This document shows positions 1-64,000 of a stretch of DNA of 64,000 nucleotides, piece after piece (positions within the stretch are counted from its first letter, which is position 1; each line of letters starts with the position of its first letter). The DNA comes from an uncultured virus (IMG/VR IMGVR_UViG_3300032331_003338) (taxonomy: Duplodnaviria; Heunggongvirae; Uroviricota; Caudoviricetes), in the IMG/VR virus record IMGVR_UViG_3300032331_003338. One strand, 5' to 3'. The notes under the pieces were generated by a model. The model did not search any database, had not been told where the DNA came from, and saw only the letters and a list, made by a program, of their open reading frames with translations. The translations under genes and the position numbers were made by a program.

Positions 1-1
1 C

Positions 2-706
2 ACCCTGAAGTCGCAGTTTGCGATTACCCAGGGCGGCGCTCCGGGGCAGCAGGGCCTTTCGACTGAGCTTGAGGGTGGCGTAACCGCTATCGCCAAGAAG
101 CTTCAGAAGACCCTCTTCCAGGGAAACGCTGACACGACTGCTTCGGCAGGTACCGCAACTGAGCTTGGAGCCTACGACGCAAACGGCTTCACTGGTCTTC
201 GCAAGCTCCTCGGGGCTGCGGCGGCTACGGCTCAGATTGTCAACAAGGGCACGGCTGCCTATCTCGCAACGATCAACGACAACGTTGCCAGCATCTTGAA
301 TGCCGGTGGCAACCCGTCCGCGATCCTCTGCACGCCTGCTGACTACGCTGGTCTGGTGAATGAGCTGACGAATCTCGTCCGCTACAACGCCCCAGCGCAG
401 ACCGCACAGACCGCTGGCGCGACCTTCGGGTCGGTCGTCACGGCTGCCGGCGAGCTCCCAATCCTTGCCGTCCCAGGGGACAGCATCGGTGGGTATACGG
501 TTAGCTCGGTAAACTACCGCGATATGTACGTGGTAGACGAGTCAGTCTGGTCGATGCCGTACCTTGGTTCGGACTCAATCACGACGCTCGAGATCCCAGT
601 CGGAACGAACGGTTCCCTGTCACGCCTCTACATCATGTACTGCATGTATGGCTTGGCGAACAAGGCTCCTCAGTTCAACGGTAAGATCCGAGTCACGACC
701 GCGTAA
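2..706 (+). CDS. Major capsid protein, 5' truncated by window edge
   Basis: Frame is open from nt 2 (TLKSQFAITQGG...KKLQKTLFQGN...NGFTGLRKLL...YCMYGLANKAPQFNGKI), an HK97-fold capsid-like C-terminus. Followed by a strong terminator and head-tail genes. Confidence 0.85.
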   Translation, partial: TLKSQFAITQGGAPGQQGLSTELEGGVTAIAKKLQKTLFQGNADTTASAGTATELGAYDANGFTGLRKLLGAAAATAQIVNKGTAAYLATINDNVASILNAGGNPSAILCTPADYAGLVNELTNLVRYNAPAQTAQTAGATFGSVVTAAGELPILAVPGDSIGGYTVSSVNYRDMYVVDESVWSMPYLGSDSITTLEIPVGTNGSLSRLYIMYCMYGLANKAPQFNGKIRVTTA

Positions 707-729
707 GCGATCGTTTTGTAGACTTAGTG

Positions 730-766
730 AAGGGGGGCGGGGGAAACCCCGCTCCCCTTTGCTTTT
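730..766 (+). terminator. Rho-independent terminator after capsid gene
   Basis: AAGGGGGGCGGGG-GAAA-CCCCGCTCCCCTT stem-loop followed by TGCTTTT. Confidence 0.85.
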
Positions 767-775
767 GGTGGGAAT

Positions 776-1006
776 ATGGCAAAGCGAAGAAAAAATAGAA
801 AGATATCTCATCACGAAGTAATGGCAAAAAAGGCAATTGCTTATGCTATTGCGCAAAACCCCGAATATTTGGTAGAAATTCACTGGGAATACGGAAACGC
901 AATTATGCTTTCCAATGGAACGTCTATTCGATTTGAGAATGGTCGGGCCAAAATTCCCCTTCGCCTCCTTCCGGAGGTTGAGCAGCACGGGTGCAGGCGC
1001 ATCTAA
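776..1006 (+). CDS. Hypothetical protein
   Basis: 76 aa, GGTGGGA SD-like sequence upstream, lies in the structural gene run. Confidence 0.6.
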   Translation: MAKRRKNRKISHHEVMAKKAIAYAIAQNPEYLVEIHWEYGNAIMLSNGTSIRFENGRAKIPLRLLPEVEQHGCRRI

Positions 1007-1020
1007 TAAGGAGAATCATC

Positions 1021-1341
1021 ATGGTAGATTTCACGGATCTTTTTGGTAACGAAAACACTGAAGCAGAGGTCGAGGAAGAGGTGGTTGCTCCTGTCGTTGA
1101 GGCAGCGCCAGCCCCTGTCGTGACGCAAGCACCGGCTCGTGTCGCATCAAATGTCCAGGTTTCTGCCGCAAGCGCGGACGAATGGGAAGTTGCCCCTGGC
1201 GTTTGGCAGATTGTAACTCCAGTCACTGGTGCATTTACTCTCCCAGACGGAACATGGGTTCGACCAACGGAAAGCAACGGGGTTTCCCGTGCGGCAGTTC
1301 CAGCCCAGTGGGTTGAGTACGTTCGGGCCCTTCGGGGATAA
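1021..1341 (+). CDS. Hypothetical protein with acidic, Ala/Pro/Val-rich N-terminus
   Basis: ATG at 1021 after AGGAG; MVDFTDLFGNE... Confidence 0.7.
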   Translation: MVDFTDLFGNENTEAEVEEEVVAPVVEAAPAPVVTQAPARVASNVQVSAASADEWEVAPGVWQIVTPVTGAFTLPDGTWVRPTESNGVSRAAVPAQWVEYVRALRG

Positions 1342-1395
1342 TTCGTAGGCAGTCCAATCCTGGACCGCTGAGCAGAGAAAGGCGATAATAGGCAT

Positions 1396-2319
1396 ATGGC
1401 AACTCTTTTGAAGCTCAGCGTTCCCGGGATTGTGACCGACATCGCCACGTATAACCGCCTGCAGGTTGGGCGGGCTACGAACGAGGCTGACGCCACTGCG
1501 CGCACAGGAACCTGGGAGCTCATTGAATATCAAGCCTTAATATCTAACGTTTCAACTTATGAATATACCGACGCAAGCGGGTCTTCTGTACATTGGTACT
1601 CATATCGACTAAATCATTCCGGGACTAATGCCTCGGGATCGTTTTCTACCCCCGAAGTTGGCCGAGTGTACGGCTACATTAGTGTCGGAGAGTTTAAAGA
1701 ATACGAGATTGGTGATTTGTTTAATCCCGACGGCACTGAGGTATCGGATTCAAAGATTCGCCAGATGGTGAAAATGGCAAGCTCTATGATTGACTCATTT
1801 GTTGGCTATTCTTTCGATCACCGTAGATCTACCGAGAAGCATCGTTGGGATCAGCGGACACGAAGAATATATCCAATTCATAAGGGCATCCGGTCGGTTG
1901 ACTCAGTAAGGATTCACGTAAGCGCGATGCAGTCTGCTGCGTTTACGGTCAATGACATCTTTATCAATGACGACCGTGGATATGTTGAAATCACGTCTCT
2001 TGCCAACGTAACCTATTCGCTTTTCCCGGCTATTGTTGCCCTTGGCATGATTGAGCCAGTCGCAGAAATAACCTACACCCATGGGGATAATGCTCCACCC
2101 CAGGATATTAAGGACGCAACTGCGTTGATTGTTGTTGATCTTCTTGCAAAAGATTCCCTTGCAAAGCAGGGGATGCAGGGGATCTCGCGTTTGCGTGTTG
2201 GCGAAATGGAAATCTACGCAGACCCTGCCTCTGTCGGTCCGGCCAGGGTTCCGCTTGCTGCAATCCCGCAAGCCGCGATCCTTATGCTTGACCCATATGT
2301 AAGGACTTCAATTCGATGA
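1396..2319 (+). CDS. Head-tail adaptor/connector with an N-terminal beta-rich extension
   Basis: Y.SV.EFK, ASSMIDSFVGYSF, ITYTHG...PQDIKDATALIV and IPQAAILMLDPY motifs are typical of adaptor proteins; position after capsid. Confidence 0.75.
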   Translation: MATLLKLSVPGIVTDIATYNRLQVGRATNEADATARTGTWELIEYQALISNVSTYEYTDASGSSVHWYSYRLNHSGTNASGSFSTPEVGRVYGYISVGEFKEYEIGDLFNPDGTEVSDSKIRQMVKMASSMIDSFVGYSFDHRRSTEKHRWDQRTRRIYPIHKGIRSVDSVRIHVSAMQSAAFTVNDIFINDDRGYVEITSLANVTYSLFPAIVALGMIEPVAEITYTHGDNAPPQDIKDATALIVVDLLAKDSLAKQGMQGISRLRVGEMEIYADPASVGPARVPLAAIPQAAILMLDPYVRTSIR

Positions 2320-2639
2320 TTCCTGGCCTTTTTACTATCGTATCTCTCACAAGGCCAGGGCTCACCGGCCAAGATGCAATGGGCAGTCCCATCATTGCCA
2401 ACGCCAGCGTATGGACAAAGCGCGGTCACTATCAGCAAAGCTATCACCAGGAAGGCATCGGCCCAACCGGCAGGTCAACAAAGGATGTTTATAAGTTCTG
2501 GCTTCCATTTGCCACGGGCGACTATCGCCCCCAGGTCGGAGATATCCTGAGCGCAGACAGCCGCAGCTATACCGTAGTTGAAACAGCTCAAGAGAGCCTC
2601 CGCCATCACCTTCTTGTCATTACCCGAATCACAGAGTAG
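2316..2639 (+). CDS. Head closure/stopper protein
   Basis: 107 aa, QDAMG...PQVGDIL...YTV...HHL pattern; ATGA overlap with the adaptor gene. Confidence 0.7.
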   Translation: MIPGLFTIVSLTRPGLTGQDAMGSPIIANASVWTKRGHYQQSYHQEGIGPTGRSTKDVYKFWLPFATGDYRPQVGDILSADSRSYTVVETAQESLRHHLLVITRITE

Positions 2640-2641
2640 CC

Positions 2642-3337
2642 ATGGCAAAGGGCTCGGTCACATTCAATATCAAGGCCGCCGAGAGTAGCCTTAGGGCCGT
2701 CCGTAAGACCCTCCAGGAGTCAGTTGACCATCTCAACCCAACATTCCAGGCAGTGGCCGTAGAAATCGTGCAAAACGCCGTCTACGGCGGTCCTAACAGC
2801 CTTGCCGGCATGGCGTCGGAGCTTGCACCCATAGATACCGGGGCGCTGCAGGCTGGCCTTGCCTCCCCAGACTCTAGCGAGGAGTTTGATAAAGGCCGAT
2901 CATCTCAGAGCGTCTTTTCGGTCTCACCAATGGGCAAAGGTGGAGTTCAGTATGTTTCTGTGACCTACGGCACTGACCCGAAGAGGGATGACGGCACCGG
3001 ATATGCTCAATACGTAAAAGAGGATTTCCTATCTGCCCCAGCGGCAAAGTTCCGAACGAATATGGCCAGGCTTGGTACTGACATATCGCAGGCCATTGCA
3101 GCAGTCATTGCAGCCAACGTTCGCGTGGCAGCATCGACCTCCGGAACATACTCAGCTGCGAAAACTCGACTTAGCCCAACAAGCGTATTGAGATTGCTCA
3201 AGCAGTTCGGATCAAGTCCAATAGAGACAACAAGCGGAAGAGGGTATGGGTACCGCAGACTTGCATCAATGTCGCGGTCCCAATACCTCAAGATCATGCG
3301 CCAGCGGCGCTATCTTGCCGGCAAACGATCTAGCTAA
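2642..3337 (+). CDS. HK97 gp10-like neck/tail completion protein with Arg-rich C-terminal extension
   Basis: APIDTGALQ and YAQYV motifs; synteny. Confidence 0.7.
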   Translation: MAKGSVTFNIKAAESSLRAVRKTLQESVDHLNPTFQAVAVEIVQNAVYGGPNSLAGMASELAPIDTGALQAGLASPDSSEEFDKGRSSQSVFSVSPMGKGGVQYVSVTYGTDPKRDDGTGYAQYVKEDFLSAPAAKFRTNMARLGTDISQAIAAVIAANVRVAASTSGTYSAAKTRLSPTSVLRLLKQFGSSPIETTSGRGYGYRRLASMSRSQYLKIMRQRRYLAGKRSS

Positions 3338-4598
3338 GCCTAATCAGGTACTCAGCCGTAACGCCTTCTTTATGCTGGAAAAGCAGCCATTGGCAAGGCT
3401 CGCCAGCTGATGCAAGTTGCTCCTGAGCGTAGGTGTTCGAACTTTCGGTCGACCCGCCGCTCCAGTGAGTAATCCCGTTTAAGTACATCCTTGTTGGCGT
3501 ATGGAAGTGTCCAGCGGCGCTATAGTCAAATCGCGCTACCGTCATGTTCCAACCCTGAAGCTTTTTGCCAAACCCATACCATGGGAATCCAGCAAAGCCC
3601 CCACCAACTTGGTCACCGTGGAATAGGAACCACGTCTTGCCCTTTACTTCGTCTGCCGCGAACCAGGCACGCTCGCCCTCAGCAAGAGTTTCAACCCATT
3701 CGACGTTCTCCTGGCCCTTAAGCAGCATTGATGCAATGCGATACATCATTGCGTCTGCATTGCTCTCTGGGTGGAATGTTCCCTTTCGACCAAGGCGGCC
3801 ATGGTTGCCAATGACGCCAACAACTTTGATCTTTTCAAAATCGCTAGAAAGTTTTCTAACCAGGCCGGCAAGGATTTCCCCGCCGTGGAAAATCTGGTTA
3901 TAAAGCGAAGCATCAACTAGGTGCGCCTGCCCAGGGAAAATGTCTTCTCCCTCAATGAGGTCACCAAGAAGGTAAATTCTTAGCTCACGCACTGGGTGCG
4001 CCTTGCGCTGGATATCAACGAGCTTCTGGACCTTATCGGCAAGCTGCTTGATTCGGTCAGCGCAAACCTCTGAGTTATAGGTTGGCGTAATCTTTCCAAG
4101 CTGCCAATCTGAGAGCAGCAAAATCGCTGTCTCATCATCGCCCTTGCGGCCGTCATGCTTTGGCGCCTTTACCTGCTCAATATTAATCGCCGCCGCGGCC
4201 TCTCGTGCTGCCTGGTAAACAGCCTCAATCAGCTCTTGCTTTTCACGATCTTTGTCATCAAGCTTTCGAAGGGCCTTGCGATGCGCTGCCTTGAGGCGCT
4301 CGATTTCAGAGGTCGCCTCGTATGCTGCATTTTCTCGCTCAGCAATTGAGCTAATAATGTCCGGCGTCATGCCAGAATTAATCTTATCTCGGAGTGATCC
4401 CGGTACCGCACTTGGCTTCCCGCCGTTGTTGATTCTCTTGTCAACAAACGATGCCTTGCCGCGAAGCAAATTGTTGCGCATGATTCTCCAGGAATCCCTG
4501 CTGCGGTCTGGGTGCGAAGCAGAGAATGCTTCGTACGTCATGTTTATTGCATCCTGTTTTTCCTGCGCGGTCCATGACCGCACGGAGAACTCTGGCAT
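3330..4598 (-). CDS. Calcineurin-like metallophosphoesterase with N-terminal helical/coiled-coil region
   Basis: All five motifs are present: SDWQLG, GDLIEG, GNHGR, FHGD, GHFH. Confidence 0.85.
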   Translation of the reverse strand: MPEFSVRSWTAQEKQDAINMTYEAFSASHPDRSRDSWRIMRNNLLRGKASFVDKRINNGGKPSAVPGSLRDKINSGMTPDIISSIAERENAAYEATSEIERLKAAHRKALRKLDDKDREKQELIEAVYQAAREAAAAINIEQVKAPKHDGRKGDDETAILLLSDWQLGKITPTYNSEVCADRIKQLADKVQKLVDIQRKAHPVRELRIYLLGDLIEGEDIFPGQAHLVDASLYNQIFHGGEILAGLVRKLSSDFEKIKVVGVIGNHGRLGRKGTFHPESNADAMMYRIASMLLKGQENVEWVETLAEGERAWFAADEVKGKTWFLFHGDQVGGGFAGFPWYGFGKKLQGWNMTVARFDYSAAGHFHTPTRMYLNGITHWSGGSTESSNTYAQEQLASAGEPCQWLLFQHKEGVTAEYLIRLS

Positions 4599-4627
4599 GA
4601 AAAACTCCTTTGCCGAGGGAGGAAAGA

Positions 4628-4810
4628 CTACTTCTTCCCAGCCGGCTTCTTCTTGGCCGTCTTAGCTGCAGACTTGGCCTTGGGCTTTGGTGCCCGCTCT
4701 ACAAGAGGCTCAGGAGAGCCCAAGAGCTTCAGTTCAACCACGTGGATGGCTCTCTTTAGCGCCTTTTCCACAACTTTTCGTACTCGGTTCACTATCTTCT
4801 TCATGTTCAT
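4628..4810 (-). CDS. Small basic protein with Lys/Ala-rich tail
   Basis: MNMKKIVNRVRK...KPKAKSAAKTAKKKPAGKK; GAAGGG upstream. Confidence 0.65.
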   Translation of the reverse strand: MNMKKIVNRVRKVVEKALKRAIHVVELKLLGSPEPLVERAPKPKAKSAAKTAKKKPAGKK

Positions 4811-4840
4811 TTCCCTTCCGCCCGTCCTTGGGCAGTTCCT

Positions 4841-4851
4841 AGCATACCACA
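4841..4851 (-). promoter_or_regulatory. Extended -10 promoter for the antisense cassette
   Basis: TGTGGTATGCT on the minus strand. Confidence 0.55.
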
Positions 4852-4935
4852 TCTGTTAGCGATGCCATCATGGGCGTAATGCGCGCAGAAGGGGCACGCC
4901 TAGATTGTATGCGTGAATAAATATACCATGGCACC

Positions 4936-5334
4936 ATGACCGGAGTATACGAGGCTTTCTTCAGTGCTTTGAGCGGGGATGCCACGCTGCAGACCCTGCT
5001 TTCCGGCACGCAAACGGACAAAAAGGTATATCCCATCAACTTTACGGGTAAAAGTGGCCCTCCGGCCATCCGCGTAGCCATTCTTGGCGGCGGGAGCGAT
5101 GTTGGGTTCGGGATTGACCGTCCAATTGTGGATATTGTAATAGTGAGCAAAATCAGCGCCGCAGAGATAAATACTATTGGCAACAGGGTAGATATAGTGC
5201 TTAATAGGAAGCGTCTTGCGGGTCCAAATGGGGCTGTGCTGCATTTGTCACACAAGATAACGCAAAGGGACTTTTTCGATGACCCAAGCTTGGAATACCG
5301 GCGTGTGATCCGGTACAGCGTCATCAAAACATAA
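4936..5334 (+). CDS. Tail terminator/completion protein (gp17/DUF3168-like)
   Basis: 132 aa; L..DATLQTLL...KVYP...P.I pattern; immediately upstream of the tail tube genes. Confidence 0.7.
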   Translation: MTGVYEAFFSALSGDATLQTLLSGTQTDKKVYPINFTGKSGPPAIRVAILGGGSDVGFGIDRPIVDIVIVSKISAAEINTIGNRVDIVLNRKRLAGPNGAVLHLSHKITQRDFFDDPSLEYRRVIRYSVIKT

Positions 5335-5346
5335 GGGAGAAAACAA

Positions 5347-6009
5347 ATGCTTACACTTGGATCTGGTGTAGTCAAGGTGGCGTTCTGGAAGTCCGGAGCG
5401 GTCATCGGACAGACCTCAAACTATTTTGCTAGCACTTCAGGCTACGGCAACACGGGCCAGCTCGTGACCGTTGGTGAAGTCGGCGGCGATGTCGAGTTCG
5501 ACATTAACTTCCAGGAGCGAGAGTTCTACGGCCAGTCAAACTTCCCAATCGCTAAGGCGTTCTTCGGCGGCAAGGCCGACATTCGCGCCCGCGGTGTGGA
5601 AATCAACTGGGACAACGTAAAGAACCTGTTCCATGTATCGCTTGGTGAGGGCACCACGCTTGACTCAACGGCGTATGCCTATGCACACGACGACTTTACT
5701 GGCGGATCGTACTCCGTCAACTTCGACCCAGACGGCGGGCGACCAAACTCATCGATTGCGAATGTGACGGCCCTGATGGGTCTGCCACGTCCTCTGTACG
5801 TTAAGTTTGAGCACATCCGTTCAGACGATCCATCGAAGTCAGTGATAATCCATTTGCCAAAGGCGTACAGCATGCAGCTCATGATGCCGTTCACCCGTGA
5901 AGACATTGCCCGACAGGACATTGACTTCTCGGCTGTTGTGGACCGCGACTGCAAGGTCACGTCAGGCTCTTCGAGCGCGACCCCATCGGTCGTACTCATC
6001 GAGGCGTAA
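5347..6009 (+). CDS. Major tail tube protein, copy 1
   Basis: GDVEFDINFQEREFYGQSNFPIAKAFFGGK...PFTREDIA..DIDFSA; between terminator and chaperone genes. Confidence 0.8.
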   Translation: MLTLGSGVVKVAFWKSGAVIGQTSNYFASTSGYGNTGQLVTVGEVGGDVEFDINFQEREFYGQSNFPIAKAFFGGKADIRARGVEINWDNVKNLFHVSLGEGTTLDSTAYAYAHDDFTGGSYSVNFDPDGGRPNSSIANVTALMGLPRPLYVKFEHIRSDDPSKSVIIHLPKAYSMQLMMPFTREDIARQDIDFSAVVDRDCKVTSGSSSATPSVVLIEA

Positions 6010-6030
6010 TAGAAAGAGGGGGTTACAAAT

Positions 6031-6894
6031 ATGTTTACACTTGGTAGCGGTCGACTTCAGGTTGGTACCTGGATTTCCGGCGGTCTTTATACTCAGGTCA
6101 CCGGCGTATCTGTGACCCCCTCAACTGCCTCGGGTTCTCTCCCTGCCGGCACGTACTACGTACGTGTCGCAGGGAAGAATGCCGCTGGCACAGCCAGCCC
6201 TTCGGATACGTACATTACTGTACTTTCTGCAACTGGCAAGCTTACAATCAATTGGAGCGCGCTCACTGGAGCAAGCAGCGGTTATGACGTTTATGTTGGC
6301 ACTGTCATCAACTATGACTGGAAGCAGGGCTCTGTTGCCGCCGGCACCACGACCTTTGAGCTGACGGCTCTTGTGGACCCTGCAGGGGCAGACCTTGCGC
6401 AATATAAGGGCATGCAGGATATTGGTGAAATTGGTGGCGACGTTGAATTTGACATCAGCTACCAGGAACGTGAGTTCTTTGGCCAGTACAACTTCCCTAT
6501 TGCAAAGGCCCACTTCGGTGGCAAGTCTGGCATCCGAGTTCGGGGCCTTGAGCTTGACCCTATGCGATTCTCAAAGCTTTTTAGCACCACTGTGACGAAT
6601 AATGCAAGCACGTCGATTTACCCGGGCACGCTGACGTTCCGCGAAAGCCTAAACTTTGGCACCGCGGCGGTTAACGCGCTTGACCTCTCAATGCTCCGGA
6701 ATCGACCTGTTCGATGCGCCTTCTCGCACACGCGATCTGACGACCCTTCGAAGTCTGTCAATATCGTCGCGCACAAGGCATGCATTTACCAGCATAATAT
6801 TCCGTTTACACGTGAGGACATCATCAAGGTTGATCTTGAGTTCAACCTACAGTATGATTCCAGCACGGCGCAGATCGTGACAATCACGGCCTAA
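6031..6894 (+). CDS. Major tail tube protein, copy 2, with internal Ig/FnIII-like insertion
   Basis: Clear paralog of copy 1 (GDVEFDISYQEREFFGQYNFPIAKAHFGGK, RSDDPSKSV, PFTREDI), plus insertion GTYYVRV...LTINWSALTGASSGYDVYVG. Confidence 0.8.
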   Translation: MFTLGSGRLQVGTWISGGLYTQVTGVSVTPSTASGSLPAGTYYVRVAGKNAAGTASPSDTYITVLSATGKLTINWSALTGASSGYDVYVGTVINYDWKQGSVAAGTTTFELTALVDPAGADLAQYKGMQDIGEIGGDVEFDISYQEREFFGQYNFPIAKAHFGGKSGIRVRGLELDPMRFSKLFSTTVTNNASTSIYPGTLTFRESLNFGTAAVNALDLSMLRNRPVRCAFSHTRSDDPSKSVNIVAHKACIYQHNIPFTREDIIKVDLEFNLQYDSSTAQIVTITA

Positions 6895-6936
6895 TCGCCT
6901 AGCTGTAGCGGCCCTTAGGGGCCAGGAGTAGTTCAC

Positions 6937-7230
6937 ATGGCTAGCCTTAATGAAGTGCGCCCAACGCGGGTGCTCACCCTCAATGACCTCGCTGACATCG
7001 AGGATAAGTTCGGAGGTCTTGACAAGGTTGACCTTACGAAGTTCACTGTACTTCGCTACATTTTGTGGCTTGTCCTTAAGAAGGATGACGCCAAGCTTGA
7101 TGAGCGAACAGTTGGTGATCAGTTTTCACTAGACACAATGCGGGAAGAGATCGATAAGGTACTTCGCTCCAGCGGCTTGATCGGCGCGGCCGACGAAGAA
7201 GGCGCTGAGGGAAAAGTAGCGGGGGCGTAA
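6937..7230 (+). CDS. Tail assembly chaperone (gpG analogue)
   Basis: 97-aa acidic protein between tube and TMP genes, ending ...EGK at a slippery site. Confidence 0.8.
   Translation: MASLNEVRPTRVLTLNDLADIEDKFGGLDKVDLTKFTVLRYILWLVLKKDDAKLDERTVGDQFSLDTMREEIDKVLRSSGLIGAADEEGAEGKVAGA
7209..7215 (+). other. Programmed -1 ribosomal frameshift site G GGA AAA
   Basis: Canonical X XXY YYZ in the correct frame; the -1 frame stays open into ORF 7260-7493. Confidence 0.85.
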
Positions 7231-7493
7231 GCTGGGGAGAGATTGACTGGGGGTCAATCATGGCATCGTACGCAGATGCTTTTGGTTACACCCCAACGGA
7301 GTTTATGCAACTAACGCTCCCACAGCTGAACGCTTACGCAAAGTACGTTGAGAAGCGAGACGATCAAATGAAGAGCGAATCGAAATCAACCCCCGCAAAA
7401 AATAAGGCAAAGTTTGCTGATGGCAAGTCAGGGATGAAAACAATTCAATCCCTTGACCACCTGGCACAAGTATTTGGAAAGCCAGGAGCATAA
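7209..7493 (+). CDS. Frameshift extension of the tail chaperone (gpT analogue)
   Basis: GKSSGGVSWGEIDWGSIMASYADAFGYTPTEFMQLTLPQL, matching the G.TP.EF..LT..Q pattern. Confidence 0.8.
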   Translation, partial: GKSSGGVSWGEIDWGSIMASYADAFGYTPTEFMQLTLPQLNAYAKYVEKRDDQMKSESKSTPAKNKAKFADGKSGMKTIQSLDHLAQVFGKPGA

Positions 7494-7508
7494 CCGGGGG
7501 GAGCGCAC

Positions 7509-10500
7509 GTGGCGGAAGAGAATGTAGCAAGAGTTGGCATAGCTCTTGACTCCGCCGCGTTCCAAGACGGTGTATCCCGTGCCCTTCGTGACATCGATCG
7601 TCTCCTTAGCGGCCTAAAGACGCTACAGAACGCCAACCGGCAAATCTCCCTTGCCGCTGGCGGAGGCATGTTTGGTTCCGGATCTAAGTCCCCCGTTTCC
7701 AACTTTGCTAGAGACATAAACCGAAATGCGATACCGGCCCTGCGCGACATGGAACGCAATGCGATCCGTGTTGGCGGGGCCGTTCGCCGCTCCATGGCCG
7801 AAATTGGGCGACTATCTTCAGCTGCAGAGCAGGCACAGATTCGGCAAGAACGGGCAGCCATCACAGCTCAGCGAAGGGCCATGAATACATCTTCTCGTCG
7901 CGGAAGGTCCGCTAGGGACGAGGGGCTGTTTGGAACAGTGTCGTCAACTCCATCGTTTGAAGACCCACGTAGCAATTCAGGGAAAATTGCTGCACGTTAT
8001 GTTCTTCGTAGCCTTGAAGAACTCATTACCTCCGAGTCTGAGAACTACCCAAAGATTATGCAACCGCGCCCACGCGGCGGCGGCGGACGAACAGCTAGCC
8101 GTGGATCGCAAGAGACGGTCCAAAGCGTTGCGACAAAGTTTGCTCCAGGCAAGATCTTTAATACATCTACAAACCTAGAGGAAGGTCTTCCGGTTACAAT
8201 CATTGGCCCAGGCGGAGAGAAGTTTGTTCTTTCTGGAAACGGCCGCGTCATGGGCTTGCGACAGCTTTCCAAGGCACCACAAGGTCGAGTTCCAATCGTT
8301 TCTGCCGTTGAGGGATTCGTTACCGGCAACCCATCCCTGTTTGGTGGATCTACTGGCGTTGAGGAAACATTAAAGGCAGTTGCAAAAATTGCAAAGGCGA
8401 AGCAAACCCCAATCCTCACGAGGGAGCTCGTAAGCACCATGACTCAGCTCGGTGAGCGAGAGTCAGGAAAGCTTGGACTTGGCCTGAACACCAGGACCGC
8501 AATGTCTGAATCGGAAATGGCGATGGCCGTCTCCAAGCTTCTTCAGCGTCCTCCTACTGGCCTTGCAAAGGGAACCCCGGGTAAGATCCTTTCCGGTGGT
8601 GGGCAGGCCGTGCAGGAGTTTATTGGCCAGGTACTTGAGGTCCTACCACCACAAGTAGTTCGTTCTAGGTATCAGACTAGCTCGGGCGAGTCCAATAAAC
8701 AATTCCAGCAGCTCCTTGAAGGCGTTGCCATGTCTTCTGCGTACGGAAACAATCCAGCTACAGAGGCAATGATTACCAAGCTCCTTGAGGGTGGAAAGAC
8801 CGGCCTTCCCCCAGCAATACAGGGCGCTCTTCGACGAAACCTTGGCCCACAGCTCACCCTTCGCGGCAGGATTGCCTCTGGCGCGATCCCGGCTGAAATG
8901 GACCCGATTTACAATAACCTCCCGCAGGCCATTGAGCTGCTGGCAAGTGCTGGAAAGTCTTACGGACCAAAGTTTACTTCTGAGCAGATTGGAACACAGC
9001 AGGGGATGGAGCCCGCATCTCCGCAGGCGCTAAAGCTGGCGCAGGCGATGCGCAAGGCTGGATCTGCTGGTCTCCCGGCATTCTTTGAGGCAATTGCCCA
9101 GTACGGCAAGCGCGCCGTATCGGCCAGTGCTCCGACTCTTGGACTTGACCCCTCGTCATTCACTGCCGACCCAGAAGCCGCGTTACGCATTGCATCCTCG
9201 GCAGCAACTCGACTTGCATCCCATAAGGGGCCAAAGACAGAGGAGGTACTGTCGTCCATTGTGGAAGCGGCTATTAAAGAGTTTGCAACTCCAGAAGTCC
9301 TACAGCCCGCAGCAAAGAAGGCTGCGCGTGGTAGCGCTGCTAAAAAGGTGCAAAAGGCAGTAGAAGAGAAGGTTGAGCAGGTTGCTGAAGTTGTCGCCGA
9401 GGCAGTCGTTGACCCAAAGGCTACGCAAATGCGTCGACCGGAGTCTGAACGATTCTTTAAGGTTAATCCTCGGGCCATAGGAACTGCACAGGGTTCCGGA
9501 CGGGCTCGCGCAGGTGGATACGTTCCATATGCGGAGGCGTCAGAGGCCCAGCGAGGAAAGTACAACATGACGCTTCTCGGCGGATATGCCGAACTAGAGA
9601 AGCAGTACGCGGAAGCACAAGCAGAAGCAGAATACATGAAGGAAAACTTTGCGAGCAGACCAGGAGCTGCACCCCACGCTTCGGTTCAAAGGGCAGAAGC
9701 GCTTAGGACAAAGCTTACTGAGCTCAGGGGCGTGATGATTGAGCGCGGACTTGCCCAACCAACTATGGCAGAGCAAATTGCAGAGATATTCACTGGGCCA
9801 GAATCTTCTTCAGCTGGCTTAACACCAACCCGAACCTCTGGCGGGGGAAGCGGTGGCGGGGGCGGCGGTCGTCGACGAACAACTTCTGGCAGTGGTGGCG
9901 GGGGCGGCGGTGAGGAGCCAAAGGTTCCGAAGTGGATTGAGAATTTCCAGAATGCCGTTACGGCCGCAGGGTTTGATCCACAAAGTCTCCAGTACCTAAA
10001 CTCATCATTTAAGTTTGGCAATACTGCTGCAGCCATAGAACCTGGTTTGCATGGCCAGTCACGAGCCGCCCTAGGCGCCTTGCAGCAATATGCTGCCGTG
10101 CGCCAGCTGAGTATGGTTCAAATGTCACGAGGACTTCTCGGCAAGGGCGGGGCAAACGGATTCTGGCAGCCGGGGGCAACGGGTGAAGAGGGTGGAATTG
10201 CTCTTGGTGGCCTTGGGTCCAGGACTGCTGCGCCACTGCTACGAACATTTATTCATGAAATAGCTCATGGAACATTCAACGCCCTTATGTCTGGTGGATA
10301 TAAGCCCCAGGGCAAGGTGGAAATGTTTGGGCCAAGGGGCGAGGCTCTTGGGCCAACAAGCGCGCGATCCCTTCTTTCCCCGTATGGCGAGTCAACTGCT
10401 TCTGGACACGTAGACCCTGCATTCTATCGATCACAAGCAATGATCAGTAAAGCTGGCGGAGCACTATTGCCGCAGCTTGCGTTCCACAGGATGGTCGAAG

Positions 10501-13500
10501 AGATCATGCCGCAAGGGCACAACACCCAAGGCATTGGCATGGGCAAGTTCTCCCAGCTTCTCACGCCGCACCTCAAGGAATTTGCCTCACCTGAGCAGGC
10601 GCAAGGCGCAGAGGAGTTTGTTAAGTTCTCAGCCCGAATGATGGAGGCAGCAAGCAACTTTACACAAGGGTCGATTGGCAGAGGTGGAGCCTTAAGCATC
10701 ATGTCGGAAGGAATTCAACAGCTTGGGGCTTCCAGTAAGGCATTCCCCTCAACCTTCTTCCTTGAGGCAACATCCGTAGTCGGCAACGCCCTCAAGGGAC
10801 TTGAGGCTGGTGACCCAGCAAACCTAACGAAAATGTCTAACGCCCTCATGAACGCGGCAGCACTTTCCGCAGGTCCTGGTGAGTTCCGACCAGGAATCGC
10901 AGTGGCGTCCAAAGCAGCAGAAGAAGTAGCCAGCTATTTGAGCAACGCAAGCATTGAAGAAAAGGCCGCGATAGCACTTGGCGCAAATCCAAAACTTCTT
11001 GGAGATACATCCTTTAACCCGGGAAATCAAAATCACATTAAGGCTGTTAACGAGGCCATAGCCCAAATAGCTGCAACTGCTTCTGAGACAGCTCGAGGCG
11101 CTTCGGTTGCGCGATTTGCCAATGGCCAAAGAATTGAAACTCCATACGCGGCAACCCAAGGCCTGCTTGGGCCATACGCTCCTGGGTCGCTTATGGCGCA
11201 GACATCACCACTACAGTTCCCTGGCGGATCATTCCAGCAGCGCATGCAATGGTATGCAAGCCAGACACCTGGACAAAGGGCAGTTGAAGGCCCAATCCCT
11301 GGTGCCTATGCAAGAGCTACAGAATCGCGGTTTCTTGGCATTAGTCCTTCTTATCAAAAATCTTACATCCAGAGCAGAAATCGACTAGAGCTTGAGGCTG
11401 GACAGAAATCAAGTGCTCAGCAGCAATTTGTTGAATCTGCCAATGCCTCCGCGCGATTCTCTTCTGTTCAAAGCAAGCTAAACCTTGTCGTACAGGACGG
11501 AAGCATTCAGTTTGGCCATCTTTCACGTGCCCTAACGTCTACTGGCGATGGATTTACTGTATCTACCATAAACGCATTGAAGTTTGCTGCCGCAATTGCC
11601 GTTGGGCAGCAGATTACCGGATCTATCGTTGGAGCGTTTGAGCATCTTAAGGGCGGAATCATTGGATTCAACGCCATGCTTGAGGCCGCCAGCGTAGGGT
11701 TTAACACCCTATTCAAGAACGCCGGCAGATCGATCAAAGAAGCAGAAGCGGAAACAACTAAGACTATTGCGACACTCCGTGACTTTGCCAACGTTACCAA
11801 CTTTAGGTTTGGAGACCTTGAAACTGCCGCCCTAAGGATGCAGGCGTTCGGATTTGAAGTTGACACTGCCAAGGCGGCCCTCAAGGGTCAAATGCCCGTC
11901 CTTTATGAGGTAAAAAATGTTATCGCAGAAAACGCAACTGGAACTAAACAATTTGCTGGGGCACTGGTAAACATCGGCGATGCGGTTGCCGCGCTCGGAG
12001 GAGAAGACGACAAGCTGAGAAGGATTACGTACGCCCTTGGACAGATGAACTCTGCTGGGCGCGTATATCAGAACGACATGATGCAGCTGGCCAACGCCGG
12101 TATTGCCGGATACGACATCCTCGCTAAGGCGTTGCTCCAAGAAATTGAGGCTAGCCCCACCCTGAAGAAGGCCAATGCTGCCATTTATAACAAGCTGATG
12201 AACCCAGCCACCGCGGTCGAAGAGGTCCGCAGGTTGGCAAAGACGGGAAGATTGTTTGGCCCAGGAGCGGTTCAGGCAATCCTTGGCGGCCTTGAAGAGC
12301 GCTACGGCGGGGGAATGAAGGCATTCTCCAGGACCTTTGTTGGTGCATTGACAACCGTAGCAGATACGTCACAGTCCCTTGTTGCCACATCATTCAATCC
12401 GCTATTCTCCGTTGTCAGGGATCTCACTATTCAGCTGGCCGACTTCCTGCAGACAGCCGAGGCAACAACTGCCGCAACAGGGTTTGCAAAAACTATATCT
12501 GGAATTGCTGAAGCTATCCGTTCCGGTTTGCCGTCCGCAATTTCAATGGTCAATAAAGTTGTTTCTGCAGTTACTGACACGTTTGGAAAGCTTGCAGGAA
12601 GTGCCGCCAGCGGAACCAGCAGTCTTGGTGGATTTTTCCAGAATGCCATTAAGGGGCTTTCAACGATAGGCGACGTGTTGCAGAACGACGTCATTAGAAA
12701 CTTTGGCGCAACACTCGTCACTGCAAAGTTGGTCCTTGGCTTTATATCCTCCAACCCGCTGCTTGCAACTATTACGGCCTCTACAGCAGCCCTTGGGTTC
12801 TTGGCAACAGCAGTTCAGACAAATCAATTTGGTCTGGGGACGGCATTTGATAAGATTTCTGGTCCACTTCAGTCTTCTCTTAGCAACATTGGCAATAATC
12901 TACTTCCAAGCATCTCCGGATCTCTTACCTCTGCCGCCACTGTTATTGGAACTGCAATTGCCTCACTTCTTCAGGCATTTGCGCCATTAATTCAGATAAT
13001 CCTTGAAATTGTAAATGTTGTGTCCGGAGCGATGAAGCCATTCTCATCGATTCTAGGAATAGCATTGGCACTTTTTGTAGGAAAGCAAATACTTATCGAC
13101 GGAGTTGCCTCGGCAATGGCACGATTTGCAATGTTCACTGATAAGGCAGCATCATCTATCGACAAGATGAAAATGCAATGGTTTGCCGCCAAGGAGCTGC
13201 AGGCATTTGAACGATTTGGCCAACAGACATTTACCGCACAAATGGTTCCGCCACAGTACAACAAGGCCGGTGAGCTTACACGTCAAGGAGAGGTAATTTC
13301 TGGCCCGTTTGGCGGTCCGGGACAAGGACTGTCAAGCCCGCTACTTTATAAGATTGTAAATGCGCAGCTTGCAGCAGAGGCTGCCAAGTCTGGATTTAAG
13401 TACACCAATCAGAACGAGGGGTTAATTGGTGCGCAAAAGATTTCAGCGGAAAGCATGCCAATAGCAGGTGACCAGGCGATTACGGCACTTGCTTGGCTTA

Positions 13501-16500
13501 AGGGCCTAAAAAAGAGTGACGAGTCAGCATATAACCAAGTGATCCAGGGGGCCACCCCCTCTGAAAGACTGCAGCTAGAAGAGGCCATGAATGCTGGCAT
13601 TCGGAATGTAGTTGGCACATTGACTGCTTTCAAGAACTCAGTTATGGCCATTGAGGGGAACTTTAATCGACTTAAGTTTGTTGCCGCAGCGCTTGCTGAA
13701 AAGCTTGGCGGTATTAGCAATCTGGCTACCGGAATGGGTGTTCTTGTCTCAGTGATTGGCTCTCTTACCGGCAGCGAAAGCCTGCAGCAACTTGGGGCCA
13801 CCCTTACCACCCTAGGGATTGCAGGATCTGCTCTTACCGGCGTCTTCAACGGGTTGAAGCTTGCGTTTGGCATGTCGTCCCTTGCCGCCGCAATTACTAT
13901 GGTGATTACAGCACTTGGGGTGTGGGCGCTCAATCTGGCTGGAACATATCCGGATAAGAAGAAAAAGCTTGACGAAGTAGAGGGCATCTTCAGGGATTAC
14001 GCGACCAATAAGGGGCTTGATTTTAACACCCCGTATAACCAGCTGGAAGACCCAGCTCTTAAGTGGTACAGGGACAACATAAAGCCAGACATGGGCCTTC
14101 TTATTACGGAAATTACACCCGAGCTTCAAGCATTCATTGATCGCATCAGGGAAATAAATAATCAAGCCGCGAGTGATCGGGCTGCCATGAATCCCCGCTA
14201 TCGACGACAGAGGAACGAGTCGCAGATTGAGCAGTATGCAATTAGGGGGTATACACCAGAGCAGATCGCTTCATTCATGGGTCTTGACCTTACGTATGTA
14301 AAAAACTTCTTTAATAAGCTCGTTCAAGACGGTGGTGAGGCCGGTCAGAACATTACAAAGATCCTCACGGCGCAACTTGATGCTAGCGGTGAGGCCCTAA
14401 AGAAGGCACAAGACATTCTAGAAAAAGCTACTGCTGCCTTTGAGCGCCCACTCAACCGCCTTATGTCCCGAGTCCAGACCCTTATCTCGGAACTATTCGC
14501 CGACGAGAAGAAGAAGCTGGAGGAGGCAAAGAACGCCGCCCTTGCAAATATAGAAGTTCTTTATAACGGGGAAACGATCCGACTTGGCGTCCTTCAGGAG
14601 CAGTACGACGTTTTGTCTGCCCAGAAGAAAGAAATGGAGGAGATGCAGAGGCTTGAGGATCTGCGGACTAAGGCGTCTGAGGCAGCGCTTGGCATGTTTG
14701 ATGCTGGAACAGACCCCCTTGAACGAGCTCGGGCAGCACGAGATGCTGCGCGGCAACTGTTCTCAGAAGGTGAGCAGATGCGCCTTGACTCAATGGCAAG
14801 CACTATTGAGTCGGCGAAGAAGAGCGTCCCGTATACCGCCACCTCAGAGGACTACGACCAGCGAGTTAAGGCACTTGAGGTAGACCAGCAGGAGCGGCAG
14901 CGAGTACTGACCGAAACAATTGACGACCTGATGCGCAAGGTAAAAAATGGAAAGCTAACTGCAGCGGAAGCAAAGAAGATGCTGTACGACGCATTCTCGC
15001 AGACAGGACTTGACCTTTCGGTTGCAGCGGCTCAAGGCTATGACTTTATGGACAGCTTCTCTTCCGGGTTTATGGGCGCTCTTGAAAAGAACATTGATCG
15101 AACGTTTAAGAACTTGCCAAAGTTTATTACCTCTGCCCTGCGCGTGCTCAAAGAGGATGCGGCATACAAGAAGGCGCAAGATGAGCTAGCTAACATTCTT
15201 AACCCGACTGATGACAGCGCAAGAGTTTCTGGGTCAAGGGTCATTGCGGCAAGGGACGCCAGGTTGGGCGAGGCGAAGAGAATACTCTCCGCTCTTCAGC
15301 TTGCTGAAAACATGCCTGGCCAAACGCAAGCACAAAAAGACAAGCTTGTTCAGCAAATGTCGCAGCTTGCAATATACATTTCTAAACTTGAAAAGACCAA
15401 CATTTCCGCTGATCAAACATACCCACAGACCGACCTCACCCTTATCATGGAAAACTTTACTGCCAATACGTCTGGAATCCTCAAGATGCTTTATGCGCTT
15501 TTTGGGTTCCAGCAGACACAGAGCTGGTGGCAGAGCGGCGTTCCACTTGCGAACCGACCAGGAGATCTCACCCCAGAAAACTACAGGGCATCTGGTGGCG
15601 CTGTCGGAGCGGGAACTTACATGGTCGGCGAGCGTGGACCAGAGATGCTTCAGATGTTCCCAAATGGCGGAGGGTATGTCGTTCCAAACCACAAGCTTCC
15701 TTCCGGCATGCGTTCATCCGCTGCTGCCCTTGGTGGCGGCATCATGGGCCGAGCATGGGGCGGTGGCGTAGGGCCAGTAAACCCAGAAGATCCATGGATC
15801 AAGAGATATCCAATTTCTTCTCCAATGGAGCAGCGAGACGAGCGCCTGTTTGGGTGGTCGGGGAGAACTGGTCCGCGCGATGGAATGAAGTATGTTATGG
15901 ACTGGGGCGATCTTGTCATAGACGAAGACGCCTACGAAGACCTTGCGAAAAAGGCAGAGTCCCAGGGACGAACCGTAAAAGATTTTATTGAGCAACTTTC
16001 TGTTCAGGTACGAAAATCAGTGTTGCTTGCACCGCAGGGGATGTTTGACACAAGAACCGCTAGAACTAGACCACAAGTTCATATTACATCTGGTCAAGTT
16101 CACGAAAACGCTGCGGCACTCAATGGCTCAACTCTTCGAAATTTGATTTATCTATTCACTAAAACACAGGCATCTGACGGAACTGTATTTACAAATAGCC
16201 CCGCTGACCTTCTTGGAACAGTTCCTCACGAGTTTGGCCATTTGATTCACCAGCGGCAAAACCTCAACAAGACTGTCCTTAAAAAGCCTGGGATTTTAAT
16301 TGAAGCGCTCAAGCGATTCAACATATTTGACATCCCCTTTGGGGCGACAAGTAGCTGGAAAAATCTTCAGCGAGAGGATATTCTTGCCGGTCCTGCTAAG
16401 GGAATGCCTGGAAACCGATCAATATTGGATTCTATTAAGGCGATAGGGTCTGGAAAGGGCAAGTCCCAAACCTACTTTAATCCTGGGCCAATGAGCCACT

Positions 16501-18308
16501 ATGTTAAAAACCTTGGAGAAACATACGCAAATCTTTATGACGATTATGTACTTTCTGGCGGTGGAGTAGGAAAACTTGAGGGCGGTGTGGTGCCATCAAA
16601 TTACAACGAGTATCTGACCCGTCTAGGAAAATCTCAGGGGTGGACTTCTTTTGCCGGGCGCTCCTCTGGTCCGCAGATGGGCAGATTGTCAAAAACACCA
16701 TTTAAGAGTCCCGGATATGGTTTGCGCCCAGGAAATATTCTATATAACCCTGGAGCCCAGGCAGGAGTAGGATCTATTATAGACATGGTGCAAATGGCCA
16801 TGACTGGAACGCTTAGTGCCGCTGGCGCAGGGGCGTCCATCGGGCTTAACGCCCTAAGCATGATACCTAAATTTGGCGGGCCCCTAGCTGCACTAGCTGG
16901 CCTCGCTTTGACTCACGCAACTGGTGGGAATACGATGCGCGCGCTATTCTCAACTATTGGCTCTATTGGAGGCGGACTGCTGGGCGGTTTCGCGGGATCT
17001 TTCCTCGCCCCTGGAGTTGGAACGGTTGCCCTTGGGTATGGGGGGTCAATGGCTGGCGGCGCACTTGGTGGATCACTCTATGACCTCCTCTTTGGCGGCC
17101 CTGGTGGCTCAACGGTGCAGGGTTCCTTCCGCAAGAGCGCATTTGACATTCCTGGCAAGGCATGGGGCGGGGCAGTAGGCCCCTCCGGCCCTGAAGGGGC
17201 TAACTTTACAAACTTTGGCGACAAGGGCAGGACTACCGGGAAAATGCCAGCTGCATTCCTTGATCGGTTCATGAAGTATGGGATGCAAGGCCTATACAAC
17301 ACTCCGTGGGAAAAATATATTGGTGGCAGCTACATGCCGGTCTACGGTAATGCCGTAAATGCTTGGTGGGACCGCCTCACGGTAGCCTCTTCAGTTCCAT
17401 TTAGCTCACTTCCTAAGTACCAGCAACTGAACGAGATTATGTCCGGAGCATATCTTCCTCCAGAGTTTTACACCGGAAACAAGGAAAACCTTTCATATGC
17501 AGAGCTGATGGCGTCTCGTGGGGCCAAGTTCCCCGGCGTGGTACAGGGGTGGATGACAGCGTTTGGTGAAAAGCCAGCAGTCACCTATTGGGACCGAGGG
17601 GCTAGGGAGAACAACCCAGAGAACGCAGAATACCTTAAATACAATAGGCTTTACAACTGGTGGCGGAAAGTCGGACAGTTCGGAAACTATAAGGGGTATG
17701 ACGACCCGTACTACCGCTGGACCAAAACTATTGATCCAAAAACAGGCATCCTTACCGACACATGGCCAGAAACTGCCCTAAGCAGGAAATCTAAAAGGGT
17801 TCAGGATCTCATCCCTGAAATTTCTACATGGATGCTTACCCATGCGGGCCCAATGACGCAAGGCTGGTTTGGCAAGGAGTGGACCATGGACCAGTATAAG
17901 TCTTCCCCATGGGGTAAGAAAATGTTTGGGCCATGGAAGGACATCATGTTTGGCGAGGGCGGGTTTGTAGGCGACATAGAGAAATACTCGCAGAGAGTAC
18001 AGCAGGGGTGGATGGGTGAGCGCTATGCGGCAGGGGGAAGCTATCGACAAAATCGAGCATTCCTTGTTGGCGAAAATGGCCCAGAGATCATGGTTCCGGG
18101 TGGGCTAGGAGGATCGATCATCCCTAACCACAAGCTGCGCGGACCAGGAAACATCGGGTCAATGGCCAGCGGCCAGAGCGTCAACGCCTCTGTCATTATC
18201 AACAATCCAACCGTGTCAAACAGCGCAGATATTGATAAACTAGCCGCAAAGGTAAGCGAGGCTCAAACACGAGCCCTGCGTGCAGCTGGATATGTAAGGC
18301 CGTCATAA
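7509..18308 (+). CDS. Tape measure protein, 3599 aa, with accessory domains
   Basis: Follows the chaperones. TMP core at ~11650-12400 (LRDFANVTNF...GDAVAALGG...YALGQMNSAGRV..NDMMQLANAGI), a hydrophobic repeat region, and C-terminal A.GG...VGE.GPE...PN motifs. Confidence 0.92.
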   Translation: MAEENVARVGIALDSAAFQDGVSRALRDIDRLLSGLKTLQNANRQISLAAGGGMFGSGSKSPVSNFARDINRNAIPALRDMERNAIRVGGAVRRSMAEIGRLSSAAEQAQIRQERAAITAQRRAMNTSSRRGRSARDEGLFGTVSSTPSFEDPRSNSGKIAARYVLRSLEELITSESENYPKIMQPRPRGGGGRTASRGSQETVQSVATKFAPGKIFNTSTNLEEGLPVTIIGPGGEKFVLSGNGRVMGLRQLSKAPQGRVPIVSAVEGFVTGNPSLFGGSTGVEETLKAVAKIAKAKQTPILTRELVSTMTQLGERESGKLGLGLNTRTAMSESEMAMAVSKLLQRPPTGLAKGTPGKILSGGGQAVQEFIGQVLEVLPPQVVRSRYQTSSGESNKQFQQLLEGVAMSSAYGNNPATEAMITKLLEGGKTGLPPAIQGALRRNLGPQLTLRGRIASGAIPAEMDPIYNNLPQAIELLASAGKSYGPKFTSEQIGTQQGMEPASPQALKLAQAMRKAGSAGLPAFFEAIAQYGKRAVSASAPTLGLDPSSFTADPEAALRIASSAATRLASHKGPKTEEVLSSIVEAAIKEFATPEVLQPAAKKAARGSAAKKVQKAVEEKVEQVAEVVAEAVVDPKATQMRRPESERFFKVNPRAIGTAQGSGRARAGGYVPYAEASEAQRGKYNMTLLGGYAELEKQYAEAQAEAEYMKENFASRPGAAPHASVQRAEALRTKLTELRGVMIERGLAQPTMAEQIAEIFTGPESSSAGLTPTRTSGGGSGGGGGGRRRTTSGSGGGGGGEEPKVPKWIENFQNAVTAAGFDPQSLQYLNSSFKFGNTAAAIEPGLHGQSRAALGALQQYAAVRQLSMVQMSRGLLGKGGANGFWQPGATGEEGGIALGGLGSRTAAPLLRTFIHEIAHGTFNALMSGGYKPQGKVEMFGPRGEALGPTSARSLLSPYGESTASGHVDPAFYRSQAMISKAGGALLPQLAFHRMVEEIMPQGHNTQGIGMGKFSQLLTPHLKEFASPEQAQGAEEFVKFSARMMEAASNFTQGSIGRGGALSIMSEGIQQLGASSKAFPSTFFLEATSVVGNALKGLEAGDPANLTKMSNALMNAAALSAGPGEFRPGIAVASKAAEEVASYLSNASIEEKAAIALGANPKLLGDTSFNPGNQNHIKAVNEAIAQIAATASETARGASVARFANGQRIETPYAATQGLLGPYAPGSLMAQTSPLQFPGGSFQQRMQWYASQTPGQRAVEGPIPGAYARATESRFLGISPSYQKSYIQSRNRLELEAGQKSSAQQQFVESANASARFSSVQSKLNLVVQDGSIQFGHLSRALTSTGDGFTVSTINALKFAAAIAVGQQITGSIVGAFEHLKGGIIGFNAMLEAASVGFNTLFKNAGRSIKEAEAETTKTIATLRDFANVTNFRFGDLETAALRMQAFGFEVDTAKAALKGQMPVLYEVKNVIAENATGTKQFAGALVNIGDAVAALGGEDDKLRRITYALGQMNSAGRVYQNDMMQLANAGIAGYDILAKALLQEIEASPTLKKANAAIYNKLMNPATAVEEVRRLAKTGRLFGPGAVQAILGGLEERYGGGMKAFSRTFVGALTTVADTSQSLVATSFNPLFSVVRDLTIQLADFLQTAEATTAATGFAKTISGIAEAIRSGLPSAISMVNKVVSAVTDTFGKLAGSAASGTSSLGGFFQNAIKGLSTIGDVLQNDVIRNFGATLVTAKLVLGFISSNPLLATITASTAALGFLATAVQTNQFGLGTAFDKISGPLQSSLSNIGNNLLPSISGSLTSAATVIGTAIASLLQAFAPLIQIILEIVNVVSGAMKPFSSILGIALALFVGKQILIDGVASAMARFAMFTDKAASSIDKMKMQWFAAKELQAFERFGQQTFTAQMVPPQYNKAGELTRQGEVISGPFGGPGQGLSSPLLYKIVNAQLAAEAAKSGFKYTNQNEGLIGAQKISAESMPIAGDQAITALAWLKGLKKSDESAYNQVIQGATPSERLQLEEAMNAGIRNVVGTLTAFKNSVMAIEGNFNRLKFVAAALAEKLGGISNLATGMGVLVSVIGSLTGSESLQQLGATLTTLGIAGSALTGVFNGLKLAFGMSSLAAAITMVITALGVWALNLAGTYPDKKKKLDEVEGIFRDYATNKGLDFNTPYNQLEDPALKWYRDNIKPDMGLLITEITPELQAFIDRIREINNQAASDRAAMNPRYRRQRNESQIEQYAIRGYTPEQIASFMGLDLTYVKNFFNKLVQDGGEAGQNITKILTAQLDASGEALKKAQDILEKATAAFERPLNRLMSRVQTLISELFADEKKKLEEAKNAALANIEVLYNGETIRLGVLQEQYDVLSAQKKEMEEMQRLEDLRTKASEAALGMFDAGTDPLERARAARDAARQLFSEGEQMRLDSMASTIESAKKSVPYTATSEDYDQRVKALEVDQQERQRVLTETIDDLMRKVKNGKLTAAEAKKMLYDAFSQTGLDLSVAAAQGYDFMDSFSSGFMGALEKNIDRTFKNLPKFITSALRVLKEDAAYKKAQDELANILNPTDDSARVSGSRVIAARDARLGEAKRILSALQLAENMPGQTQAQKDKLVQQMSQLAIYISKLEKTNISADQTYPQTDLTLIMENFTANTSGILKMLYALFGFQQTQSWWQSGVPLANRPGDLTPENYRASGGAVGAGTYMVGERGPEMLQMFPNGGGYVVPNHKLPSGMRSSAAALGGGIMGRAWGGGVGPVNPEDPWIKRYPISSPMEQRDERLFGWSGRTGPRDGMKYVMDWGDLVIDEDAYEDLAKKAESQGRTVKDFIEQLSVQVRKSVLLAPQGMFDTRTARTRPQVHITSGQVHENAAALNGSTLRNLIYLFTKTQASDGTVFTNSPADLLGTVPHEFGHLIHQRQNLNKTVLKKPGILIEALKRFNIFDIPFGATSSWKNLQREDILAGPAKGMPGNRSILDSIKAIGSGKGKSQTYFNPGPMSHYVKNLGETYANLYDDYVLSGGGVGKLEGGVVPSNYNEYLTRLGKSQGWTSFAGRSSGPQMGRLSKTPFKSPGYGLRPGNILYNPGAQAGVGSIIDMVQMAMTGTLSAAGAGASIGLNALSMIPKFGGPLAALAGLALTHATGGNTMRALFSTIGSIGGGLLGGFAGSFLAPGVGTVALGYGGSMAGGALGGSLYDLLFGGPGGSTVQGSFRKSAFDIPGKAWGGAVGPSGPEGANFTNFGDKGRTTGKMPAAFLDRFMKYGMQGLYNTPWEKYIGGSYMPVYGNAVNAWWDRLTVASSVPFSSLPKYQQLNEIMSGAYLPPEFYTGNKENLSYAELMASRGAKFPGVVQGWMTAFGEKPAVTYWDRGARENNPENAEYLKYNRLYNWWRKVGQFGNYKGYDDPYYRWTKTIDPKTGILTDTWPETALSRKSKRVQDLIPEISTWMLTHAGPMTQGWFGKEWTMDQYKSSPWGKKMFGPWKDIMFGEGGFVGDIEKYSQRVQQGWMGERYAAGGSYRQNRAFLVGENGPEIMVPGGLGGSIIPNHKLRGPGNIGSMASGQSVNASVIINNPTVSNSADIDKLAAKVSEAQTRALRAAGYVRPS

Positions 18309-18309
18309 T

Positions 18310-21300
18310 ATGCCAACCTCTAATGTAACCGGATCTATTTCCGTATTTCTGCAGCCAAAGCTGCTTAACCATACCCCCCTGGGGGATGGGTTCTTCAACA
18401 TAACTAATCGAGTTATGTTCTCTGAGTCAGGAAACGATTCAACCTTTGAGTTCACCCAGAGCTCGGACGGAAACCAGTCCACGGCTAAGTTTTCTCTTTT
18501 TACAATGTTTCCAATCTCTGCCACCAGGTGGTCGGGGTACTCTGGTGCTACTGTTGACAATAAGGTTGCCAACGCACTAGTCGATCCAACGTTTGACTTT
18601 GAAATCCCTTCCCGCACAGAGTTAAAGATCTACGAAGGCGATGACCTCGTATTCGGCGGCATCGTTACCGAAGTCTCAAGGGTGCGCCAGGGCGGCATGA
18701 TTATCATGGAAGTGAAGTGCGCAGACTACACCGCGCTGCTTGACGAGCTCGTGATTGACCGCTACAAGGTTCCATACCTTGCCAAGGACTACGAGATCAT
18801 CAAGGGTGGCTTTAGTACTGACGCTGACGAGAACGCCATAAAGATTACCAAACTGAACGACGGGGGCTCTGGGTCTGTCCGGGAGATCGTCGTATCACTT
18901 GATGACGCCCACGACCTTACGGTTGGCCAAGAGGTCATCATTGACAAGACAACAAACTACAACGGCACATGGACTGTATCCGAGATACTCTCCTTGTTTG
19001 CATACAAAGCCACAAAGAGCGGGACCGCCCCATACAGCGCAAGCAGCGAAACCAGTGGTCGCCACATCCCAAGGACCATCTCGTTCTTTGACGACATCCG
19101 GACAACTGATCCGTATTCTGGTGCAACCTTCAATGCTGGAATCACCTTTGATTCGTCGAGCGTCAAGGAGGAGCTCAGCCAGGTGCGTTTTAGCCCTGTC
19201 ACTTACCTTCCCGACCCTAAGTTCCCTGAGCAGCTTGGGGCAAAGATATGGATACCATTTGGAGATCCGAAATCTAGCTCCGGACGCCTTACATTTGACC
19301 CAAAGAGTGGCGACACCACTACGGACCTTCGGCTTGCGCGCATTGAGAGCACGATTGTTGAGCGATACGCGATAAAGTCCATATCAACAACGGCACAAGG
19401 AACTTCACCTGACCTGTACTACACCGTTACAATTATGGGAACGCACTACATCACTGACGGCACCAGGGTTGGCATTCAAAACGCACTCTTTGGCGACCCT
19501 AACAACGTGACGCAAATGTTTAGGGTTGATAATGTTGCAAGCGATACAACGTTGCGAATCTACACTGAGCAAGGCGTGAATATCACTCCGATTACTGCCG
19601 CCATTACCGCGGCTACCAGCGCTAACGGAAAAACAACATACACTGCGGTTAATACATTCAAGGTTGGGGACTTTGTTGGAATCTCTGACATTACTCAGTC
19701 TGGATCAACTGGAACGTTTAACATCCCCATGGGCACGATTACTTCGTGCACGCCCACCTCATTCACTATTAACAACACGACTACTAATACGTATACATCT
19801 GGCGGATTTGCAAGCGTAAGCTTTGTGACAATATCTGATCCTGCAAGCCTTCAGGCAGCAGAAAAGCGATTCCGCATAGTGGCCGGATGCAGGCCAAACA
19901 TTACTGCAACAGACGATATCCCTTCAGACTCATCGGGAATTGGCGAGATTTGGTTTGACGCAAAAATTGGAATCTCTGGAATCCCTACAGGGAAATATTT
20001 TAATAAGAATGAAATAGCATTTATATCTAAGTCAAATCAATTTGACGGAAGGATTCGTGTAGAGGCAAACGATGACGACTCCGGGTCTGGGCTAGAAGAG
20101 AACTACTACGTTGCAAGGTGGAAGCGAAGAAAAAATATTGTCACGCTTCAGGTGGCAAGAAAAGCAGCTGACGGTAAGATAAAGTTCACCCGACGTCATC
20201 CATTTGAAAAAGGTTCAATTATCACAATCTCCGGGACAACTGGTCCAGCAGGTGGCAGCACTAACGCACCAAATGCCAATGACGTTACTATTACCAATAT
20301 CGTAGATGGAATGATTCAGTATGAAGATGCTGGAAAGCCACATCCAAAGCTTCTGAACTTGACTCAAGCACAACGAGCTGTGACTAGCGTTACTATCTCA
20401 TCAGCCGTCTTGACCAAGCCGTATGTCATGTATGCAGACTCACGAGAGGGAACTGGAAACACCTACGGACAAACGCCTGAGCGCATTGGCTATAACGCCG
20501 TGCTTTCGCACTTCCAGTGGGAGTGGCAGGCTGTGGCGGGAGGAGATCGAGCCGCGGGCACCCCAAGCCCTATATTCACCACAATGCCATACGATGCGCT
20601 TGAATACATTGGTGGAAGACAGGGTGTAAAGTTTGTTGGAAGCAAGTATAACGCTGTGTCGTCAGCGATGCGATCAGAGATCTACAGCGTCAAGCGATCA
20701 GGAACATTGGTCACCGTGCAAACATATGCCCCCGTATGGTTTCCCGAGGGCGGAGTTGTGCGAGTAGACAGTGGGGTATCCTCAGTCAACGGTACATTTA
20801 CTGTCGTTGACGTCTCGACTGAGGATACTACCCCTGGATTTACCTATAACACTGCAACCTCAGGAACAGTGTCAGAAACGGTAACAACCGGATACGCATA
20901 TAATGAGCACAACGGGTTCTGGGCAATGGGTAAATCATTCTCTGCAATCTGCGTGGTCCGCGTCAATGACAGCCTTCCTTCTGCTAGCCAGTTTTACACC
21001 ATATGGCATCACGGATCTATTACAACCGGACAGAGAAGGGAACTAAAAGTTGATAGCACGGGGCAAATTATCTTTAGCCCAACTTCGTCTACTAACGTTT
21101 CTACCGGCCTTACGCTTCTTGCTGACGAAGATGCAATGATTTACGTTTCTCTTGATCATACAAACGGTAATTTGAGAGTTAGAAAAAACGATGAAACTCC
21201 ATACACGACGACGCTTGGATCTAACTACAGCGGCACTACTGACCCTCGAACCAACGGAGATGTTGCCTCAAATCTAACCATTGGCCATGGCTATAGCTCA

Positions 21301-23523
21301 TCTTCTGTTCCAAACAATTTCCTTAATGCCACGCTTGGGGATTTTATTGTTTCATCTAAGTGCCTGAATAACAACGACGAGCTGCAATTTATTTCCTGGT
21401 TTGCTCACTGGTACACGCTACAAGATAAACTACAAGACGATAACGATTATCGTGACATTATAAATCTTCCAGGCAAGACCAGGACAAATCGAGCCAAGGA
21501 GCCGTTCAATGGCATGACGCTCCGCCAGGCCATGGACTATATTTGCAAGAAAACTGGATGCCAATATTGGGTAGACCAGACTAAGACGTTGCACTATGTG
21601 CGAAGAGATATAAAAAATCTTGTCAAGAACCCGACGTTTGAGGACACGTACGGTGGGTTCAGCATGGCCAACTGGACAACTGGGTCAGGGTTCTCTATTA
21701 CCTCACGAACTGGAGGCCCATACGGATATGGATATGCGATGCAATGCTCTGGAACAACGGCCGTTCATTCGTACTCTAATCTTTTTGCCGTAAGCCCCGG
21801 GAATGCATTGTGGGCATCCGCAATGATCAAATCATCAGATGTTTCAAAGAGTCGCCTAAAGATTAGATTTTTTAATGCTTCCGGTGTTCAGGTTGGAGCA
21901 GATAAAACCATTGGGTCTGGTCTTGACGAAGATAACACGTGGCAAAAAATGTGGGGCATTGTTGATGTCCCGTCTAGCGCATCTATTACGCAAGCTGCTG
22001 TGGTATTTGACCACAATAGCAAGGTTGTCACATACACCGACTATTATGCAGATCCAATTTGCGTCATTCTTGACGGAGAGTTTGGGTTTGCCGACTACGG
22101 CAGAGCACCAGGTTCCAGCTACGAACTGCTGTTTGACCCACAATTTAATGACCCTTCAACAGGAATCTACGCACTTAAGACATTTGAAACGCCGCAAAAC
22201 ATTAGCCAGCATGGAAGCCAGTCAAACCGACTGTACGTTTATGCTAAGGCAACCTCGGTAGACCGAACTGGCGACGTAATAATGGACAATGTGGTTGCCG
22301 GTCAGGTAATACGTTATACCTTTGACTTTGTTCAAGGCGTCTGGGCATCCCACGGAAAGCTCATTGAGGCCTCTACGACAAATTCAGACGTTGAAACGCT
22401 GGCGGATGCAACAAAAGCTGCATCAACATTTTGGGCGGAAAATGGCCAGGCCATCCAGTCGTATGAGTTTGACCACTCAACCAATGCTTCCAGCGGAAGG
22501 CTTTCTGTCGGATCTGTTGTCCCGTACCTTTGGACAGAAGTTGGAATTACCGAACCTCTTGTTGTTAAGTCCCAGACTACAAGACTGATTGGCGGAGAGT
22601 TCTACTATTCGGTGCAACTTGCTGGAGAACCAGCATTCCAACAGAACGCTATTATCCTTGTAAAGAAGGATAAGCTAACAGTCAGCCTTGGAAGCGGTCA
22701 GCTTGCGTATACTCGTCCAACCTCTATCTCTAGTGTGTTAGCCACAGCCCAGGACGAAGATGGCCTAATTAGCGCCAACGATTTGCGCGTCTTGTTGCAA
22801 TGGAGCTTTGACGACAATGATCCTCGCAACACGCTTGTTAAGGGATTTGAGGTGCAGCGACGAGCACAAAAGCTTGCCAAAAAGGCCATTGGTCCAGGTG
22901 GTTTGACTAACCGATCTCTGATCGGAGATGTGGCAATTCGCCGTACCGCTGCACTTGCAGGGAAATACTCAACAGTAAAGCTTGCACTTTCAAATGCCAG
23001 CGCTATTCGAGTTGGCGATCTGATCACTATTGATAACTGGAAAAACGCCAAAAAGTTTACAAAGGGAAATCCAAGTATTAATGGAACATGGTCGGTAACA
23101 TCTGTTCAGAATTCTGGGCGGGTCGTTTGCTTTAAGATGCTTGCCCATGCCGACACCGCAATAGCGGTATCAGCTCAGACTAAGGCGCAAGTTGCAGCCC
23201 AATGCCCGAGCCTCGTCATTAAATGGCGAGAGCATGGAGCTGCCGAGGCGGCGACTGAATGGCTTGGCTTCAATAGCCTTGTGACCACAAAGAGCTTCTC
23301 TGACGATGGGGAGTTTGTTGGGGCCGGCAAAAGCAGCATCAATTATCGTTACCAGTATAGAATCCGGGCCGTTGCAATTACTAGTGATGATGCTAAACTG
23401 TATGGAGACTGGACTTACGTTCCAGAAACCTCCGTCAGTTCGCTTGTTGACAGCAGCTGGATCTATGTAACACGTGATTTGCGCGTTGCGGCAGCCGCGC
23501 CGGTCGAAGAGGACCTCACATGA
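18310..23523 (+). CDS. Baseplate hub / tail tip protein with inserted beta-repeat, LamG-like and CBM-like domains
   Basis: Hub-like VFGGIVTEV...CADYTALLD and TLRQAMDYIC...YWVD...LHY; repeats H....G..V.I....NG...V; NLVKNPTFE CBM-like start; terminal YQYRIRAV...GDW FnIII-like strand. Confidence 0.75.
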   Translation: MPTSNVTGSISVFLQPKLLNHTPLGDGFFNITNRVMFSESGNDSTFEFTQSSDGNQSTAKFSLFTMFPISATRWSGYSGATVDNKVANALVDPTFDFEIPSRTELKIYEGDDLVFGGIVTEVSRVRQGGMIIMEVKCADYTALLDELVIDRYKVPYLAKDYEIIKGGFSTDADENAIKITKLNDGGSGSVREIVVSLDDAHDLTVGQEVIIDKTTNYNGTWTVSEILSLFAYKATKSGTAPYSASSETSGRHIPRTISFFDDIRTTDPYSGATFNAGITFDSSSVKEELSQVRFSPVTYLPDPKFPEQLGAKIWIPFGDPKSSSGRLTFDPKSGDTTTDLRLARIESTIVERYAIKSISTTAQGTSPDLYYTVTIMGTHYITDGTRVGIQNALFGDPNNVTQMFRVDNVASDTTLRIYTEQGVNITPITAAITAATSANGKTTYTAVNTFKVGDFVGISDITQSGSTGTFNIPMGTITSCTPTSFTINNTTTNTYTSGGFASVSFVTISDPASLQAAEKRFRIVAGCRPNITATDDIPSDSSGIGEIWFDAKIGISGIPTGKYFNKNEIAFISKSNQFDGRIRVEANDDDSGSGLEENYYVARWKRRKNIVTLQVARKAADGKIKFTRRHPFEKGSIITISGTTGPAGGSTNAPNANDVTITNIVDGMIQYEDAGKPHPKLLNLTQAQRAVTSVTISSAVLTKPYVMYADSREGTGNTYGQTPERIGYNAVLSHFQWEWQAVAGGDRAAGTPSPIFTTMPYDALEYIGGRQGVKFVGSKYNAVSSAMRSEIYSVKRSGTLVTVQTYAPVWFPEGGVVRVDSGVSSVNGTFTVVDVSTEDTTPGFTYNTATSGTVSETVTTGYAYNEHNGFWAMGKSFSAICVVRVNDSLPSASQFYTIWHHGSITTGQRRELKVDSTGQIIFSPTSSTNVSTGLTLLADEDAMIYVSLDHTNGNLRVRKNDETPYTTTLGSNYSGTTDPRTNGDVASNLTIGHGYSSSSVPNNFLNATLGDFIVSSKCLNNNDELQFISWFAHWYTLQDKLQDDNDYRDIINLPGKTRTNRAKEPFNGMTLRQAMDYICKKTGCQYWVDQTKTLHYVRRDIKNLVKNPTFEDTYGGFSMANWTTGSGFSITSRTGGPYGYGYAMQCSGTTAVHSYSNLFAVSPGNALWASAMIKSSDVSKSRLKIRFFNASGVQVGADKTIGSGLDEDNTWQKMWGIVDVPSSASITQAAVVFDHNSKVVTYTDYYADPICVILDGEFGFADYGRAPGSSYELLFDPQFNDPSTGIYALKTFETPQNISQHGSQSNRLYVYAKATSVDRTGDVIMDNVVAGQVIRYTFDFVQGVWASHGKLIEASTTNSDVETLADATKAASTFWAENGQAIQSYEFDHSTNASSGRLSVGSVVPYLWTEVGITEPLVVKSQTTRLIGGEFYYSVQLAGEPAFQQNAIILVKKDKLTVSLGSGQLAYTRPTSISSVLATAQDEDGLISANDLRVLLQWSFDDNDPRNTLVKGFEVQRRAQKLAKKAIGPGGLTNRSLIGDVAIRRTAALAGKYSTVKLALSNASAIRVGDLITIDNWKNAKKFTKGNPSINGTWSVTSVQNSGRVVCFKMLAHADTAIAVSAQTKAQVAAQCPSLVIKWREHGAAEAATEWLGFNSLVTTKSFSDDGEFVGAGKSSINYRYQYRIRAVAITSDDAKLYGDWTYVPETSVSSLVDSSWIYVTRDLRVAAAAPVEEDLT

Positions 23524-26500
23524 GCGAAAAGATAACATCAGCTCTCCTACAGTCACCTAACGGTGGTCTATTTTCCACGCTCCAAGTTGACGGGGCGGGA
23601 ATCGTCATTAAGAACGCCTCTGATGACCAGCGGTCAGACGGAACCTTTGTTCCAGCTGGGTCAGACACCCTTGTCCTTTCAGCCGTAGGAGAAAGTAGTT
23701 TCCTTAACGCAAGCTACATGAAGGTTGGCGTTCTTGATGCCAGCCTGCTCCGCACAGGCCTCCTCCAGACAGTTGCCTCTTGGAATTCTAAGTGGTACGG
23801 GAGTGCTGAAGACTCTATGGATGTCCAGCAAGGTTTTTCTGGCGGAAAGTTTGCAGCTACATCCATAAGCACCACTACAAACTCGGTCACACTTTCTGCC
23901 GTGGAAAGCCCGACTGGGGCAAACCATAACATTACTACCGGTGATTATGTTCGAGTAAGCGGGCTTATCTTTGGTGACGATACTTATGGGAATGTTGGAG
24001 TTGACTCACCTGGCGTGGGAGTTAAAGACTATGCTGAGGTTACCGATCACACATCAACATCTTTAACATACGAGCTTACTGGCGTTGGTTCCGGAAAAAC
24101 TACCCTTGACCCCTATGCGCTTCCATTTGTCTCAAAAGTTGTTCCTTTGGTTTCCATATCTCGAGTATACGACGATGAGGTAACCAACGAAAACCCAGGA
24201 GAACTCAGTAAGGTTACAGTTGTTACTGCTTCTGCCCATGGGCTATCTGAAGGGAACTACGTTGAGCTTGCAGGAGTTGAGGACAGCCTGAACGGCGTGT
24301 GGCGAGTTTCTGGAGCCCCCGACAGCACGACGTTTGAGTTTTGGCAGCGATTTGTTGAAGACATTGACTGGGAAGACGATGGATCAATAAGCCTTCCCGA
24401 GTATGGAGCCCCGGTTGCCATTGAGGTTTCCAAGTCTTACCGTGTGACATCTGACGGAACCCTAATGGCGTATGGCGCTGTATTTAATCCTGCTGGTACC
24501 AGGCGTTCCGCCATTCTGCTTCGCGGTGGCGGTACCCAGGGAGATATTGCCGTACCAGCTGACGAAACGCTGCAGATAGGGTACCGAGACGGCGCAGGTG
24601 GTCTTGGCGGCACATTCACTTCAATTATGACCATTAATACACCTGCAAGCGGCAATCAAGGGGCGACTGTCATCAATGGGTCGCTGACCGTAGATACGCT
24701 TACTGCAACGACAATCAACGGCGGCACTGGTACTGGATCTGTTCCTGACGACATCACCGCCCACACCATAACGACCACTGCTGGAAATATTCGAATTCGA
24801 CCGTATGAAAATGACGGTAGTACTGCCGACAAACGGGGCGAGTTGGAGTTCTATACGCAGATTGCAAGCACTGGCTACTACACCAGTCGAGTAATGCTTT
24901 TCTCCGACAAGGATTATGGCAATGCCCTGGTAATAGACCCAGACCTGAAGGTGCTTGGCGATGCCCAGGTTGTAGGGGATTTGACAGTTTCTGGAGCGCT
25001 TACAGCTGGATCATTCAGCATTGGGACCCTAAATGCAACAACCGTCAATGCAAGCAGCGGATACTACAACTATCTAGACGTGGGAAACGTGGCCACAAAG
25101 CATGCCGTTATCCAGCCGAATGGACAGCTAACTGTTAACGACGACACCAACTCAACCTCTGCAAACACCGGCGCCGTTGTGATTAAGGGTGGCGCGTATG
25201 TCGCACAAGACCTTCGTGTTGCCGGATCTATTTACGTCAGCGTATTCAGTCCAGACTCCATCACCATGGGTGTCGGGAACAATATCATTAGCCAGGGGTA
25301 TGTCTCCGCAAGCGCTGGATATTACGGATCTATGATTGTCGGAACTGGCGTCAGCTCCAAAATGGAGGTTGATGTAAGCGGACAAGTTACCCTGAATAAC
25401 TCCACTGCCGCTACCTCTGTTGCCGGTGCGCTGTATATCCCTACCGGCGGCATTCGGGCCCTGACGGGAAACATTGGAACGCTTACTGTTACCTCAACAT
25501 TCTCCCCTGCCTCGATTTCTATTAGTGGCGGTGGTGGAATTTCTGTGACCGGCGGTGGCGACATTGCTACCACATCAAGCGCAACGGCCAATACCATGTC
25601 GGCAACTAACGGATACTACTTAAACTTTGCCGCAGGATCGACCACCAAAGCGCTGATCGGCCTAACTGGCCAGCTGACTGTTCAAAATACCGCCACTTCG
25701 ACAAGTAAGTCTGGTCTTGGCGCAACGGGGTCGGTTGTTGTTGCTGGGGATATCTCTGTTGCCAAAAAGATATGGGCAGCAGATCTGGATATTACTGGAT
25801 CACTTACTGGAGGATTTACCCTTGGGGCGATTACCCCTAGCTCTGTTGTTTCTTCCTATGGTTACTACACCAGCCTTAACGGGACAACGCTTTCCATTGG
25901 ATCATCAACTGCGGCAACCATTAGTGCAGCCGGCAAAGTCACTATTGCCAACACCACCGCAGCCGTCAGCACTACCAGCGGTGCCCTAGAAGTAGTTGGT
26001 GGAGTCGGGATTACCGGCAACCTGCACGTAGGCGGAAGCATCAGTGGAACTATTACGCTTCCTTCCACTATTTCCGCAAGTAGCGGATACTATCAAACGC
26101 TTGGCTCCACCACGCTGGATGTTGGTTCCGTAGCAACTGGCACACGTGTCACTATTGGATCTGGTGGTGTACTAACAGTCACCAATGCCACTCAAGCGAG
26201 CTCTACTGGCCCTGTTGGGTCAATCGTGACATCTGGTGGCGTGTACATTGCCAAGGACCTTGTTGTAGGAGGAAGCATCAGTGGAACTATTACGTTGCCA
26301 ACCTCCCCAACGTTTACAACAGTTACCGCCACAAAACTACAAGCCTCAACCGGATACTATTCTGGGACGCTAACCGGTGGGGCAATAGAGGGTGACACCC
26401 TTCAAATTGGCGGAACTACGACAAACGCCACAATTAGCGCCGCAGGTGCCATAGCTGCAACAAGTCTTTCTGTTAGCGGAACATTTTCTGCCGGAACGTT

Positions 26501-27083
26501 TAGTCCGACATCCATTTCAACAGGCGCAATTACCTCTACCGGAACAATATCTGGCAGCATAGGATATTACGGCACCATGGGCGTTGATAACCTCACTGTT
26601 GGAGGAACTTCGACAAATTTTACAGTTACGAGTGGTGGGGCCGTAGATATGGATGGGTCAATAGATATTGGTGGCGTCATAAGAAGTGCTCCTACGCAAC
26701 ATACCGTTACTACTGGATATTATAACGCAGTATGGTACACGGCTGCTAGCGGAGGAACGCAACCATACGCATTGAGATACTACACGTCTTCATCAAGGTA
26801 TAAAACAGGAATTACCATCGTTGACGATGACATATTATCTAAATTTGATGCAATTGATGCTAAGCATTTTTATCGAAATGATGAAAATGGAAATCCGGGA
26901 ACATACTTGGAACTTGGATTTATTGCAGAAGATTTTAGCGATGCTGGACTATCATGTGCTGTAACCTATACTCCAGACGGCGCTGCAGACTCTCTCATGG
27001 AATTTCCGATTATTGCAGTTCTTTGGCACAAAGTTAAGCAGCTAGATAAAAGGATTGCAGAATTAGAAGGCAATGCCATCTAG
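23520..27083 (+). CDS. Tail fibre/spike with C-terminal intramolecular chaperone (peptidase S74-like)
   Basis: G/S/T-rich repeats; SSSRYK...LGFIAED...VKQLDKRIAELE C-terminus. Confidence 0.85.
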   Translation: MSEKITSALLQSPNGGLFSTLQVDGAGIVIKNASDDQRSDGTFVPAGSDTLVLSAVGESSFLNASYMKVGVLDASLLRTGLLQTVASWNSKWYGSAEDSMDVQQGFSGGKFAATSISTTTNSVTLSAVESPTGANHNITTGDYVRVSGLIFGDDTYGNVGVDSPGVGVKDYAEVTDHTSTSLTYELTGVGSGKTTLDPYALPFVSKVVPLVSISRVYDDEVTNENPGELSKVTVVTASAHGLSEGNYVELAGVEDSLNGVWRVSGAPDSTTFEFWQRFVEDIDWEDDGSISLPEYGAPVAIEVSKSYRVTSDGTLMAYGAVFNPAGTRRSAILLRGGGTQGDIAVPADETLQIGYRDGAGGLGGTFTSIMTINTPASGNQGATVINGSLTVDTLTATTINGGTGTGSVPDDITAHTITTTAGNIRIRPYENDGSTADKRGELEFYTQIASTGYYTSRVMLFSDKDYGNALVIDPDLKVLGDAQVVGDLTVSGALTAGSFSIGTLNATTVNASSGYYNYLDVGNVATKHAVIQPNGQLTVNDDTNSTSANTGAVVIKGGAYVAQDLRVAGSIYVSVFSPDSITMGVGNNIISQGYVSASAGYYGSMIVGTGVSSKMEVDVSGQVTLNNSTAATSVAGALYIPTGGIRALTGNIGTLTVTSTFSPASISISGGGGISVTGGGDIATTSSATANTMSATNGYYLNFAAGSTTKALIGLTGQLTVQNTATSTSKSGLGATGSVVVAGDISVAKKIWAADLDITGSLTGGFTLGAITPSSVVSSYGYYTSLNGTTLSIGSSTAATISAAGKVTIANTTAAVSTTSGALEVVGGVGITGNLHVGGSISGTITLPSTISASSGYYQTLGSTTLDVGSVATGTRVTIGSGGVLTVTNATQASSTGPVGSIVTSGGVYIAKDLVVGGSISGTITLPTSPTFTTVTATKLQASTGYYSGTLTGGAIEGDTLQIGGTTTNATISAAGAIAATSLSVSGTFSAGTFSPTSISTGAITSTGTISGSIGYYGTMGVDNLTVGGTSTNFTVTSGGAVDMDGSIDIGGVIRSAPTQHTVTTGYYNAVWYTAASGGTQPYALRYYTSSSRYKTGITIVDDDILSKFDAIDAKHFYRNDENGNPGTYLELGFIAEDFSDAGLSCAVTYTPDGAADSLMEFPIIAVLWHKVKQLDKRIAELEGNAI

Positions 27084-27135
27084 CCTTCTTGGGCTTATCA
27101 TTATTTAGCCTAAGGGCATATATATGGAGGTTTCT

Positions 27136-27738
27136 ATGCAGCTTCGCATTAAGTCCCAGCTCCCATACGTGGAGAAGGGTGGAATTCTTGACGATTGCGG
27201 TCCATGTAGCACGGCTGCGGCCGTCTCCTGGGCTCTCGGCTATGCTCAGGACTTTACCGGTCTTGACGGCATCAAGGCAAAGGAAAAGGCAACAGGTTAC
27301 GTTGATAAGCAGGGCGTGTCCGATAACGGATCTAACCTTTCCCAACTGGCTAAGGCAGCAAAGGTCCTTGGTGGCGAGGGACGATACGCAAAGAACTGGG
27401 ATGACGTCCTGTCCGCAGGCAAGAAGGGCGCAGCTATTATCATCAACGTTCAGGCTCCACGTGGTTACCCAGTACAGGCCATCTCTTCATGGAATAAGAA
27501 ATGGGCTGACTACTGGGGCAAGAAAGACCCAAAGGTTGTTAAGGAGGGCTATGGTCATATGACTTGCGCCGCCTATGACAAGGATCTTGGATGGCAGTTT
27601 GCCGATCCGACATTTAGCGGAAAGGGCAAAGAACAGTTTGCTGCCCTTATCACCGAAGCTGACCTTAAGGCGATTGCCTCAGGGAAGGGCGACAAGGCAG
27701 GGCCACATGTGCGCTGTCTTATTGTGACAAAGAAGTAG
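27136..27738 (+). CDS. Putative endolysin, papain-like peptidase (C39-like)
   Basis: SQL...DDCGPCS (Cys), YGHM (His), FADP (Asp); GGAGG SD; precedes a holin-like gene. Confidence 0.75.
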   Translation: MQLRIKSQLPYVEKGGILDDCGPCSTAAAVSWALGYAQDFTGLDGIKAKEKATGYVDKQGVSDNGSNLSQLAKAAKVLGGEGRYAKNWDDVLSAGKKGAAIIINVQAPRGYPVQAISSWNKKWADYWGKKDPKVVKEGYGHMTCAAYDKDLGWQFADPTFSGKGKEQFAALITEADLKAIASGKGDKAGPHVRCLIVTKK

Positions 27739-27747
27739 GAGAATATT

Positions 27748-28179
27748 GTGGGAGCATTTAAGAGTGGCGTTCTTTGGATCATTAATAACACGGGCATCGA
27801 CGAGATGCTCCTTGAAGCAGCACGGGCATTTATAGCAACGGCAATCGCTGTTGCGCTTGGCCTAGGTATTCCGCTTCTTGACATTAGCGATGGCGATTTT
27901 CGCGTGGTAGTCTCCGCAGGGCTTGCGGCGTGCTTGCAAGTCATTGTTCGCGCCCTTAACCCTGAGGATGGAAAGTTTGGCGTTGGCAAGGCAAAGGCTG
28001 CCCGAGCTGAAGAGGCTGCGGCATCAGGAAATCGCGGTGGCGGGAGTGGTGGATACTATTACTCGGCAGAGGTAGACGCTAGCGACCCCGAGCATCCAGA
28101 CAATCACCCGCTTGAGTCAACGGTAGTTGAGGGCGGAGATCTTTTTGCCCAGGAAGTAATGTCCGAAAAGCAGGACTGA
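27748..28179 (+). CDS. Putative holin
   Basis: Two hydrophobic helices, RALNP.D..FG motif, acidic tail; adjacent to the endolysin. Confidence 0.65.
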   Translation: MGAFKSGVLWIINNTGIDEMLLEAARAFIATAIAVALGLGIPLLDISDGDFRVVVSAGLAACLQVIVRALNPEDGKFGVGKAKAARAEEAAASGNRGGGSGGYYYSAEVDASDPEHPDNHPLESTVVEGGDLFAQEVMSEKQD

Positions 28180-28192
28180 TCAAGGTATAAAT

Positions 28193-28220
28193 AAAAGGGC
28201 CGGCTTTTGCCGGCTCTTTT
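28193..28220. terminator. Bidirectional terminator between convergent arms
   Basis: AAAAGGGCCGGC-TTTT-GCCGGCTCTTTT. Confidence 0.85.
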
Positions 28221-28467
28221 ATTTTGCCTTAAATGCCTTACGTTGAGTTGTTAGTTGCTTTCGTCTTCCCTTTGCGGTGGTTGCCCATCGTAGCTTGTCT
28301 CGCTCTTGGCGACGCTTGATGTACTCAGCGCTTCTATTGCGCTTGCCATCTCCTGGTCGACCAGCCTCTCGCTCGCAAGCAATGCACCATGGAGTTTGAC
28401 TTGATCGGAAAAACTCTGTGTCTGGAGGCCATGCATCATTGCATCTTGTGCATACCCTTGTCCTCAT
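28219..28467 (-). CDS. Small Zn-finger basic protein, paralog of 55638-55844
   Basis: CTRC..WPPDTEFFR...CIACE. Confidence 0.7.
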   Translation of the reverse strand: MRTRVCTRCNDAWPPDTEFFRSSQTPWCIACEREAGRPGDGKRNRSAEYIKRRQERDKLRWATTAKGRRKQLTTQRKAFKAK

Positions 28468-29250
28468 CTATTCAATGGTCCATCCATCGTTGAGCATTTT
28501 GATGGACAAGTCGCCATCCCAAATCATTGGGAAGTGCGTGGAGTGCGCAGTCCTGGCATCAAGCTTGAGCCAAATTTTTCCGCCAAGCTCTCGCCAGTCT
28601 TTACAGAATGTCCAGTCTTCCCCAACAAAATACTGCTCCCTGTCTCTGGAGTACCTGAAGTATTCAAACACGTCTTCATCAGGTCCACCGTAGTGCTCCT
28701 TATACCTTCTGTCTGGGTGCCCCTTCTGAAACTCAAGGAATACTTTTCTATTAATAATCATAGCCCCGGTAGCGGTGCTGTCGGCTTGCGCAAACCCTAG
28801 TTCGCGTATTTCTTTTGGTGTCGATTCTTGGTCTTCCGACAGTTTAAATGCCCCCGGCGACATGCCTGCATGGAATGCCATTGCGCCGCTATCGGCATAT
28901 TTCACAATGTTCTGTACTGACTTATCTGTGGAAAATGTTCTCTTGCAATATGGTAGAGCCGTAAACTTTAACCCTGACTTCATGCAATCAATAACGTCCT
29001 GGGGCGACAGTCCAACGTCTGCGTCAAGAAGCAAGGCATGGGAGAATCCTGATTGCATAAAGTTGTGAATGCATCGATTTCTTGCAACTGGCAAGATCGA
29101 GTTTCCCGCCAGTGGGTACCACTGAACCGGTATGCCTTCTTTTCCAGCAAGATTAATGATTGAAACTACGGTTGTAACGTATTCCATACTAAATGAGCCG
29201 TGAATGCTCGGGGTAGTGATAAATAAAGATAGCTTATTTTGCTCTGCCAT
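28468..29250 (-). CDS. GT-A fold glycosyltransferase, paralog 1
   Basis: TP...G.S.L..ARN, LLLDAD (DxD), TG.M.I.R, GEDW.FC motifs. Confidence 0.8.
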   Translation of the reverse strand: MAEQNKLSLFITTPSIHGSFSMEYVTTVVSIINLAGKEGIPVQWYPLAGNSILPVARNRCIHNFMQSGFSHALLLDADVGLSPQDVIDCMKSGLKFTALPYCKRTFSTDKSVQNIVKYADSGAMAFHAGMSPGAFKLSEDQESTPKEIRELGFAQADSTATGAMIINRKVFLEFQKGHPDRRYKEHYGGPDEDVFEYFRYSRDREQYFVGEDWTFCKDWRELGGKIWLKLDARTAHSTHFPMIWDGDLSIKMLNDGWTIE

Positions 29251-29294
29251 GACACCTCCTGCAGGGCACCTGGCCCCGCAGGAATGGTATCACA

Positions 29295-29471
29295 TCAGTC
29301 TTCGTTGCGCCAACGGAGTGGTCCGGTTACCAGCCACGCTGTTGACAGCGCAAGAAGGATTGATCCAACAACGTTTCGGGTTTCACCCTCTGGAAGAACT
29401 GCCCAAGCAATGGCAAGACCAAAGATGGTCCAGCCCCCTGAGATAATGTCGTTTACTGCATTTTTAATCAT
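29295..29471 (-). CDS. Small 2-TM membrane protein (58 aa, not in ORF track)
   Basis: MIKNAVNDIISGGWTIFGLAIAWAVLPEGETRNVVGSILLALSTAWLVTGPLRWRNED; ATGA overlap with the upstream stop. Confidence 0.75.
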   Translation of the reverse strand: MIKNAVNDIISGGWTIFGLAIAWAVLPEGETRNVVGSILLALSTAWLVTGPLRWRNED

Positions 29472-30835
29472 GTTCCTTTTCTCCCTGATTTACTTCCGCT
29501 TGAGCCCGAAGGTCCCGATGACCCCCTGCCCGCTACGGCACTTGCAGCTGAAGCCGCTGCCTGTGCAATTTGTGTGATAACGACAGAGGCAACCACGACT
29601 GGCTGCGCCTCCTTTTTCTGCTCTGGAGATAGATCATTTCCAAGGTTAGTTACTGCCGATACGGCTTCACTAACCGCTTCTGCCGCAGCCTCTGCAGCTT
29701 GGCCCACGGCCTCTACGGTTGCACTGACTGCTTCTACCGCCGCATCAGCTGCGCTGGAAAACGCTTCCCCAACAGCTGCGATAGCCTCCCCAACAGCTTC
29801 GCTGACCGCAGCAGCTGCCTCGCCTAGATCCGGCAGAGGGGACTGTGTTGGCTCAGGAGAAGCGCTAGGGCTGGGATCAGGAGAAGGGGCAGGAGACGGC
29901 GAATCACTTGGCTCCACGGTTCCTTCGGGCGTCGGTTCGGGTGAGGTAGACGGGTTCGGTGTTGGTCCATTTGTGGCCTCCGGGCTAGGCGTCGGGGTCG
30001 GCACGATTGACGGCTCCGGCGTTGGTGTCGCTATCGGGTACGGCGGCTCATCAGTTGGCGTTGGGGTGGGGTTCGGCGTAGGTGGCGGCGGAGTTGGCGT
30101 GGGCATAGGGGTCGGGGTTGGCTCTATAGAAGGCTCTGGCGTAGGGGTAGGAGCCACGCTAGGGCTAGGTGCAGGCGGTTCTGGGGTCTGCGTAGGTGTC
30201 GGCTCAGGAGTTGGCTCTACGGTCGGTTCTGGGGTAGGTTCCGGTGTGGGCTCAGGGGTTGGGCTTGGCGTAGGCTCAATAGACGGCTCTGGGGTCGGAA
30301 GGATAGAAGGGATCGGGCTTGGGTTTACGACAGGGGGGTTGGGGTCGCGGAGCAGCGCCGCCGTAGTCAGAAGGCTGTAGTAACCGCCCTCAGGGAATGG
30401 GTCCTGCGGCCAGAGGCACGATCCGTCGTGGCAACTGAAGCGACCGGCACGCAGCCGATAGACGCCAGCCTGCAACTCCACGCTGATGTAGGAGTGCCAA
30501 GACTGACCGCCAGTGCGAGGATCATCGTCGTTTGCCGTGAGTTCGGAGCCAGCGGCGTCATATAGCCACAGCACGGAGTCGGTAAAGCTGCCACCTTGTT
30601 CTGGTCGGTCGCACCAGAAGGATGTCGTGTTGTCGCAAAGATCGGTCTCAGCCGTGAAGGTAGACGGAACATCAATCACAACAAAATAATCGCCAGTCTC
30701 GGAGACAAGAGTACTGTAGGGATACTCGGTGCCGTCGTAGCCATCCGCACCATATACCGGAGAGGTCACGAAACCAAACAGGAAGGTCAACGTGACAAGC
30801 CAAACAATAGCAGCAACGACAAGACGATTAACCAT
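29468..30835 (-). CDS. Exported Pro/Thr-rich protein with PPC-like domain
   Basis: N-terminal signal/TM helix; DSVLWLYD...ANDD...L.AG.Y.L; ~170-aa PT/PE/PS repeat stalk; Ala-rich helix and hydrophobic C-terminal segment. Confidence 0.75.
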   Translation of the reverse strand: MVNRLVVAAIVWLVTLTFLFGFVTSPVYGADGYDGTEYPYSTLVSETGDYFVVIDVPSTFTAETDLCDNTTSFWCDRPEQGGSFTDSVLWLYDAAGSELTANDDDPRTGGQSWHSYISVELQAGVYRLRAGRFSCHDGSCLWPQDPFPEGGYYSLLTTAALLRDPNPPVVNPSPIPSILPTPEPSIEPTPSPTPEPTPEPTPEPTVEPTPEPTPTQTPEPPAPSPSVAPTPTPEPSIEPTPTPMPTPTPPPPTPNPTPTPTDEPPYPIATPTPEPSIVPTPTPSPEATNGPTPNPSTSPEPTPEGTVEPSDSPSPAPSPDPSPSASPEPTQSPLPDLGEAAAAVSEAVGEAIAAVGEAFSSAADAAVEAVSATVEAVGQAAEAAAEAVSEAVSAVTNLGNDLSPEQKKEAQPVVVASVVITQIAQAAASAASAVAGRGSSGPSGSSGSKSGRKGT

Positions 30836-31020
30836 TACTTGCCCTGTGCTGCAAGCCACGCCGCGAGGGAACTAATCCCCGTCAGGCCAAGAAGTCCTAC
30901 AATGAATTTTCCAAGGCGAAATGCCCCGCGAGTTTCCGCCATTTCAATACGCATGGAGGAAAGATCTTCGTCAATCTTGTCGAGCCGATCAATAATCTGT
31001 TGAATATTGCTTGCGGTCAT
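30835..31020 (-). CDS. Small coiled-coil plus TM protein (XhlA/holin-like architecture)
   Basis: IIDRLDKIDEDL...FIVGLLGLTGISSLAAWLA; GGAGG SD. Confidence 0.65.
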   Translation of the reverse strand: MTASNIQQIIDRLDKIDEDLSSMRIEMAETRGAFRLGKFIVGLLGLTGISSLAAWLAAQGK

Positions 31021-31093
31021 GTGGCCTCCATATGTTGTGCAAAAAGATTGGTGTGCACACTATATAGAAAGCTTTACATGACCGCAATAAAAG

Positions 31094-31279
31094 CTACTTC
31101 TGCTTTTTCTGCTCCGGATCGGCTGCCTTAATATCATCAACAATAACTTCATCTGCCTGCAGGCGCGTAATTTCTGCTTGCAATGTCCGAATAGTTTCAG
31201 CTGCTACATCAAGTTGGATTGACATAAACCCAATCTTTTTGAGCATATCTTCAATTGACACTTTTCCATCTTCCGACAT
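31094..31279 (-). CDS. Small coiled-coil protein
   Basis: 61 aa, AGGAG SD. Confidence 0.65.
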   Translation of the reverse strand: MSEDGKVSIEDMLKKIGFMSIQLDVAAETIRTLQAEITRLQADEVIVDDIKAADPEQKKQK

Positions 31280-31354
31280 ATTTTTCTCCTATACTTTGAC
31301 TCACCGCACTTGCGGTTCGTGTCAAACCATACCACAAACCCTTGCTTCCAAATC

Positions 31355-31436
31355 CTACCCCCCCCCCCCGATAATGGCAGCAATCTCCTCTTCAGTCAAG
31401 CCGCGCAAGGATAAGATCCGCTTGACCTTTCGTCAT
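31355..31436 (-). pseudogene. Chimeric gene remnant
   Basis: MTKGQADLILARLD* joined out of frame to GLTEEEIAAIIGGGG*, which includes a G12 run. Confidence 0.5.
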
Positions 31437-31582
31437 TCTGGTGTCTCCTCTGTTTCTATATAGTCAAAAGGTGTCTTACGCGTATTCGTACCGATAACCT
31501 CGCCCGTCTCCGCATCGCGGACGATCTGCACCCACTCATCGTTGACTGGGTCATACACTGCTGGTTCAGTAATTACTGGCAT
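31433..31582 (-). CDS. Small acidic protein (49 aa, not in ORF track)
   Basis: MPVITEPAVYDPVNDEWVQIVRDAETGEVIGTNTRKTPFDYIETEETPE; TAATG coupling to the upstream gene. Confidence 0.7.
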   Translation of the reverse strand: MPVITEPAVYDPVNDEWVQIVRDAETGEVIGTNTRKTPFDYIETEETPE

Positions 31583-32589
31583 TAGGACACCTCTGAATAA
31601 TAGCGAGTGACACGTGCAGTAGTGAGAGTTGAAGTTGTCGGAAGGTCTGTTTGACCGGATTGGTCGTAATGAAGCGCTCCAAACACAGTAGGACTGACAG
31701 TCTGGCCTGTTGGAGCCTGCGTTACGGTTGGCATAGTTGTTCCAATAAAGATGAACGAGACCCAGTATTCGTTTCCAGCCAAAAAATCGTAGGTTGCTGG
31801 GTATCCGCCAGTGGTAGCAAGTGCGCGTGTATAGCGCGTGTTGATCGTGTTTCCAATTGTCGTATCTGATGCAGTGCGCGCTACTAACGTAAAAGTTGTA
31901 CCGCTACGCGTATAGATACCAAATCGTGCAAGCGTAAGACCAGCGGATGCAGTTGCCGCAACAGTAATTGAAATATTGCTAACAGTAAAGTTTCTTTCTG
32001 CGATGTGGCGCGTATGAACAACTGAACCTGAAGTTGGGGCAGTGGCAGTTGTAATCAACCAATTTGGAAAATTTCCCATGATTGTTGTGCTGTTGTATTG
32101 CCAAAATTGTCGATCCTTCGTTGACTGCAACACGGCGTTTGGCGTTGCCGCCGTTGTAATGCTAGTGCTTTGGGCTGAGTCCGTGAGTTGCACAACCCCA
32201 GCAGCACTCGTCGTCGCAGCCGTAGCCGCAACGGTAAGGTTTGCTGATAGAGCCTGACCAGTGCCAGATACTCCACCGACTGTAATTGGGGCAGTTCCAG
32301 TGAGTGTCCTTGTCGCTGGGACGCCTTCATGAACGTGATCTTCCCTTGATGGGACTGTGCTAGTCCCAACTACTGGAGTTGCGGCAATACTTGCTGGCGT
32401 AGCAGAGGATAGCGGAAGGAACGCTACCCATGCTGTCCCATTCCAGATGTATGGCTTCTGGTCGTCAGTATCAAAGTAGACCTGCCCAGCTACTGGAGAT
32501 GAGGGCGCGGCTGAGGATGCTGGGAATGCAGCGCCAGAGGTAATATCTACCCACGTTCCGCCAGACCTAATGTATGTTCGCTTTGGCAT
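31582..32589 (-). CDS. Accessory fibre/decoration protein with phage fibre repeat
   Basis: ATTSAAGVVQLTDS..STS.T.AATPNAV repeat; GQVYFDTD..YIWNGTAW. Confidence 0.75.
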   Translation of the reverse strand: MPKRTYIRSGGTWVDITSGAAFPASSAAPSSPVAGQVYFDTDDQKPYIWNGTAWVAFLPLSSATPASIAATPVVGTSTVPSREDHVHEGVPATRTLTGTAPITVGGVSGTGQALSANLTVAATAATTSAAGVVQLTDSAQSTSITTAATPNAVLQSTKDRQFWQYNSTTIMGNFPNWLITTATAPTSGSVVHTRHIAERNFTVSNISITVAATASAGLTLARFGIYTRSGTTFTLVARTASDTTIGNTINTRYTRALATTGGYPATYDFLAGNEYWVSFIFIGTTMPTVTQAPTGQTVSPTVFGALHYDQSGQTDLPTTSTLTTARVTRYYSEVS

Positions 32590-32591
32590 GC

Positions 32592-32822
32592 CTAACTCCC
32601 CTCAACAATTGCTAGTTCTAATCGTGAAATAGCAAGGTTCTCATCTGCGTATTCCTCTACAAGAAAAATTTCACCGTTTGTTGGCATCTCATTGCTATAC
32701 GACTGCTCGTAGACAAATACCTCTGGCCCATCTTCGGTGGCATCACGCCACCTAGCAAAGACTGCTCCAGATTCGTTTGGAGTAATTTCATACCATTGGT
32801 TCCTGTCAAGAGTCATAATCAA
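32592..32822 (-). CDS. Small acidic protein, possible fibre chaperone
   Basis: 76 aa, GAGGA SD, follows a fibre-like gene. Confidence 0.6.
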   Translation of the reverse strand: MIMTLDRNQWYEITPNESGAVFARWRDATEDGPEVFVYEQSYSNEMPTNGEIFLVEEYADENLAISRLELAIVEGS

Positions 32823-32828
32823 TCCTCA

Positions 32829-33872
32829 CTACGCGTATGTTAGGTACGAAATATCAGACCCTGCGTTACTATAGCATACAATGCTATTGCTATCCATATA
32901 CATCTTCCTGTTACTTGCAACTGATGGGGTTGTAGTTGCAGAAGCCCAGGTTGCGCCATGGTCAGTGCTATACACAGTTGTGTTTCCACCAGATGCATAG
33001 CATACACCGTTATAAGTCGGTGAGGCAGCAAGACCGCGCTTCGTTCCTGGGAATGGGGACGGAGTTGAGTATGTAATTGAATTACCAGTTGTGCCACTAA
33101 ACGATGCGGCTGGCGCTCGACCAAACTGGTTATCACCTAGGTAGAGCCAATGGGTGCCAGTATACGCAAGACCTCGACAGTCGCCTCCAGTTACGGTTTG
33201 CAGCGTATACGATGTCGTGTCGTTTGCGGCAGAGAAGTACGTAGCGCCAGCACCGTTTCCGCCAATTACCATGATCAGTCGCTTGTCAGAGCCAGTTCCT
33301 GTTCCGCCCCACGCGATACCCTGAACAGCGCCGTTAGTTTGAGGGCTGAAAGTGGCATCTGTGTATGTTCCGCCAATGGTTGTTGCTGTGCGAATATAGA
33401 TTCCAGTTGTTACATGCCCACCAACTGCAACAAACGGTCGAGCAGCGCCATCGCAGTAAACAAGCATCGTTGCACCGTTTGCATTAGCACCACCGCCAGC
33501 ATCAATTTCTGACCGTGTACCAAAAGGCGTTCCGTCAGTGGTATATGTAAATTTGCCATTGGTGTCGTTTCCATAAACCCAGTATTTGTTTGAACCAGTG
33601 TCTATGTAACTGATGCCCCTTGCTGCGCCGTTGGTATTTACGCCAGTAATAGTTGACCACGTTCCGCCTGAGAGCGAGGTCGTATATGAGACAGTACTGG
33701 AGCTAGCGGCTCCACCATATTCTGCAAAGTATCCATTGCCAGAAGCAAATCCAGCAGGAACTGTTGCAGATTTTGTTGCAGTCCCAGCGGCTGGCTGACT
33801 AAACGGAGCAATAAGCGTTGAATAGTCTGCCACATCAGCGCGACCAGAGGAAGTTGTTCCCAGAATCCTCAT
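32829..33872 (-). CDS. G/S/T-rich beta-propeller-like virion protein
   Basis: BNR/Asp-box-like YSTDHGATW; start MRILG by ATGA overlap. Confidence 0.65.
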   Translation of the reverse strand: MRILGTTSSGRADVADYSTLIAPFSQPAAGTATKSATVPAGFASGNGYFAEYGGAASSSTVSYTTSLSGGTWSTITGVNTNGAARGISYIDTGSNKYWVYGNDTNGKFTYTTDGTPFGTRSEIDAGGGANANGATMLVYCDGAARPFVAVGGHVTTGIYIRTATTIGGTYTDATFSPQTNGAVQGIAWGGTGTGSDKRLIMVIGGNGAGATYFSAANDTTSYTLQTVTGGDCRGLAYTGTHWLYLGDNQFGRAPAASFSGTTGNSITYSTPSPFPGTKRGLAASPTYNGVCYASGGNTTVYSTDHGATWASATTTPSVASNRKMYMDSNSIVCYSNAGSDISYLTYA

Positions 33873-34432
33873 GACAAGTCTCCTACGACTACCCACTCAT
33901 CCGTTGCAATCTTAATGCATGTAGCCGTAGAGTATTGTGCTCGTAACGTTGCTCCTGGGGTTGCCCTTACAGTTGTTGTCCCGGATGTCACTGCAGCAAC
34001 AGTGAGGGCACCAGCTCCATACCGCATAATGTTGATCTGCGTGCCAACCGCAAATGCTTGTGAGGCATTTGTTGGGATTTGAGCAACTAGCGCACTAGCA
34101 CTTGAAAAGATAAAAAAGTCGCTTTCATCTCCAATTGCAAACGTGTAGTTTGCAGTCTTTGGTGCTGCTACTGTGCTTCCAAGAACAAGGGTTGGGTCAC
34201 CCGCTGGGCCAGTAGCCCCAGTGGCCCCAGTGGCCCCAGTTGCGCCGGTAGCGCCAGTAGCGCCAGTAGCGCCAGTAGACCCTATGACTTCGTCATCAGA
34301 ATCAATCCAGATATCTCCATCTACCGTAGTAGATGGAGCAGTCGTCTGGTAAAACACTGTGTTTGTGCGTGGCGGCGGGGCAGATACCTCTACCCACGCA
34401 GATCCGCTCCAAATGTACCCCTTCTTACCCAC
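33869..34432 (-). CDS. Collagen-like fibre protein
   Basis: GST(GAT)7GPAG triple-helix repeat; C-terminal LRAQYS.AT.IK..TDEW.V.GDL. Confidence 0.8.
   Translation of the reverse strand: MGKKGYIWSGSAWVEVSAPPPRTNTVFYQTTAPSTTVDGDIWIDSDDEVIGSTGATGATGATGATGATGATGATGPAGDPTLVLGSTVAAPKTANYTFAIGDESDFFIFSSASALVAQIPTNASQAFAVGTQINIMRYGAGALTVAAVTSGTTTVRATPGATLRAQYSTATCIKIATDEWVVVGDLS
34209..34282 (-). repeat. 9-bp tandem repeat encoding Gly-Ala-Thr
   Basis: Units of ccagt(a/g)gc(g/c) on the + strand. Confidence 0.85.
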
Positions 34433-34659
34433 TAGGCACCCCCTACTAGCGCACTAATCTCTTCTTCTGTGAGACCAAGCGCAGCCAGTTTAGCATTGGC
34501 AGAAGCCTTTGCTGCAGCCCTGGCATCATCTGCCTCTTTCCGTACCTGCTCAACGGCTGCATCTTCTGCCTGCTGGGCGGCAACCTGCGCAAGTTCCGAT
34601 TGGCTAAGGGCAACAACTTGCTCTTCTGCGGTTTCCACGTTAACTAAAATTTTATTCAT
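34432..34659 (-). CDS. Small Ala-rich protein, possible fibre assembly factor
   Basis: Ends KASANAKLAALGLTEEEISALVGGA. Confidence 0.7.
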   Translation of the reverse strand: MNKILVNVETAEEQVVALSQSELAQVAAQQAEDAAVEQVRKEADDARAAAKASANAKLAALGLTEEEISALVGGA

Positions 34660-37520
34660 TAATAACCCCCATAAAGAATTACTTGACCAGTTGTGGCAGA
34701 CCCAAAATTAAGGGTAAACCCGTTGATGCCAGCGTCTGTTCCCGTTGCCTTCTGGATTACTCCAGCAAAGTTCACAAACGCCCAGTTTGTTGAACCTGAT
34801 GTCACGTATGCTGCTGATGTCCCGTTTACAATCTTTGATCCCGCAGTGGCAGAAGTGTAGTTATCAATCCTCAGCCACATACCGCTAACATCGCTAGAGC
34901 CCACTCCTGATAACTGGTTCCCTGAGCCAGTTGCCCCAAATGTAGACACGGCGCTGCCCCTAACACGAGAGTACGCTCCCGCTGTTGTACCAGTGTTTCC
35001 AGTGAGAACATATGAGTTGCCAAACGTTCCAGCGCCAGTAGTGTCAGTGAAGGCGGATATCCAGGCGCCACCACCTGCTGTGGCTGCATATGTTAGATAG
35101 AGGTATTTATATTTCTGAGGGATAGAAGAATACACAACGCTTGTAGTTGCAGACAGGGAGGTAGAGGTTAAGATATCTGATCCCACTGGATTTGCCCACG
35201 ATGGTGCGGCACTCGTTGTCGCGGTAAGCACTTGCCCCGTGGTTCCGTTGGCGATGCGTCCAAGAGCCGTAGCGCTTGTGGCATACGGGATATCATAAGC
35301 GGCCTGAGACGAAACGGTTGCTACCGTTCCTGTGAGCGTAGACAACGTCTGATATGCGGGGGCTGATGCGCCTGCCGTCAGGATACTGTTTGTTGAGCCA
35401 ACAAGTCCAAGTCGAGTGACTGCCGCTGATCCCGTGGCGTAGATAATATCCCCAGCAGTTGTGACGGTAGACTTTGGGACTGCTGCATCAGCAGTGGTCT
35501 GGGCAGTTGCAGCGTTAGTAACCCCCAAAGATCCCCGCTCATACGCTTGCCTCACGCTATTTGGCGTGGCGGCAGTGATCGTACTGGTGCTTGAAACTGA
35601 ATCTGTAAGCACCATGTCGCCAATAGAATCTTCGTCCGTGCTGTAAAAGATGTCCCCAGCGTTAGGTGATGGCACGGCGGTTGCGCGATTTGCAATTGCG
35701 TCATAGGTGACCTTAGCCTTGCCAGTCACTGCAGCGGGGATTCCGCCAGTAGTGTTAGCAAGTTTTGCAGCATCAAGCGTGCTGGCGGAGGTAAGCAGCG
35801 TTCCAGATGTTGGCAACGTGACGTTTGTTGCCGCAGTTGAGGTAAGGGTAATGCTGTTTCCGCCAGACGTTGCCAGTGTGCTGCCATCAGCAAGTGTAAG
35901 TGTTGCATTAGTTGCTGGGGCCGTGATTGCTACTTTGTTAACAGAAGCAAATGTAACTGCGCTGCTGGTGGCAACCGCTTGACCAATTGACACACTACTT
36001 GCATCAACACTGACTCCAGTACCAGCACCAACTGCAAGGACATTCCCAGAACGTGTAAGGCCAGCGCCAGCTGTCACATCTGAAATACCAGAGAACTGCA
36101 CCCAGTTAAGGCTATCTGTGCCAAGTTTGATGACGCCCTGAGTTGCGGTTCCAGCGGAGTTCATCACCCAACCCTGACCGCCGTTTGCTGTTCCACCAGA
36201 TACATACACAAAGTCGCCAGCAACAACTGCACCCTTAACGCTATTGTCTGAGTCTGTTGCCCGGGTCAATACGAATGGTGTGCCAGCCGTGCCAAGAGTT
36301 GTGACCGTGTAGATGCCGTTTTGCAGCTGGGTTGTCTGATCCTTAAGGAGCACTCGATCATTAAGCGCTGGAGAAATCCCGTCTAGGGAAATGGCTCCGT
36401 TAGCTGTTGCGGTGAATGTTGCGCCAATACCAGTCCCCTGGCTTTTGTCAGATGTTCCGTTTGCGTATGTCCCAGAGATATTTCCGGTTGATGCCGCAAC
36501 AACTTGACCGTGGGTATTGATGCCACCCGTGACATTGTCAACGTATTGCTTTGTGGCTGCCTCCAGCGGGTTTCCTGGGTCTGCGCTAAGCGTAATCGTT
36601 GAGGCAGAGAAGTTTCCGCTGGCGTCCCGGGCAACAATGGCGCTTGCAGTATTTGTAGATACCGCAGTGGTGGCAGAGTTTGAAACCTTTCCAGCCGTGC
36701 TAATTGTTGCAAGCTTTGTGTCGGCAATTGCGGCAACGGAATTGATGTCGGCGTTGACGATGGTGTCGTTGGCAATCATCGTGCTTGTTACGCTCCCTGT
36801 ATCACCAGTCGTAACAAGGGTTGCAGAGGATGGAATTGTGGTGCTGTTGATAGATGTGGCAGTCGCTGCGCCAATTGATGGAGTTGTAAGCACTGGGCTG
36901 GTAAGGGTTTTGTTTGTAAGAGTGCTTGTGCTTGATGCGGTGATATATCCGTCAGTGTTCAGTTTTGTTTCTACCGCAGCAATGTCTAACTCAATTTCTT
37001 TGTTGTACCCATTGGTATCTTTAACGTCAAGGTATGCGGATGTCCCAATAAGTCCGTAAGAATTTCCACTTGCGCCCTCAAGCAGATAGTTGCTAAGCTG
37101 TGCGTTGTTTACACCAATTGTTGCGGTTGATCCTTCGCCTGGCGTGTGAGAAACGGAAAGTCCATTTTGGACAGAAACGTCAACCATATAGTTGCCGGTA
37201 GTATCTGTTCCAAGAGCAACGGAGTTTGCCGCGATTGAGGCGACACCAGATCCGTTAATGGTTATGTCTCCTGATATGTAGGAAGTATCAAGAGAAAGCG
37301 TCGCGGACCCAGATGTGGCACCGCCGGTAAGCCCTGCGCCAGCAACCACAGCGGTGATATCGCCTGATCCGCCACCGCTAGCACCAAGGTCAACCCACGC
37401 ACCGTTTACTCGTGCGTATACGATGTGATCCGTGGTGTTGTAGTAGATATCCCCATTCGTCGGGGACGACGGGGCGCTGGCGTAATTCGGTAGATTTGTC
37501 TTATTGAGTAGCTTAGGCAC
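34659..37520 (-). CDS. Long fibre/decoration protein (953 aa)
   Basis: AATKQYVD, DRVLLKDQT..QNGIY, RATDSD and fibre repeat LTDS.SSTS...AATPNSV motifs; GGAGG SD. Confidence 0.8.
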   Translation of the reverse strand: MPKLLNKTNLPNYASAPSSPTNGDIYYNTTDHIVYARVNGAWVDLGASGGGSGDITAVVAGAGLTGGATSGSATLSLDTSYISGDITINGSGVASIAANSVALGTDTTGNYMVDVSVQNGLSVSHTPGEGSTATIGVNNAQLSNYLLEGASGNSYGLIGTSAYLDVKDTNGYNKEIELDIAAVETKLNTDGYITASSTSTLTNKTLTSPVLTTPSIGAATATSINSTTIPSSATLVTTGDTGSVTSTMIANDTIVNADINSVAAIADTKLATISTAGKVSNSATTAVSTNTASAIVARDASGNFSASTITLSADPGNPLEAATKQYVDNVTGGINTHGQVVAASTGNISGTYANGTSDKSQGTGIGATFTATANGAISLDGISPALNDRVLLKDQTTQLQNGIYTVTTLGTAGTPFVLTRATDSDNSVKGAVVAGDFVYVSGGTANGGQGWVMNSAGTATQGVIKLGTDSLNWVQFSGISDVTAGAGLTRSGNVLAVGAGTGVSVDASSVSIGQAVATSSAVTFASVNKVAITAPATNATLTLADGSTLATSGGNSITLTSTAATNVTLPTSGTLLTSASTLDAAKLANTTGGIPAAVTGKAKVTYDAIANRATAVPSPNAGDIFYSTDEDSIGDMVLTDSVSSTSTITAATPNSVRQAYERGSLGVTNAATAQTTADAAVPKSTVTTAGDIIYATGSAAVTRLGLVGSTNSILTAGASAPAYQTLSTLTGTVATVSSQAAYDIPYATSATALGRIANGTTGQVLTATTSAAPSWANPVGSDILTSTSLSATTSVVYSSIPQKYKYLYLTYAATAGGGAWISAFTDTTGAGTFGNSYVLTGNTGTTAGAYSRVRGSAVSTFGATGSGNQLSGVGSSDVSGMWLRIDNYTSATAGSKIVNGTSAAYVTSGSTNWAFVNFAGVIQKATGTDAGINGFTLNFGSATTGQVILYGGY

Positions 37521-37540
37521 GGGTTACCTCCATGGGGAGT

Positions 37541-39307
37541 TTACCCGATTATAACAACCCTGTACTGGTTGGTTGTAGGCGCAGCAGAGAACACGAAGTC
37601 AGTCGTGTCCACGGTTGCATGAACGATGTCAGGGTAGACCTTCTGGTACGGGCTGGCGACCTCATACGCCTCAACGGCAACATCCAACGTATTAAAGTTG
37701 TGGGTTACCGTAATGGTTGTCGCGGAGTTATCCCCGATAGTTGCCGCGTACTTTCGCGTGCCGCCAAGGGCCGCAAGGGCTGCTGCTGCCGTCGTCTGGC
37801 CTGTACCACCGTTTGCGAGTGCAAGGGTACCGGTGACAGCGGATGCAGAGCTGACGTCAACTGCGCCGAACGCAGGTGCGCCACCGCCGCTTGGGACACG
37901 AAGAACCTGATTTGCTGTTCCTGCAGTTGTTGCAGCGAGTGCACCAGTACCTGCTCCAATGATAACGCCGTTGCTTGTGAGTGTCGTGGCGCCAGTACCG
38001 CCATTTGCGACTGGGAGCGTGCCGCTTACTTCAGTTGTAAGCGAAACGGTGCTTCCCGTTGTAAGAGCATCAGTTCCGCCAGTTGACTTAACGATACCAG
38101 CGGTAAACGTTGCTGCACCAGTACCGCCACGCGCAACACCGAGGGTGCCGCTTGTGAGCTTATCAGTGCTGTGGCTTGGGATGTCCGAAGCGACAAGCGC
38201 TCGGAACGAAGGGGCCGATGGCCCACCAGTTGCCGGACCAGCGAATACGGTGTTGTCAGACGCAGTTGTTGCTCCAGTACCACCCTTAGCAACTGGAAGT
38301 GTTCCAGTTACGGTCGTTGTGCTGAGGTCAACCGCGCTGGTTGCAAGCTTTGCCGAAGTAATCCCAGCGTCCTTGACGCGAAGGGTGTCTGTTGCGATCT
38401 CAATGGTTGAGCCGTCAACGTTGACAGAGAGGTCAGTTCCCGTGAGGGTAAGTCCATCTCCGCCAGTGACGGTTGCTGCGCCAGAAAACTGGCTGAAGAC
38501 AAGTGCAGTAGTTCCAAGCGTAATTGGGTTGTCGGTAGTGAGAACCCAGCCAGTGTTTCCGTTGGCGGTTCCCTCTTCAACGAAGGTGAAGAGCCCTGCG
38601 GTTACCTCGGCGCTTGCATCGGCATCGCTTGCACGAACTGCAGCACCAGAAGACTGGACAACGTAGATACCGTTTTCGGAACCAGTTGACTGATTCTTAA
38701 CAAGGACGCGGTTGCCAGTGGCAAGCGTAATCCCGTCAATTGCGTCGCCATTTTCAAGGGCGGTGGCCAAAGCAACGTTTGCAGTCGTGGCGACTCGTAC
38801 GGACGCCTTAACGTCAAGGCCAGATGCTACCCCGTCAACGTACGCCTTGGTTGCTGCGTCCGTTGCGTTAGTGACAGATCCCGAGATGCTTACGCTGGTT
38901 GCACTAACGGTTCCGGCGGTGAAGTTGCCAGAAGCATCGCGCTTAACAATCGTGCTTGCGGTGTTGGCATCAGTTGCGTTATTAACAAGCGTGTAGTGGG
39001 CGGCGGACATTGAACCAGCTGCGGCGCCGCTTGCGGCGGAAATAGAAATGGTGACGGTTCCACCAGAAGTTGACTTCTGAATAGGACCAGTGACGTCAAT
39101 GCCGTCAATCGAGCCAACGGCCTCCCATACGGAGCCGTTATAGACAAGGAGGCCAACGGCCCCATCGTTAGAGTCTGAGTTGTAGTAGATTTGACCGGTA
39201 GTAGGACTTGCAGGTGGGGTCGCAAGAACCTGAATGACAGCATTGCGTAGCTCATTCTTATTGAGGTCTAGGTAGCTTCTTAGGTCTAGATGCGTCAGTA
39301 TCTTCAC
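37541..39307 (-). CDS. Fibre/decoration protein (588 aa) sharing domains with 34659-37520
   Basis: AATKAYVD, NRVLVKNQS..ENGIY, and four L.(V/L)A.GGTG repeats. Confidence 0.8.
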   Translation of the reverse strand: MKILTHLDLRSYLDLNKNELRNAVIQVLATPPASPTTGQIYYNSDSNDGAVGLLVYNGSVWEAVGSIDGIDVTGPIQKSTSGGTVTISISAASGAAAGSMSAAHYTLVNNATDANTASTIVKRDASGNFTAGTVSATSVSISGSVTNATDAATKAYVDGVASGLDVKASVRVATTANVALATALENGDAIDGITLATGNRVLVKNQSTGSENGIYVVQSSGAAVRASDADASAEVTAGLFTFVEEGTANGNTGWVLTTDNPITLGTTALVFSQFSGAATVTGGDGLTLTGTDLSVNVDGSTIEIATDTLRVKDAGITSAKLATSAVDLSTTTVTGTLPVAKGGTGATTASDNTVFAGPATGGPSAPSFRALVASDIPSHSTDKLTSGTLGVARGGTGAATFTAGIVKSTGGTDALTTGSTVSLTTEVSGTLPVANGGTGATTLTSNGVIIGAGTGALAATTAGTANQVLRVPSGGGAPAFGAVDVSSASAVTGTLALANGGTGQTTAAAALAALGGTRKYAATIGDNSATTITVTHNFNTLDVAVEAYEVASPYQKVYPDIVHATVDTTDFVFSAAPTTNQYRVVIIG

Positions 39308-39317
39308 GATGTACTCC

Positions 39318-39611
39318 TCAATTCAGGTATGCGTAACCGCCAAATGCGCTTACGAATGACACTGTAATAGCGTTATCGGAGACATACAATACCTCTCCGA
39401 TCTGGACATTCCCCCCGCTGTCTACAATTGTTACAGCTGGACGGCAGTTAAGGTTGTGGACAATGCTCCAAGTGCTTGATGGGCTAGCTTGATTGTGGGT
39501 ATACGTTGCGTGGGCGCTATCTGGCGAAAATCCAGCTGCAATGCTGGCCACATTGCTGCTTGTGCTAACTGAAACTTGGCTTACGCTCTCCGTTACGGTT
39601 ATTTCGCTCAC
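39318..39611 (-). CDS. Small virion structural protein
   Basis: YTHNQ..SSTW.I.HNL...P.V..D..G motif typical of small decoration/fibre partner proteins. Confidence 0.65.
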   Translation of the reverse strand: MSEITVTESVSQVSVSTSSNVASIAAGFSPDSAHATYTHNQASPSSTWSIVHNLNCRPAVTIVDSGGNVQIGEVLYVSDNAITVSFVSAFGGYAYLN

Positions 39612-39955
39612 CTTGTCACCTCGCCGGTGATCTCAAACTTCCCAGAAAGAATCTTTTTGACAACTCCGCCGGACTCGATAATTTCCAGGTCGTAAACATA
39701 GCTTCCGGCTGGAATACGTGCCATTGCAGAAGCAGAAATGCTTATGACAATTGTGCCCGCCGCACCGCCAAGGGCCAATCCGCCGCTTTGGGTCAGCGTC
39801 AGGTAAGCGCTATCCGATGAATACGTTCTACGAACCTGCATCCTGGCGGAGTACCCGGTCAAGTTGACCAAGACTGAGTTGGAATTGCGGTACGTAACGG
39901 TAGTCAAATAGTCGCTGCCCTGCTCCGCGGTGATGTCATAGATGGAAAGTGCCAT
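39608..39955 (-). CDS. Virion adaptor protein, Ig-like/BppU N-terminal-like
   Basis: EQGSD...NLTGYSARMQVR...YVYDLEI...IL.G.F...EVTR. Confidence 0.7.
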   Translation of the reverse strand: MALSIYDITAEQGSDYLTTVTYRNSNSVLVNLTGYSARMQVRRTYSSDSAYLTLTQSGGLALGGAAGTIVISISASAMARIPAGSYVYDLEIIESGGVVKKILSGKFEITGEVTR

Positions 39956-39961
39956 GCCCGA

Positions 39962-39990
39962 ATACTAGGGCAAATACGGTTAATAGGCAA
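39962..39990 (-). promoter_or_regulatory. Promoter for the minus-strand structural arm (apparently leaderless)
   Basis: TTGCCT-17-TAGTAT, 6 nt before ATG 39955, no SD. Confidence 0.6.
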
Positions 39991-40002
39991 CGATTTTAAG
40001 TT

Positions 40003-40344
40003 CTACCCGCCAAGTGTCTTCTTCAGCTCATTAAGGCTTCTGGCAGCCTTCTCAAACGCTATAACTTGCTGCTCAATGGCGTCCACGAGGTTCTTGCTCA
40101 GGGCGGCGACCTGAATCATTGCCGTGGCCTCCTCGTACTCGATCTGAGTAAGCCGGTTTTTGATCTTGGTATATGCCTTGCTTCTCATCGGAACCCCAGA
40201 TGAGGCGTAGCACCTCATGGTTTCTGATGTTAACCCGTATGTCTGGGCAGCTGCGGCGCAGGCGTCCTTGATAGACCGGTACTTGGGGAAATCTTTTGCC
40301 AGGAGCCTTTGCAGGTCCCCTCCGTCGATTGGGTCTCTTGACAT
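40003..40344 (-). CDS. Putative HTH DNA-binding protein
   Basis: AAQTYGLTSETMRCY HTH-like segment; GAGG SD before ATG 40344. Confidence 0.55.
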   Translation of the reverse strand: MSRDPIDGGDLQRLLAKDFPKYRSIKDACAAAAQTYGLTSETMRCYASSGVPMRSKAYTKIKNRLTQIEYEEATAMIQVAALSKNLVDAIEQQVIAFEKAARSLNELKKTLGG

Positions 40345-40351
40345 AATAACC

Positions 40352-40540
40352 TCAATAGTAGTCGGAACATGATGCAAAATATCCGCATTCGCATCGAAGC
40401 TTACATTTTTCATCTTTCATTGTCTTGCCGCAATTAATGCAAGTTCTCACCATATCTTCGGGAGAGCCGGTGCAATCATAGCAAAGATTCCCATGCTGCT
40501 CATCCTGGCACACGGTTTCTTTTGCGTTATTGCTATCCAT
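40352..40540 (-). CDS. Small Cys-rich Zn-binding protein
   Basis: CINCG...CKLRCECGYFASCSDYY. Confidence 0.65.
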   Translation of the reverse strand: MDSNNAKETVCQDEQHGNLCYDCTGSPEDMVRTCINCGKTMKDEKCKLRCECGYFASCSDYY

Positions 40541-40609
40541 TGCATGTAATTATATCCTAAAACCTATCGCATTATATCTTGGCGCAAAATGATATGGTAT
40601 ATTGACGTC

Positions 40610-41125
40610 ATGGCTAAACGTGGTCGCGTAGGGGCTGAACAGCTTGCCTCTCTCCGAGAGAAGATTAAGGGTCTGCATCTTCAGGGTGTTCCGACACTAG
40701 AAATTGCATCTGCCGTTGACCTCTCCCCAGAGACAGTTCGTAAGCATATCTACGCAATTAGAAAGCAATGGTCCGAAGAAGGGCCCGACTCAGCCGCCAG
40801 CAGGCTAGAGTTGATTCAGCGCGCCAATCTTATTGCCAAGATGGCTGCCGGCGGTGCCGCCAGGGCCAGGGGAACTAAGGATGAGGCAACGTTCCTCAAG
40901 CTTCAGCTAGAGGTTATCGATAGGATCGCTAAGCTTACGGGGTCGTATGCAAGCGAGCGACAGCCCGGCGACACAAATGTTGCAATACAAATAAATAATA
41001 CCGTTCACGAAATAGACCAGCTTGCACCGGAGGATCTAGCGGCGAGGCTGCAAATGTGGGCCTCTGAGATAGAGGGAAAGGCAGTACTCCTTGAGTCAAG
41101 CTCAGACGGTCAACCAGAGATATAG
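40610..41125 (+). CDS. terS: Terminase small subunit (HTH)
   Basis: EIASAVDLSPETVRKHI HTH and DRIAKLTG; overlaps terL. Confidence 0.7.
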   Translation: MAKRGRVGAEQLASLREKIKGLHLQGVPTLEIASAVDLSPETVRKHIYAIRKQWSEEGPDSAASRLELIQRANLIAKMAAGGAARARGTKDEATFLKLQLEVIDRIAKLTGSYASERQPGDTNVAIQINNTVHEIDQLAPEDLAARLQMWASEIEGKAVLLESSSDGQPEI

Positions 41126-42518
41126 GGACTGGCTCCGCGTTAAGGCCGCAACATCCGACGCTGCTTTCGCAGAGTATATAAGCGGACTTGTCTTCCCTAA
41201 GCACCTGAGAGAGATGGAAGCGTTTCTTGACGAGAATGACCGAGCGCTTGTGTTGATGCCTCGAGGTCACGCTAAGACCACCCAGCTCATACACAGGGCC
41301 GCTCGAGTTATTGGTGCAACTCACGGAAAAGTTCGCATTGGCATTTTGACTTCGGTAATGTCTGACGCCCTTGCTCGATCACGAGCGATAAAGACAATCA
41401 TTGAGTCCCCGCATTTTGCTGAGGTGTTTCCATGGGCGAGGGAGGGCGTTATCGGATCTAAGTGGACCGATGAGGTCTGGACGGTAAAGGGAGCGAACCT
41501 TGGCAAGGACTCCACGTGCTTTGCAGATGGTCTCGGCTCCATTAAGCCTGGAGCACGTCTTGACGTTCTATTCGCAGACGACCTTGTGGGCATGAAGGAA
41601 AACGCTACGGCCGTTCAGCGACAGAAGGCCAGCGAAACATACTGGCAGGTTGTGGACCCAATGCTTGTCCCTGGGGCAAAGCGCTGGTATATCGGCACTC
41701 GATGGCACGAAGATGACTTTTACGCCGAGCTCATGAGGAAAGAGGTTTCTTTCTATCAGCGAAGGGCAGTTGAAGGCGAAAATGTTCTTTGGCCAGAAAT
41801 GTACACCATGGCCGACATGGAGCAAAAAAAGATGGAGCTTGGAGGACCAATCTTCATGCTTCAGTTCCAAAACGACGTTACTTCGATGGGTGGAAACATT
41901 TTCCGCTACGAGTATTTCCAACGGGTTGATAGAGTTCCGGAGGGCGCCAGGAGAATCGGTGTCGACCTTGCGTCTTCCGCAAGCGAGCGCAGCGACTATA
42001 CCGCTGCGGTTGAGGTCCTGGAGGACGATCAACACAACCTATACATTATTGGCTGCTGGAAGGCGCGGCTACAAGAGGGCCATAAGGCCTGGCTTACTGG
42101 GATCGATAACAATAATGAAATGGTGCAAGACGCAGGGCCAAGAATGATGTGGCCGCAACGACTGCTTGGCCTAAAGGGCCTAGATACGGAGCTAGACTCT
42201 CCACGATTCTTTGAGTCGGTGAACATTGAGGCAGTTCAGCACCAGAGCACGTTTGTGCGTGAAATTCTTTCTACTACCAGGCTTCCGGCTCGACCTATTC
42301 GCCCCGACAGGGATAAGGTCACCAGGTCTAGGGCCCTTTCGGCAAGGTATGAGGCCGGGAAAGTGTTCCACGTTAACGGAGCCCCAGGCATTGAGGACCT
42401 AGAGTCTAATATGCTGGCGTTCCCAAACGGGACCCATGACGACCTGGTTGACGCTCTTGTGTATGCTGCCGACCTTGGTGGCGACGGGTTTTATTTCACC
42501 TCGGCAAAGAGGTACTAG
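41091..42518 (+). CDS. terL: Terminase large subunit
   Basis: Walker A PRGHAKTT, Walker B VLFADD, IGTRWHEDD, nuclease GVDLASS...DYTA and FPNG.HDDLVDA. Confidence 0.93.
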   Translation: MSQAQTVNQRYRDWLRVKAATSDAAFAEYISGLVFPKHLREMEAFLDENDRALVLMPRGHAKTTQLIHRAARVIGATHGKVRIGILTSVMSDALARSRAIKTIIESPHFAEVFPWAREGVIGSKWTDEVWTVKGANLGKDSTCFADGLGSIKPGARLDVLFADDLVGMKENATAVQRQKASETYWQVVDPMLVPGAKRWYIGTRWHEDDFYAELMRKEVSFYQRRAVEGENVLWPEMYTMADMEQKKMELGGPIFMLQFQNDVTSMGGNIFRYEYFQRVDRVPEGARRIGVDLASSASERSDYTAAVEVLEDDQHNLYIIGCWKARLQEGHKAWLTGIDNNNEMVQDAGPRMMWPQRLLGLKGLDTELDSPRFFESVNIEAVQHQSTFVREILSTTRLPARPIRPDRDKVTRSRALSARYEAGKVFHVNGAPGIEDLESNMLAFPNGTHDDLVDALVYAADLGGDGFYFTSAKRY

Positions 42519-42832
42519 AACCCTTCTTCTATAATTGGCTGAGACTGAATCCTTACAAATACTGGCATTCCCGGCTCTATAAAAGCGCCCTCTACGTTGA
42601 ACGATATGTACTCGTCAGCTTCTGAGTAGAAGTTTTCTTCTTCCATCTCCGAGGTTCTGGAGCCAACCTCAACGTGGTCGTCACTCATTTGCTTTGCCAA
42701 TCGTTCAACCATTTTATTTCTATCGTAAATTGCAACAGTCTTTGGTCCATCGCTTCCATGAAAAATAGACCCGTGTCCTATAAGGCAATCGTCCCACCCA
42801 TCGGCATAAAGAACATCATCAAGCTTTTCCAT
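42515..42832 (-). CDS. Conserved phage hypothetical protein
   Basis: ADG.D...IG...IYD..KM...A.EY..FN..GA pattern. Confidence 0.7.
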   Translation of the reverse strand: MEKLDDVLYADGWDDCLIGHGSIFHGSDGPKTVAIYDRNKMVERLAKQMSDDHVEVGSRTSEMEEENFYSEADEYISFNVEGAFIEPGMPVFVRIQSQPIIEEGF

Positions 42833-42834
42833 TT

Positions 42835-43194
42835 TCAGCTCCTATACTCAAACGTGCGCTTCTTTCCACAGGGAACGCAGTATGTTGTTGCATGATTTTG
42901 GGATATAGTATTAGATACAATCTTATCCCTATCCTTCTCAATGGCCCCGCATCCGCTGCAAATCCACCCGCCCCTTCGATTCATGTCAACAACCACTAGT
43001 CGGTATTGCCATGACTTCTTTGAGGGGTCCGGGTTTTGCCTTGTCTCAATAATATAGCCGTCCTTCCTAAGCTCCTCAATCCTGGCGCCGAATCTTTCTC
43101 CTCCTACCGTGACGTCCAAGAGGAGCTTGGAATCTACCCATGTATTCTTTTTGTCTTGGAGAATTTTTAATATCTCCTGCTTCTTGCTAATCAC
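42835..43194 (-). CDS. Winged-HTH plus Zn-ribbon protein
   Basis: RFGARIEELRKDGYIIET and two CxxC pairs; GTG start overlaps the upstream TGA. Confidence 0.65.
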   Translation of the reverse strand: MISKKQEILKILQDKKNTWVDSKLLLDVTVGGERFGARIEELRKDGYIIETRQNPDPSKKSWQYRLVVVDMNRRGGWICSGCGAIEKDRDKIVSNTISQNHATTYCVPCGKKRTFEYRS

Positions 43195-43388
43195 TTTGAC
43201 TTGTACCTTAGATTTGTAATTGCATGGTTCGCCCATGAGTGAACGAAAAGCTCACACCCATTTATAGTTGGCTGCTGGAATGTCACCGAAATGCGATTGT
43301 CGCCGATGTTCATACCGGCATGACCATGAAACTTCCTTGTTTTTGAGTTCTTTGCGATATAGCAAAACCCCTCGCTGCTCTTTGACAT
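43191..43388 (-). CDS. Hypothetical protein
   Basis: GAGGGA SD then ATG 43388 (MSKSSEG...). Confidence 0.55.
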   Translation of the reverse strand: MSKSSEGFCYIAKNSKTRKFHGHAGMNIGDNRISVTFQQPTINGCELFVHSWANHAITNLRYKSK

Positions 43389-43524
43389 TGATCCCTCTTC
43401 TACGGTAGCGTTAGAGGCTACGACGTCGAGGAACCCGGCAAGGGAGTCTGCAGCACTTCTTGCCTTACTATTCTCAACCGAATAGTCTCTATTTGTCGGG
43501 GTAGGATCTGCCCACCCGGCAGAG

Positions 43525-43713
43525 CTATTCCTCTTTTTCACTTGGGCTCCCAATGTTCTTATACGCGATCCGGGCGTCACTGGCGGCATCGTCTGCGCTT
43601 TGGGATGTCCCAATCCCGTAGACATACCTGCTCCCCCTGCCAATAAGCGCCCACATCCACATTCCGCTTTCGTCGTCACGATTAAACACTGTCCAGATTT
43701 GTGGCTCTGTCAT
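43525..43713 (-). CDS. Hypothetical protein
   Basis: 62 aa, coupled by ATGA overlap. Confidence 0.65.
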   Translation of the reverse strand: MTEPQIWTVFNRDDESGMWMWALIGRGSRYVYGIGTSQSADDAASDARIAYKNIGSPSEKEE

Positions 43714-43931
43714 ATGTCGCCCCTTCGTGCTGCTTCAATAATTGTCATGAACGATACGTTCAGGCCATCCACATAGCCGCGATTGTATTCCCCTTCGTAT
43801 TGCTTTTCAATCATTGACTTCCTTTTTTCTTCGATATGTTCAGACAGTTTACGTAATGCATCAATTTTTCCAGCAATTCTGCCCTGGTGCGCGGCTGCTG
43901 CAAGTATGTCTGCCATTCCGTTCTTGCTCAC
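43710..43931 (-). CDS. Hypothetical protein
   Basis: 73 aa, coupled by GTGA overlap. Confidence 0.65.
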   Translation of the reverse strand: MSKNGMADILAAAAHQGRIAGKIDALRKLSEHIEEKRKSMIEKQYEGEYNRGYVDGLNVSFMTIIEAARRGDI

Positions 43932-44389
43932 TGCTGGCCCTTCAGCTGGTACTTGCTAAAGGCGCGGAGTGGGCACCCCTTGTCCCAGCAGTACCCGCCC
44001 TCTTCGGGGGTTTCTCCGGCGCAAACACCGCACATCTTGTCAATTGCCTTCTGCATTAACTCGCCCTGCTTTGCCGACTGCAGCATTTTCTTTGTTGCGG
44101 GTCGACTCGGTGAGGACATCTTTATGCGCTGAATGATTTGGTTTGCTTCGGTGCGGTTCTTGGAGGCAATATGCTGAATAAAATCCAGCAGGAACTTGTC
44201 GGTTATCCTGCGATGGCCATACAAGAACGCTAGCACAGAGCTTTTGCTGTATCCATTGAGCTCAGTTGCCAGCTTTAGGGCGGCATCTCGCTTGGTCATT
44301 CCCGGGTACAGCTCCTTGAGCTCGTACGCAAACTGCGTATAATCCAGCTCAATCCTATCTTTTTGCTCAGACACGTTATCGATTTCCAA
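43928..44389 (-). CDS. HTH-like protein with C-terminal Cys4 motif
   Basis: LATELNGYSKSSVLAFLYG; CGVC...C...CPL. Confidence 0.6.
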   Translation of the reverse strand: MEIDNVSEQKDRIELDYTQFAYELKELYPGMTKRDAALKLATELNGYSKSSVLAFLYGHRRITDKFLLDFIQHIASKNRTEANQIIQRIKMSSPSRPATKKMLQSAKQGELMQKAIDKMCGVCAGETPEEGGYCWDKGCPLRAFSKYQLKGQQ

Positions 44390-44720
44390 TTTCCGACTTT
44401 AGCGGCCGCCCCCATTTACCTCTTCGTAGCGCAATTGCAATCAAGGCGTAGTTGGCAATGTCAAGAAGTGTGTCTTCAAGGGACTCCTCTTCGTCGTCGT
44501 CCATAGGTGCCAGCTTTACCTGTCCGCCAACGATTGTTCCGTTCATAAACTTCTTTGCCCTTGCCACCTTATCGTGCGCAATTCTGCTGATCACGCCGTG
44601 CAGTCCAAGCTGCTCGATGTTTGAATCTCCATATCGCGCCTGCTTCTGACAGAGCAGCTGAAACGCCTCGTCGTAAATTTCTTCAAAGGTTTCTTCAAAT
44701 GTTTGCTGCTTGCTTGTCAT
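44376..44720 (-). CDS. DUF1599 / nucleotide-modification-associated domain 1 protein
   Basis: KQARYGDSN...G...RI..DK..R...ESLEDTLLDIANYALI. Confidence 0.75.
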   Translation of the reverse strand: MTSKQQTFEETFEEIYDEAFQLLCQKQARYGDSNIEQLGLHGVISRIAHDKVARAKKFMNGTIVGGQVKLAPMDDDEEESLEDTLLDIANYALIAIALRRGKWGRPLKSEIGNR

Positions 44721-44728
44721 CTTCCCTC

Positions 44729-45613
44729 CTAGGAAATCTTCTTCATGTGTTTTAGCGCCCGCGCAATACCTTCGTCTAGGTCAATCTTTGGCTTGTATAC
44801 CTTTGACATTTCAGTGGTATCTGCGACGCGCCAGTTGACGCCTTCGGGTTTATCTTTAAGCAATTGGTACTTTGGGAAATATCCAGAGTGCTTGGCCACC
44901 ATTTCCGCTAAGTCCATAAAGCTTGTAGCATGACCTGTTCCTATGTTTAGTGGACCATCATACTCCATCGATACCGCTGCTTCAACACAGCCAACAACGT
45001 CAGAGATATGAACGAAATCTCTCGTCTGCGTTCCGTCCCCCCATATAACAAACGGGTTGTCTCGGTCAAGGCCACGCTTAATAAACGAAGGAAATGGGTA
45101 CTCCAATGCCTGGTCTTCTCCGTAGCCGGAGAATGGACGGAATATGTGAACCTTAACACCCTCAGCTTTTGCAAATTGAGCAAGGTATTCTCCGGTGAGC
45201 TTTGACCACCCGTACGTCAAGTCTGGATTTCTGATGTTGTTAAGGTTGATGTCGGCCTCCTTGAGCTTCTGGTGCGCTTCTTTTCTTTGCAAATCGATTG
45301 GGTATGCTGCAGAAGAAGAGAAGTACACCACCCGCGGCTGCTTTGTCCTAATAACCCACTGCCACATCTCCGCATCGATTGAAAGGTCTACTGCAACAGA
45401 CAGCGGATTTCCCTCAATCTTTGCCCTTCCGCCAACGACGGCGGCAAGGTGTACCACGAGGTCAAACTTAGTGTGGTTGGCAAAAGAAAAGAACTTCCTT
45501 ACGTCCATTGCATCTACGATGTCTACCCCAAGAACTTTGTGACCCTGGTCCTCATAGAACTTTTGGAAGTGGCGACCAACAAAACCCCTGTTGCCAGTAA
45601 TTAAAATGTTCAT
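44729..45613 (-). CDS. NAD-dependent NDP-sugar epimerase/dehydratase (extended SDR)
   Basis: ITGNRGFVG, HLAA, SSSAAY, YGWSK, GDGTQTRDFVH. Confidence 0.92.
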   Translation of the reverse strand: MNILITGNRGFVGRHFQKFYEDQGHKVLGVDIVDAMDVRKFFSFANHTKFDLVVHLAAVVGGRAKIEGNPLSVAVDLSIDAEMWQWVIRTKQPRVVYFSSSAAYPIDLQRKEAHQKLKEADINLNNIRNPDLTYGWSKLTGEYLAQFAKAEGVKVHIFRPFSGYGEDQALEYPFPSFIKRGLDRDNPFVIWGDGTQTRDFVHISDVVGCVEAAVSMEYDGPLNIGTGHATSFMDLAEMVAKHSGYFPKYQLLKDKPEGVNWRVADTTEMSKVYKPKIDLDEGIARALKHMKKIS

Positions 45614-46266
45614 AGCCCCAGTATCTTTCTAATGTCATTAGAGAATTGAGTTGTCATGTAGCGATGAAATGACTCCGAATCAATTGCGTACATCGATTCA
45701 TTGTTTGTCTCCATATATGTTGCGTCTGGCTTTGACTTTCCGTTGAGGTGATGCATGTGCTCAATAATTATGTCTTCACGGTATCTTAGGTTACCAAGCG
45801 ACTTTCCAAGCTCAAGCCAGAAGTTGTCCATATACATGTGCACAAGCACCGGCGGAACCATATAGCCTATTTTCTTTACAATTGATGACGACATCACTAC
45901 GGCTGTAGGCAGCAGATTCCCTTGCAATAGGTCGTTGCCGTAAGCAACCCCCGCATCTGGTCCAATAGCCTCGGCAAGGGTCGTATCCCAGCCCACAGTC
46001 CTTGGTCTATGGTCATCCCCCATGAATGCTAGGTAGTCATATTTATCGGCGTTTCTGGCCGCTATAAGGTTAAGCGTTCCGCCCATGCGAAGCCTTGGGT
46101 TTTTCTCGGCCCTAGCCAACACTTCGTCGGAGTATTGAGACTCGTCATCGTCGTCTAGGCCAAATATTATTTCTGCAATTTCAGCAGTCTTCTTGAATTC
46201 TTCAAGCAGCTGGTCGCACGACTCTGGCCTCTTTCGGCTTGGAACGATAAGCAACATGCTAGACAT
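45610..46266 (-). CDS. Glycosyltransferase, family 2-like
   Basis: IVPSR.RP, FMGDD, YGNDL, H.Y.DN, IEH.H motifs. Confidence 0.8.
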   Translation of the reverse strand: MSSMLLIVPSRKRPESCDQLLEEFKKTAEIAEIIFGLDDDDESQYSDEVLARAEKNPRLRMGGTLNLIAARNADKYDYLAFMGDDHRPRTVGWDTTLAEAIGPDAGVAYGNDLLQGNLLPTAVVMSSSIVKKIGYMVPPVLVHMYMDNFWLELGKSLGNLRYREDIIIEHMHHLNGKSKPDATYMETNNESMYAIDSESFHRYMTTQFSNDIRKILGL

Positions 46267-46480
46267 TTACGCTCCTGTACTTCATGTCCATAAGCCACTG
46301 TGCCTCAAGCTCAGATAGCCGGACAAACTCTCCCTCTGGGTTCTGCCCGCCAAACATGACGGCGTAGGGCTCTTCATCATCGATCCATCGAGGTGATAAG
46401 GTGATGAGCACATTAAACGCCGATGCCCATAGGTACCAGATTGCCGAAGCCTTTTGGCTTGGCGGGGTGGATGATTCCAT
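46259..46480 (-). CDS. Hypothetical protein, first gene of the sugar operon
   Basis: ATG 46480 lies 6 nt after TGTGGTATAGT. Confidence 0.55.
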   Translation of the reverse strand: MESSTPPSQKASAIWYLWASAFNVLITLSPRWIDDEEPYAVMFGGQNPEGEFVRLSELEAQWLMDMKYRSVNV

Positions 46481-46584
46481 GACTGGACTATACCACAAGG
46501 CTTGTAGATTGCACCAAGATTGACCCGGGCAGCTCCTGGGCATACCCTAATTGCTCGGGCATGGTCCCGGTATAGAGAGGTTAT

Positions 46585-46809
46585 ATGGCTGTAAAGAATA
46601 ATGTAAAGACCGCAACCAAGTCAGCGCCACCGCGGGTTGTTTCGACCAGGCACAGCTGCGCCAAGTGCGAGGCAGCTATTATGTCTAACGACATTGCCTC
46701 ATGGCTTCATGTCTGGTATGAAGGCTCTGCATCTAAGCGCTCGACCATGCGCCAGTACCACAAGAAGTGTGCCCCATCTATCAACGCAGAAACGAGCAAG
46801 TCGAGATGA
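46585..46809 (+). CDS. Small Zn-binding protein
   Basis: CAKC...YHKKC; GAGG SD. Confidence 0.6.
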   Translation: MAVKNNVKTATKSAPPRVVSTRHSCAKCEAAIMSNDIASWLHVWYEGSASKRSTMRQYHKKCAPSINAETSKSR

Positions 46810-46982
46810 TTGCAGAATACGTACCTTTTGACGAAAATGCTGAACCTGCCGAAGAGGAGTGCGGAGACATATGCGGCCTTGCTCTGGCGGAGCGCGTTTG
46901 TGAAGTTTGCGAGGATGTATACGTTGCGTGCTACGAGCACGAGCGGTGGATTCTGACCTGCGAAGTTTGCCGTGAGGTCTAA
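46806..46982 (+). CDS. Small Cys-rich protein
   Basis: Multiple CxxC; ATGA coupling. Confidence 0.55.
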   Translation: MIAEYVPFDENAEPAEEECGDICGLALAERVCEVCEDVYVACYEHERWILTCEVCREV

Positions 46983-47412
46983 GAAAGAAGAGCGCAATCA
47001 GGAGATTTGCGCACTCTTCCTTGAAGGATATACCGCCAATGATATTGGCAGGATGTACGGAATTAGTAAGCAGCGCGTTTCATTTATACTGCACGGCCTT
47101 GGGATTCGAGCGGACGAAGAATTCACAACCGTGATTTTGCCAGATCCGTATATTGTTGGGATTGATTTTGGCGATGACCTTAGCTCCACGATGATGGACT
47201 GGTCCGGGAAACAAATTCTCCCCCAGTTTGACGAAGTTATACTAACAACCCCAGAAACAATCCACGGCTCCCTGAGGAAGCTTGGAAAGATGGATCATGT
47301 TGTTGCATATGTTCCGGTTGCTGAGGGGGCTGCAATTCCCGGTCGTGAAATCAAATCGAGCTGGCTGGTCTATGCCTACCCGATGCAGGAGTCTCGCTTT
47401 AAGAATTCTTGA
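46972..47412 (+). CDS. HTH (sigma region 4-like) DNA-binding protein
   Basis: ERNQEI..LFLEG.T..DIG..YGISKQRV. Confidence 0.7.
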   Translation: MRSKKEERNQEICALFLEGYTANDIGRMYGISKQRVSFILHGLGIRADEEFTTVILPDPYIVGIDFGDDLSSTMMDWSGKQILPQFDEVILTTPETIHGSLRKLGKMDHVVAYVPVAEGAAIPGREIKSSWLVYAYPMQESRFKNS

Positions 47413-48160
47413 CGTATTTTGACATGTCGCTGACCGCCATGGCATCAAAATACATATCGATAAACCCAACATGGCCAGTCTTGGCATCAATCTTTGCCTT
47501 GAGGCTTACCCCTGCCTCTTTTGCCAACATGCAAAATCCAACGTCCTCTCCCGAATAGGTCAGCGAGAGCTCGTCAAACCTGTAGCAAAAGAACTTATAA
47601 AGAAGTCGCTCTTTCTTTTCCGAGTAATACACGGCTGAAGGGTCGTGATCCATAATTTTCTGGATGGCACCCCTACTAACCAGCATGATACCAGTGCCGA
47701 TCCATGGAACGTCTACCAGCCCGTTGTCGTCTGGCTGGACGGTATCGTTTTCAACTCCAAAGTTTGCGTCTCCGAGGATTGAGGTAATCTGCTCAACCGG
47801 AAAACCAGGGTTGTCCCTAACAAACTTTATTGCTCGCTCCCATTGCGGGAATTTTCTGGAACAGGGGAATCCAATAATTGAGTCACCAAGAACCTTGAGT
47901 GCGTCTACTACGTCAGTTGGCTGATAGGTAATGTCAGCGTCAACCAGCAGCACGGCCTCTGCATCACTTTCAATAAAGTCCTGCATCAGGTGGTTTCTGG
48001 CGCTAAACAGAATAGAGTTTCCTTTGTGGAACCTTGCGCTGCAATTTACTTTGTTTTCAAAAAGTCGACTCTTAAGCCCGACCAAGGAAGAGACGTATTC
48101 GATGCTCACTTTGCCGTCGAGGCTTGGGGTTACAACCAGAAGCTTCTTGATCCCCTCCAT
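47399..48160 (-). CDS. GT-A fold glycosyltransferase, paralog 2
   Basis: TPS.DG, GNSIL..ARN, LVDAD, GTG.ML, GED..FC. Confidence 0.8.
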   Translation of the reverse strand: MEGIKKLLVVTPSLDGKVSIEYVSSLVGLKSRLFENKVNCSARFHKGNSILFSARNHLMQDFIESDAEAVLLVDADITYQPTDVVDALKVLGDSIIGFPCSRKFPQWERAIKFVRDNPGFPVEQITSILGDANFGVENDTVQPDDNGLVDVPWIGTGIMLVSRGAIQKIMDHDPSAVYYSEKKERLLYKFFCYRFDELSLTYSGEDVGFCMLAKEAGVSLKAKIDAKTGHVGFIDMYFDAMAVSDMSKYVKNS

Positions 48161-48402
48161 CAGTTGAGCTTCTTCCCTTGTGCGCGTTGTGGCCTTACTG
48201 GAGCCTTTGCCTCTTCCTCTGGTTTTTCCTGATTTGAGTGCAGGTGTCGGTGGAGCATCTCAATGGCCCCGATATCCGATACGCCCTCAATCCATCCCTG
48301 CCTTCGTGCCTCGTTGATCTTAACCGTCGCACCAGACGAGACTATCAGTCCGCTTAGGAAAAATCCTGCCCCAAAAATTATGATCCCTGTCGTTACGTCC
48401 AT
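48160..48402 (-). CDS. Small membrane-anchored protein
   Basis: N-terminal TM helix; lies between two GT genes. Confidence 0.65.
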   Translation of the reverse strand: MDVTTGIIIFGAGFFLSGLIVSSGATVKINEARRQGWIEGVSDIGAIEMLHRHLHSNQEKPEEEAKAPVRPQRAQGKKLN

Positions 48403-49220
48403 TATTCCTCCGATGCCAGCGCGCGAAGCGCGTGTAGATCGTACCGCAAGCTGATTTCTGCGCTATGGGATGTCTCTCCGTCAACCTTCACAAACACCTT
48501 ACCACCTATTGATCTCCAGTCGTCGCAAAACGTGTAGTCCTCACCAATGAAAGTTTCATCTCTCCTGCCGTACCTGAAGTATTCAATGGTCCTGGTCTTT
48601 TTTCCGTTTACATATTCATAGTACCACCGTTCTGGAAATGCACGCGCATACCTCTCCAAGGCCCGCCTGGAAATAACCATGCACCCGGTGCCAGCATGCG
48701 TTGCCTCCATGAGCCCAAGCATTGCTTCTTCTTCGTTGGGCAAAGGGGCCTCAGGGTCAAGAATGAAGTTTGGCTGTCCAAGAACCGACTGAATTGCCGC
48801 GGCGTCAACGTCAGGTCTTGACCTAACCAAAGCAACTGCTCGTTCCCAGTCAACGCTGCGCTTGATGCATGGGAGCGCCACGATGTCCTTGCCGGAAGAG
48901 AGCGCGGCCATAACTCCTTCCCATTGCACTGAAATATCTGCGTCAAGGAAAAGCATATGTGTCGCGGTCGCCTCTTCCATAAATTTTGCGACGCATCGAT
49001 TGCGAGCTGCAACCAGCATTGAATTTCCGATTACAAACGACCAATTAAATGGTATGCCGATTCTTTCGCAGGCCCGCTGAATCCCCAGAAGTGAATTGAC
49101 ATATCCATGATTTACTTTCCCGTCGATGATCGGAGTTATTGAAAGTAAAGAGATTGGCGCGGTCTGGGGGGCAGCTCCGTGCTCTTTTCTCAGTTGCTTT
49201 CGTCGTGATTGCTTTCCCAC
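48402..49220 (-). CDS. GT-A fold glycosyltransferase, paralog 3
   Basis: GNSML..ARN, FLDAD, GTG.M.I.R, GEDY.FC; GGAGG SD before GTG 49220. Confidence 0.8.
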   Translation of the reverse strand: MGKQSRRKQLRKEHGAAPQTAPISLLSITPIIDGKVNHGYVNSLLGIQRACERIGIPFNWSFVIGNSMLVAARNRCVAKFMEEATATHMLFLDADISVQWEGVMAALSSGKDIVALPCIKRSVDWERAVALVRSRPDVDAAAIQSVLGQPNFILDPEAPLPNEEEAMLGLMEATHAGTGCMVISRRALERYARAFPERWYYEYVNGKKTRTIEYFRYGRRDETFIGEDYTFCDDWRSIGGKVFVKVDGETSHSAEISLRYDLHALRALASEE

Positions 49221-49425
49221 TTTCACCTCCGGGACGGACAGCATACACCATTTTTTTGCGTGCGCCGCCCCCGGTTTTGGGGGAAGGGGGGGGAACCTTT
49301 AAGGAGGGGGGGGATGGGGGGCTCAGGAATCTGGGGATCTGGGCCAATATCTTGTTATTAGTTACATAGGTGGGGGCTGGTCAAATCATTACAAAAGCGT
49401 GCTCGCCGTTGCATTGTGCTTCAGG

Positions 49426-49454
49426 TTGACGCAGCGATTCCGACCTGTTAGGAT
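49426..49454 (+). promoter_or_regulatory. Sigma70-type promoter
   Basis: TTGACG-17-TAGGAT. Confidence 0.65.
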
Positions 49455-49504
49455 GCGATTTCCTCGGGGGGGGTAAGGGCGACGGATGAAGGGGTGACGG
49501 GCCA

Positions 49505-49852
49505 ATGGATACGGAATTGAAAATCATCGAGAACCAAGAGCCACGATGTGTGCACAGCGCAATTGATGCGGTTCACGAAGGCAAGCTTTACCAGTTTGGA
49601 ATGAAGCAAGATCCAAAAGATTGCATGAACTGCTCATGGTTTTCTCTGGCGGAAGAAATTCGAGTAACCGAATCATGGCAGATGGTGCAAATCATTACCG
49701 ACGACGAAGCTGACGAAGAGAAGCGCTACATCGCTGAAATGTTCCCTGACGGACTAAGTTCGGTCCGAGGAGTTGGGGAGAATCCAGCCAGAGCTCTTCG
49801 ATCCCTACAGGGCGAGCTTACTGATTTTTGGAAGGATCAGGAGAGCCAATAA
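49505..49852 (+). CDS. Hypothetical protein
   Basis: 115 aa, downstream of the promoter. Confidence 0.65.
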   Translation: MDTELKIIENQEPRCVHSAIDAVHEGKLYQFGMKQDPKDCMNCSWFSLAEEIRVTESWQMVQIITDDEADEEKRYIAEMFPDGLSSVRGVGENPARALRSLQGELTDFWKDQESQ

Positions 49853-50045
49853 ATATATCGGTCTGCTGAGGAATCTTTTCTTGCCAGGCCCATCCGGAAC
49901 CCTTGTAAGAAATCTTAGGACTAGAAAATATAAGCCACATCTCAACATCGCATTTTTCGCACATGACCTTGCTGTCGTCGGCCATAGGGCGAACAACCTC
50001 TTTAATCACGTCGCACTTTTCGCATTTAAAGTCATACGATGCCAT
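49818..50045 (-). CDS. FmdB-family zinc ribbon protein
   Basis: YDFKCEKC...CEKC...M...S.P.I.YKGSGW. Confidence 0.8.
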   Translation of the reverse strand: MASYDFKCEKCDVIKEVVRPMADDSKVMCEKCDVEMWLIFSSPKISYKGSGWAWQEKIPQQTDIFIGSPDPSKNQ

Positions 50046-50049
50046 TGCA

Positions 50050-50625
50050 CTAATCCTTTATTACTTCTATTGTTACCCGCATTACTCCAAGCCCAAGGTC
50101 AACACCAAGCGCGGCCCATACATCTGGAGAAAGATCAACGACGCGAGTATCGGTTTTGCTGGAAGCTCTTCCCTGGCATCCACACCAGTCAGTTGCGATA
50201 ATAATAACAGACTTACCGGTCTTTTTGGATGTGAGGAGAAACTTTGGGCGATTTGAGGACTTTGCCATATTGGTCCAAGTGCTAACACCCCACTTGATAT
50301 TGCCACCAGACAAATCTTCAATCATAGCTCGTAAGGCCGGTCCTGCCGCTGCATAAAATACGACAGGCTTACCCCACTCACTCTTCCTGGTGTACCAGGC
50401 GCCGTTTCTGCTGGCGTCATACCACGTAGCTAGTCCGCGTATCTTTGTGGTTACCGGTGGGAGCTCAAGCCTCCAGTTGTCCCTAGCGTAATTGGGGGCA
50501 ACATACGGCGTGCTAGCTACAAGGCTTATCGGCCTAATAATTGGGAAGAGGAGGACAAGAGACACAGCCAACGCAACCGCAGTTGTCCAAAGTCGATCAT
50601 AGGCTGGTGTTGCCGGTCGCTTCAT
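50050..50625 (-). CDS. RlpA/expansin-like double-psi beta-barrel protein with N-terminal TM
   Basis: GLATWY, YAAAG, I..TDWC.C, VDLSP..W.ALG...GV..V.I. Confidence 0.7.
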   Translation of the reverse strand: MKRPATPAYDRLWTTAVALAVSLVLLFPIIRPISLVASTPYVAPNYARDNWRLELPPVTTKIRGLATWYDASRNGAWYTRKSEWGKPVVFYAAAGPALRAMIEDLSGGNIKWGVSTWTNMAKSSNRPKFLLTSKKTGKSVIIIATDWCGCQGRASSKTDTRVVDLSPDVWAALGVDLGLGVMRVTIEVIKD

Positions 50626-50662
50626 TGCCACCTCCGCAGACACCATAACCAACGCCATATTG

Positions 50663-50983
50663 CTAGTCTATACTGTTATTATTTGACGTTGACTCAAATG
50701 CGGCGCCAGCTGTGCTCTTTTCCGCACGTTGATGATTGTATTTTGATATCTCGACAGTTGCAATTGAGATGGCGGAGTAGAGGGAGTTTGATCTCCCGTA
50801 GGCTATTGCGACGTACCTGTCATCGGGGTCTTTTTCCTTGTCCGGGTCGGAGATTACAGTCACGCCCCAGTGGCTAGAGGCGCGTTCAATTGTCCAGATT
50901 TGCTGGTCTTTCGTCAGCGAGGCCTGGAGTCTGGTTAGGGCATTGTCTATTGACTTATTCTTTTCTTGCTTAAACTTATACAT
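50663..50983 (-). CDS. Hypothetical protein
   Basis: 106 aa, AGGAGG SD, upstream TGTGGTATGCT (51072-51062). Confidence 0.65.
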   Translation of the reverse strand: MYKFKQEKNKSIDNALTRLQASLTKDQQIWTIERASSHWGVTVISDPDKEKDPDDRYVAIAYGRSNSLYSAISIATVEISKYNHQRAEKSTAGAAFESTSNNNSID

Positions 50984-51099
50984 TGCAACCCCTCCTTTGC
51001 GCTCACAATCTGTTTGCCGGTTGTATGTCTAGTCAGCTTCGGCTAATCTGTTTCTCATGCGAGCATACCACATGCGCGCGCCCGATGCCTGGAGGACTA

Positions 51100-51558
51100 A
51101 TGGATATAAAAATGGAGTCAATAGACAACCTGGCACACCATCCTGAGAACCCTCGGGAGGGTGATATTGGGGCTATCGTCACGAGCATCAAAAAGAATGG
51201 CTGGTTTGGTGTTGTCGTTGCACAGAAGTCGAGCGGTTATATCCTTGCCGGAAATCACCGCATTGAGGCCGCAAAGATTTGTGGCATAAAAGAAGTGCCA
51301 GTGTACTGGGTTGATTGCGATAACGAGCGCGCTAGAGCAATTCTTCTGGCAGACAACAAGACGGCCGACCTGGCCAGCTGGAACGACCACACGTTGCTCG
51401 AGCTGCTTCAGGAGGCAGACGCAAACGACTACCTTCTCGACACCGCATTTGATCAAGACGACATCCAGAAGCTCCTGCAGAAGCTTAATAGCAACGAGGG
51501 GGACGAGGGGGAGCTTTGCCCAACGTGTGGCGCCAAGAAGAAAAGGGGCAAGTCATGA
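51100..51558 (+). CDS. ParB/Srx-like nuclease-domain protein
   Basis: HPENPR, SIK.NG, ILAGNHR..AA, LADNK...W; GGAGG SD. Confidence 0.85.
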   Translation: MDIKMESIDNLAHHPENPREGDIGAIVTSIKKNGWFGVVVAQKSSGYILAGNHRIEAAKICGIKEVPVYWVDCDNERARAILLADNKTADLASWNDHTLLELLQEADANDYLLDTAFDQDDIQKLLQKLNSNEGDEGELCPTCGAKKKRGKS

Positions 51559-52031
51559 GGTGGTATAACGATCTGCCCTTCGAGCTGGTTGTGCCAATTG
51601 ACATGCCCAAATCTTCCCTGGCCCCGTGGAAGAGGTCGCTTCAGCTTATCGCCCGTGCAAAAGGTGAATTCAATATCAAGGTGAAGACTGTCAGAATTCA
51701 TCATCATGACCCGGAGCGAACGCGCTACGGGCACTACCATCCAATGGGATACACCTACTCAGACGATGCAGAAATGGTATTGTGCGCGAAGGACATTGAC
51801 ACGGCGCTTCATGAGATGGCACATATCTGGTCAAACGAGAACCATACCCAGAAGTGGGCGTCAAAGTATATTCGACTAGCTCAGGAGTATATGAACGCGA
51901 AAGAGCTAGATGCGGCCATCCGGCACTCCGCAGAAAATTACAAATGCGTCAAAGAGCGAGCAAAGCGCATGGGAATCATTCGCATGAAGCGCCGCAAGGT
52001 ACGTCAGCATTATTGCGCCGGGAGGTATTAA
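51555..52031 (+). CDS. Zincin-like metallopeptidase
   Basis: TALHEMAH....NH...W. Confidence 0.7.
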   Translation: MRWYNDLPFELVVPIDMPKSSLAPWKRSLQLIARAKGEFNIKVKTVRIHHHDPERTRYGHYHPMGYTYSDDAEMVLCAKDIDTALHEMAHIWSNENHTQKWASKYIRLAQEYMNAKELDAAIRHSAENYKCVKERAKRMGIIRMKRRKVRQHYCAGRY

Positions 52032-52111
52032 TGATCGAGGCAATTATTTGGATAATGATTTGCGCGTTCGCCTTGATCATTGGATCAGTCTTATACACAG
52101 AGGATTGGTAG
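52031..52111 (+). CDS. 26-aa membrane peptide
   Basis: GGAGG SD; MIEAIIWIMICAFALIIGSVLYTEDW. Confidence 0.5.
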   Translation: MIEAIIWIMICAFALIIGSVLYTEDW

Positions 52112-52182
52112 GGGGACCTGGACTCGAACCAGGGACCGCCGAGATATAAGCTCGGAGCTCTAACCACCTGAGCTATCCCCCC
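52106..52182 (-). tRNA. tRNA-Ile, anticodon UAU, CCA encoded
   Basis: GGGGGGA TA GCTC AGGTGGTTA GAGC T CCGAG CTTATAT CTCGG CGGTC CCTGG TTCGAGT CCAGG TCCCCCT A CCA; complete cloverleaf. Confidence 0.92.
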
Positions 52183-52336
52183 TCGGTCCAGATTGGTCAA
52201 TCACCGCCTTAATGCACGGGGCGCAAATAAATTTAGCGTCAGGCGGAAGGGTGCCATAGTCCCAGACTCGGCTAATCACGCCGCAATGCGAGCAGACCCC
52301 CAAGTGGCTCTCGGGCGTCTTTTGCAAGCTGCGCAC
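52160..52336 (-). CDS. Small Zn-finger protein overlapping the tRNA 5' end
   Basis: MRSLQKTPESHLGVCSHCG...ICAPCIKAV...; its stop codon lies in the tRNA D-arm. Confidence 0.5.
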   Translation of the reverse strand: MRSLQKTPESHLGVCSHCGVISRVWDYGTLPPDAKFICAPCIKAVIDQSGPRGDSSGG

Positions 52337-52339
52337 AGA

Positions 52340-52486
52340 TTACTTTCCGCGCCGGTCCTTGACACGTATCGTGCGCTTTGTCTTCGCGTAAGCGGTCCTG
52401 CTGGAAGAAGAATTACGACGTCGGAATTCCCCAATAGCAGAGATGAAAATTGCCAATAAAGCGATTCCTAGGAAAATCAAACCCAT
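52340..52486 (-). CDS. Small membrane protein with basic tail
   Basis: GGAGG SD; MGLIFLGIALLAIFISAIG... Confidence 0.55.
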   Translation of the reverse strand: MGLIFLGIALLAIFISAIGEFRRRNSSSSRTAYAKTKRTIRVKDRRGK

Positions 52487-52576
52487 AAACCCTCCATCTA
52501 CACCAGGCCTACAAACGAGGCCAGTACCCAAAGTATACCACCAATCACGGTGGTGATAATCAGATCAATTGCGACG

Positions 52577-52783
52577 CTACTCATCGTCACAGCTTCCCGT
52601 GCACCAGTCGCTTCCGCAGCCCGGGCACAACCCTTTCTCACGGGCTGATTGCTGCAGTTCGTATACATTATTCCTTACATCGTCAAGAAAACCATTGCAA
52701 CAAGAGCACGCGGAATATCTTGTTCCGTAGGCGCTATCCGGACAGTCAACGTGGATATGCCCATCAAGGTGTTGGTGTTTCAT
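52577..52783 (-). CDS. Small Cys/His-rich protein
   Basis: 68 aa, AGGAG SD. Confidence 0.6.
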   Translation of the reverse strand: MKHQHLDGHIHVDCPDSAYGTRYSACSCCNGFLDDVRNNVYELQQSAREKGLCPGCGSDWCTGSCDDE

Positions 52784-52786
52784 ACG

Positions 52787-53134
52787 TTACTCCTTGTCCC
52801 TAATTTCTTCCCTTGACCTTAGCCTTACAGCAATCGCATGCGTCCCAGGAAGAGAAAGCTGCTTATCTGATTTTTCAATCAGCCCCTCTTGCACTAGCAA
52901 AGCGTAGAGATCTCCGGACCGTGTTCCGTGTGTCACCCAGAAATTTTTGGGGCCAGGGTCTTGCGGAGCGTTGAGCTGGAGCGTTAAATACGGCTCCCCG
53001 GTTTCGTCATTGATTGAGGTGCAAGTCCTATCCGACTGCACGACACGGATTTTCGTGCCATTAAGCTCCACAACGCACGATGCGTGATAGTTGTTTTCCA
53101 TATCTCTTTTCATCCTTTCTATCATTCCTATCAT
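52787..53134 (-). CDS. Hypothetical protein
   Basis: 115 aa in a coupled gene run. Confidence 0.65.
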   Translation of the reverse strand: MIGMIERMKRDMENNYHASCVVELNGTKIRVVQSDRTCTSINDETGEPYLTLQLNAPQDPGPKNFWVTHGTRSGDLYALLVQEGLIEKSDKQLSLPGTHAIAVRLRSREEIRDKE

Positions 53135-53463
53135 ATGTGCTCATGCTCGCAGCAGTTGCCTTCTGAGCAACCGATACAAGCACAGACATCGCAGGGAATC
53201 CATACCCGCTCATTAATCACCGGGTGCGGTTGGGCCTCAAGGGCATACCTTAGGGTGTCCCTCATCTCCTGATGCCACGACTGCATGCAGAGCGTCCCTT
53301 GGGAATTCCCGCACTCACATTCAGACACCATGGAAAAGAAATAAGCGGACTTTGCGTCAAGCAGGCCAGCAGTATATTTAGCATACGCTTGCTCTAGCGA
53401 CAGATCTTTTATTTCTTTTTCTGTCACGGCTACACAATCCTCCCAACAAGCTCGTGATTCCAT
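53131..53463 (-). CDS. Cys-rich hypothetical protein
   Basis: 110 aa, ATGA-coupled to the next gene. Confidence 0.6.
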   Translation of the reverse strand: MESRACWEDCVAVTEKEIKDLSLEQAYAKYTAGLLDAKSAYFFSMVSECECGNSQGTLCMQSWHQEMRDTLRYALEAQPHPVINERVWIPCDVCACIGCSEGNCCEHEHI

Positions 53464-53621
53464 GAGTCACCGCATAGTTTGCATAGATATTCGGTGTCGT
53501 TACTATACCTTTTTAGCTCAAGCTGGCACCTAATGCATACGGTCCGAACACAGGTGCCGCACCACACGATACGAACGCCTTCTTCAACACAGCCACAAGA
53601 ACAATAATTATAGTCCGTCAT
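53430..53621 (-). CDS. Small Cys-rich protein
   Basis: Several CxxC pairs. Confidence 0.55.
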   Translation of the reverse strand: MTDYNYCSCGCVEEGVRIVWCGTCVRTVCIRCQLELKRYSNDTEYLCKLCGDSWNHELVGRIV

Positions 53622-53623
53622 GC

Positions 53624-54004
53624 TTAATTGCTGCCCTCGACGCTTTCTACATATGGAATCTCAATAACTGGCGTCGAGCTATGATCGCCGCTATCTTTGC
53701 AGAAATATGATCGGCTGATCGTACCTCCGCCGGCATAGACATTGACATAAATGTATTCCCAGCCAACGGCATCAAACACCGTGTTGCATCCATCAATTGC
53801 TCCCTGCCAATAGGCGACATCGGTCGTGGCGACAACCGCTCGTTTCCAGCCATCGCGGCTGCCCTCAGCAAAGCCAGCTACATGCCCCTCGGAAAGACCA
53901 GAAGACACGCCAACCTGGTGGCCGAGCAATCCTGCCAATACGGCCGCCCCAAGCGCTGCAGCGACGAAATAGTTCTTTTGCTTTGACGTTATGTTCATCA
54001 TCAA
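53624..54004 (-). CDS. Membrane-anchored/exported hypothetical protein
   Basis: N-terminal TM, G...G...G periodic segment, AGGAGG SD. Confidence 0.65.
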   Translation of the reverse strand: MMMNITSKQKNYFVAAALGAAVLAGLLGHQVGVSSGLSEGHVAGFAEGSRDGWKRAVVATTDVAYWQGAIDGCNTVFDAVGWEYIYVNVYAGGGTISRSYFCKDSGDHSSTPVIEIPYVESVEGSN

Positions 54005-54008
54005 CCTC

Positions 54009-54422
54009 CTATAGCGACGTTAGGTGCACGCCGGTGTAGGCAGGCAAGTCGCCAACCTCAGGCTGCGTGTTTGTTTCATGCCACGTCCAATTCATTGCGC
54101 CAATGTCGTACCTGCCACAGCATGTGGTTGCGGATATGCGCAAAGGGGCATCGTCAACTTCTCTCCCACCGCCAAACATTACAATTTCCCGAGTGGCTGG
54201 GTCAAAGGACGCAATCTCTACCCCATCAACCCCATACTCTGAGGCGAGGAGGTGGCTATCCGCACATATCTTCATGGCCGTAGCAAAGTCAAAGGCTGGG
54301 CATGCCCATCCATTCCAGCGGTATCCGGTCCGCACTCTCGCTGGATACGCCGACATCACGCCTTCATCAATCCATACCGTTGCATCTACGCTTGCTGCTG
54401 GGTTGCAATAATCGCACGACAT
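54009..54422 (-). CDS. Conserved phage hypothetical protein
   Basis: WNGWACP.F...Y.IGA..WTW. Confidence 0.7.
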   Translation of the reverse strand: MSCDYCNPAASVDATVWIDEGVMSAYPARVRTGYRWNGWACPAFDFATAMKICADSHLLASEYGVDGVEIASFDPATREIVMFGGGREVDDAPLRISATTCCGRYDIGAMNWTWHETNTQPEVGDLPAYTGVHLTSL

Positions 54423-54434
54423 AACTACCCCTTC

Positions 54435-54635
54435 CTACTCAGTCTCTTCATTATATTCTTGAGCCATAAGCCCAAGGCTTGGAACGCTAAACCGATACGC
54501 CGTCTTGCTACGCGGCCGATGCTCTTCTCGGCAGGTCTCACATACCATGCCACCAAGTGGATGCCATGCGAGCTCGCCATGCTTCGCATTATTCGGACAT
54601 GTCGCCCGAGGATCAGTTCCGCGCTTCTTTGCCAT
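54435..54635 (-). CDS. Small Zn-binding protein
   Basis: C....H...CETC. Confidence 0.55.
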   Translation of the reverse strand: MAKKRGTDPRATCPNNAKHGELAWHPLGGMVCETCREEHRPRSKTAYRFSVPSLGLMAQEYNEETE

Positions 54636-54852
54636 GCTTATCCATCTCTTCTAGGATTCCGGCAATCATCTTATCTCCGGCATCCCGTGCTTCTGCTGCA
54701 ATTTCCTGATACGAGCTGTCAATGAAATGTTCGGCCTGCTCAATCGTCCAGTCAGGCTTTACCCTCAAGATGTCTGGCACGCCCCACTTCACCACAATAG
54801 AAACAATCTGCAGCTCTTCTCGGATTTCGTCGTCGGTCATTTCCGGGCTCAT
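54613..54852 (-). CDS. Hypothetical protein
   Basis: W...DI...PDWT.EQA..F pattern. Confidence 0.65.
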   Translation of the reverse strand: MSPEMTDDEIREELQIVSIVVKWGVPDILRVKPDWTIEQAEHFIDSSYQEIAAEARDAGDKMIAGILEEMDKHGKEARN

Positions 54853-55109
54853 TGTAGGTCAACCCAAAACTTACGGCAGGATTCGGCCAAGCTGCATGCT
54901 CCTGGGTCATGTTGAACTGGAGTAGAGACCCACTCGCCACAGTCTTCGCATGACTCGCCACACTCAGACATATCATCAGTGTCAAAGATTGGCATGACGT
55001 GGTTACCCTCTTTGTCCAGCACCATCTCGTCGAGCTTATGGAATCTAACCCCGGCACACGATATGCAGTGGATTCCCGCTTCGTAGGTATACCCTATGAC
55101 ATGCATCAC
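54849..55109 (-). CDS. Small Cys-rich protein
   Basis: GYTYEA..HC..C...D.EGN...PIF...C..CG; AGGAGG SD. Confidence 0.7.
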   Translation of the reverse strand: MMHVIGYTYEAGIHCISCAGVRFHKLDEMVLDKEGNHVMPIFDTDDMSECGESCEDCGEWVSTPVQHDPGACSLAESCRKFWVDLQ

Positions 55110-55145
55110 TACCTCCTACTATCAGCGGGAATGCCCCGCCGTTGC

Positions 55146-55174
55146 ATCATACGACCAGAGTATTAGATTGTCAA
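55146..55174 (-). promoter_or_regulatory. Sigma70-type promoter plus leader hairpin (55125-55139)
   Basis: TTGACA-17-TATGAT. Confidence 0.8.
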
Positions 55175-55506
55175 CCTACTTTTATCGCAGCCTGCATATC
55201 CTTGACGGCCGCCCGTATCTCATGAATTCGATAGTGCTGCTCAGAGCTTGCCTCACTTCGGCCATCAAGGTACGACTTGATGCCATCTGCTACAGCGCGC
55301 TTGCTGGCATACCCGATATGAGGGAGCACATCCCTGACTCCTCCGCCCTCACTGATGATCTGGACAAGCTTCTGTCCGCCGTATGCCCCCATCAGGTAGT
55401 AGCACCCAACCTCAGGGTAGACACGTTTCAACTCAGGGTCTCCGGCGTGGTTGAGCAAACGGATAAGCTGTTCAAGCTCCGATTTGGTCGTTTGTCTTGT
55501 GGTCAC
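55171..55506 (-). CDS. Conserved phage early-type protein
   Basis: Y.L.GAYGG.KL......GG..D...GY..KR; AAGGAG SD before GTG. Confidence 0.7.
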   Translation of the reverse strand: MTTRQTTKSELEQLIRLLNHAGDPELKRVYPEVGCYYLMGAYGGQKLVQIISEGGGVRDVLPHIGYASKRAVADGIKSYLDGRSEASSEQHYRIHEIRAAVKDMQAAIKVG

Positions 55507-55637
55507 GCAGATACTCCTTCTCTCGCTTATTGACACAGGCATCGCACAGCGTTGCGGTTGTGCCGTTGGGGTCTAGCCATACTGCTCTGGCAACATCCAT
55601 ACAGTCTAGGCACTTCAGCGCGGTCTTCGGGTTTGCC

Positions 55638-55844
55638 TTACTTCGAATGACGAGTGGCTGCAATTTCTGCCCTCCTTCGCTTCTCATATGCCAACTTGCG
55701 CGCATGCTGCGCTTCCGTCATTGGCTTCCTCGGAGAGCGGAACTCCATCTCACACGCAATGCACTTGAGGCTTCCTGGCTTGCGGTAGAACTCCGTATCC
55801 GCCGGCCAGTTCTTCTGGCACACCCTACATTTCTTCCTTGCCAT
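55638..55844 (-). CDS. Small Zn-finger basic protein, paralog of 28219-28467
   Basis: CRVC..WPADTEFYR...CIACE; AAGGAG SD. Confidence 0.7.
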   Translation of the reverse strand: MARKKCRVCQKNWPADTEFYRKPGSLKCIACEMEFRSPRKPMTEAQHARKLAYEKRRRAEIAATRHSK

Positions 55845-55901
55845 CAACACTCCTTCCTTGGTGCAGGGTGACTGGGGTACACCGATCACCCTGCATGGAT
55901 G

Positions 55902-55930
55902 ATACTAGGGCATGAGAATCGGGCTGTCAA
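55902..55930 (-). promoter_or_regulatory. Sigma70-type promoter plus leader hairpin (55862-55895)
   Basis: TTGACA-17-TAGTAT; stem TGCAGGGTGA/TCACCCTGCA. Confidence 0.8.
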
Positions 55931-56568
55931 TCTTTTGGCTTTGGCTCATAGTTCCAGGAGTCCTGATCGCCAAGCTTCCATCTTCCTGTCTCGGCAGCAA
56001 ACTCCTTGGTGCTGACCTTAAAGTCGGGCAGCTTTGGCTCCTTTGCCACAAGGGCCTCATCAAGCCAGAGCACCCTGTTGTTTGGCTGCGCGGCAAATTG
56101 TCCGTTGTCTAGCCGGATGAAGTTATAAGATTTATGTTCGGAGGGGACACGCGCCCAGTTCGCATCGATCTCATTGGGGTCGGTATGAACCATGTCAACG
56201 GTAAATAGGTAGTGCCCCTCACTCCATGTTCCCGTTGGGGTTCGAAACTTACAGCGCATGTTCTTTAGCACGGCCTTCTCAATCACGCTGAGCTGCGGGG
56301 AGATCGCGTCCCAAAGCTGTAGGTCGCCAAGCTTAAGGTCTGGGCTTGGGGTTTGCGGCTTCCAGACAAAGGCGCTGATTGGCAGTTTGTCATAGAGCGC
56401 GCCATACTCAGGCAGGAACGCCTCAATGTAGAGGGCGCGGTGACGGATTGCCTTGACCGTAACCCAGTAGGCAGGAGTAAACTCCCCGTGCCCATCCTGC
56501 AAGTCCCGCAGGTACTCCTTGCGTACATAGCAGGAGATCGGTGGAATGTTGGCGATTGCATAAGACAT
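55927..56568 (-). CDS. Conserved phage hypothetical protein
   Basis: ANIPP...VRKEYL.D...HGE...LPISAF...LQLWD...YLFT.D...EHK...L.NGQFAAQPNNR. Confidence 0.8.
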   Translation of the reverse strand: MSYAIANIPPISCYVRKEYLRDLQDGHGEFTPAYWVTVKAIRHRALYIEAFLPEYGALYDKLPISAFVWKPQTPSPDLKLGDLQLWDAISPQLSVIEKAVLKNMRCKFRTPTGTWSEGHYLFTVDMVHTDPNEIDANWARVPSEHKSYNFIRLDNGQFAAQPNNRVLWLDEALVAKEPKLPDFKVSTKEFAAETGRWKLGDQDSWNYEPKPKD

Positions 56569-57296
56569 GACTCACCCCTTTCGTGCTGAAGATTACCATA
56601 GGCTATCCCGCCAGCGAGCCCGAGGCTAGGCCCGAAGACTCGTGAGAGGCTGAGTCGTGAGAGAGGGGTCGTGGTGCCGTGAGGCAGGCGCCGTACAAGC
56701 ACCATAGAGAAAGAAAGAAACTAAGAGAGAGCAGTAGAGACCAATACATTCGATCATGGGTGGCTCATGGCTGCTCTGGGGACGTGCTTACTCCTTCTGT
56801 TCTTTTCTATCTCTCTCTGCCTCTATCTCTCCTTCTTTCACCTCCGGGCGTGACTCCGGGGATATGACCAGCTATGACCAGGGGTGGGTATTTATTTTGC
56901 TGAGTTATGAGATTGTGGTGAAAGGGGGATTTGATCGGGGAAGATACTATGTGGGTGGTGGGTTTTTGGTCATCCGAACATCGGGGGCACGCGGACACCG
57001 TTTTAACCTTCCACCAGAACCCATCAATACCCACTTATCCACACTTCTCCAAGATTGTTGACAAATCACCACAAACCTTATTCCAGCCAGTTATTCGAGT
57101 TATTCATCCCAGTTATTCAGACATTATTACGCTAGTATTAAGATTCCCTAACACTGCCAATGTCCGTGCGCACAGACACCCCTACCATGCCTCAACCCCG
57201 TGCGATACCCCGGGGGAGTATTGCCCTACTTGACGATGTGATACCCATACCTTATGGTGGTGCTGCGCCACTTGGCGTGCTGTAGTAGGAGGCTGT
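56569..57296. other. Large non-coding divergence region
   Basis: No credible ORF; purine and pyrimidine tracts and short repeats; genes diverge on both sides. Confidence 0.65.
57230..57292 (+). promoter_or_regulatory. Promoter / ACTT hairpin / SD cassette 1
   Basis: TTGACG-17-TATGGT; GCGCC-ACTT-GGCGT; AGGAGG. Confidence 0.75.
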
Positions 57297-57404
57297 ATGG
57301 CAATAGGTATAGCGAAGTGCCTAGAGTGTGGCCGGGTGTTCGATCTCACGATTGAAGCTGAGGCGAACGAATGGTTCCATGGCCATGATTGTGAGGGTGA
57401 GTAG
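57297..57404 (+). CDS. 35-aa Zn-binding microprotein
   Basis: MAIGIAKCLECGRVFDLTIEAEANEWFHGHDCEGE; AGGAGG SD. Confidence 0.7.
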   Translation: MAIGIAKCLECGRVFDLTIEAEANEWFHGHDCEGE

Positions 57405-57405
57405 G

Positions 57406-57567
57406 ATGGCGAATCCAGAGGACGATGGGTATGAGCCCTGTGCTAACTGCGGAGATGAGTGGAGCGAGACCTTAGGGGATAGCGGCCAGTCTCTCTGTGA
57501 GCAGTGCTTTAATACATGGAAGTGCGGCTGTACAACCGGCTGTGAAAGTTGTAGGGAGGATGAGTAG
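57406..57567 (+). CDS. Small Cys-rich protein
   Basis: CANC, CEQC, CGC, CESC. Confidence 0.6.
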   Translation: MANPEDDGYEPCANCGDEWSETLGDSGQSLCEQCFNTWKCGCTTGCESCREDE

Positions 57568-57847
57568 CATGTATCTCCATGAGGAATGCCCAGCTCCAGG
57601 GGGGCGTAATAACGATGGGATCGTTGAGGGTATCTACCTTAGCGGCTCGATCAGCGCATCCTTTAATCCCGTAGGCCGCACCTTCGAATGGGATGGCGAC
57701 GGCAATGGTGGGTACTCGGTGGACTCAATCGTCTGCCTTGATTGCGACGCAACTCTGTGGCAGGATGAGGACTTCGGAACGAACTTGACGCGAGTCCAGA
57801 ATGGCTTGCTTCAGGGGCGGTATCCGTCAGTAGTATGGAAGGAGTAG
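57560..57847 (+). CDS. Hypothetical Zn-binding protein
   Basis: HEEC...CLDC; GGAGG SD (start at 57560 or 57569). Confidence 0.6.
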   Translation: MSSMYLHEECPAPGGRNNDGIVEGIYLSGSISASFNPVGRTFEWDGDGNGGYSVDSIVCLDCDATLWQDEDFGTNLTRVQNGLLQGRYPSVVWKE

Positions 57848-57849
57848 AC

Positions 57850-58116
57850 ATGGCAGACGGACAACGCTATAGCAATGGAATGCTTGAGGGGTTTCTCAAT
57901 GGCAGGGCGCAGTTGGCAATGGGGTACATCCATGATCACCTCAAGGGGACTGCCGTGCTGACGAAGAAGGAGCTAGCCGCATGGCAGGATGCCGTGGCGC
58001 ATGCTAGTGATGCCCTGAGCGAGTACCAAGAGAACGGAGACTCCGAGAAGGTCAAGGAGCTTACCGGCTTGATGATGGATGCGACAGACAAGGCGATCTC
58101 CCTCCGCAACGCCTAG
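57850..58116 (+). CDS. Hypothetical helical protein
   Basis: GGAG SD before ATG 57850. Confidence 0.65.
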   Translation: MADGQRYSNGMLEGFLNGRAQLAMGYIHDHLKGTAVLTKKELAAWQDAVAHASDALSEYQENGDSEKVKELTGLMMDATDKAISLRNA

Positions 58117-58220
58117 TATTGTGTTGTGGTATCATGCGACAATAGGAAGGGGTAGGTATGGGTGGCTTTTGGTTTTGGGTAATGTTTTTCATTGTGGCAG
58201 GATGGTTTTTTTAGGAGGGT

Positions 58221-58505
58221 ATGATGAATAAACCTTGGACTTCAGAGCAGCACGCAACATGGATCAAGGAGCGTCAACGGCTTGGTGGCTTGGCTGCCGA
58301 GTCGCACTACATCAACACTGAGATGATTGAGCCGTTGATTGGCGCAACCATCGTTGATGCGTGGCTTGAGGTTAATACCGATACCGAGATGCTTGTTCCG
58401 GTATTTAAGATCAAGCATGCGAGCGGCAGGACATTCGTCTTTGGCGTATGGGCTGACGATGAGCAAAATAACGGCGGCAAGATTCTGTTCGCCGACATCG
58501 ACTAG
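58221..58505 (+). CDS. Conserved hypothetical protein
   Basis: L.GATI...P......D.E.N.GG pattern; AGGAGG SD. Confidence 0.7.
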   Translation: MMNKPWTSEQHATWIKERQRLGGLAAESHYINTEMIEPLIGATIVDAWLEVNTDTEMLVPVFKIKHASGRTFVFGVWADDEQNNGGKILFADID

Positions 58506-58513
58506 GAGGCGTC

Positions 58514-58708
58514 ATGAAGTACACGGTAAAGGTTCAGTACCCGCTCTATCTCGATGTTGAGATTGAAGCGGACAGCGTACCGGAAGCTCGTGCCGAGGCC
58601 ATGAAGATTGCTGAGGCCACACCGATTAAGGAGTGGGACGCCTATTCAGTCCCAGAAGTATTTGAGACGGAGTGGACAGACGAGAGTGGTCTGAACACCG
58701 TCATTTAG
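58514..58708 (+). CDS. Small acidic protein
   Basis: KY.V.V.....VEIEADS..EA...A; AGGAGG SD. Confidence 0.7.
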   Translation: MKYTVKVQYPLYLDVEIEADSVPEARAEAMKIAEATPIKEWDAYSVPEVFETEWTDESGLNTVI

Positions 58709-58716
58709 GAGGGATC

Positions 58717-58938
58717 ATGGGAAACACTACTCGACGACTCAGGAAGGACGCAAGAAAGTCGGCGAAGGCCAGGGGCCATCAGCTCGGCAAGTTCAGTCCT
58801 CTCTCTGGCTCGGGATGGAACATCAGTTCTTATTCATTATGCGTTGTGTGTGGGCGCGAAGCGGCAGTTTCCCCCACGCCCCCACCGAACGGGATCGACA
58901 TTTCCGGTGAGGCCGTAGCACTCAACTGCGGTGATTGA
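58717..58938 (+). CDS. Small basic Zn-binding protein
   Basis: RGH.L...C..CG...GEA.ALNC; AGGAGG SD. Confidence 0.65.
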   Translation: MGNTTRRLRKDARKSAKARGHQLGKFSPLSGSGWNISSYSLCVVCGREAAVSPTPPPNGIDISGEAVALNCGD

Positions 58939-58998
58939 CAGGATGATACTTACCTACTAGCATTGTGTAGCGGGGACTTCCCGCGCAGTTGTAGGAGG
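58935..58998 (+). promoter_or_regulatory. Promoter / ACTT hairpin / SD cassette 2
   Basis: TTGACA-17-TAGCAT; GCGGGG-ACTT-CCCGC; AGGAGG. Confidence 0.8.
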
Positions 58999-59003
58999 AA
59001 CAG

Positions 59004-59558
59004 ATGGACGACAGCGTTCTCAAGCTGAATGGCTATCGCGCACGCATCGAGGTAGACGAGGATTTCGACTCGGAGATGCTCGGCGACAGGATGGGGAAGT
59101 TCTATACAGGGCGTAAGGCCGCTGATCATGGCTTCCCTTCTGATGTCGTACTCTATGAGAATAGCGGCGGCATCACGCAGTTCGATAGCAGCGAGTTCTT
59201 GTATTGCTCGCCGGTGTACGGCTTCTCGCATTCGGGGCTTGCGATCAGCTTGACTCCGTTCAGTGATCCGTGGGACTCAGCGCAGATCGGCTACTACGCC
59301 GTAAGCAACTCAGAGGCCGAGGCATGGTTCGGTAAGGACTATGTTCGAGCGCAGGCTGAGGCTCAGGCAGAGGCAGAAGTCGCCGAGATCAATGAAGTGC
59401 TTCGTGGCCATGTCTACTATGTCGTGATTGAGAAGCAGTCCGATTGTGGTGCTGCTAGCCATCCTGACTTCGAGTTGGTTGATTCGATTGGCGGCTTGGT
59501 TGGATACCAACATGCCTTTGACGAGGCGCACGGACTTCTCCAGGCGGCGGCATCATGA
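59004..59558 (+). CDS. Conserved phage hypothetical protein
   Basis: PVY...HSG..IS..PF.DPWDS.Q.G...DS.GG..G. Confidence 0.75.
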   Translation: MDDSVLKLNGYRARIEVDEDFDSEMLGDRMGKFYTGRKAADHGFPSDVVLYENSGGITQFDSSEFLYCSPVYGFSHSGLAISLTPFSDPWDSAQIGYYAVSNSEAEAWFGKDYVRAQAEAQAEAEVAEINEVLRGHVYYVVIEKQSDCGAASHPDFELVDSIGGLVGYQHAFDEAHGLLQAAAS

Positions 59559-59824
59559 GCGGCCAGTTGGATGCGTGCTTTGCCTGTAAGGATGTTCTGT
59601 TCTACCCAGACGAGAAGGTCATTGGGACTTGGAACGGCGAGCCGAACACGCGCTTTGATGTTCTGGACTTTGATGAGCATAGCGGTGCGTACGAAGCTAG
59701 CCAAGAGATTCCGGACGACTATCTCGTCTATTGCCTGAACTGCGCGCCGTGCGAGTGTGGCGACCATGAACGCTTTGCCCCACACCGAGCTGTGGAGATT
59801 GACAAGCAGAACAATACCCCCTAG
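59555..59824 (+). CDS. Small Cys-rich protein
   Basis: CFAC, CLNC; ATGA coupling. Confidence 0.6.
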   Translation: MSGQLDACFACKDVLFYPDEKVIGTWNGEPNTRFDVLDFDEHSGAYEASQEIPDDYLVYCLNCAPCECGDHERFAPHRAVEIDKQNNTP

Positions 59825-59861
59825 CATCATAGATGCCGCACTTGCGGTACATAGCAGGAGG
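59799..59861 (+). promoter_or_regulatory. Promoter / ACTT hairpin / SD cassette 3
   Basis: TTGACA-17-TAGCAT; TGCCGC-ACTT-GCGGTA; AGGAGG. Confidence 0.8.
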
Positions 59862-59863
59862 AA

Positions 59864-60259
59864 GTGATGACGAACAAGTGGGAACTGATTCACGATGAGG
59901 AACTATCACCAGACAGGACGCTGGCGGTCTATCTAAGTCGCTACGAGAGCGGCGACTCAAGGATCGTCTTTGAGAGCAACATTCAGGGGCTTCGCATTAG
60001 ATACTATGCGTTCGCTCAGGATGCCATCGAAGACACCTGTCCGCTGGCCGACATCTGCTATGGAGAGAATAGCCTTCGATGGGAAGCTCACGAGCAGGAT
60101 GCGTTCATGGATTTGGTGTGCGACTTTATCCCTGTTGATGGCCCGATCACATGCGCTCATGACGGAACATGCGAAGAGCGATTCCATGAGGCGCAGGTAG
60201 CACTTGAGAATGAGGAGAAGGACGACTGCGCTTCATGCCAGAAGCTGGTGGTGTCGTGA
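59864..60259 (+). CDS. Hypothetical protein
   Basis: 131 aa, AGGAGG SD. Confidence 0.7.
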   Translation: MMTNKWELIHDEELSPDRTLAVYLSRYESGDSRIVFESNIQGLRIRYYAFAQDAIEDTCPLADICYGENSLRWEAHEQDAFMDLVCDFIPVDGPITCAHDGTCEERFHEAQVALENEEKDDCASCQKLVVS

Positions 60260-60432
60260 TGACCAAGCCATACATGATCGTCCTGAGAATAGACATTGAC
60301 GAACGAGCAGACCATCCACTAAACTGGGACTGGACAAGCCTATTGGACTTGCCTAACAGCGGCGGGGTTCAGGTTCTCGTCGCCCAAGAAATCACTGACC
60401 TGAACGATAAGGAGGAGAACGACAATGCCTAA
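60259..60432 (+). CDS. Small hypothetical protein
   Basis: HP..WDW..LLD; TGATG coupling. Confidence 0.6.
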   Translation: MTKPYMIVLRIDIDERADHPLNWDWTSLLDLPNSGGVQVLVAQEITDLNDKEENDNA

Positions 60433-61219
60433 CTGGTGCGTGAACAAACTAAACATCACCGGCAATACAAAGGACATTGCGGCCTTGATCAAGCAGGTAG
60501 CAGGAACGGACGGCAATGAAGATCAGAGAATCTTGGACTTCTCCAAGATCGTGCCGCCTCCGACCAGCAAGTTCTACGCAATCAACGAAGGCCAGAATGA
60601 TTTCCAATGCGGCTGTAAGAAGGAGTTCATCACCACGAAGGTCGCTGAGGGCGAGCCGTTTACCGAAGGCTTTGTTTCGCACGAAGGATACTGGGCGGTG
60701 AACGGCGTGGCGGTTGAGAAGATGATTCTTGGCAACGGCACAATCAAGGACGAAGTTGGAGCTGCCTTCGGTGGGGTTGAGGTGTGCCCAGAGCATAAGG
60801 TTCCGCAGAACTCATCGCACCCTGACTGGTGGTACAACTGGAATGTTGCCAACTGGGGTACGAAGTGGAATGCGAGTGGGCCACACTTGGAGCGCGTGAA
60901 GAACACGCACATCACCTATCACTTTGATACGGCATGGGCTCCTCCTACAAATGTTGTTGAGGCGTTGGCTGAGCAGTATCCAACCTTGTCGTTTGAGTTC
61001 TCTTGCTGTGAGGGCGGCATGGGCTTTGCTGGGCGGCTCATCTACACTGGCGGCACGCTGCTCTCCGACGAGACCTACGATGCGACAGACCTCCCAGATG
61101 ATGCGTGGCTCACCGACGATGATGGCCATAGGTCGTACGAGCGGGACTATGATAAGGTTCCAGCAACCGCGTTCGAGCGGTTCTGTGAAGAAGAGTTTGG
61201 CGGAGTAGTAGGAGGCTAA
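60425..61219 (+). CDS. DUF1281/YubB ferredoxin-like (Api92-like) protein
   Basis: MPNWC.N.L.I.G, DF.KIVP.P, WY.WN..NWGTKW, FDTAW.PP. Confidence 0.8.
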   Translation: MPNWCVNKLNITGNTKDIAALIKQVAGTDGNEDQRILDFSKIVPPPTSKFYAINEGQNDFQCGCKKEFITTKVAEGEPFTEGFVSHEGYWAVNGVAVEKMILGNGTIKDEVGAAFGGVEVCPEHKVPQNSSHPDWWYNWNVANWGTKWNASGPHLERVKNTHITYHFDTAWAPPTNVVEALAEQYPTLSFEFSCCEGGMGFAGRLIYTGGTLLSDETYDATDLPDDAWLTDDDGHRSYERDYDKVPATAFERFCEEEFGGVVGG

Positions 61220-61584
61220 TGATGGCAGAGGCAGCGTTTAGGGATTACATCGACGGCAATACCATTGACGACATTGTTGCTGCTGGGGAGACCTTCGTCT
61301 ACGGAGAGGTGTACCCGAAGCTCTCTGGCGTGATCGCTCGCAATGGGCTCTATGAAGCACTGGCCGGCTCATCGGAGGGCTTCGAGGATGAGTCCATAGA
61401 CATCTTCATGAACGGAGATGCGTTCCGCTCGCATGAGCGACACGGCAACATTGTAATTGGCTGGGTGGAAGGAATGCGCGGAGCGAACATTGCCATCTTC
61501 GGATACGACGAGGCCGCGAAGGAATACATCGACGAGCTTCGGAAGAGCGCAGAAGAAGCTGGGATAACCTACTTCGAAGACTAG
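61219..61584 (+). CDS. Acidic hypothetical protein
   Basis: 121 aa, AGGAGG SD. Confidence 0.65.
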   Translation: MMAEAAFRDYIDGNTIDDIVAAGETFVYGEVYPKLSGVIARNGLYEALAGSSEGFEDESIDIFMNGDAFRSHERHGNIVIGWVEGMRGANIAIFGYDEAAKEYIDELRKSAEEAGITYFED

Positions 61585-61862
61585 TTCGCTAGGCCTGATC
61601 CGGGAATAACCTCTGGCATGTCTTCTGGGTCGGGAGACTCAAACCCCTCTGGGGTGTTGATCCAACGCACGCTGAACTCTATGTCTTCTGCCTCGGTGTC
61701 GTACTGCTCTGCGTCCCGGCCAATGGCCGCTAGGACTGCTATTGGGTTGAGGGCGATCTCGTAGAACCCAGCACTCGAAGTAATGTGCCAAGTATTAGGT
61801 TGTCCAGGTCTATAGACAACGAAGTATTCCATGAGTGGATTGTCCCCCGCACCCCAACACAT
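61581..61862 (-). CDS. Acidic hypothetical protein, antisense to neighbours
   Basis: Fills the gap between + strand genes; start uncertain (61862 or 61832). Confidence 0.55.
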   Translation of the reverse strand: MCWGAGDNPLMEYFVVYRPGQPNTWHITSSAGFYEIALNPIAVLAAIGRDAEQYDTEAEDIEFSVRWINTPEGFESPDPEDMPEVIPGSGLAN

Positions 61863-61885
61863 CACCATAGTCTAGTGATCTGCTG

Positions 61886-61914
61886 TTGACGCAGCGATCT
61901 CGTTCGCTTACAAT
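61886..61914 (+). promoter_or_regulatory. Sigma70-type promoter
   Basis: TTGACG-17-TACAAT; leader hairpin AGCTGGG/CCCAGTT. Confidence 0.75.
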
Positions 61915-61961
61915 CGTGGTACGAGCTGGGCGTTTCCCAGTTGTGGTTAGGAAGGATTAGT

Positions 61962-62414
61962 ATGGAAACGGTTCGTAATCAGGAGATGTACAATGAGTAC
62001 TTCTCCGGACAAACACTTCAGGAAGTAGCTGATAAGTACAACTTGACTCGTCAACGAGTTCAGCAAATCGTCAAGAAGATGGGGCCATCTCGTCCCCGCG
62101 TTTCGAACGGCGGTCGACATCGTAAGTTTGATTACAAGGTCATCGCTCAGTATGTGGAAGAGAACAAGTCGACGGTTCATGCGACGGCCAATCACTTTGG
62201 CTGCTCTATTACCACCATCATGAATGCTCTGTATGCCGAAGGAATCGAGCCGACCAAGAAGCAGAGGTTTACCTCGCTGGTCGTTCAGGACATCGTGACC
62301 CGCTATCTTGCCGGCGAAAAGCTTCGCGTCATCGGCGAGTCATACAATACAAGTGCTCAGTACATCAACACTGTGCTGCGCCGTGCCGGAGCTGTTGCCA
62401 AGCGTCGTAAGTAA
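61962..62414 (+). CDS. Triple-HTH DNA-binding protein
   Basis: TLQEVADKYNLTRQRVQQI, TVHATANHFGCSITTI, LRVIGESYNTSAQYI. Confidence 0.8.
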   Translation: METVRNQEMYNEYFSGQTLQEVADKYNLTRQRVQQIVKKMGPSRPRVSNGGRHRKFDYKVIAQYVEENKSTVHATANHFGCSITTIMNALYAEGIEPTKKQRFTSLVVQDIVTRYLAGEKLRVIGESYNTSAQYINTVLRRAGAVAKRRK

Positions 62415-62684
62415 ATGGAAGAGCAGCAGAAGCCACTCATCACTGCGGAAGACGCTAAGGCCTTTACGAAGTATCGCAAGGCCTATGAGCGGCATGCTGG
62501 GTATTGTCGCAGGGTTCGTCAGTACGCGAGAATGAATCGGGCGTTTCTTCTCAGTGCTGGATGGCTAGACTGGGCGTTCGAAGAAGCCGGTAAGCCGTTC
62601 ATTTACGAAAGTCGATTGCCAGTGTGGACAGAGGAGCAGCTCTTTGCCCTCCAATCTGAGTACGACAGGAAGCAACAGAGATGA
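62415..62684 (+). CDS. Hypothetical protein
   Basis: 89 aa, abuts the HTH gene. Confidence 0.6.
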   Translation: MEEQQKPLITAEDAKAFTKYRKAYERHAGYCRRVRQYARMNRAFLLSAGWLDWAFEEAGKPFIYESRLPVWTEEQLFALQSEYDRKQQR

Positions 62685-62694
62685 AAATAGGGGC

Positions 62695-62762
62695 TTGACA
62701 GGCCGTCGGCGGGGCTGCTAGTGTGGCCTTGCCGATACTTGTCGGTAGGAAGTGTTAGGAGG
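62695..62762 (+). promoter_or_regulatory. Promoter / ACTT hairpin / SD cassette 4
   Basis: TTGACA-18-TAGTGT; CTTGCCGAT-ACTT-GTCGGTAGG; AGGAGG. Confidence 0.75.
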
Positions 62763-62766
62763 AAGT

Positions 62767-63216
62767 ATGGGATACGACATCTTTTCGCTGCTGCCCAATC
62801 GTGAGGCTGCGGCCGAGCACGCCAAGAAGTATCGCTCAATGTGGATTGAGCCAGACGGCTCGTATGCTGAGAAGGCTCCCGATACGCTCTATTTCCGGCT
62901 GAACATTTGGGGTATGCCAATGCTCCGAGAGTTCCACGAGGCTATCGGATTCGATGAAGTCAATGAGTGCCTCTACGACAATAGCGGCGATGTCATCAAG
63001 AGCTACCAGTGCCGAGGCCTATCAGAAATGATTGCCAAGATGAGCGACGATGAGATCATTGCCGAAATGAGCGTCATCATCAAGGGGAACGCATACGCCT
63101 CCGACGCAGACAAGGCTGACCCTTCCGAGGAGGCCAAGAGTTGGCTAGGCCTTATCCGAGAGTGGCAAGACTTCCTTGCTGCGTGCGCCGAACTGAAAGG
63201 GTGCGAAGTCCTATGA
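62767..63216 (+). CDS. Conserved phage hypothetical protein
   Basis: MGYD...YFR.NIW.M...N.G..I...C...FL..C..G pattern. Confidence 0.75.
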   Translation: MGYDIFSLLPNREAAAEHAKKYRSMWIEPDGSYAEKAPDTLYFRLNIWGMPMLREFHEAIGFDEVNECLYDNSGDVIKSYQCRGLSEMIAKMSDDEIIAEMSVIIKGNAYASDADKADPSEEAKSWLGLIREWQDFLAACAELKGCEVL

Positions 63217-63299
63217 TCGAAGTATTCTGGGGCGCAATCATCGGGCTGTGCCTATTGACGCTATCATTAGTTAGCGAGCGTAAGGAGGAGGAAGTATGA
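63213..63299 (+). CDS. 28-aa membrane peptide
   Basis: MIEVFWGAIIGLCLLTLSLVSERKEEEV; ATGA overlaps at both ends. Confidence 0.6.
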   Translation: MIEVFWGAIIGLCLLTLSLVSERKEEEV

Positions 63300-63565
63300 G
63301 GGACTTGACTATCACCTATCACCGAGACCCCGGCCACGGATGGTTTGAGGTCAAGCGTGAGCTGCTGGCCACGCTAGGGATTCAGCATCTCATCACTACA
63401 TTCTCGTTTGAGAAAGGTGATCGAGTATTCCTAGAAGAAGATCAGGACGCTGGCGTATTGGTGCGCTCGCTTGGGGAGCTTGGTATCAAGTACTCCACCG
63501 TGCCGCTCCACACCGATAACGACCATTGGATTAGGGGGCTTGACCGATACCAATACAAGCCCTAA
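63296..63565 (+). CDS. Conserved phage hypothetical protein
   Basis: DPGHGW..V...L..LGI...I...S....V.LEED.DA. Confidence 0.75.
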   Translation: MRDLTITYHRDPGHGWFEVKRELLATLGIQHLITTFSFEKGDRVFLEEDQDAGVLVRSLGELGIKYSTVPLHTDNDHWIRGLDRYQYKP

Positions 63566-63603
63566 GATTGCTTTGCGGCACTTGCCGTAGGGGAATAAGG
63601 AGG
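63540..63603 (+). promoter_or_regulatory. Promoter / ACTT hairpin / SD cassette 5
   Basis: TTGACC-17-TAAGAT; CTTTGCGGC-ACTT-GCCGTAGGG; AGGAGG. Confidence 0.8.
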
Positions 63604-63608
63604 AAGCT

Positions 63609-63779
63609 ATGGATGAAGTATGGGGCAAGGAGGATGGCTACTGCGCTTGGTGCGTAGATACCCTCATCATCGGGCAACCGATCTGGGAGTATGGCGTAGA
63701 CTCTCAGGGGGATAGCGTCAAGTACGCTTGCTGTACCAAGTGCGCAGCAGATAGAGAAGTAGAGGAGGAAGCTAGATGA
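63609..63779 (+). CDS. Small Zn-binding protein (56 aa, not in ORF track)
   Basis: MDEVWGKEDGYCAWC...CCTKC; AGGAGG SD. Confidence 0.65.
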   Translation: MDEVWGKEDGYCAWCVDTLIIGQPIWEYGVDSQGDSVKYACCTKCAADREVEEEAR

Positions 63780-64000
63780 GAAAGTACATTGACTTCTGGG
63801 ATAACCTAGACGACTTGTTGCTTCGACTTCATACCGACACGGAGGCCTATGTGATGGGGCCAGAGAAGCTTGGCCGGTGGTGCTGTAATACTTGTTCTGG
63901 TGCGGAGATCAGCTTGATGGCTGAATCCGATAATGTTAGCGATCCTATTATGTTTTACTATCACGACCAGAATAGGGACGACGACGTAGACGAGTGCCAT
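63776..64000 (+). CDS. Hypothetical protein, 3' truncated
   Basis: MRKYIDFW...WCCNTC...FYYHDQ; GAGGAGG SD; open to the window end. Confidence 0.65.
   Translation, partial: MRKYIDFWDNLDDLLLRLHTDTEAYVMGPEKLGRWCCNTCSGAEISLMAESDNVSDPIMFYYHDQNRDDDVDECH

Follow-up and report, generated by a model that had tools for sequence, protein, structure and literature searches.

Gene organization around the tape measure gene

The DNA analyzed here (hereafter the window) comprises the initial 64 kb of a contig of 86,834 bases. The 109-base terminal repeat of this contig suggests an apparently complete circular phage genome. The longest tail gene (7509–18308, plus strand) encodes a 3599-aa protein with candidate cargo domains. 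The gene lies directly 3' of a tail assembly chaperone pair (6937–7493, plus strand), which was recognized by its slippery site and a match to the tail protein family phrog_2115. Within the pair, an in-phase G GGA AAA −1 slippery heptamer at 7209–7215 joins ORFs 6937–7230 and 7260–7493. The same heptamer was found approximately 300 nt 5' of the start of the long tail gene in all seven related loci checked, and we take its presence in the gene 5' of a tape measure protein (TMP) to be the established tail-chaperone frameshift arrangement.

The product of ORF 7509–18308 was identified as a TMP by several sequence features, in agreement with the earlier note on this DNA. It matched PHROG TMP families (including phrog_9959) and, at aa 1478–1626 (11940–12386, plus strand) within the best-conserved tape-measure core, Pfam TMP_3 (E 7.7e-8, score 32.7, below the cut-off of 41). 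TMP_3 was above the cut-off in the relatives P0005 and L006, and several relatives carry the database name 'tape measure domain-containing protein'. Furthermore, four hydrophobic, putatively membrane-spanning segments (Kyte-Doolittle 19-mers >1.6) were located at aa 1751–2147 (12759–13949, plus strand), and large tail genes follow downstream of the ORF.

Other genes in the window were recorded alongside. An exonuclease gene (phrog_284; 3330–4598, minus strand) lies amid the head-tail/tail genes in opposite orientation. Two adjacent genes 5' of the chaperone (5347–6009 and 6031–6894, plus strand) have similar starts (MLTLGSG and MFTLGSG) and possibly encode paralogous tail tube proteins; a profile search with their products gave no informative match. 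The terminase large subunit gene (41091–42518, plus strand) is far from the head-tail module, amid minus-strand genes. Three phrog_1574 paralogues together with a nucleotide-sugar epimerase and a glycosyltransferase (28468–29250, 47399–48160, 48402–49244, and 44729–46266, minus strand) hint at glycosylation of DNA or the virion.

Identification of a DdrB module in the TMP

The earlier note had pointed to a DdrB/ParB motif at 8140–8420. The motif it quoted, TNLEEGLPVTIIGPGGEKFVLSGNGRVMGL (aa 221–250; 8169–8258, plus strand), does lie inside that interval. The interval itself was too narrow: the whole module covers about aa 150–530 (~380 residues, ~nt 7956–9128). Its first part is a ParB/Srx-fold domain delimited by Pfam, hhalign, and a structural model (aa ~150–330; 7956–8498, plus strand), with QPRPR at aa 185–189 and SGNGR at aa 242–246. 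The second is an all-helical lobe delimited by alignment, HMM, and model (aa ~331–540; 8499–9128, plus strand). This lobe had escaped the earlier note, as had the HExxH motifs and the HicA-like insert of relatives described below.

Shuffling the protein 2000 times yielded the SGNGR pentamer in 10 cases, so that the motif on its own is modest evidence. Profile methods gave clearer results. Pfam PF18763 (ddrB-ParB) matched aa 158–255, starting at nt 7980, with E 8.7e-9 and 36 bits against a cut-off of 27.6. Among the 14 relatives scanned, it was also above the cut-off in P0002, P0003, P0010, and P0011, whereas eight had matches below the cut-off and P0005 and P0006 had none (10 of 14). An HMM built from nine non-TMP DdrB modules matched aa 157–484 with 45.6 bits, and neither any of 50 shuffles nor the reversed protein was reported. 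By hhalign, the profile of TMP copies aligned with the non-TMP DdrB protein P0008 (96%, 304 columns), which itself aligned with P1 DdrB (E 6e-27), and with P1 DdrB directly (94.8%, 109 columns). These alignments indicate that the module consists of the ParB domain plus the helical lobe, the latter being homologous to the stretch after ParB in non-TMP DdrB proteins (304 aligned columns).

A profile search of 1.84 billion representatives returned 131 matches, namely seven members of the TMP clade, 123 canonical DdrB modules, and one cadherin. The last (P0014) was excluded as a false match on account of its cadherin repeats. An Atlas search with the relative P0007 gave top clusters at 0.93–0.95, all of them ddrB-ParB. 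No match was found for the window's domain among 50,697 GenBank phages (tblastn) or for the module in a PDB sequence search, and the genome contains no second DdrB copy.

The AlphaFold model of the module (71 sequences) has four strands, with a pLDDT of 92.1 and a pTM of 0.89. Its top eight structural matches among 48,161 solved chains (VIA) were all ParB/Srx proteins (Z 4.4–7.6). They included pNOB8 ParB (Z 7.6, rmsd 6.5, 215 aligned), KorB with a CTP analogue (Z 7.2, rmsd 2.7, 96 aligned), sulfiredoxin (Z 6.0, rmsd 3.3, 88 aligned), PadC, and SerK. Every Z-score was below 8 and is modest, and the weight rests on the consistent family of the matches. BFVD matches were DdrB- and ParB-like as well; the best, a UniProt record 95% identical, is auto-named 'DdrB-like domain-containing protein', which indicates that automated annotation already labels the domain. 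According to its predicted fold and its motif, the module is a member of the ParB/Srx superfamily. The DdrB-like ParB domain that the earlier note had read from the motif is thus borne out by the PF18763 match, the P1 DdrB profile match, and the structural matches.

Residues kept and lost in the TMP copies

All related TMPs found (12 viral and 5 metagenome loci, with some redundancy; 12 protein records) carry the module at the same place, immediately behind the conserved TMP N-terminus. G-x-x-R is kept in all 12 related TMP proteins and the exact SGNGR in six. Neither outcome that the earlier note had named as refuting it, a missing ParB/Srx fold match or an unconserved SGNGR, was encountered. 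Residues were counted in an alignment of 15 TMP rows and 56 canonical DdrB rows. S175, P181, Q185, P186, R187, R189, G226, G243, R246, P301, and N327 are present in all 15 TMP rows, with the Q/R/R/G/N/R set retained; Arg246 is the conserved Box II-type arginine. At least 85% of the canonical rows agree at 40 positions, 19 of which are kept in at least 12 of the 15 TMP rows and 21 of which are not. Identity among distant TMP members is 27–46%, and the module region is conserved better than the flanking linkers.

The losses are as consistent as the retentions. Tyr267 occurs in 56 of 56 canonical rows versus 0 of 15 TMP rows, and a second alignment gave 126 of 131 versus 0 of 10 for the family tyrosine. 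Glu241, Arg307, Asp341, and Arg402 are likewise found in none of the 15 TMP rows; the Glu, Arg, and Asp are conserved in most of the family. Iyer et al. (2017; main text, PMC5512222) ascribe to DdrB-like ParB domains a unique helix with a conserved tyrosine, possibly important for activity. From the alignment, we infer that Tyr267 is this tyrosine. The helix that would bear it is present in our model, and the tyrosine itself is absent from the TMP copies, so we class the TMP module as a derived variant of the DdrB-like family rather than a plain member. The same text describes an Asp or Asn at the end of strand 2 as a feature of these domains; in the likely corresponding column (aa 235, placement approximate), the window has Gly, against Asp in 41 of the 56 canonical rows. 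Given that the family tyrosine and the Glu/Arg/Asp trio are lost, catalysis is uncertain. Of the nucleotide or DNA binding or hydrolysis on entry suggested by the earlier note, hydrolysis is weakened, because all TMP copies lack the tyrosine and likewise the Glu, Arg, and Asp.

Origin, selection, and distribution of the module

Phylogenetic analyses placed the TMP copies in one clade on a long branch (FastTree support 1.0 with 141 rows; SH-aLRT 100 with a 40-row subset). This clade joins a family of giant non-TMP proteins of 1700–3750 aa (P0043, P0048, P0069, P0072, P0093, P0099, P0124, and P0031), with a support of 0.6 in FastTree and 94 in SH-aLRT. The two share the DdrB module only, and the module is the only profile match in the giant proteins scanned. 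The Glu/Arg/Asp trio is replaced by hydrophobic residues in all eight giant proteins, and the tyrosine is kept in seven of them. No viral loci were found for P0048 or for P0008. A single ancestral graft from the giant non-TMP lineage is likely from these trees, which may be affected by long-branch attraction.

For the two halves of the module, dN/dS was 0.09 and 0.12 (window versus L003), 0.13 and 0.15 (L010 versus L012), and 0.17 and 0.23 (L005 versus L006), these being the three pairs with usable dS; the window versus L004 was saturated at synonymous sites. The pair L010 and L013 gave 1.3 and 2.0 on few changes (5 synonymous versus 15 non-synonymous codons). Positive selection in this pair was rejected, as 15:5 is close to the neutral ratio. 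These sequence comparisons suggest that the TMP copies are mostly under purifying selection. L007 and L013 are identical over the insert preceding the module, yet 83 of 180 codons distinguish their ParB halves; the reverse holds for L010 and L013. The reciprocal pattern suggests that the module was exchanged as a block among close relatives, and could also arise from phage mosaicism in general.

Pfam detected no TMP in 55 representative ORFs that bear the module, taken from the best 80 of 579 viral loci. Nine ORFs were cut by locus ends, and this set overlaps with the canonical protein sample. Among the 123 canonical DdrB proteins, there was no TMP match in the 18 scanned by Pfam or the 12 scanned by PHROG, and a TMP-core HMM of the clade matched none of the sampled DdrB proteins outside it. 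Independent TMP fusions of DdrB-ParB were thus not found in the sample, with the proviso that TMPs often escape profiles. Many of the sampled DdrB-bearing ORFs carry domains of polyvalent proteins, such as LPD38, ART-PolyVal, InPase, PBECR, or helicases, and many match ddrB-ParB alone. Separately, in the podophage Piluca (L021:6444–9314), a DdrB module is fused to an epsilon15 gp16-like protein. A scan of genome contigs revealed no prophage.

Other motifs and inserts in the TMPs

Further candidate cargo was found in the same proteins. An HExxH motif (HEIAH, aa 916–920; 10254–10268, plus strand) occurs in every full-length relative and is invariant across the 10 aligned rows. Its region gave weak Pfam hints of DUF6782 and WLM, in one row each, and no match to PDB, Atlas, or the P1 DdrB C-terminus. 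At the level of the motif, it may be a putative metallopeptidase. A second HExxH motif (HEFGH, aa 2907–2911; 16227–16241, plus strand) lies in the variable C-terminal region; it is absent in P0004, P0005, P0009, and P0010, and a weak SprT-like match was seen in the relative P0013. A VGExGPE motif occurs twice in the window TMP (aa 2706 and 3520; 15624–18080) and also in P0002, P0003, P0011, and P0013. The two copies flank a variable region of ~800 aa holding the second HExxH. In shorter relatives the VGExGPE motif is single and most of this region is missing, which suggests that duplication created a second cargo slot.

Two TMP subgroups have a HicA-like insert of ~70 aa just before the DdrB module (L010:9716–9943, L007:3005–3232, L009:9716–9943, L012:9680–9907, and L006:9399–9626). 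The window's group lacks the insert, as do P0010, P0011, and P0013. All five inserts matched the small phage family phrog_2089 (best E 3e-12) and four matched phrog_353 ('toxin'). Pfam HicA matches were below the cut-off (E 0.018 and 0.083), GH is invariant in all five, and the PDB gave no match.

Relation to known systems

Compared with DdrB-like ParB domains in general (PF18763; prototype P1 DdrB), as described in the main text of PMC5512222, the window module shares the fold, QPRxR, GxxR, and the downstream helical lobe. It also shares a place in a virion gene module, the lack of a ParA motif, and an HExxH elsewhere in the polypeptide. It differs in its carrier, which is a TMP rather than the head-internal or podovirus ejection proteins described there, and in being without the conserved tyrosine, Glu241, Arg307, and Asp341. 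Within the wider ParB/Srx superfamily (KorB, PadC, sulfiredoxin, and SerK), the fold and the GxxR phosphate-binding motif are held in common. Unlike those systems, the genome has no ParA-type Walker motif (no KGGxGK[TS] in its six frames) and the protein has no HTH or dimerisation domain by Pfam. A role as a chromosome-partition ParB was rejected for want of a ParA-type motif and an HTH match. A survey of ParB-CTPases (10.1101/2025.10.10.680097) states, in its available text, that nucleotide specificity is not predictable from sequence; 'tape' and 'virion' do not occur there.

TMPs with additional domains are known. Those of mycobacteriophages (Rpf, motif 2, and the peptidoglycan hydrolase motif 3; available text of PMC1796659) resemble the present case in having an enzyme-like domain in the TMP that aids infection. 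For their motifs, an action on the cell wall has been shown or proposed, whereas the window cargo has a nucleotide-binding fold that would need the cytoplasm. The contractile injection system effectors Tme and Sle1 (PMC13277306) similarly involve a TMP scaffold bearing a modular payload, although they belong to bacterial nanomachines rather than phages, and ParB is unmentioned in the main text of that paper. A TMP–DdrB fusion or such tail delivery was not found described in the literature searched, which was mostly open-access. The word 'tape' is absent from the main text of PMC5512222, and its architecture supplements, outside this coverage, may bear on novelty.

Possible functions of the module

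Our preferred reading, to which we give slightly better than an even chance, is that the DdrB-derived module of the TMP would likely be ejected at infection, where it would bind nucleotide via its arginine pocket and probably protect the entering genome from host defences. After one graft from the giant non-TMP virion protein family onto the TMP, the module would be carried in the virion and ejected with the TMP, probably unfolded or parked at the head end. We infer both steps from the fact that a TMP exits the tail during infection and contacts the inner membrane (available text of PMC13277306; also the SNIPE study). The module, perhaps set free by the HExxH domain, might then refold on the host side and bind nucleotide at Arg246. 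Full canonical catalysis would not be expected, because the family tyrosine is lost. The outcome could be early counter-defence or a chaperoning or handling of the incoming DNA, by analogy with P1 DdrB, which belongs to the Dar set that is co-ejected with DNA and affects type I restriction (available text of PMC12810830). The other apparent conflict-type cargo in the same protein, namely the HicA-like insert in relatives and HExxH, would count for a cargo role. A folded domain of 380 aa is unlikely to fit the tail lumen, which counts against it.

We tentatively advance a bolder version, which we regard as a good deal more doubtful. In it, the TMP might be a polyvalent effector cassette whose units, namely a DdrB-ParB nucleotide switch, an exchangeable HicA-like RNase, and metallopeptidases, pass through the tail in unfolded form and reach the cytoplasm before the DNA.

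Alternatively, the module may be a non-catalytic structural cap at the head-proximal end of the TMP, which holds the DNA end or times TMP release while its arginine pocket binds phosphate. The loss of the family tyrosine and several polar residues, a constant place behind the conserved TMP N-terminus across all relatives, and a purifying selection on the module that resembles the rest of the TMP are all consistent with this. Nevertheless, block-wise exchange and a variable HicA-like neighbour fit cargo better, and typical TMPs generally function without such a domain. Moreover, the Glu/Arg/Asp losses are common to the non-TMP sister family and need not mark a loss of function. We regard a structural cap as unlikely.

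The TMP could also be a polyprotein whose N-terminal cargo is cut off in assembly, perhaps by its own HExxH domain, the freed module being head-packaged or acting at a late stage in the cell that makes the phage, like a separate DdrB of the P1 kind. Processing precedes packaging in the case of P1 DdrB (main text of PMC5512222), TMP processing is common (available text of PMC1796659), and the first HExxH motif is conserved in all full-length relatives. Also in line with processing, the full protein would correspond to a tail of ~540 nm by a rule of thumb of 0.15 nm per residue, and the TMPs of relatives are between 3216 and at least 3973 aa long. Against this, the HExxH region has no peptidase family or fold support, and with a cut beyond aa ~540 the conserved TMP N-terminus (aa 1–100) would be lost as well. 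We hold such processing to be rather improbable.

A decaying passenger that only lengthens the ruler would agree with the long branch, the sub-threshold Pfam matches in many relatives, and the near-neutral L010/L013 pair. It is largely refuted by pocket residues kept in 15 of 15 rows despite the 27–46% identity among distant members, by the dN/dS of 0.09–0.23 in three pairs, and by a module region that outconserves its flanking linkers, and we hold it very improbable. Finally, one might doubt that the ORF encodes a TMP, or suspect that contig assembly had joined a polyvalent protein to a TMP. This reading, to which only the window's TMP_3 score of 32.7 below the cut-off of 41 might lend weight, is refuted by the same continuous ORF in independent contigs, with TMP_3 above the cut-off in P0005 and L006, the slippery site in all seven loci, and the hydrophobic segments and large tail genes that follow, so that its chance is close to negligible.

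In the literature surveyed, TMP-borne enzymes have a known or proposed action on the cell wall, and polyvalent conflict domains occur in head, portal, and ejection proteins. The biochemical activity of DdrB is undescribed in that literature, and the TMP module provides a compact, well-folding version of the DdrB module together with a natural tyrosine-loss variant. If the TMP were indeed an effector cassette, siphoviruses would gain a tail-borne counter-defence route, parallel to the head-packaged Dar proteins and the ejection proteins of podoviruses. If the module is delivered, the ruler protein of the tail would be able to send effectors ahead of the genome.

Follow-up and report, generated by a model that had tools for sequence, protein, structure and literature searches.

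Comparison of the window (the whole stretch of phage DNA analysed, 64,000 nt) with its relatives indicates that a promoter–hairpin cassette is a lineage-wide design, that the structure is under selection for compensating pairing in the sense strand, with stems otherwise free, and that its loop follows a rule confined to the promoter and Shine–Dalgarno (SD) context. The relatives thereby bear out what an initial annotation of the window had proposed, a variable stem with a constrained loop where sigma70-type promoters are predicted to start transcription. We suggest, at about even confidence, that the hairpin is a 5'-terminal RNA structure on early transcripts of the host RNA polymerase (RNAP), shielding their 5' end.

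Results

Cassettes in the window

All five cassettes of the initial annotation were located at their stated positions, on the + strand, and re-derived. Cassette 1 (57230..57299; 51.6 bits, E 3.3e-10 under the covariance model) combines TTGACG (57230-35), 17 nt and TATGGT (57253-58) with a hairpin GCGCC (57265-69)/GGCGT (57274-78), whose ACTT loop occupies 57270-73 and which is present in the MFE fold (-8.9 kcal/mol), followed by AGGAGG (57287-92) and the ATG (57297) of a 35-aa ORF. Cassette 2 (58935..59006; 36.7 bits, E 7.2e-7) has TTGACA (58935-40), 17 nt and TAGCAT (58958-63), then the arms GCGGG (58970-74) and CCCGC (58980-84), AGGAGG (58993-98) and an ATG at 59004 (184-aa ORF). Its stem had been given as GCGGGG/CCCGC around ACTT (58976-79), and is better read as enclosing the pentaloop GACTT (58975-79), since GCGGGG/CCCGC offers no contiguous pairing around ACTT; RNAfold likewise returns GCGGG-GACUU-CCCGC. 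At sites 1 and 3 the stems claimed around ACTT stand. Cassette 3 (59799..59869; 43 bits, E 2.8e-8) consists of TTGACA (59799-804), 17 nt, TAGCAT (59822-27), the stem TGCCGC (59834-39)/GCGGTA (59844-49) with ACTT at 59840-43, AGGAGG (59856-61) and ATG (59867).

Cassette 4 (62695..62769; 52.4 bits, E 2.2e-10), with an 18-nt spacer between TTGACA (62695-700) and TAGTGT (62719-24), carries the core hairpin GCCGAT (62731-36)/GTCGGT (62741-46) around ACTT (62737-40), then AGGAGG (62757-62) and ATG (62767). Cassette 5 (63540..63611; 48.3 bits, E 1.8e-9) carries TTGACC (63540-45), 17 nt, TAAGAT (63563-68), the core hairpin GCGGC (63575-79)/GCCGT (63584-88) around ACTT (63580-83), AGGAGG (63598-603) and ATG (63609). 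What the units have in common is limited to these functional elements. The stems at these last two sites can extend to 9 bp, with outer 3-4 pairs that are partly G-T; since these outer pairs precede the predicted +1, the RNA stem there probably has 5-6 bp.

The covariance-model scan that the initial annotation had proposed recovered the five window sites (E 2e-10 to 7e-7). The next-best match in the window is a leftward cassette of the same design (55105..55177, - strand; 30.5 bits, E 1.8e-5), with TTGACA-17-TATGAT, the hairpin GCGGG/CCCGC around a TT-ending pentaloop GCATT, AGGAGG and a start codon. A variant cassette on the + strand (61883..61965; 16.6 bits, E 0.022) has TTGACG-17-TACAAT, the hairpin AGCTGGG (61924-30)/CCCAGTT (61936-42) with the TT-ending pentaloop CGTTT, a weak SD (AGGAAGG) and an ATG at 61962, and the gene behind it encodes a protein of 150 aa that matches Sigma70_r4 and Mor. 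At a further leftward promoter (55846..55933, - strand; TTGACA-17-TAGTAT, with GGAG and a start codon 3' of the hairpin) the leader hairpin occupies the same position as in the cassettes and is itself different, having a 14-nt loop on a stem of 10 bp (TGCAGGGTGA/TCACCCTGCA), 6 nt past the -10 (14.6 bits, E 0.065). The promoters reported at 55174 (-), 55930 (-) and 61886 (+) as having other loops are these three, and the other loops are confirmed.

ACTT occurs 227 times on the + strand of the window; only 11 occurrences have at least 4 flanking pairs, and the four with at least 6 all lie within 57.2-63.6 kb. In all five leaders the MFE or centroid fold leaves the SD unpaired, and their folding energies are ordinary (z -0.99 to +0.52 vs dinucleotide shuffles), so that the case for the hairpin is built on sequence comparison and not on thermodynamics.

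Stem pairing in relatives

The comparative set comprised 221 unique promoter+SD units from 32 related sources, a unit being counted as paired when at least 4/5 Watson–Crick (WC) pairs surrounded a 4-nt loop 9-14 nt past the -10. By this measure 152 of the 221 units are paired, whereas shuffles average 20 and never exceed 30. That stems differ yet stay paired, as the initial annotation had it, is upheld by 125 distinct hairpins (rows pre-selected at >=3/5 WC pairs), in which 91.5% of cells are paired vs 50.7% when shuffled, a value reached by 0/500 shuffles; with the partner slid out of register 42-53% of cells pair, and covariation is 0.919 vs 0.229. The hairpins of the relatives use 38 distinct 5' arms, and orthologous genes are preceded by differing stems in which pairing is always kept (the MPNWC gene has 6 such stems, and the MGYDI gene, to whose group the orthologues of cassette 4 belong, has 7).

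When WC pairs alone define the register, the inner five pairs comprise 699 WC, 58 G·U, 3 A·C and 35 other combinations, and the excess of G·U over A·C argues that it is the sense strand that folds. The loops ACTT, GCTT and AGTT together number 121, their reverse complements 3.

Position of the hairpin

The loop starts 11-13 nt past the -10 in 159/159 registered units. Among these 159, 129 have a purine as the 7th nt past the -10 and 92 a pyrimidine as the 6th. Counted from the 7th nt, the core stem of 5 bp begins at a distance of 0 nt in 61 units, 1 nt in 86 and 2 nt in 12, which places the predicted +1 0-2 nt 5' of the stem. The distance from hairpin to SD is loose (5-28 nt), that from hairpin to promoter tighter; the intervening spacer is SD-like, with a purine share of 74%.

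Such coupling could also reflect an element acting at the level of transcription, whether a non-template DNA hairpin or one formed by the nascent RNA within the exit channel, that would alter promoter escape, sigma release, promoter-proximal pausing or, in a put/nut-like manner, resistance to termination. We regard this as unlikely. It would account for a fixed distance from the -10 beside a much looser one from the SD, the sense-strand pairing data fit a non-template DNA hairpin equally (G·T 58 vs A·C 3), and promoters in the window's early block are accompanied by no more terminator-like sites than chance would give (10 vs 10.7 expected). However, a block without terminators above chance would leave little work for antitermination, a hairpin starting at +1 leaves no room for a preceding boxA-like sequence, the loops are unlike GNRA-like pentaloops, and put RNAs greatly exceed hairpins of 5-6 bp in size; promoter escape would, if affected at all, be impeded by GC-rich sequence in the initially transcribed region.

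We disfavour, as extremely improbable, a reading of the hairpins as N4-type DNA promoters for a phage RNAP, from which transcription would start ~11 nt downstream of the loop. In phage N4, early promoters are made of short, GC-rich, 5-7 bp hairpins with a special, constrained loop, in which non-conserved stem bases are free if paired; there are three such promoters, used by the virion RNAP (vRNAP) and without -35/-10 elements, and in each the DNA hairpin forms in the template strand with its centre at -11 (PMC4496689). A 3599-aa ORF in the window is similar in size to the N4 vRNAP, but it matches a ParB-like and a tape-measure domain (TMP_3, below the Pfam cut-off) and not an RNAP, and has no PHROG match; unlike in N4, no RNAP gene was found here. 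Furthermore, wobble is allowed in the sense strand only (58 vs 3), near-consensus -35/-10 elements at canonical spacing precede every hairpin, which lies 3' of the predicted +1, and conserved bases are absent 3' of the stem, the place expected for an N4-type +1. Identity with the N4 system was rejected on the sense-strand wobble, the -35/-10 and the nature of the ORF.

The loop

The initial annotation had described the ACTT loop as invariant, which does not hold beyond the window: the 152 paired units of relatives include ACTT (59), GCTT (43), AGTT (19) and GATT (7), and a strain variant of site 3 (run X5) has GCTT. TT ends the loop in 138 of the 152, as UU does in 16/33 pentaloops. The loop rule is R-S-T-T (ACTT, GCTT, AGTT, GATT), with the 3' TT alone fixed; to our knowledge, none of these sequences is an extra-stable tetraloop. 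Loops of the form xxTT are found in 75/78 promoter+SD hairpins, in 0/53 terminator-like hairpins (17 of which have TTCG) and in 188/2827 other hairpins, close to the 1/16 expected, so the rule is distinct from that of terminators. In the distant relatives L108 and L109 the +1 hairpin is kept and the rule differs (GAGGGG-AAGTG/AAGTT-CCCCTC).

A loop so constrained on a generic stem might mark an RNA operator, read by a phage or host RNA-binding protein that co-controls the early regulon, either by shutting off translation or stability at the middle/late switch or as a 'self' tag while host mRNAs are degraded. This is possible, though we hold it doubtful as the primary role, and it can coexist with stabilization. 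Hairpins recognized by proteins, among them lambda boxB, the T4 gp43 operator and the coat operators of MS2/PP7, likewise combine a variable stem with a constrained loop. The prevalence of UU ends, their avoidance by terminators of the same genomes and the concentration of 10-18 copies per genome in the early block all fit a reader, and the differing rule of L108/L109 is what co-evolution with a lineage-specific one would give. Against this, a candidate binder was not found, 0/19 small early-block ORFs of the window having Pfam matches, and the only annotated regulator nearby is the DNA-binding Sigma70_r4/Mor-like protein; the loose SD distance is not ideal for a translational operator, and the tight coupling is with the promoter, not the start codon.

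Among systems for coordinated control of phage gene expression, the N-boxB nut sites of lambda/P22, the MS2/PP7 operators and the T4 gp43/RegA sites resemble the cassettes in displaying a specific loop on a generic stem of 5-7 bp. With the exception of the unstructured RegA sites, those protein-read hairpins occur once or twice per genome; they have GNRA-like pentaloops or ANYA as loops, and nut sites come with boxA and downstream terminators. The present elements instead are numerous and have a UU-ending tetraloop; identity with nut was rejected since boxA is absent, the loops are not GNRA-like and terminators are at chance level.

Genomic setting

The element is not phage-wide, as had been supposed: in five relatives of 81-91 kb, 69/72 matches to the cassette model fall within a single block of 10-17 kb in each genome. 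The genes of the block are small ORFans of early-looking character, whose early timing we infer. The lineage is uncultured and known from metagenomes of freshwater and wastewater. The only host lead is the occurrence of terminase relatives in two Chloroflexota MAGs, and it is a weak one because the MAG contig GC is 0.70 vs 0.52-0.54 here.

Very unlikely, in our estimate, is that the cassettes are recombination modules for the gain, loss and exchange of small genes, with hairpins that have no RNA function of their own. The small ORFans are indeed flanked by cassettes, a 264-aa gene has a cassette in the orthologues of relatives and none in the window, and an indel between the window and L081 (63616-63752) is bounded by two copies of the 12-nt AGGAGGAAGCTA (63598-609 and 63763-74). 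That indel, however, used the repeated SD string and not the hairpin; since stems differ, the hairpins offer almost no recombination homology, and shuffling alone leaves the compensatory changes and the 58:3 wobble asymmetry unexplained.

The model for such modules is the PeSL (promoter-early stem-loop) cassettes of the T4-type phages RB49/phi1, PST/T4 and nt-1/KVP40. These are described as repeated units (PMC2839356, PMC4122927) of a sigma70-like early promoter, stem-loop, SD and start codon, concentrated among small ORFans, with adjoining gene content that varies between close relatives, all of which is alike. The PeSL stem-loop acts as a terminator and immediately precedes the promoter, its stem (G-run/C-run) is relatively conserved, and the repeats serve homologous recombination (PMC2839356, PMC4122927). 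Here, by contrast, the stem-loop is 3' of the -10, at the predicted +1, without a T-tract, and it is the loop that is conserved while stems are diverse; identity with the PeSLs so described was rejected on these grounds.

Discussion

The preferred reading, a 5'-terminal protective hairpin, has its closest counterparts in the ompA and papA (E. coli) and aprE (B. subtilis) leaders, in which 5'-terminal stem-loops stabilize the mRNAs. These also place a small hairpin at or near the mRNA 5' end with an accessible strong ribosome site, and their geometry is approached here by 0-2 predicted unpaired 5' nt and a purine-rich, SD-like spacer. They are single cellular leaders without a loop rule, unlike the 10-18 copies per phage genome found here, with free turnover of stems and UU kept in 138/152. 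We know of no 5' stabilizer hairpin that requires a particular loop, and the near-invariant UU is therefore not explained by stabilization alone; so strict a UU exceeds what stabilization needs, and we take it as a hint that the loop is factor-read as well, perhaps by a protein.

Curated RNA families in Rfam gave no match to the element, and the literature searched held no described motif with this geometry plus loop rule. The earlier statement that no motif of this form is known holds in part, 5'-terminal stabilizer hairpins and PeSL-type repeats both being described kinds.

Under the protective reading, the cassette promoter would be a host-RNAP early promoter of sigma70/sigmaA type, whose transcript would open, 0-2 nt from its 5' end, with a GC-rich hairpin of 5-6 bp and a 4-5 nt loop ending in UU, followed by the purine-rich spacer, the strong SD and the start codon. 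The paired 5' end would withhold from nucleases and pyrophosphohydrolases that act from the 5' end (RNase J, RNase E and RppH-type enzymes) the single-stranded terminus that they require, and the hairpin would leave the ribosome site open; where transcription reads through from promoters further upstream, it would insulate each ribosome site. The module, with which each early gene unit of the phage begins, is probably there to protect or mark early messages, which would persist and be translated efficiently from the very start of infection.

Results

The five cassettes reported in the initial annotation (sites 1–5, within 57230–63611 on the plus strand) were all found at their positions, and each follows one order: TTGAC(A/G/C), 17 or 18 nt, TAnnnT, 6 nt, a GC-rich core stem of 5–6 bp round ACTT, then 12–16 nt, AGGAGG, 4–5 nt and ATG. 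The stem and loop sequences given for them are present, but at site 2 the RNA folds as a pentaloop (GCGGG-GACUU-CCCGC), and sites 4 and 5 owe their ‘9-bp’ stems to outer pairs, some of them G-T, that lie 5′ of the predicted start. Among the 227 plus-strand ACTT strings in the window, 11 are flanked by at least four pairs and four by at least six, these four all lying in the cassette region. A promoter scan and folding also confirmed leader hairpins with other loops at the equivalent position behind the other named promoters, namely GCGGG-GCATT-CCCGC at 55174 (minus strand) and AGCTGGG-CGTTT-CCCAGTT at 61886 (plus strand), both pentaloops ending TT, and a 10-bp stem with a 14-nt loop at 55930 (minus strand).

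The hairpin ACCGC-ACTT-GCGGT at 31308 was rejected as a member: its match to R1, a covariance model of the whole cassette built from 104 rows, is partial (E 0.86), and it has no Shine–Dalgarno (SD) sequence on the plus strand. Read on the minus strand, it is a hairpin with an AAGT loop that precedes TAGGAG and the ATG of a small gene, and the surrounding stretch (31295–31370) has TTGAC/GTCAA arms round the hairpin, a run of ~12 C (~31359–31370) and small minus-strand genes. Pairing of the loop with the spacer (ACTT with AAGT after the SD) was likewise discarded, being seen by eye at two of the five window sites and absent in most relatives.

Relatives were gathered by two protein-anchored IMG/VR scans blind to the motif, one with a 213-aa protein and the other with a 264-aa DUF1281_C-like protein, giving 32 sources of the lineage (the window and the related contigs L001, L002, L011, L014 and L081–L107). 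L081 is nearly the same phage (DNA identity 92–97 %, collinear with the window), and the other relatives have 47–63 % identity in the 264-aa protein. These sources hold 371 matches to TTGAC-N17–19-TAnnnT, including 221 unique units with an SD-like string 20–50 nt past the −10. When the hairpin register was picked on Watson–Crick pairs alone, with the loop disregarded, 152 of the 221 units had at least four of five such pairs round a 4-nt loop starting 9–14 nt past the −10, against 20 on average and 30 at most when the first 32 nt were shuffled (300 trials); the loop starts at offset 11 or 12 in 135 of the 152. It ends in TT in 138/152, where ~1/16 would be expected by chance. In RNAfold predictions the first 30 nt contain a hairpin of at most −3 kcal/mol in 218/221 units, with 158 tetraloops (143 ending TT) and 33 pentaloops (16 ending TT). 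The loop had been described as an invariant ACTT, and this does not hold, since ACTT accounts for 59 of the 152 loops beside GCTT (43), AGTT (19) and GATT (7); a strain variant of site 3 in one public run also has GCTT. With loops that vary and share the TT end, ACTT is thus the commonest member of a rule R-S-T-T (R-S-U-U in RNA). In the more distant relatives L108 and L109 (38 % identity to the 264-aa protein; e.g. L108 1852–11950, plus strand), a hairpin stands 7 nt past the −10 of TTGACA-17-TAnnnT, with a conserved stem (GAGGGG/CCCCTC) and the loops AAGTG, AAGTT or AGATG.

That the stems differ in sequence and nevertheless stay paired was borne out. From 159 units, pre-selected for TT at loop positions 3–4 and at least three of five Watson–Crick pairs, we aligned 125 distinct 24-nt hairpin segments without gaps. 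In these pre-selected segments 91.5 % of cells are paired, as against 50.7 % with shuffled partners (0/500 shuffles reach the observed value) and 42–53 % when the partner is slid along; double changes occur at all six pairs, and covariation is 0.919 versus 0.229. Among the 159 units, 38 different 5′ arms occur; before the orthologous MPNWC gene the unrelated yet pairing stems include ACTCC/GGAGT, GCGGG/CCCGC, CAGGG/CCCTG and GTGGC/GCCAT, and the seven stem versions in front of the MGYDI gene, another orthologous group, are all paired. By this comparison, stem pairing in the sense strand is maintained by selection. The inner five pairs, in a Watson–Crick-only register that treats G·T and A·C alike, comprise 699 Watson–Crick, 58 G·T, 3 A·C and 35 other combinations, and the reverse-complement loops AAGT, AAGC and AACT total 3 versus 121 sense loops. 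Considering this excess of G·T over A·C and the rarity of reverse-complement loops, the fold lies in the transcribed sense; it is a fold of the RNA or of the non-template DNA strand, and not of the template strand or of a double-stranded palindrome.

The loop starts 11, 12 or 13 nt past the −10 in 61, 86 and 12 of the 159 units, the hairpin starts 5–8 nt past it, and the loop-to-SD distance is 5–28 nt. The usual preference at a transcription start is Y(−1)R(+1). The 7th nt past the −10 is a purine in 129/159 units and the 6th a pyrimidine in 92/159, and with this 7th nt taken as the predicted +1, the first base of the 5-bp core stem lies 0, 1 or 2 nt further on (61, 86 and 12 units). Where a hairpin with a 4-nt loop ending TT (xxTT) is followed by an SD, there is in almost every case at least a −10 correctly spaced from it. 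In folds of the five window leaders the SD is unpaired, and purines make up 74 % of the 12 nt behind the stem. The element is thus tied to the promoter and placed at the predicted start of transcription.

A census of distinct 4-nt-loop hairpins (stem of at least 5 bp, at least three GC pairs) in the window and L081–L107 found xxTT loops in 75/78 cases in strict promoter-plus-SD context (65/75 under a looser promoter definition), in 0/53 terminator-like hairpins (17 of which have TTCG) and in 188/2827 hairpins elsewhere. The matches of R1 in the window below E 0.02 are the five sites (E 2e-10 to 7e-7) and a leftward cassette (E 1.8e-5), with no others. In five relatives of 81–91 kb (four estimated to be 100 % complete and one 92 %; three with terminal repeats) it gave 18, 16, 16, 10 and 12 matches at E up to 0.01, of which 69/72 fall within one block of 10.5–16.6 kb in each genome and almost all share an orientation; of the three matches outside the blocks, two are in the terminal repeats of the genome G004. 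Parts of the blocks served to train R1, so that the evidence comes from the other 60+ kb of each genome, which are silent. The element, which had been proposed to be phage-wide, is thus early-block-wide, with nearly all of its matches in one block per genome.

The phage identity of the window is given by a large terminase (41091–42518) and by head, tail and exonuclease PHROG matches. Three very large consecutive ORFs (3599, 1737 and 1187 aa) occupy 7509–27083 on the plus strand; in the first, a ddrB-like ParB domain (residues 158–255) is accompanied by a weaker tape-measure match (TMP_3, residues 1478–1626) whose 32.7 bits are below the 41-bit Pfam cut-off, the third has a Peptidase_S74 chaperone domain at its end, and neither the 3599-aa nor the 1737-aa ORF has a PHROG match. 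The GC content of the window is 0.47–0.55. Megablast of 56900–64000 against 50,697 phage records gave no match, and the best cultured tblastn match to the terminase has only 26 % identity, so that the phage has no cultured relative. Public runs with words in common with the window are labelled freshwater, lake and wastewater metagenomes.

Small genes run on the plus strand from ~57.2 kb to the window end, and a divergent leftward run begins at ~56.57 kb. The gene-free 660-bp divergent region between them (56570–57230) contains purine and pyrimidine tracts, short direct repeats (TTATTC..CCAGTTATTC twice at 57078–57118, and TCTATCTCTC twice) and a palindrome (57161–57178), and two public runs have an extra 13-nt unit inserted behind 57108. 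The intergenic stretch 49260–49330 is rich in homopolymers, with a hairpin CCCCCG-GTTT-TGGGGG and, after it, long runs of G (AAGGGGGGGGAACC...GGAGGGGGGGG). The variant cassette whose loop is CGTTT precedes the gene of a 150-aa protein (61962–62414, plus strand) that matches Sigma70_r4 (E 1.1e-8), HTH_28 and Mor (E 5.5e-8) and is a candidate activator of later promoters.

The 56-aa ORF at 63609–63779 is missing from L081 (window 63598–63774 versus L081 13164–13190). On either side of the gap is a copy of one 12-nt SD string, AGGAGGAAGCTA (63598–609 and 63763–74), which suggests that recombination between such ribosome-site repeats adds or removes genes. Another indel between the window and L081 spans a 64-aa ORF (58514–58708). 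In relatives, a cassette of its own precedes the gene for the 264-aa protein (60425–61219 in the window), namely ACTCC-ACTT-GGAGT (L001), AGTCC-GCTT-GGAC (L002) and GCGGG-GCTT-CCCGC (L084). The window lacks this cassette and has the gene joined to the ORF before it (60296–60430), so that the gain or loss of cassettes does not depend on that of genes.

The sole pointer to a host comes from terminase relatives with 50–59 % identity on contigs of two Chloroflexota MAGs. Contigs C3, C31 and C57 of the Chloroflexota MAG G008 carry three separate terminase relatives (52–56 % identity), which may represent several related prophages or binned phage contigs. Neither R1 nor the 264-aa protein had a match in the two MAGs, and the GC content of the sampled MAG contig is 0.70 versus 0.52–0.54 in the window. 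RNase J was above cut-off in both MAGs and RNase E/G was found in neither, which gives a weak lead on the host's nucleases.

Discussion

The reading best supported by these sequence comparisons is that the element may serve as a 5′-terminal protective RNA hairpin on transcripts of the host primary-sigma RNA polymerase (RNAP). The ompA, papA and aprE leaders resist 5′-end-dependent decay through a stem that sits right at the 5′ end; a hairpin with 0–2 unpaired 5′ nt (from the predicted start) and an open, strong SD nearby would have the geometry needed for such 5′-end protection. Counting against a stabilizer are the five window leaders, no more stable than their shuffles (z −0.99 to +0.52), and the UU rule, which stabilization leaves unexplained. 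An alternative in which the hairpin acts on RNAP itself, instead of protecting the message, is less likely in our view.

Since the UU rule goes beyond stabilization, it points to a reader protein. We advance, as a tentative and rather improbable extension, that the UU-ending tetraloop on a blunt 5′-terminal hairpin is a recognition tag by which one phage-encoded or hijacked host RNA-binding protein reads all 10–18 early transcripts. Such a tag would constitute a phage ‘early regulon mark’ separating phage from host messages, for protection in host mRNA shut-off or for timed collective shut-off. Lineage-specific loop rules fit a reader protein, given that L108 and L109 keep a +1 hairpin with GAGGGG-AAGTG/AAGTT-CCCCTC, and this sister-lineage rule would reflect co-evolution of tag and reader; however, none of the 19 small early ORFs of the two gene runs has a Pfam match (E up to 0.01), and no candidate RNA-binding protein appears among them. 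Returning to the initial interpretation of a +1 leader element that stabilizes early mRNAs or is bound by a protein, its variable but paired stems, constrained loop and place at the predicted +1 stand, but its invariant ACTT and phage-wide spread do not.

As in the PeSLs of T4-type phages, a sigma70-like early promoter recurs among the ORFans of plastic regions. The PeSL stem-loop is described as lying just upstream of the promoter and acting as a terminator (PMC4122927, PMC2839356), and PeSL cassettes rely on sequence conservation for homologous recombination (PMC2839356, PMC4122927). The present hairpin, in contrast, is downstream of the −10 (by 5–8 nt) and has no T-run behind it, xxTT loops being absent from the terminator-like hairpins of the census. 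Nor is there a conserved repeat here, in view of the many different 5′ arms and a mean column identity of 49 % over the cassette alignment, and the single indel examined used the repeated SD string; a purely recombination role of the cassettes is thus less likely than the protective hairpin.

The 3599-aa ORF prompted a comparison with N4-type hairpin promoters. The N4 vRNAP promoter, in the account that PMC4496689 gives of it, is a template-strand DNA hairpin centred at ~−11 from the transcription start, without −35/−10 elements. Here −35/−10 elements at 16–18 nt spacing (a selection criterion) precede each hairpin and the wobble asymmetry indicates the sense strand, and PHROG and Pfam searches of the 3599-, 1737- and 1187-aa ORFs gave no RNAP match (in 64 kb of genome, and very divergent RNAPs could escape such searches). 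With strand, position and polymerase all failing, N4-type promoters were rejected as a less likely reading.

A lambda-type nut site (boxA plus boxB) fails on loop type, boxA and terminators: boxB has a GNRA-like pentaloop, unlike the R-S-U-U tetraloops found here; the hairpin begins at the predicted +1, so that no transcribed boxA can precede it; and terminator-like sites downstream are only at chance (10 versus 10.7 expected in 50–64 kb). A search of Rfam with 54000–64000 on both strands gave no match at E up to 1, and literature searches led to PeSLs, N4 and general reviews of decay, with no account of phage early cassettes that have a hairpin at +1 whose loop ends in UU. To this extent the view that no such motif has been described is upheld, but PeSLs share the idea of a repeated cassette; the present element, from an uncultured lineage, is particular in that free stems go together with an R-S-U-U loop.

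Finally, if the protective-hairpin reading holds, a phage lineage of freshwater and wastewater metagenomes provides each of its early operons with a portable module for expression that is reduced to the minimum (consensus promoter, 5′ hairpin of 14–16 nt and strong SD), and natural variation alone shows its rules with unusual clarity: any 5–6 bp GC stem, an R-S-U-U loop and a start at the predicted +1. The module would then be a compact part for expression design and a clean natural experiment on what a 5′-terminal protective hairpin needs, and its loop rule poses a specific, testable puzzle, namely why UU.
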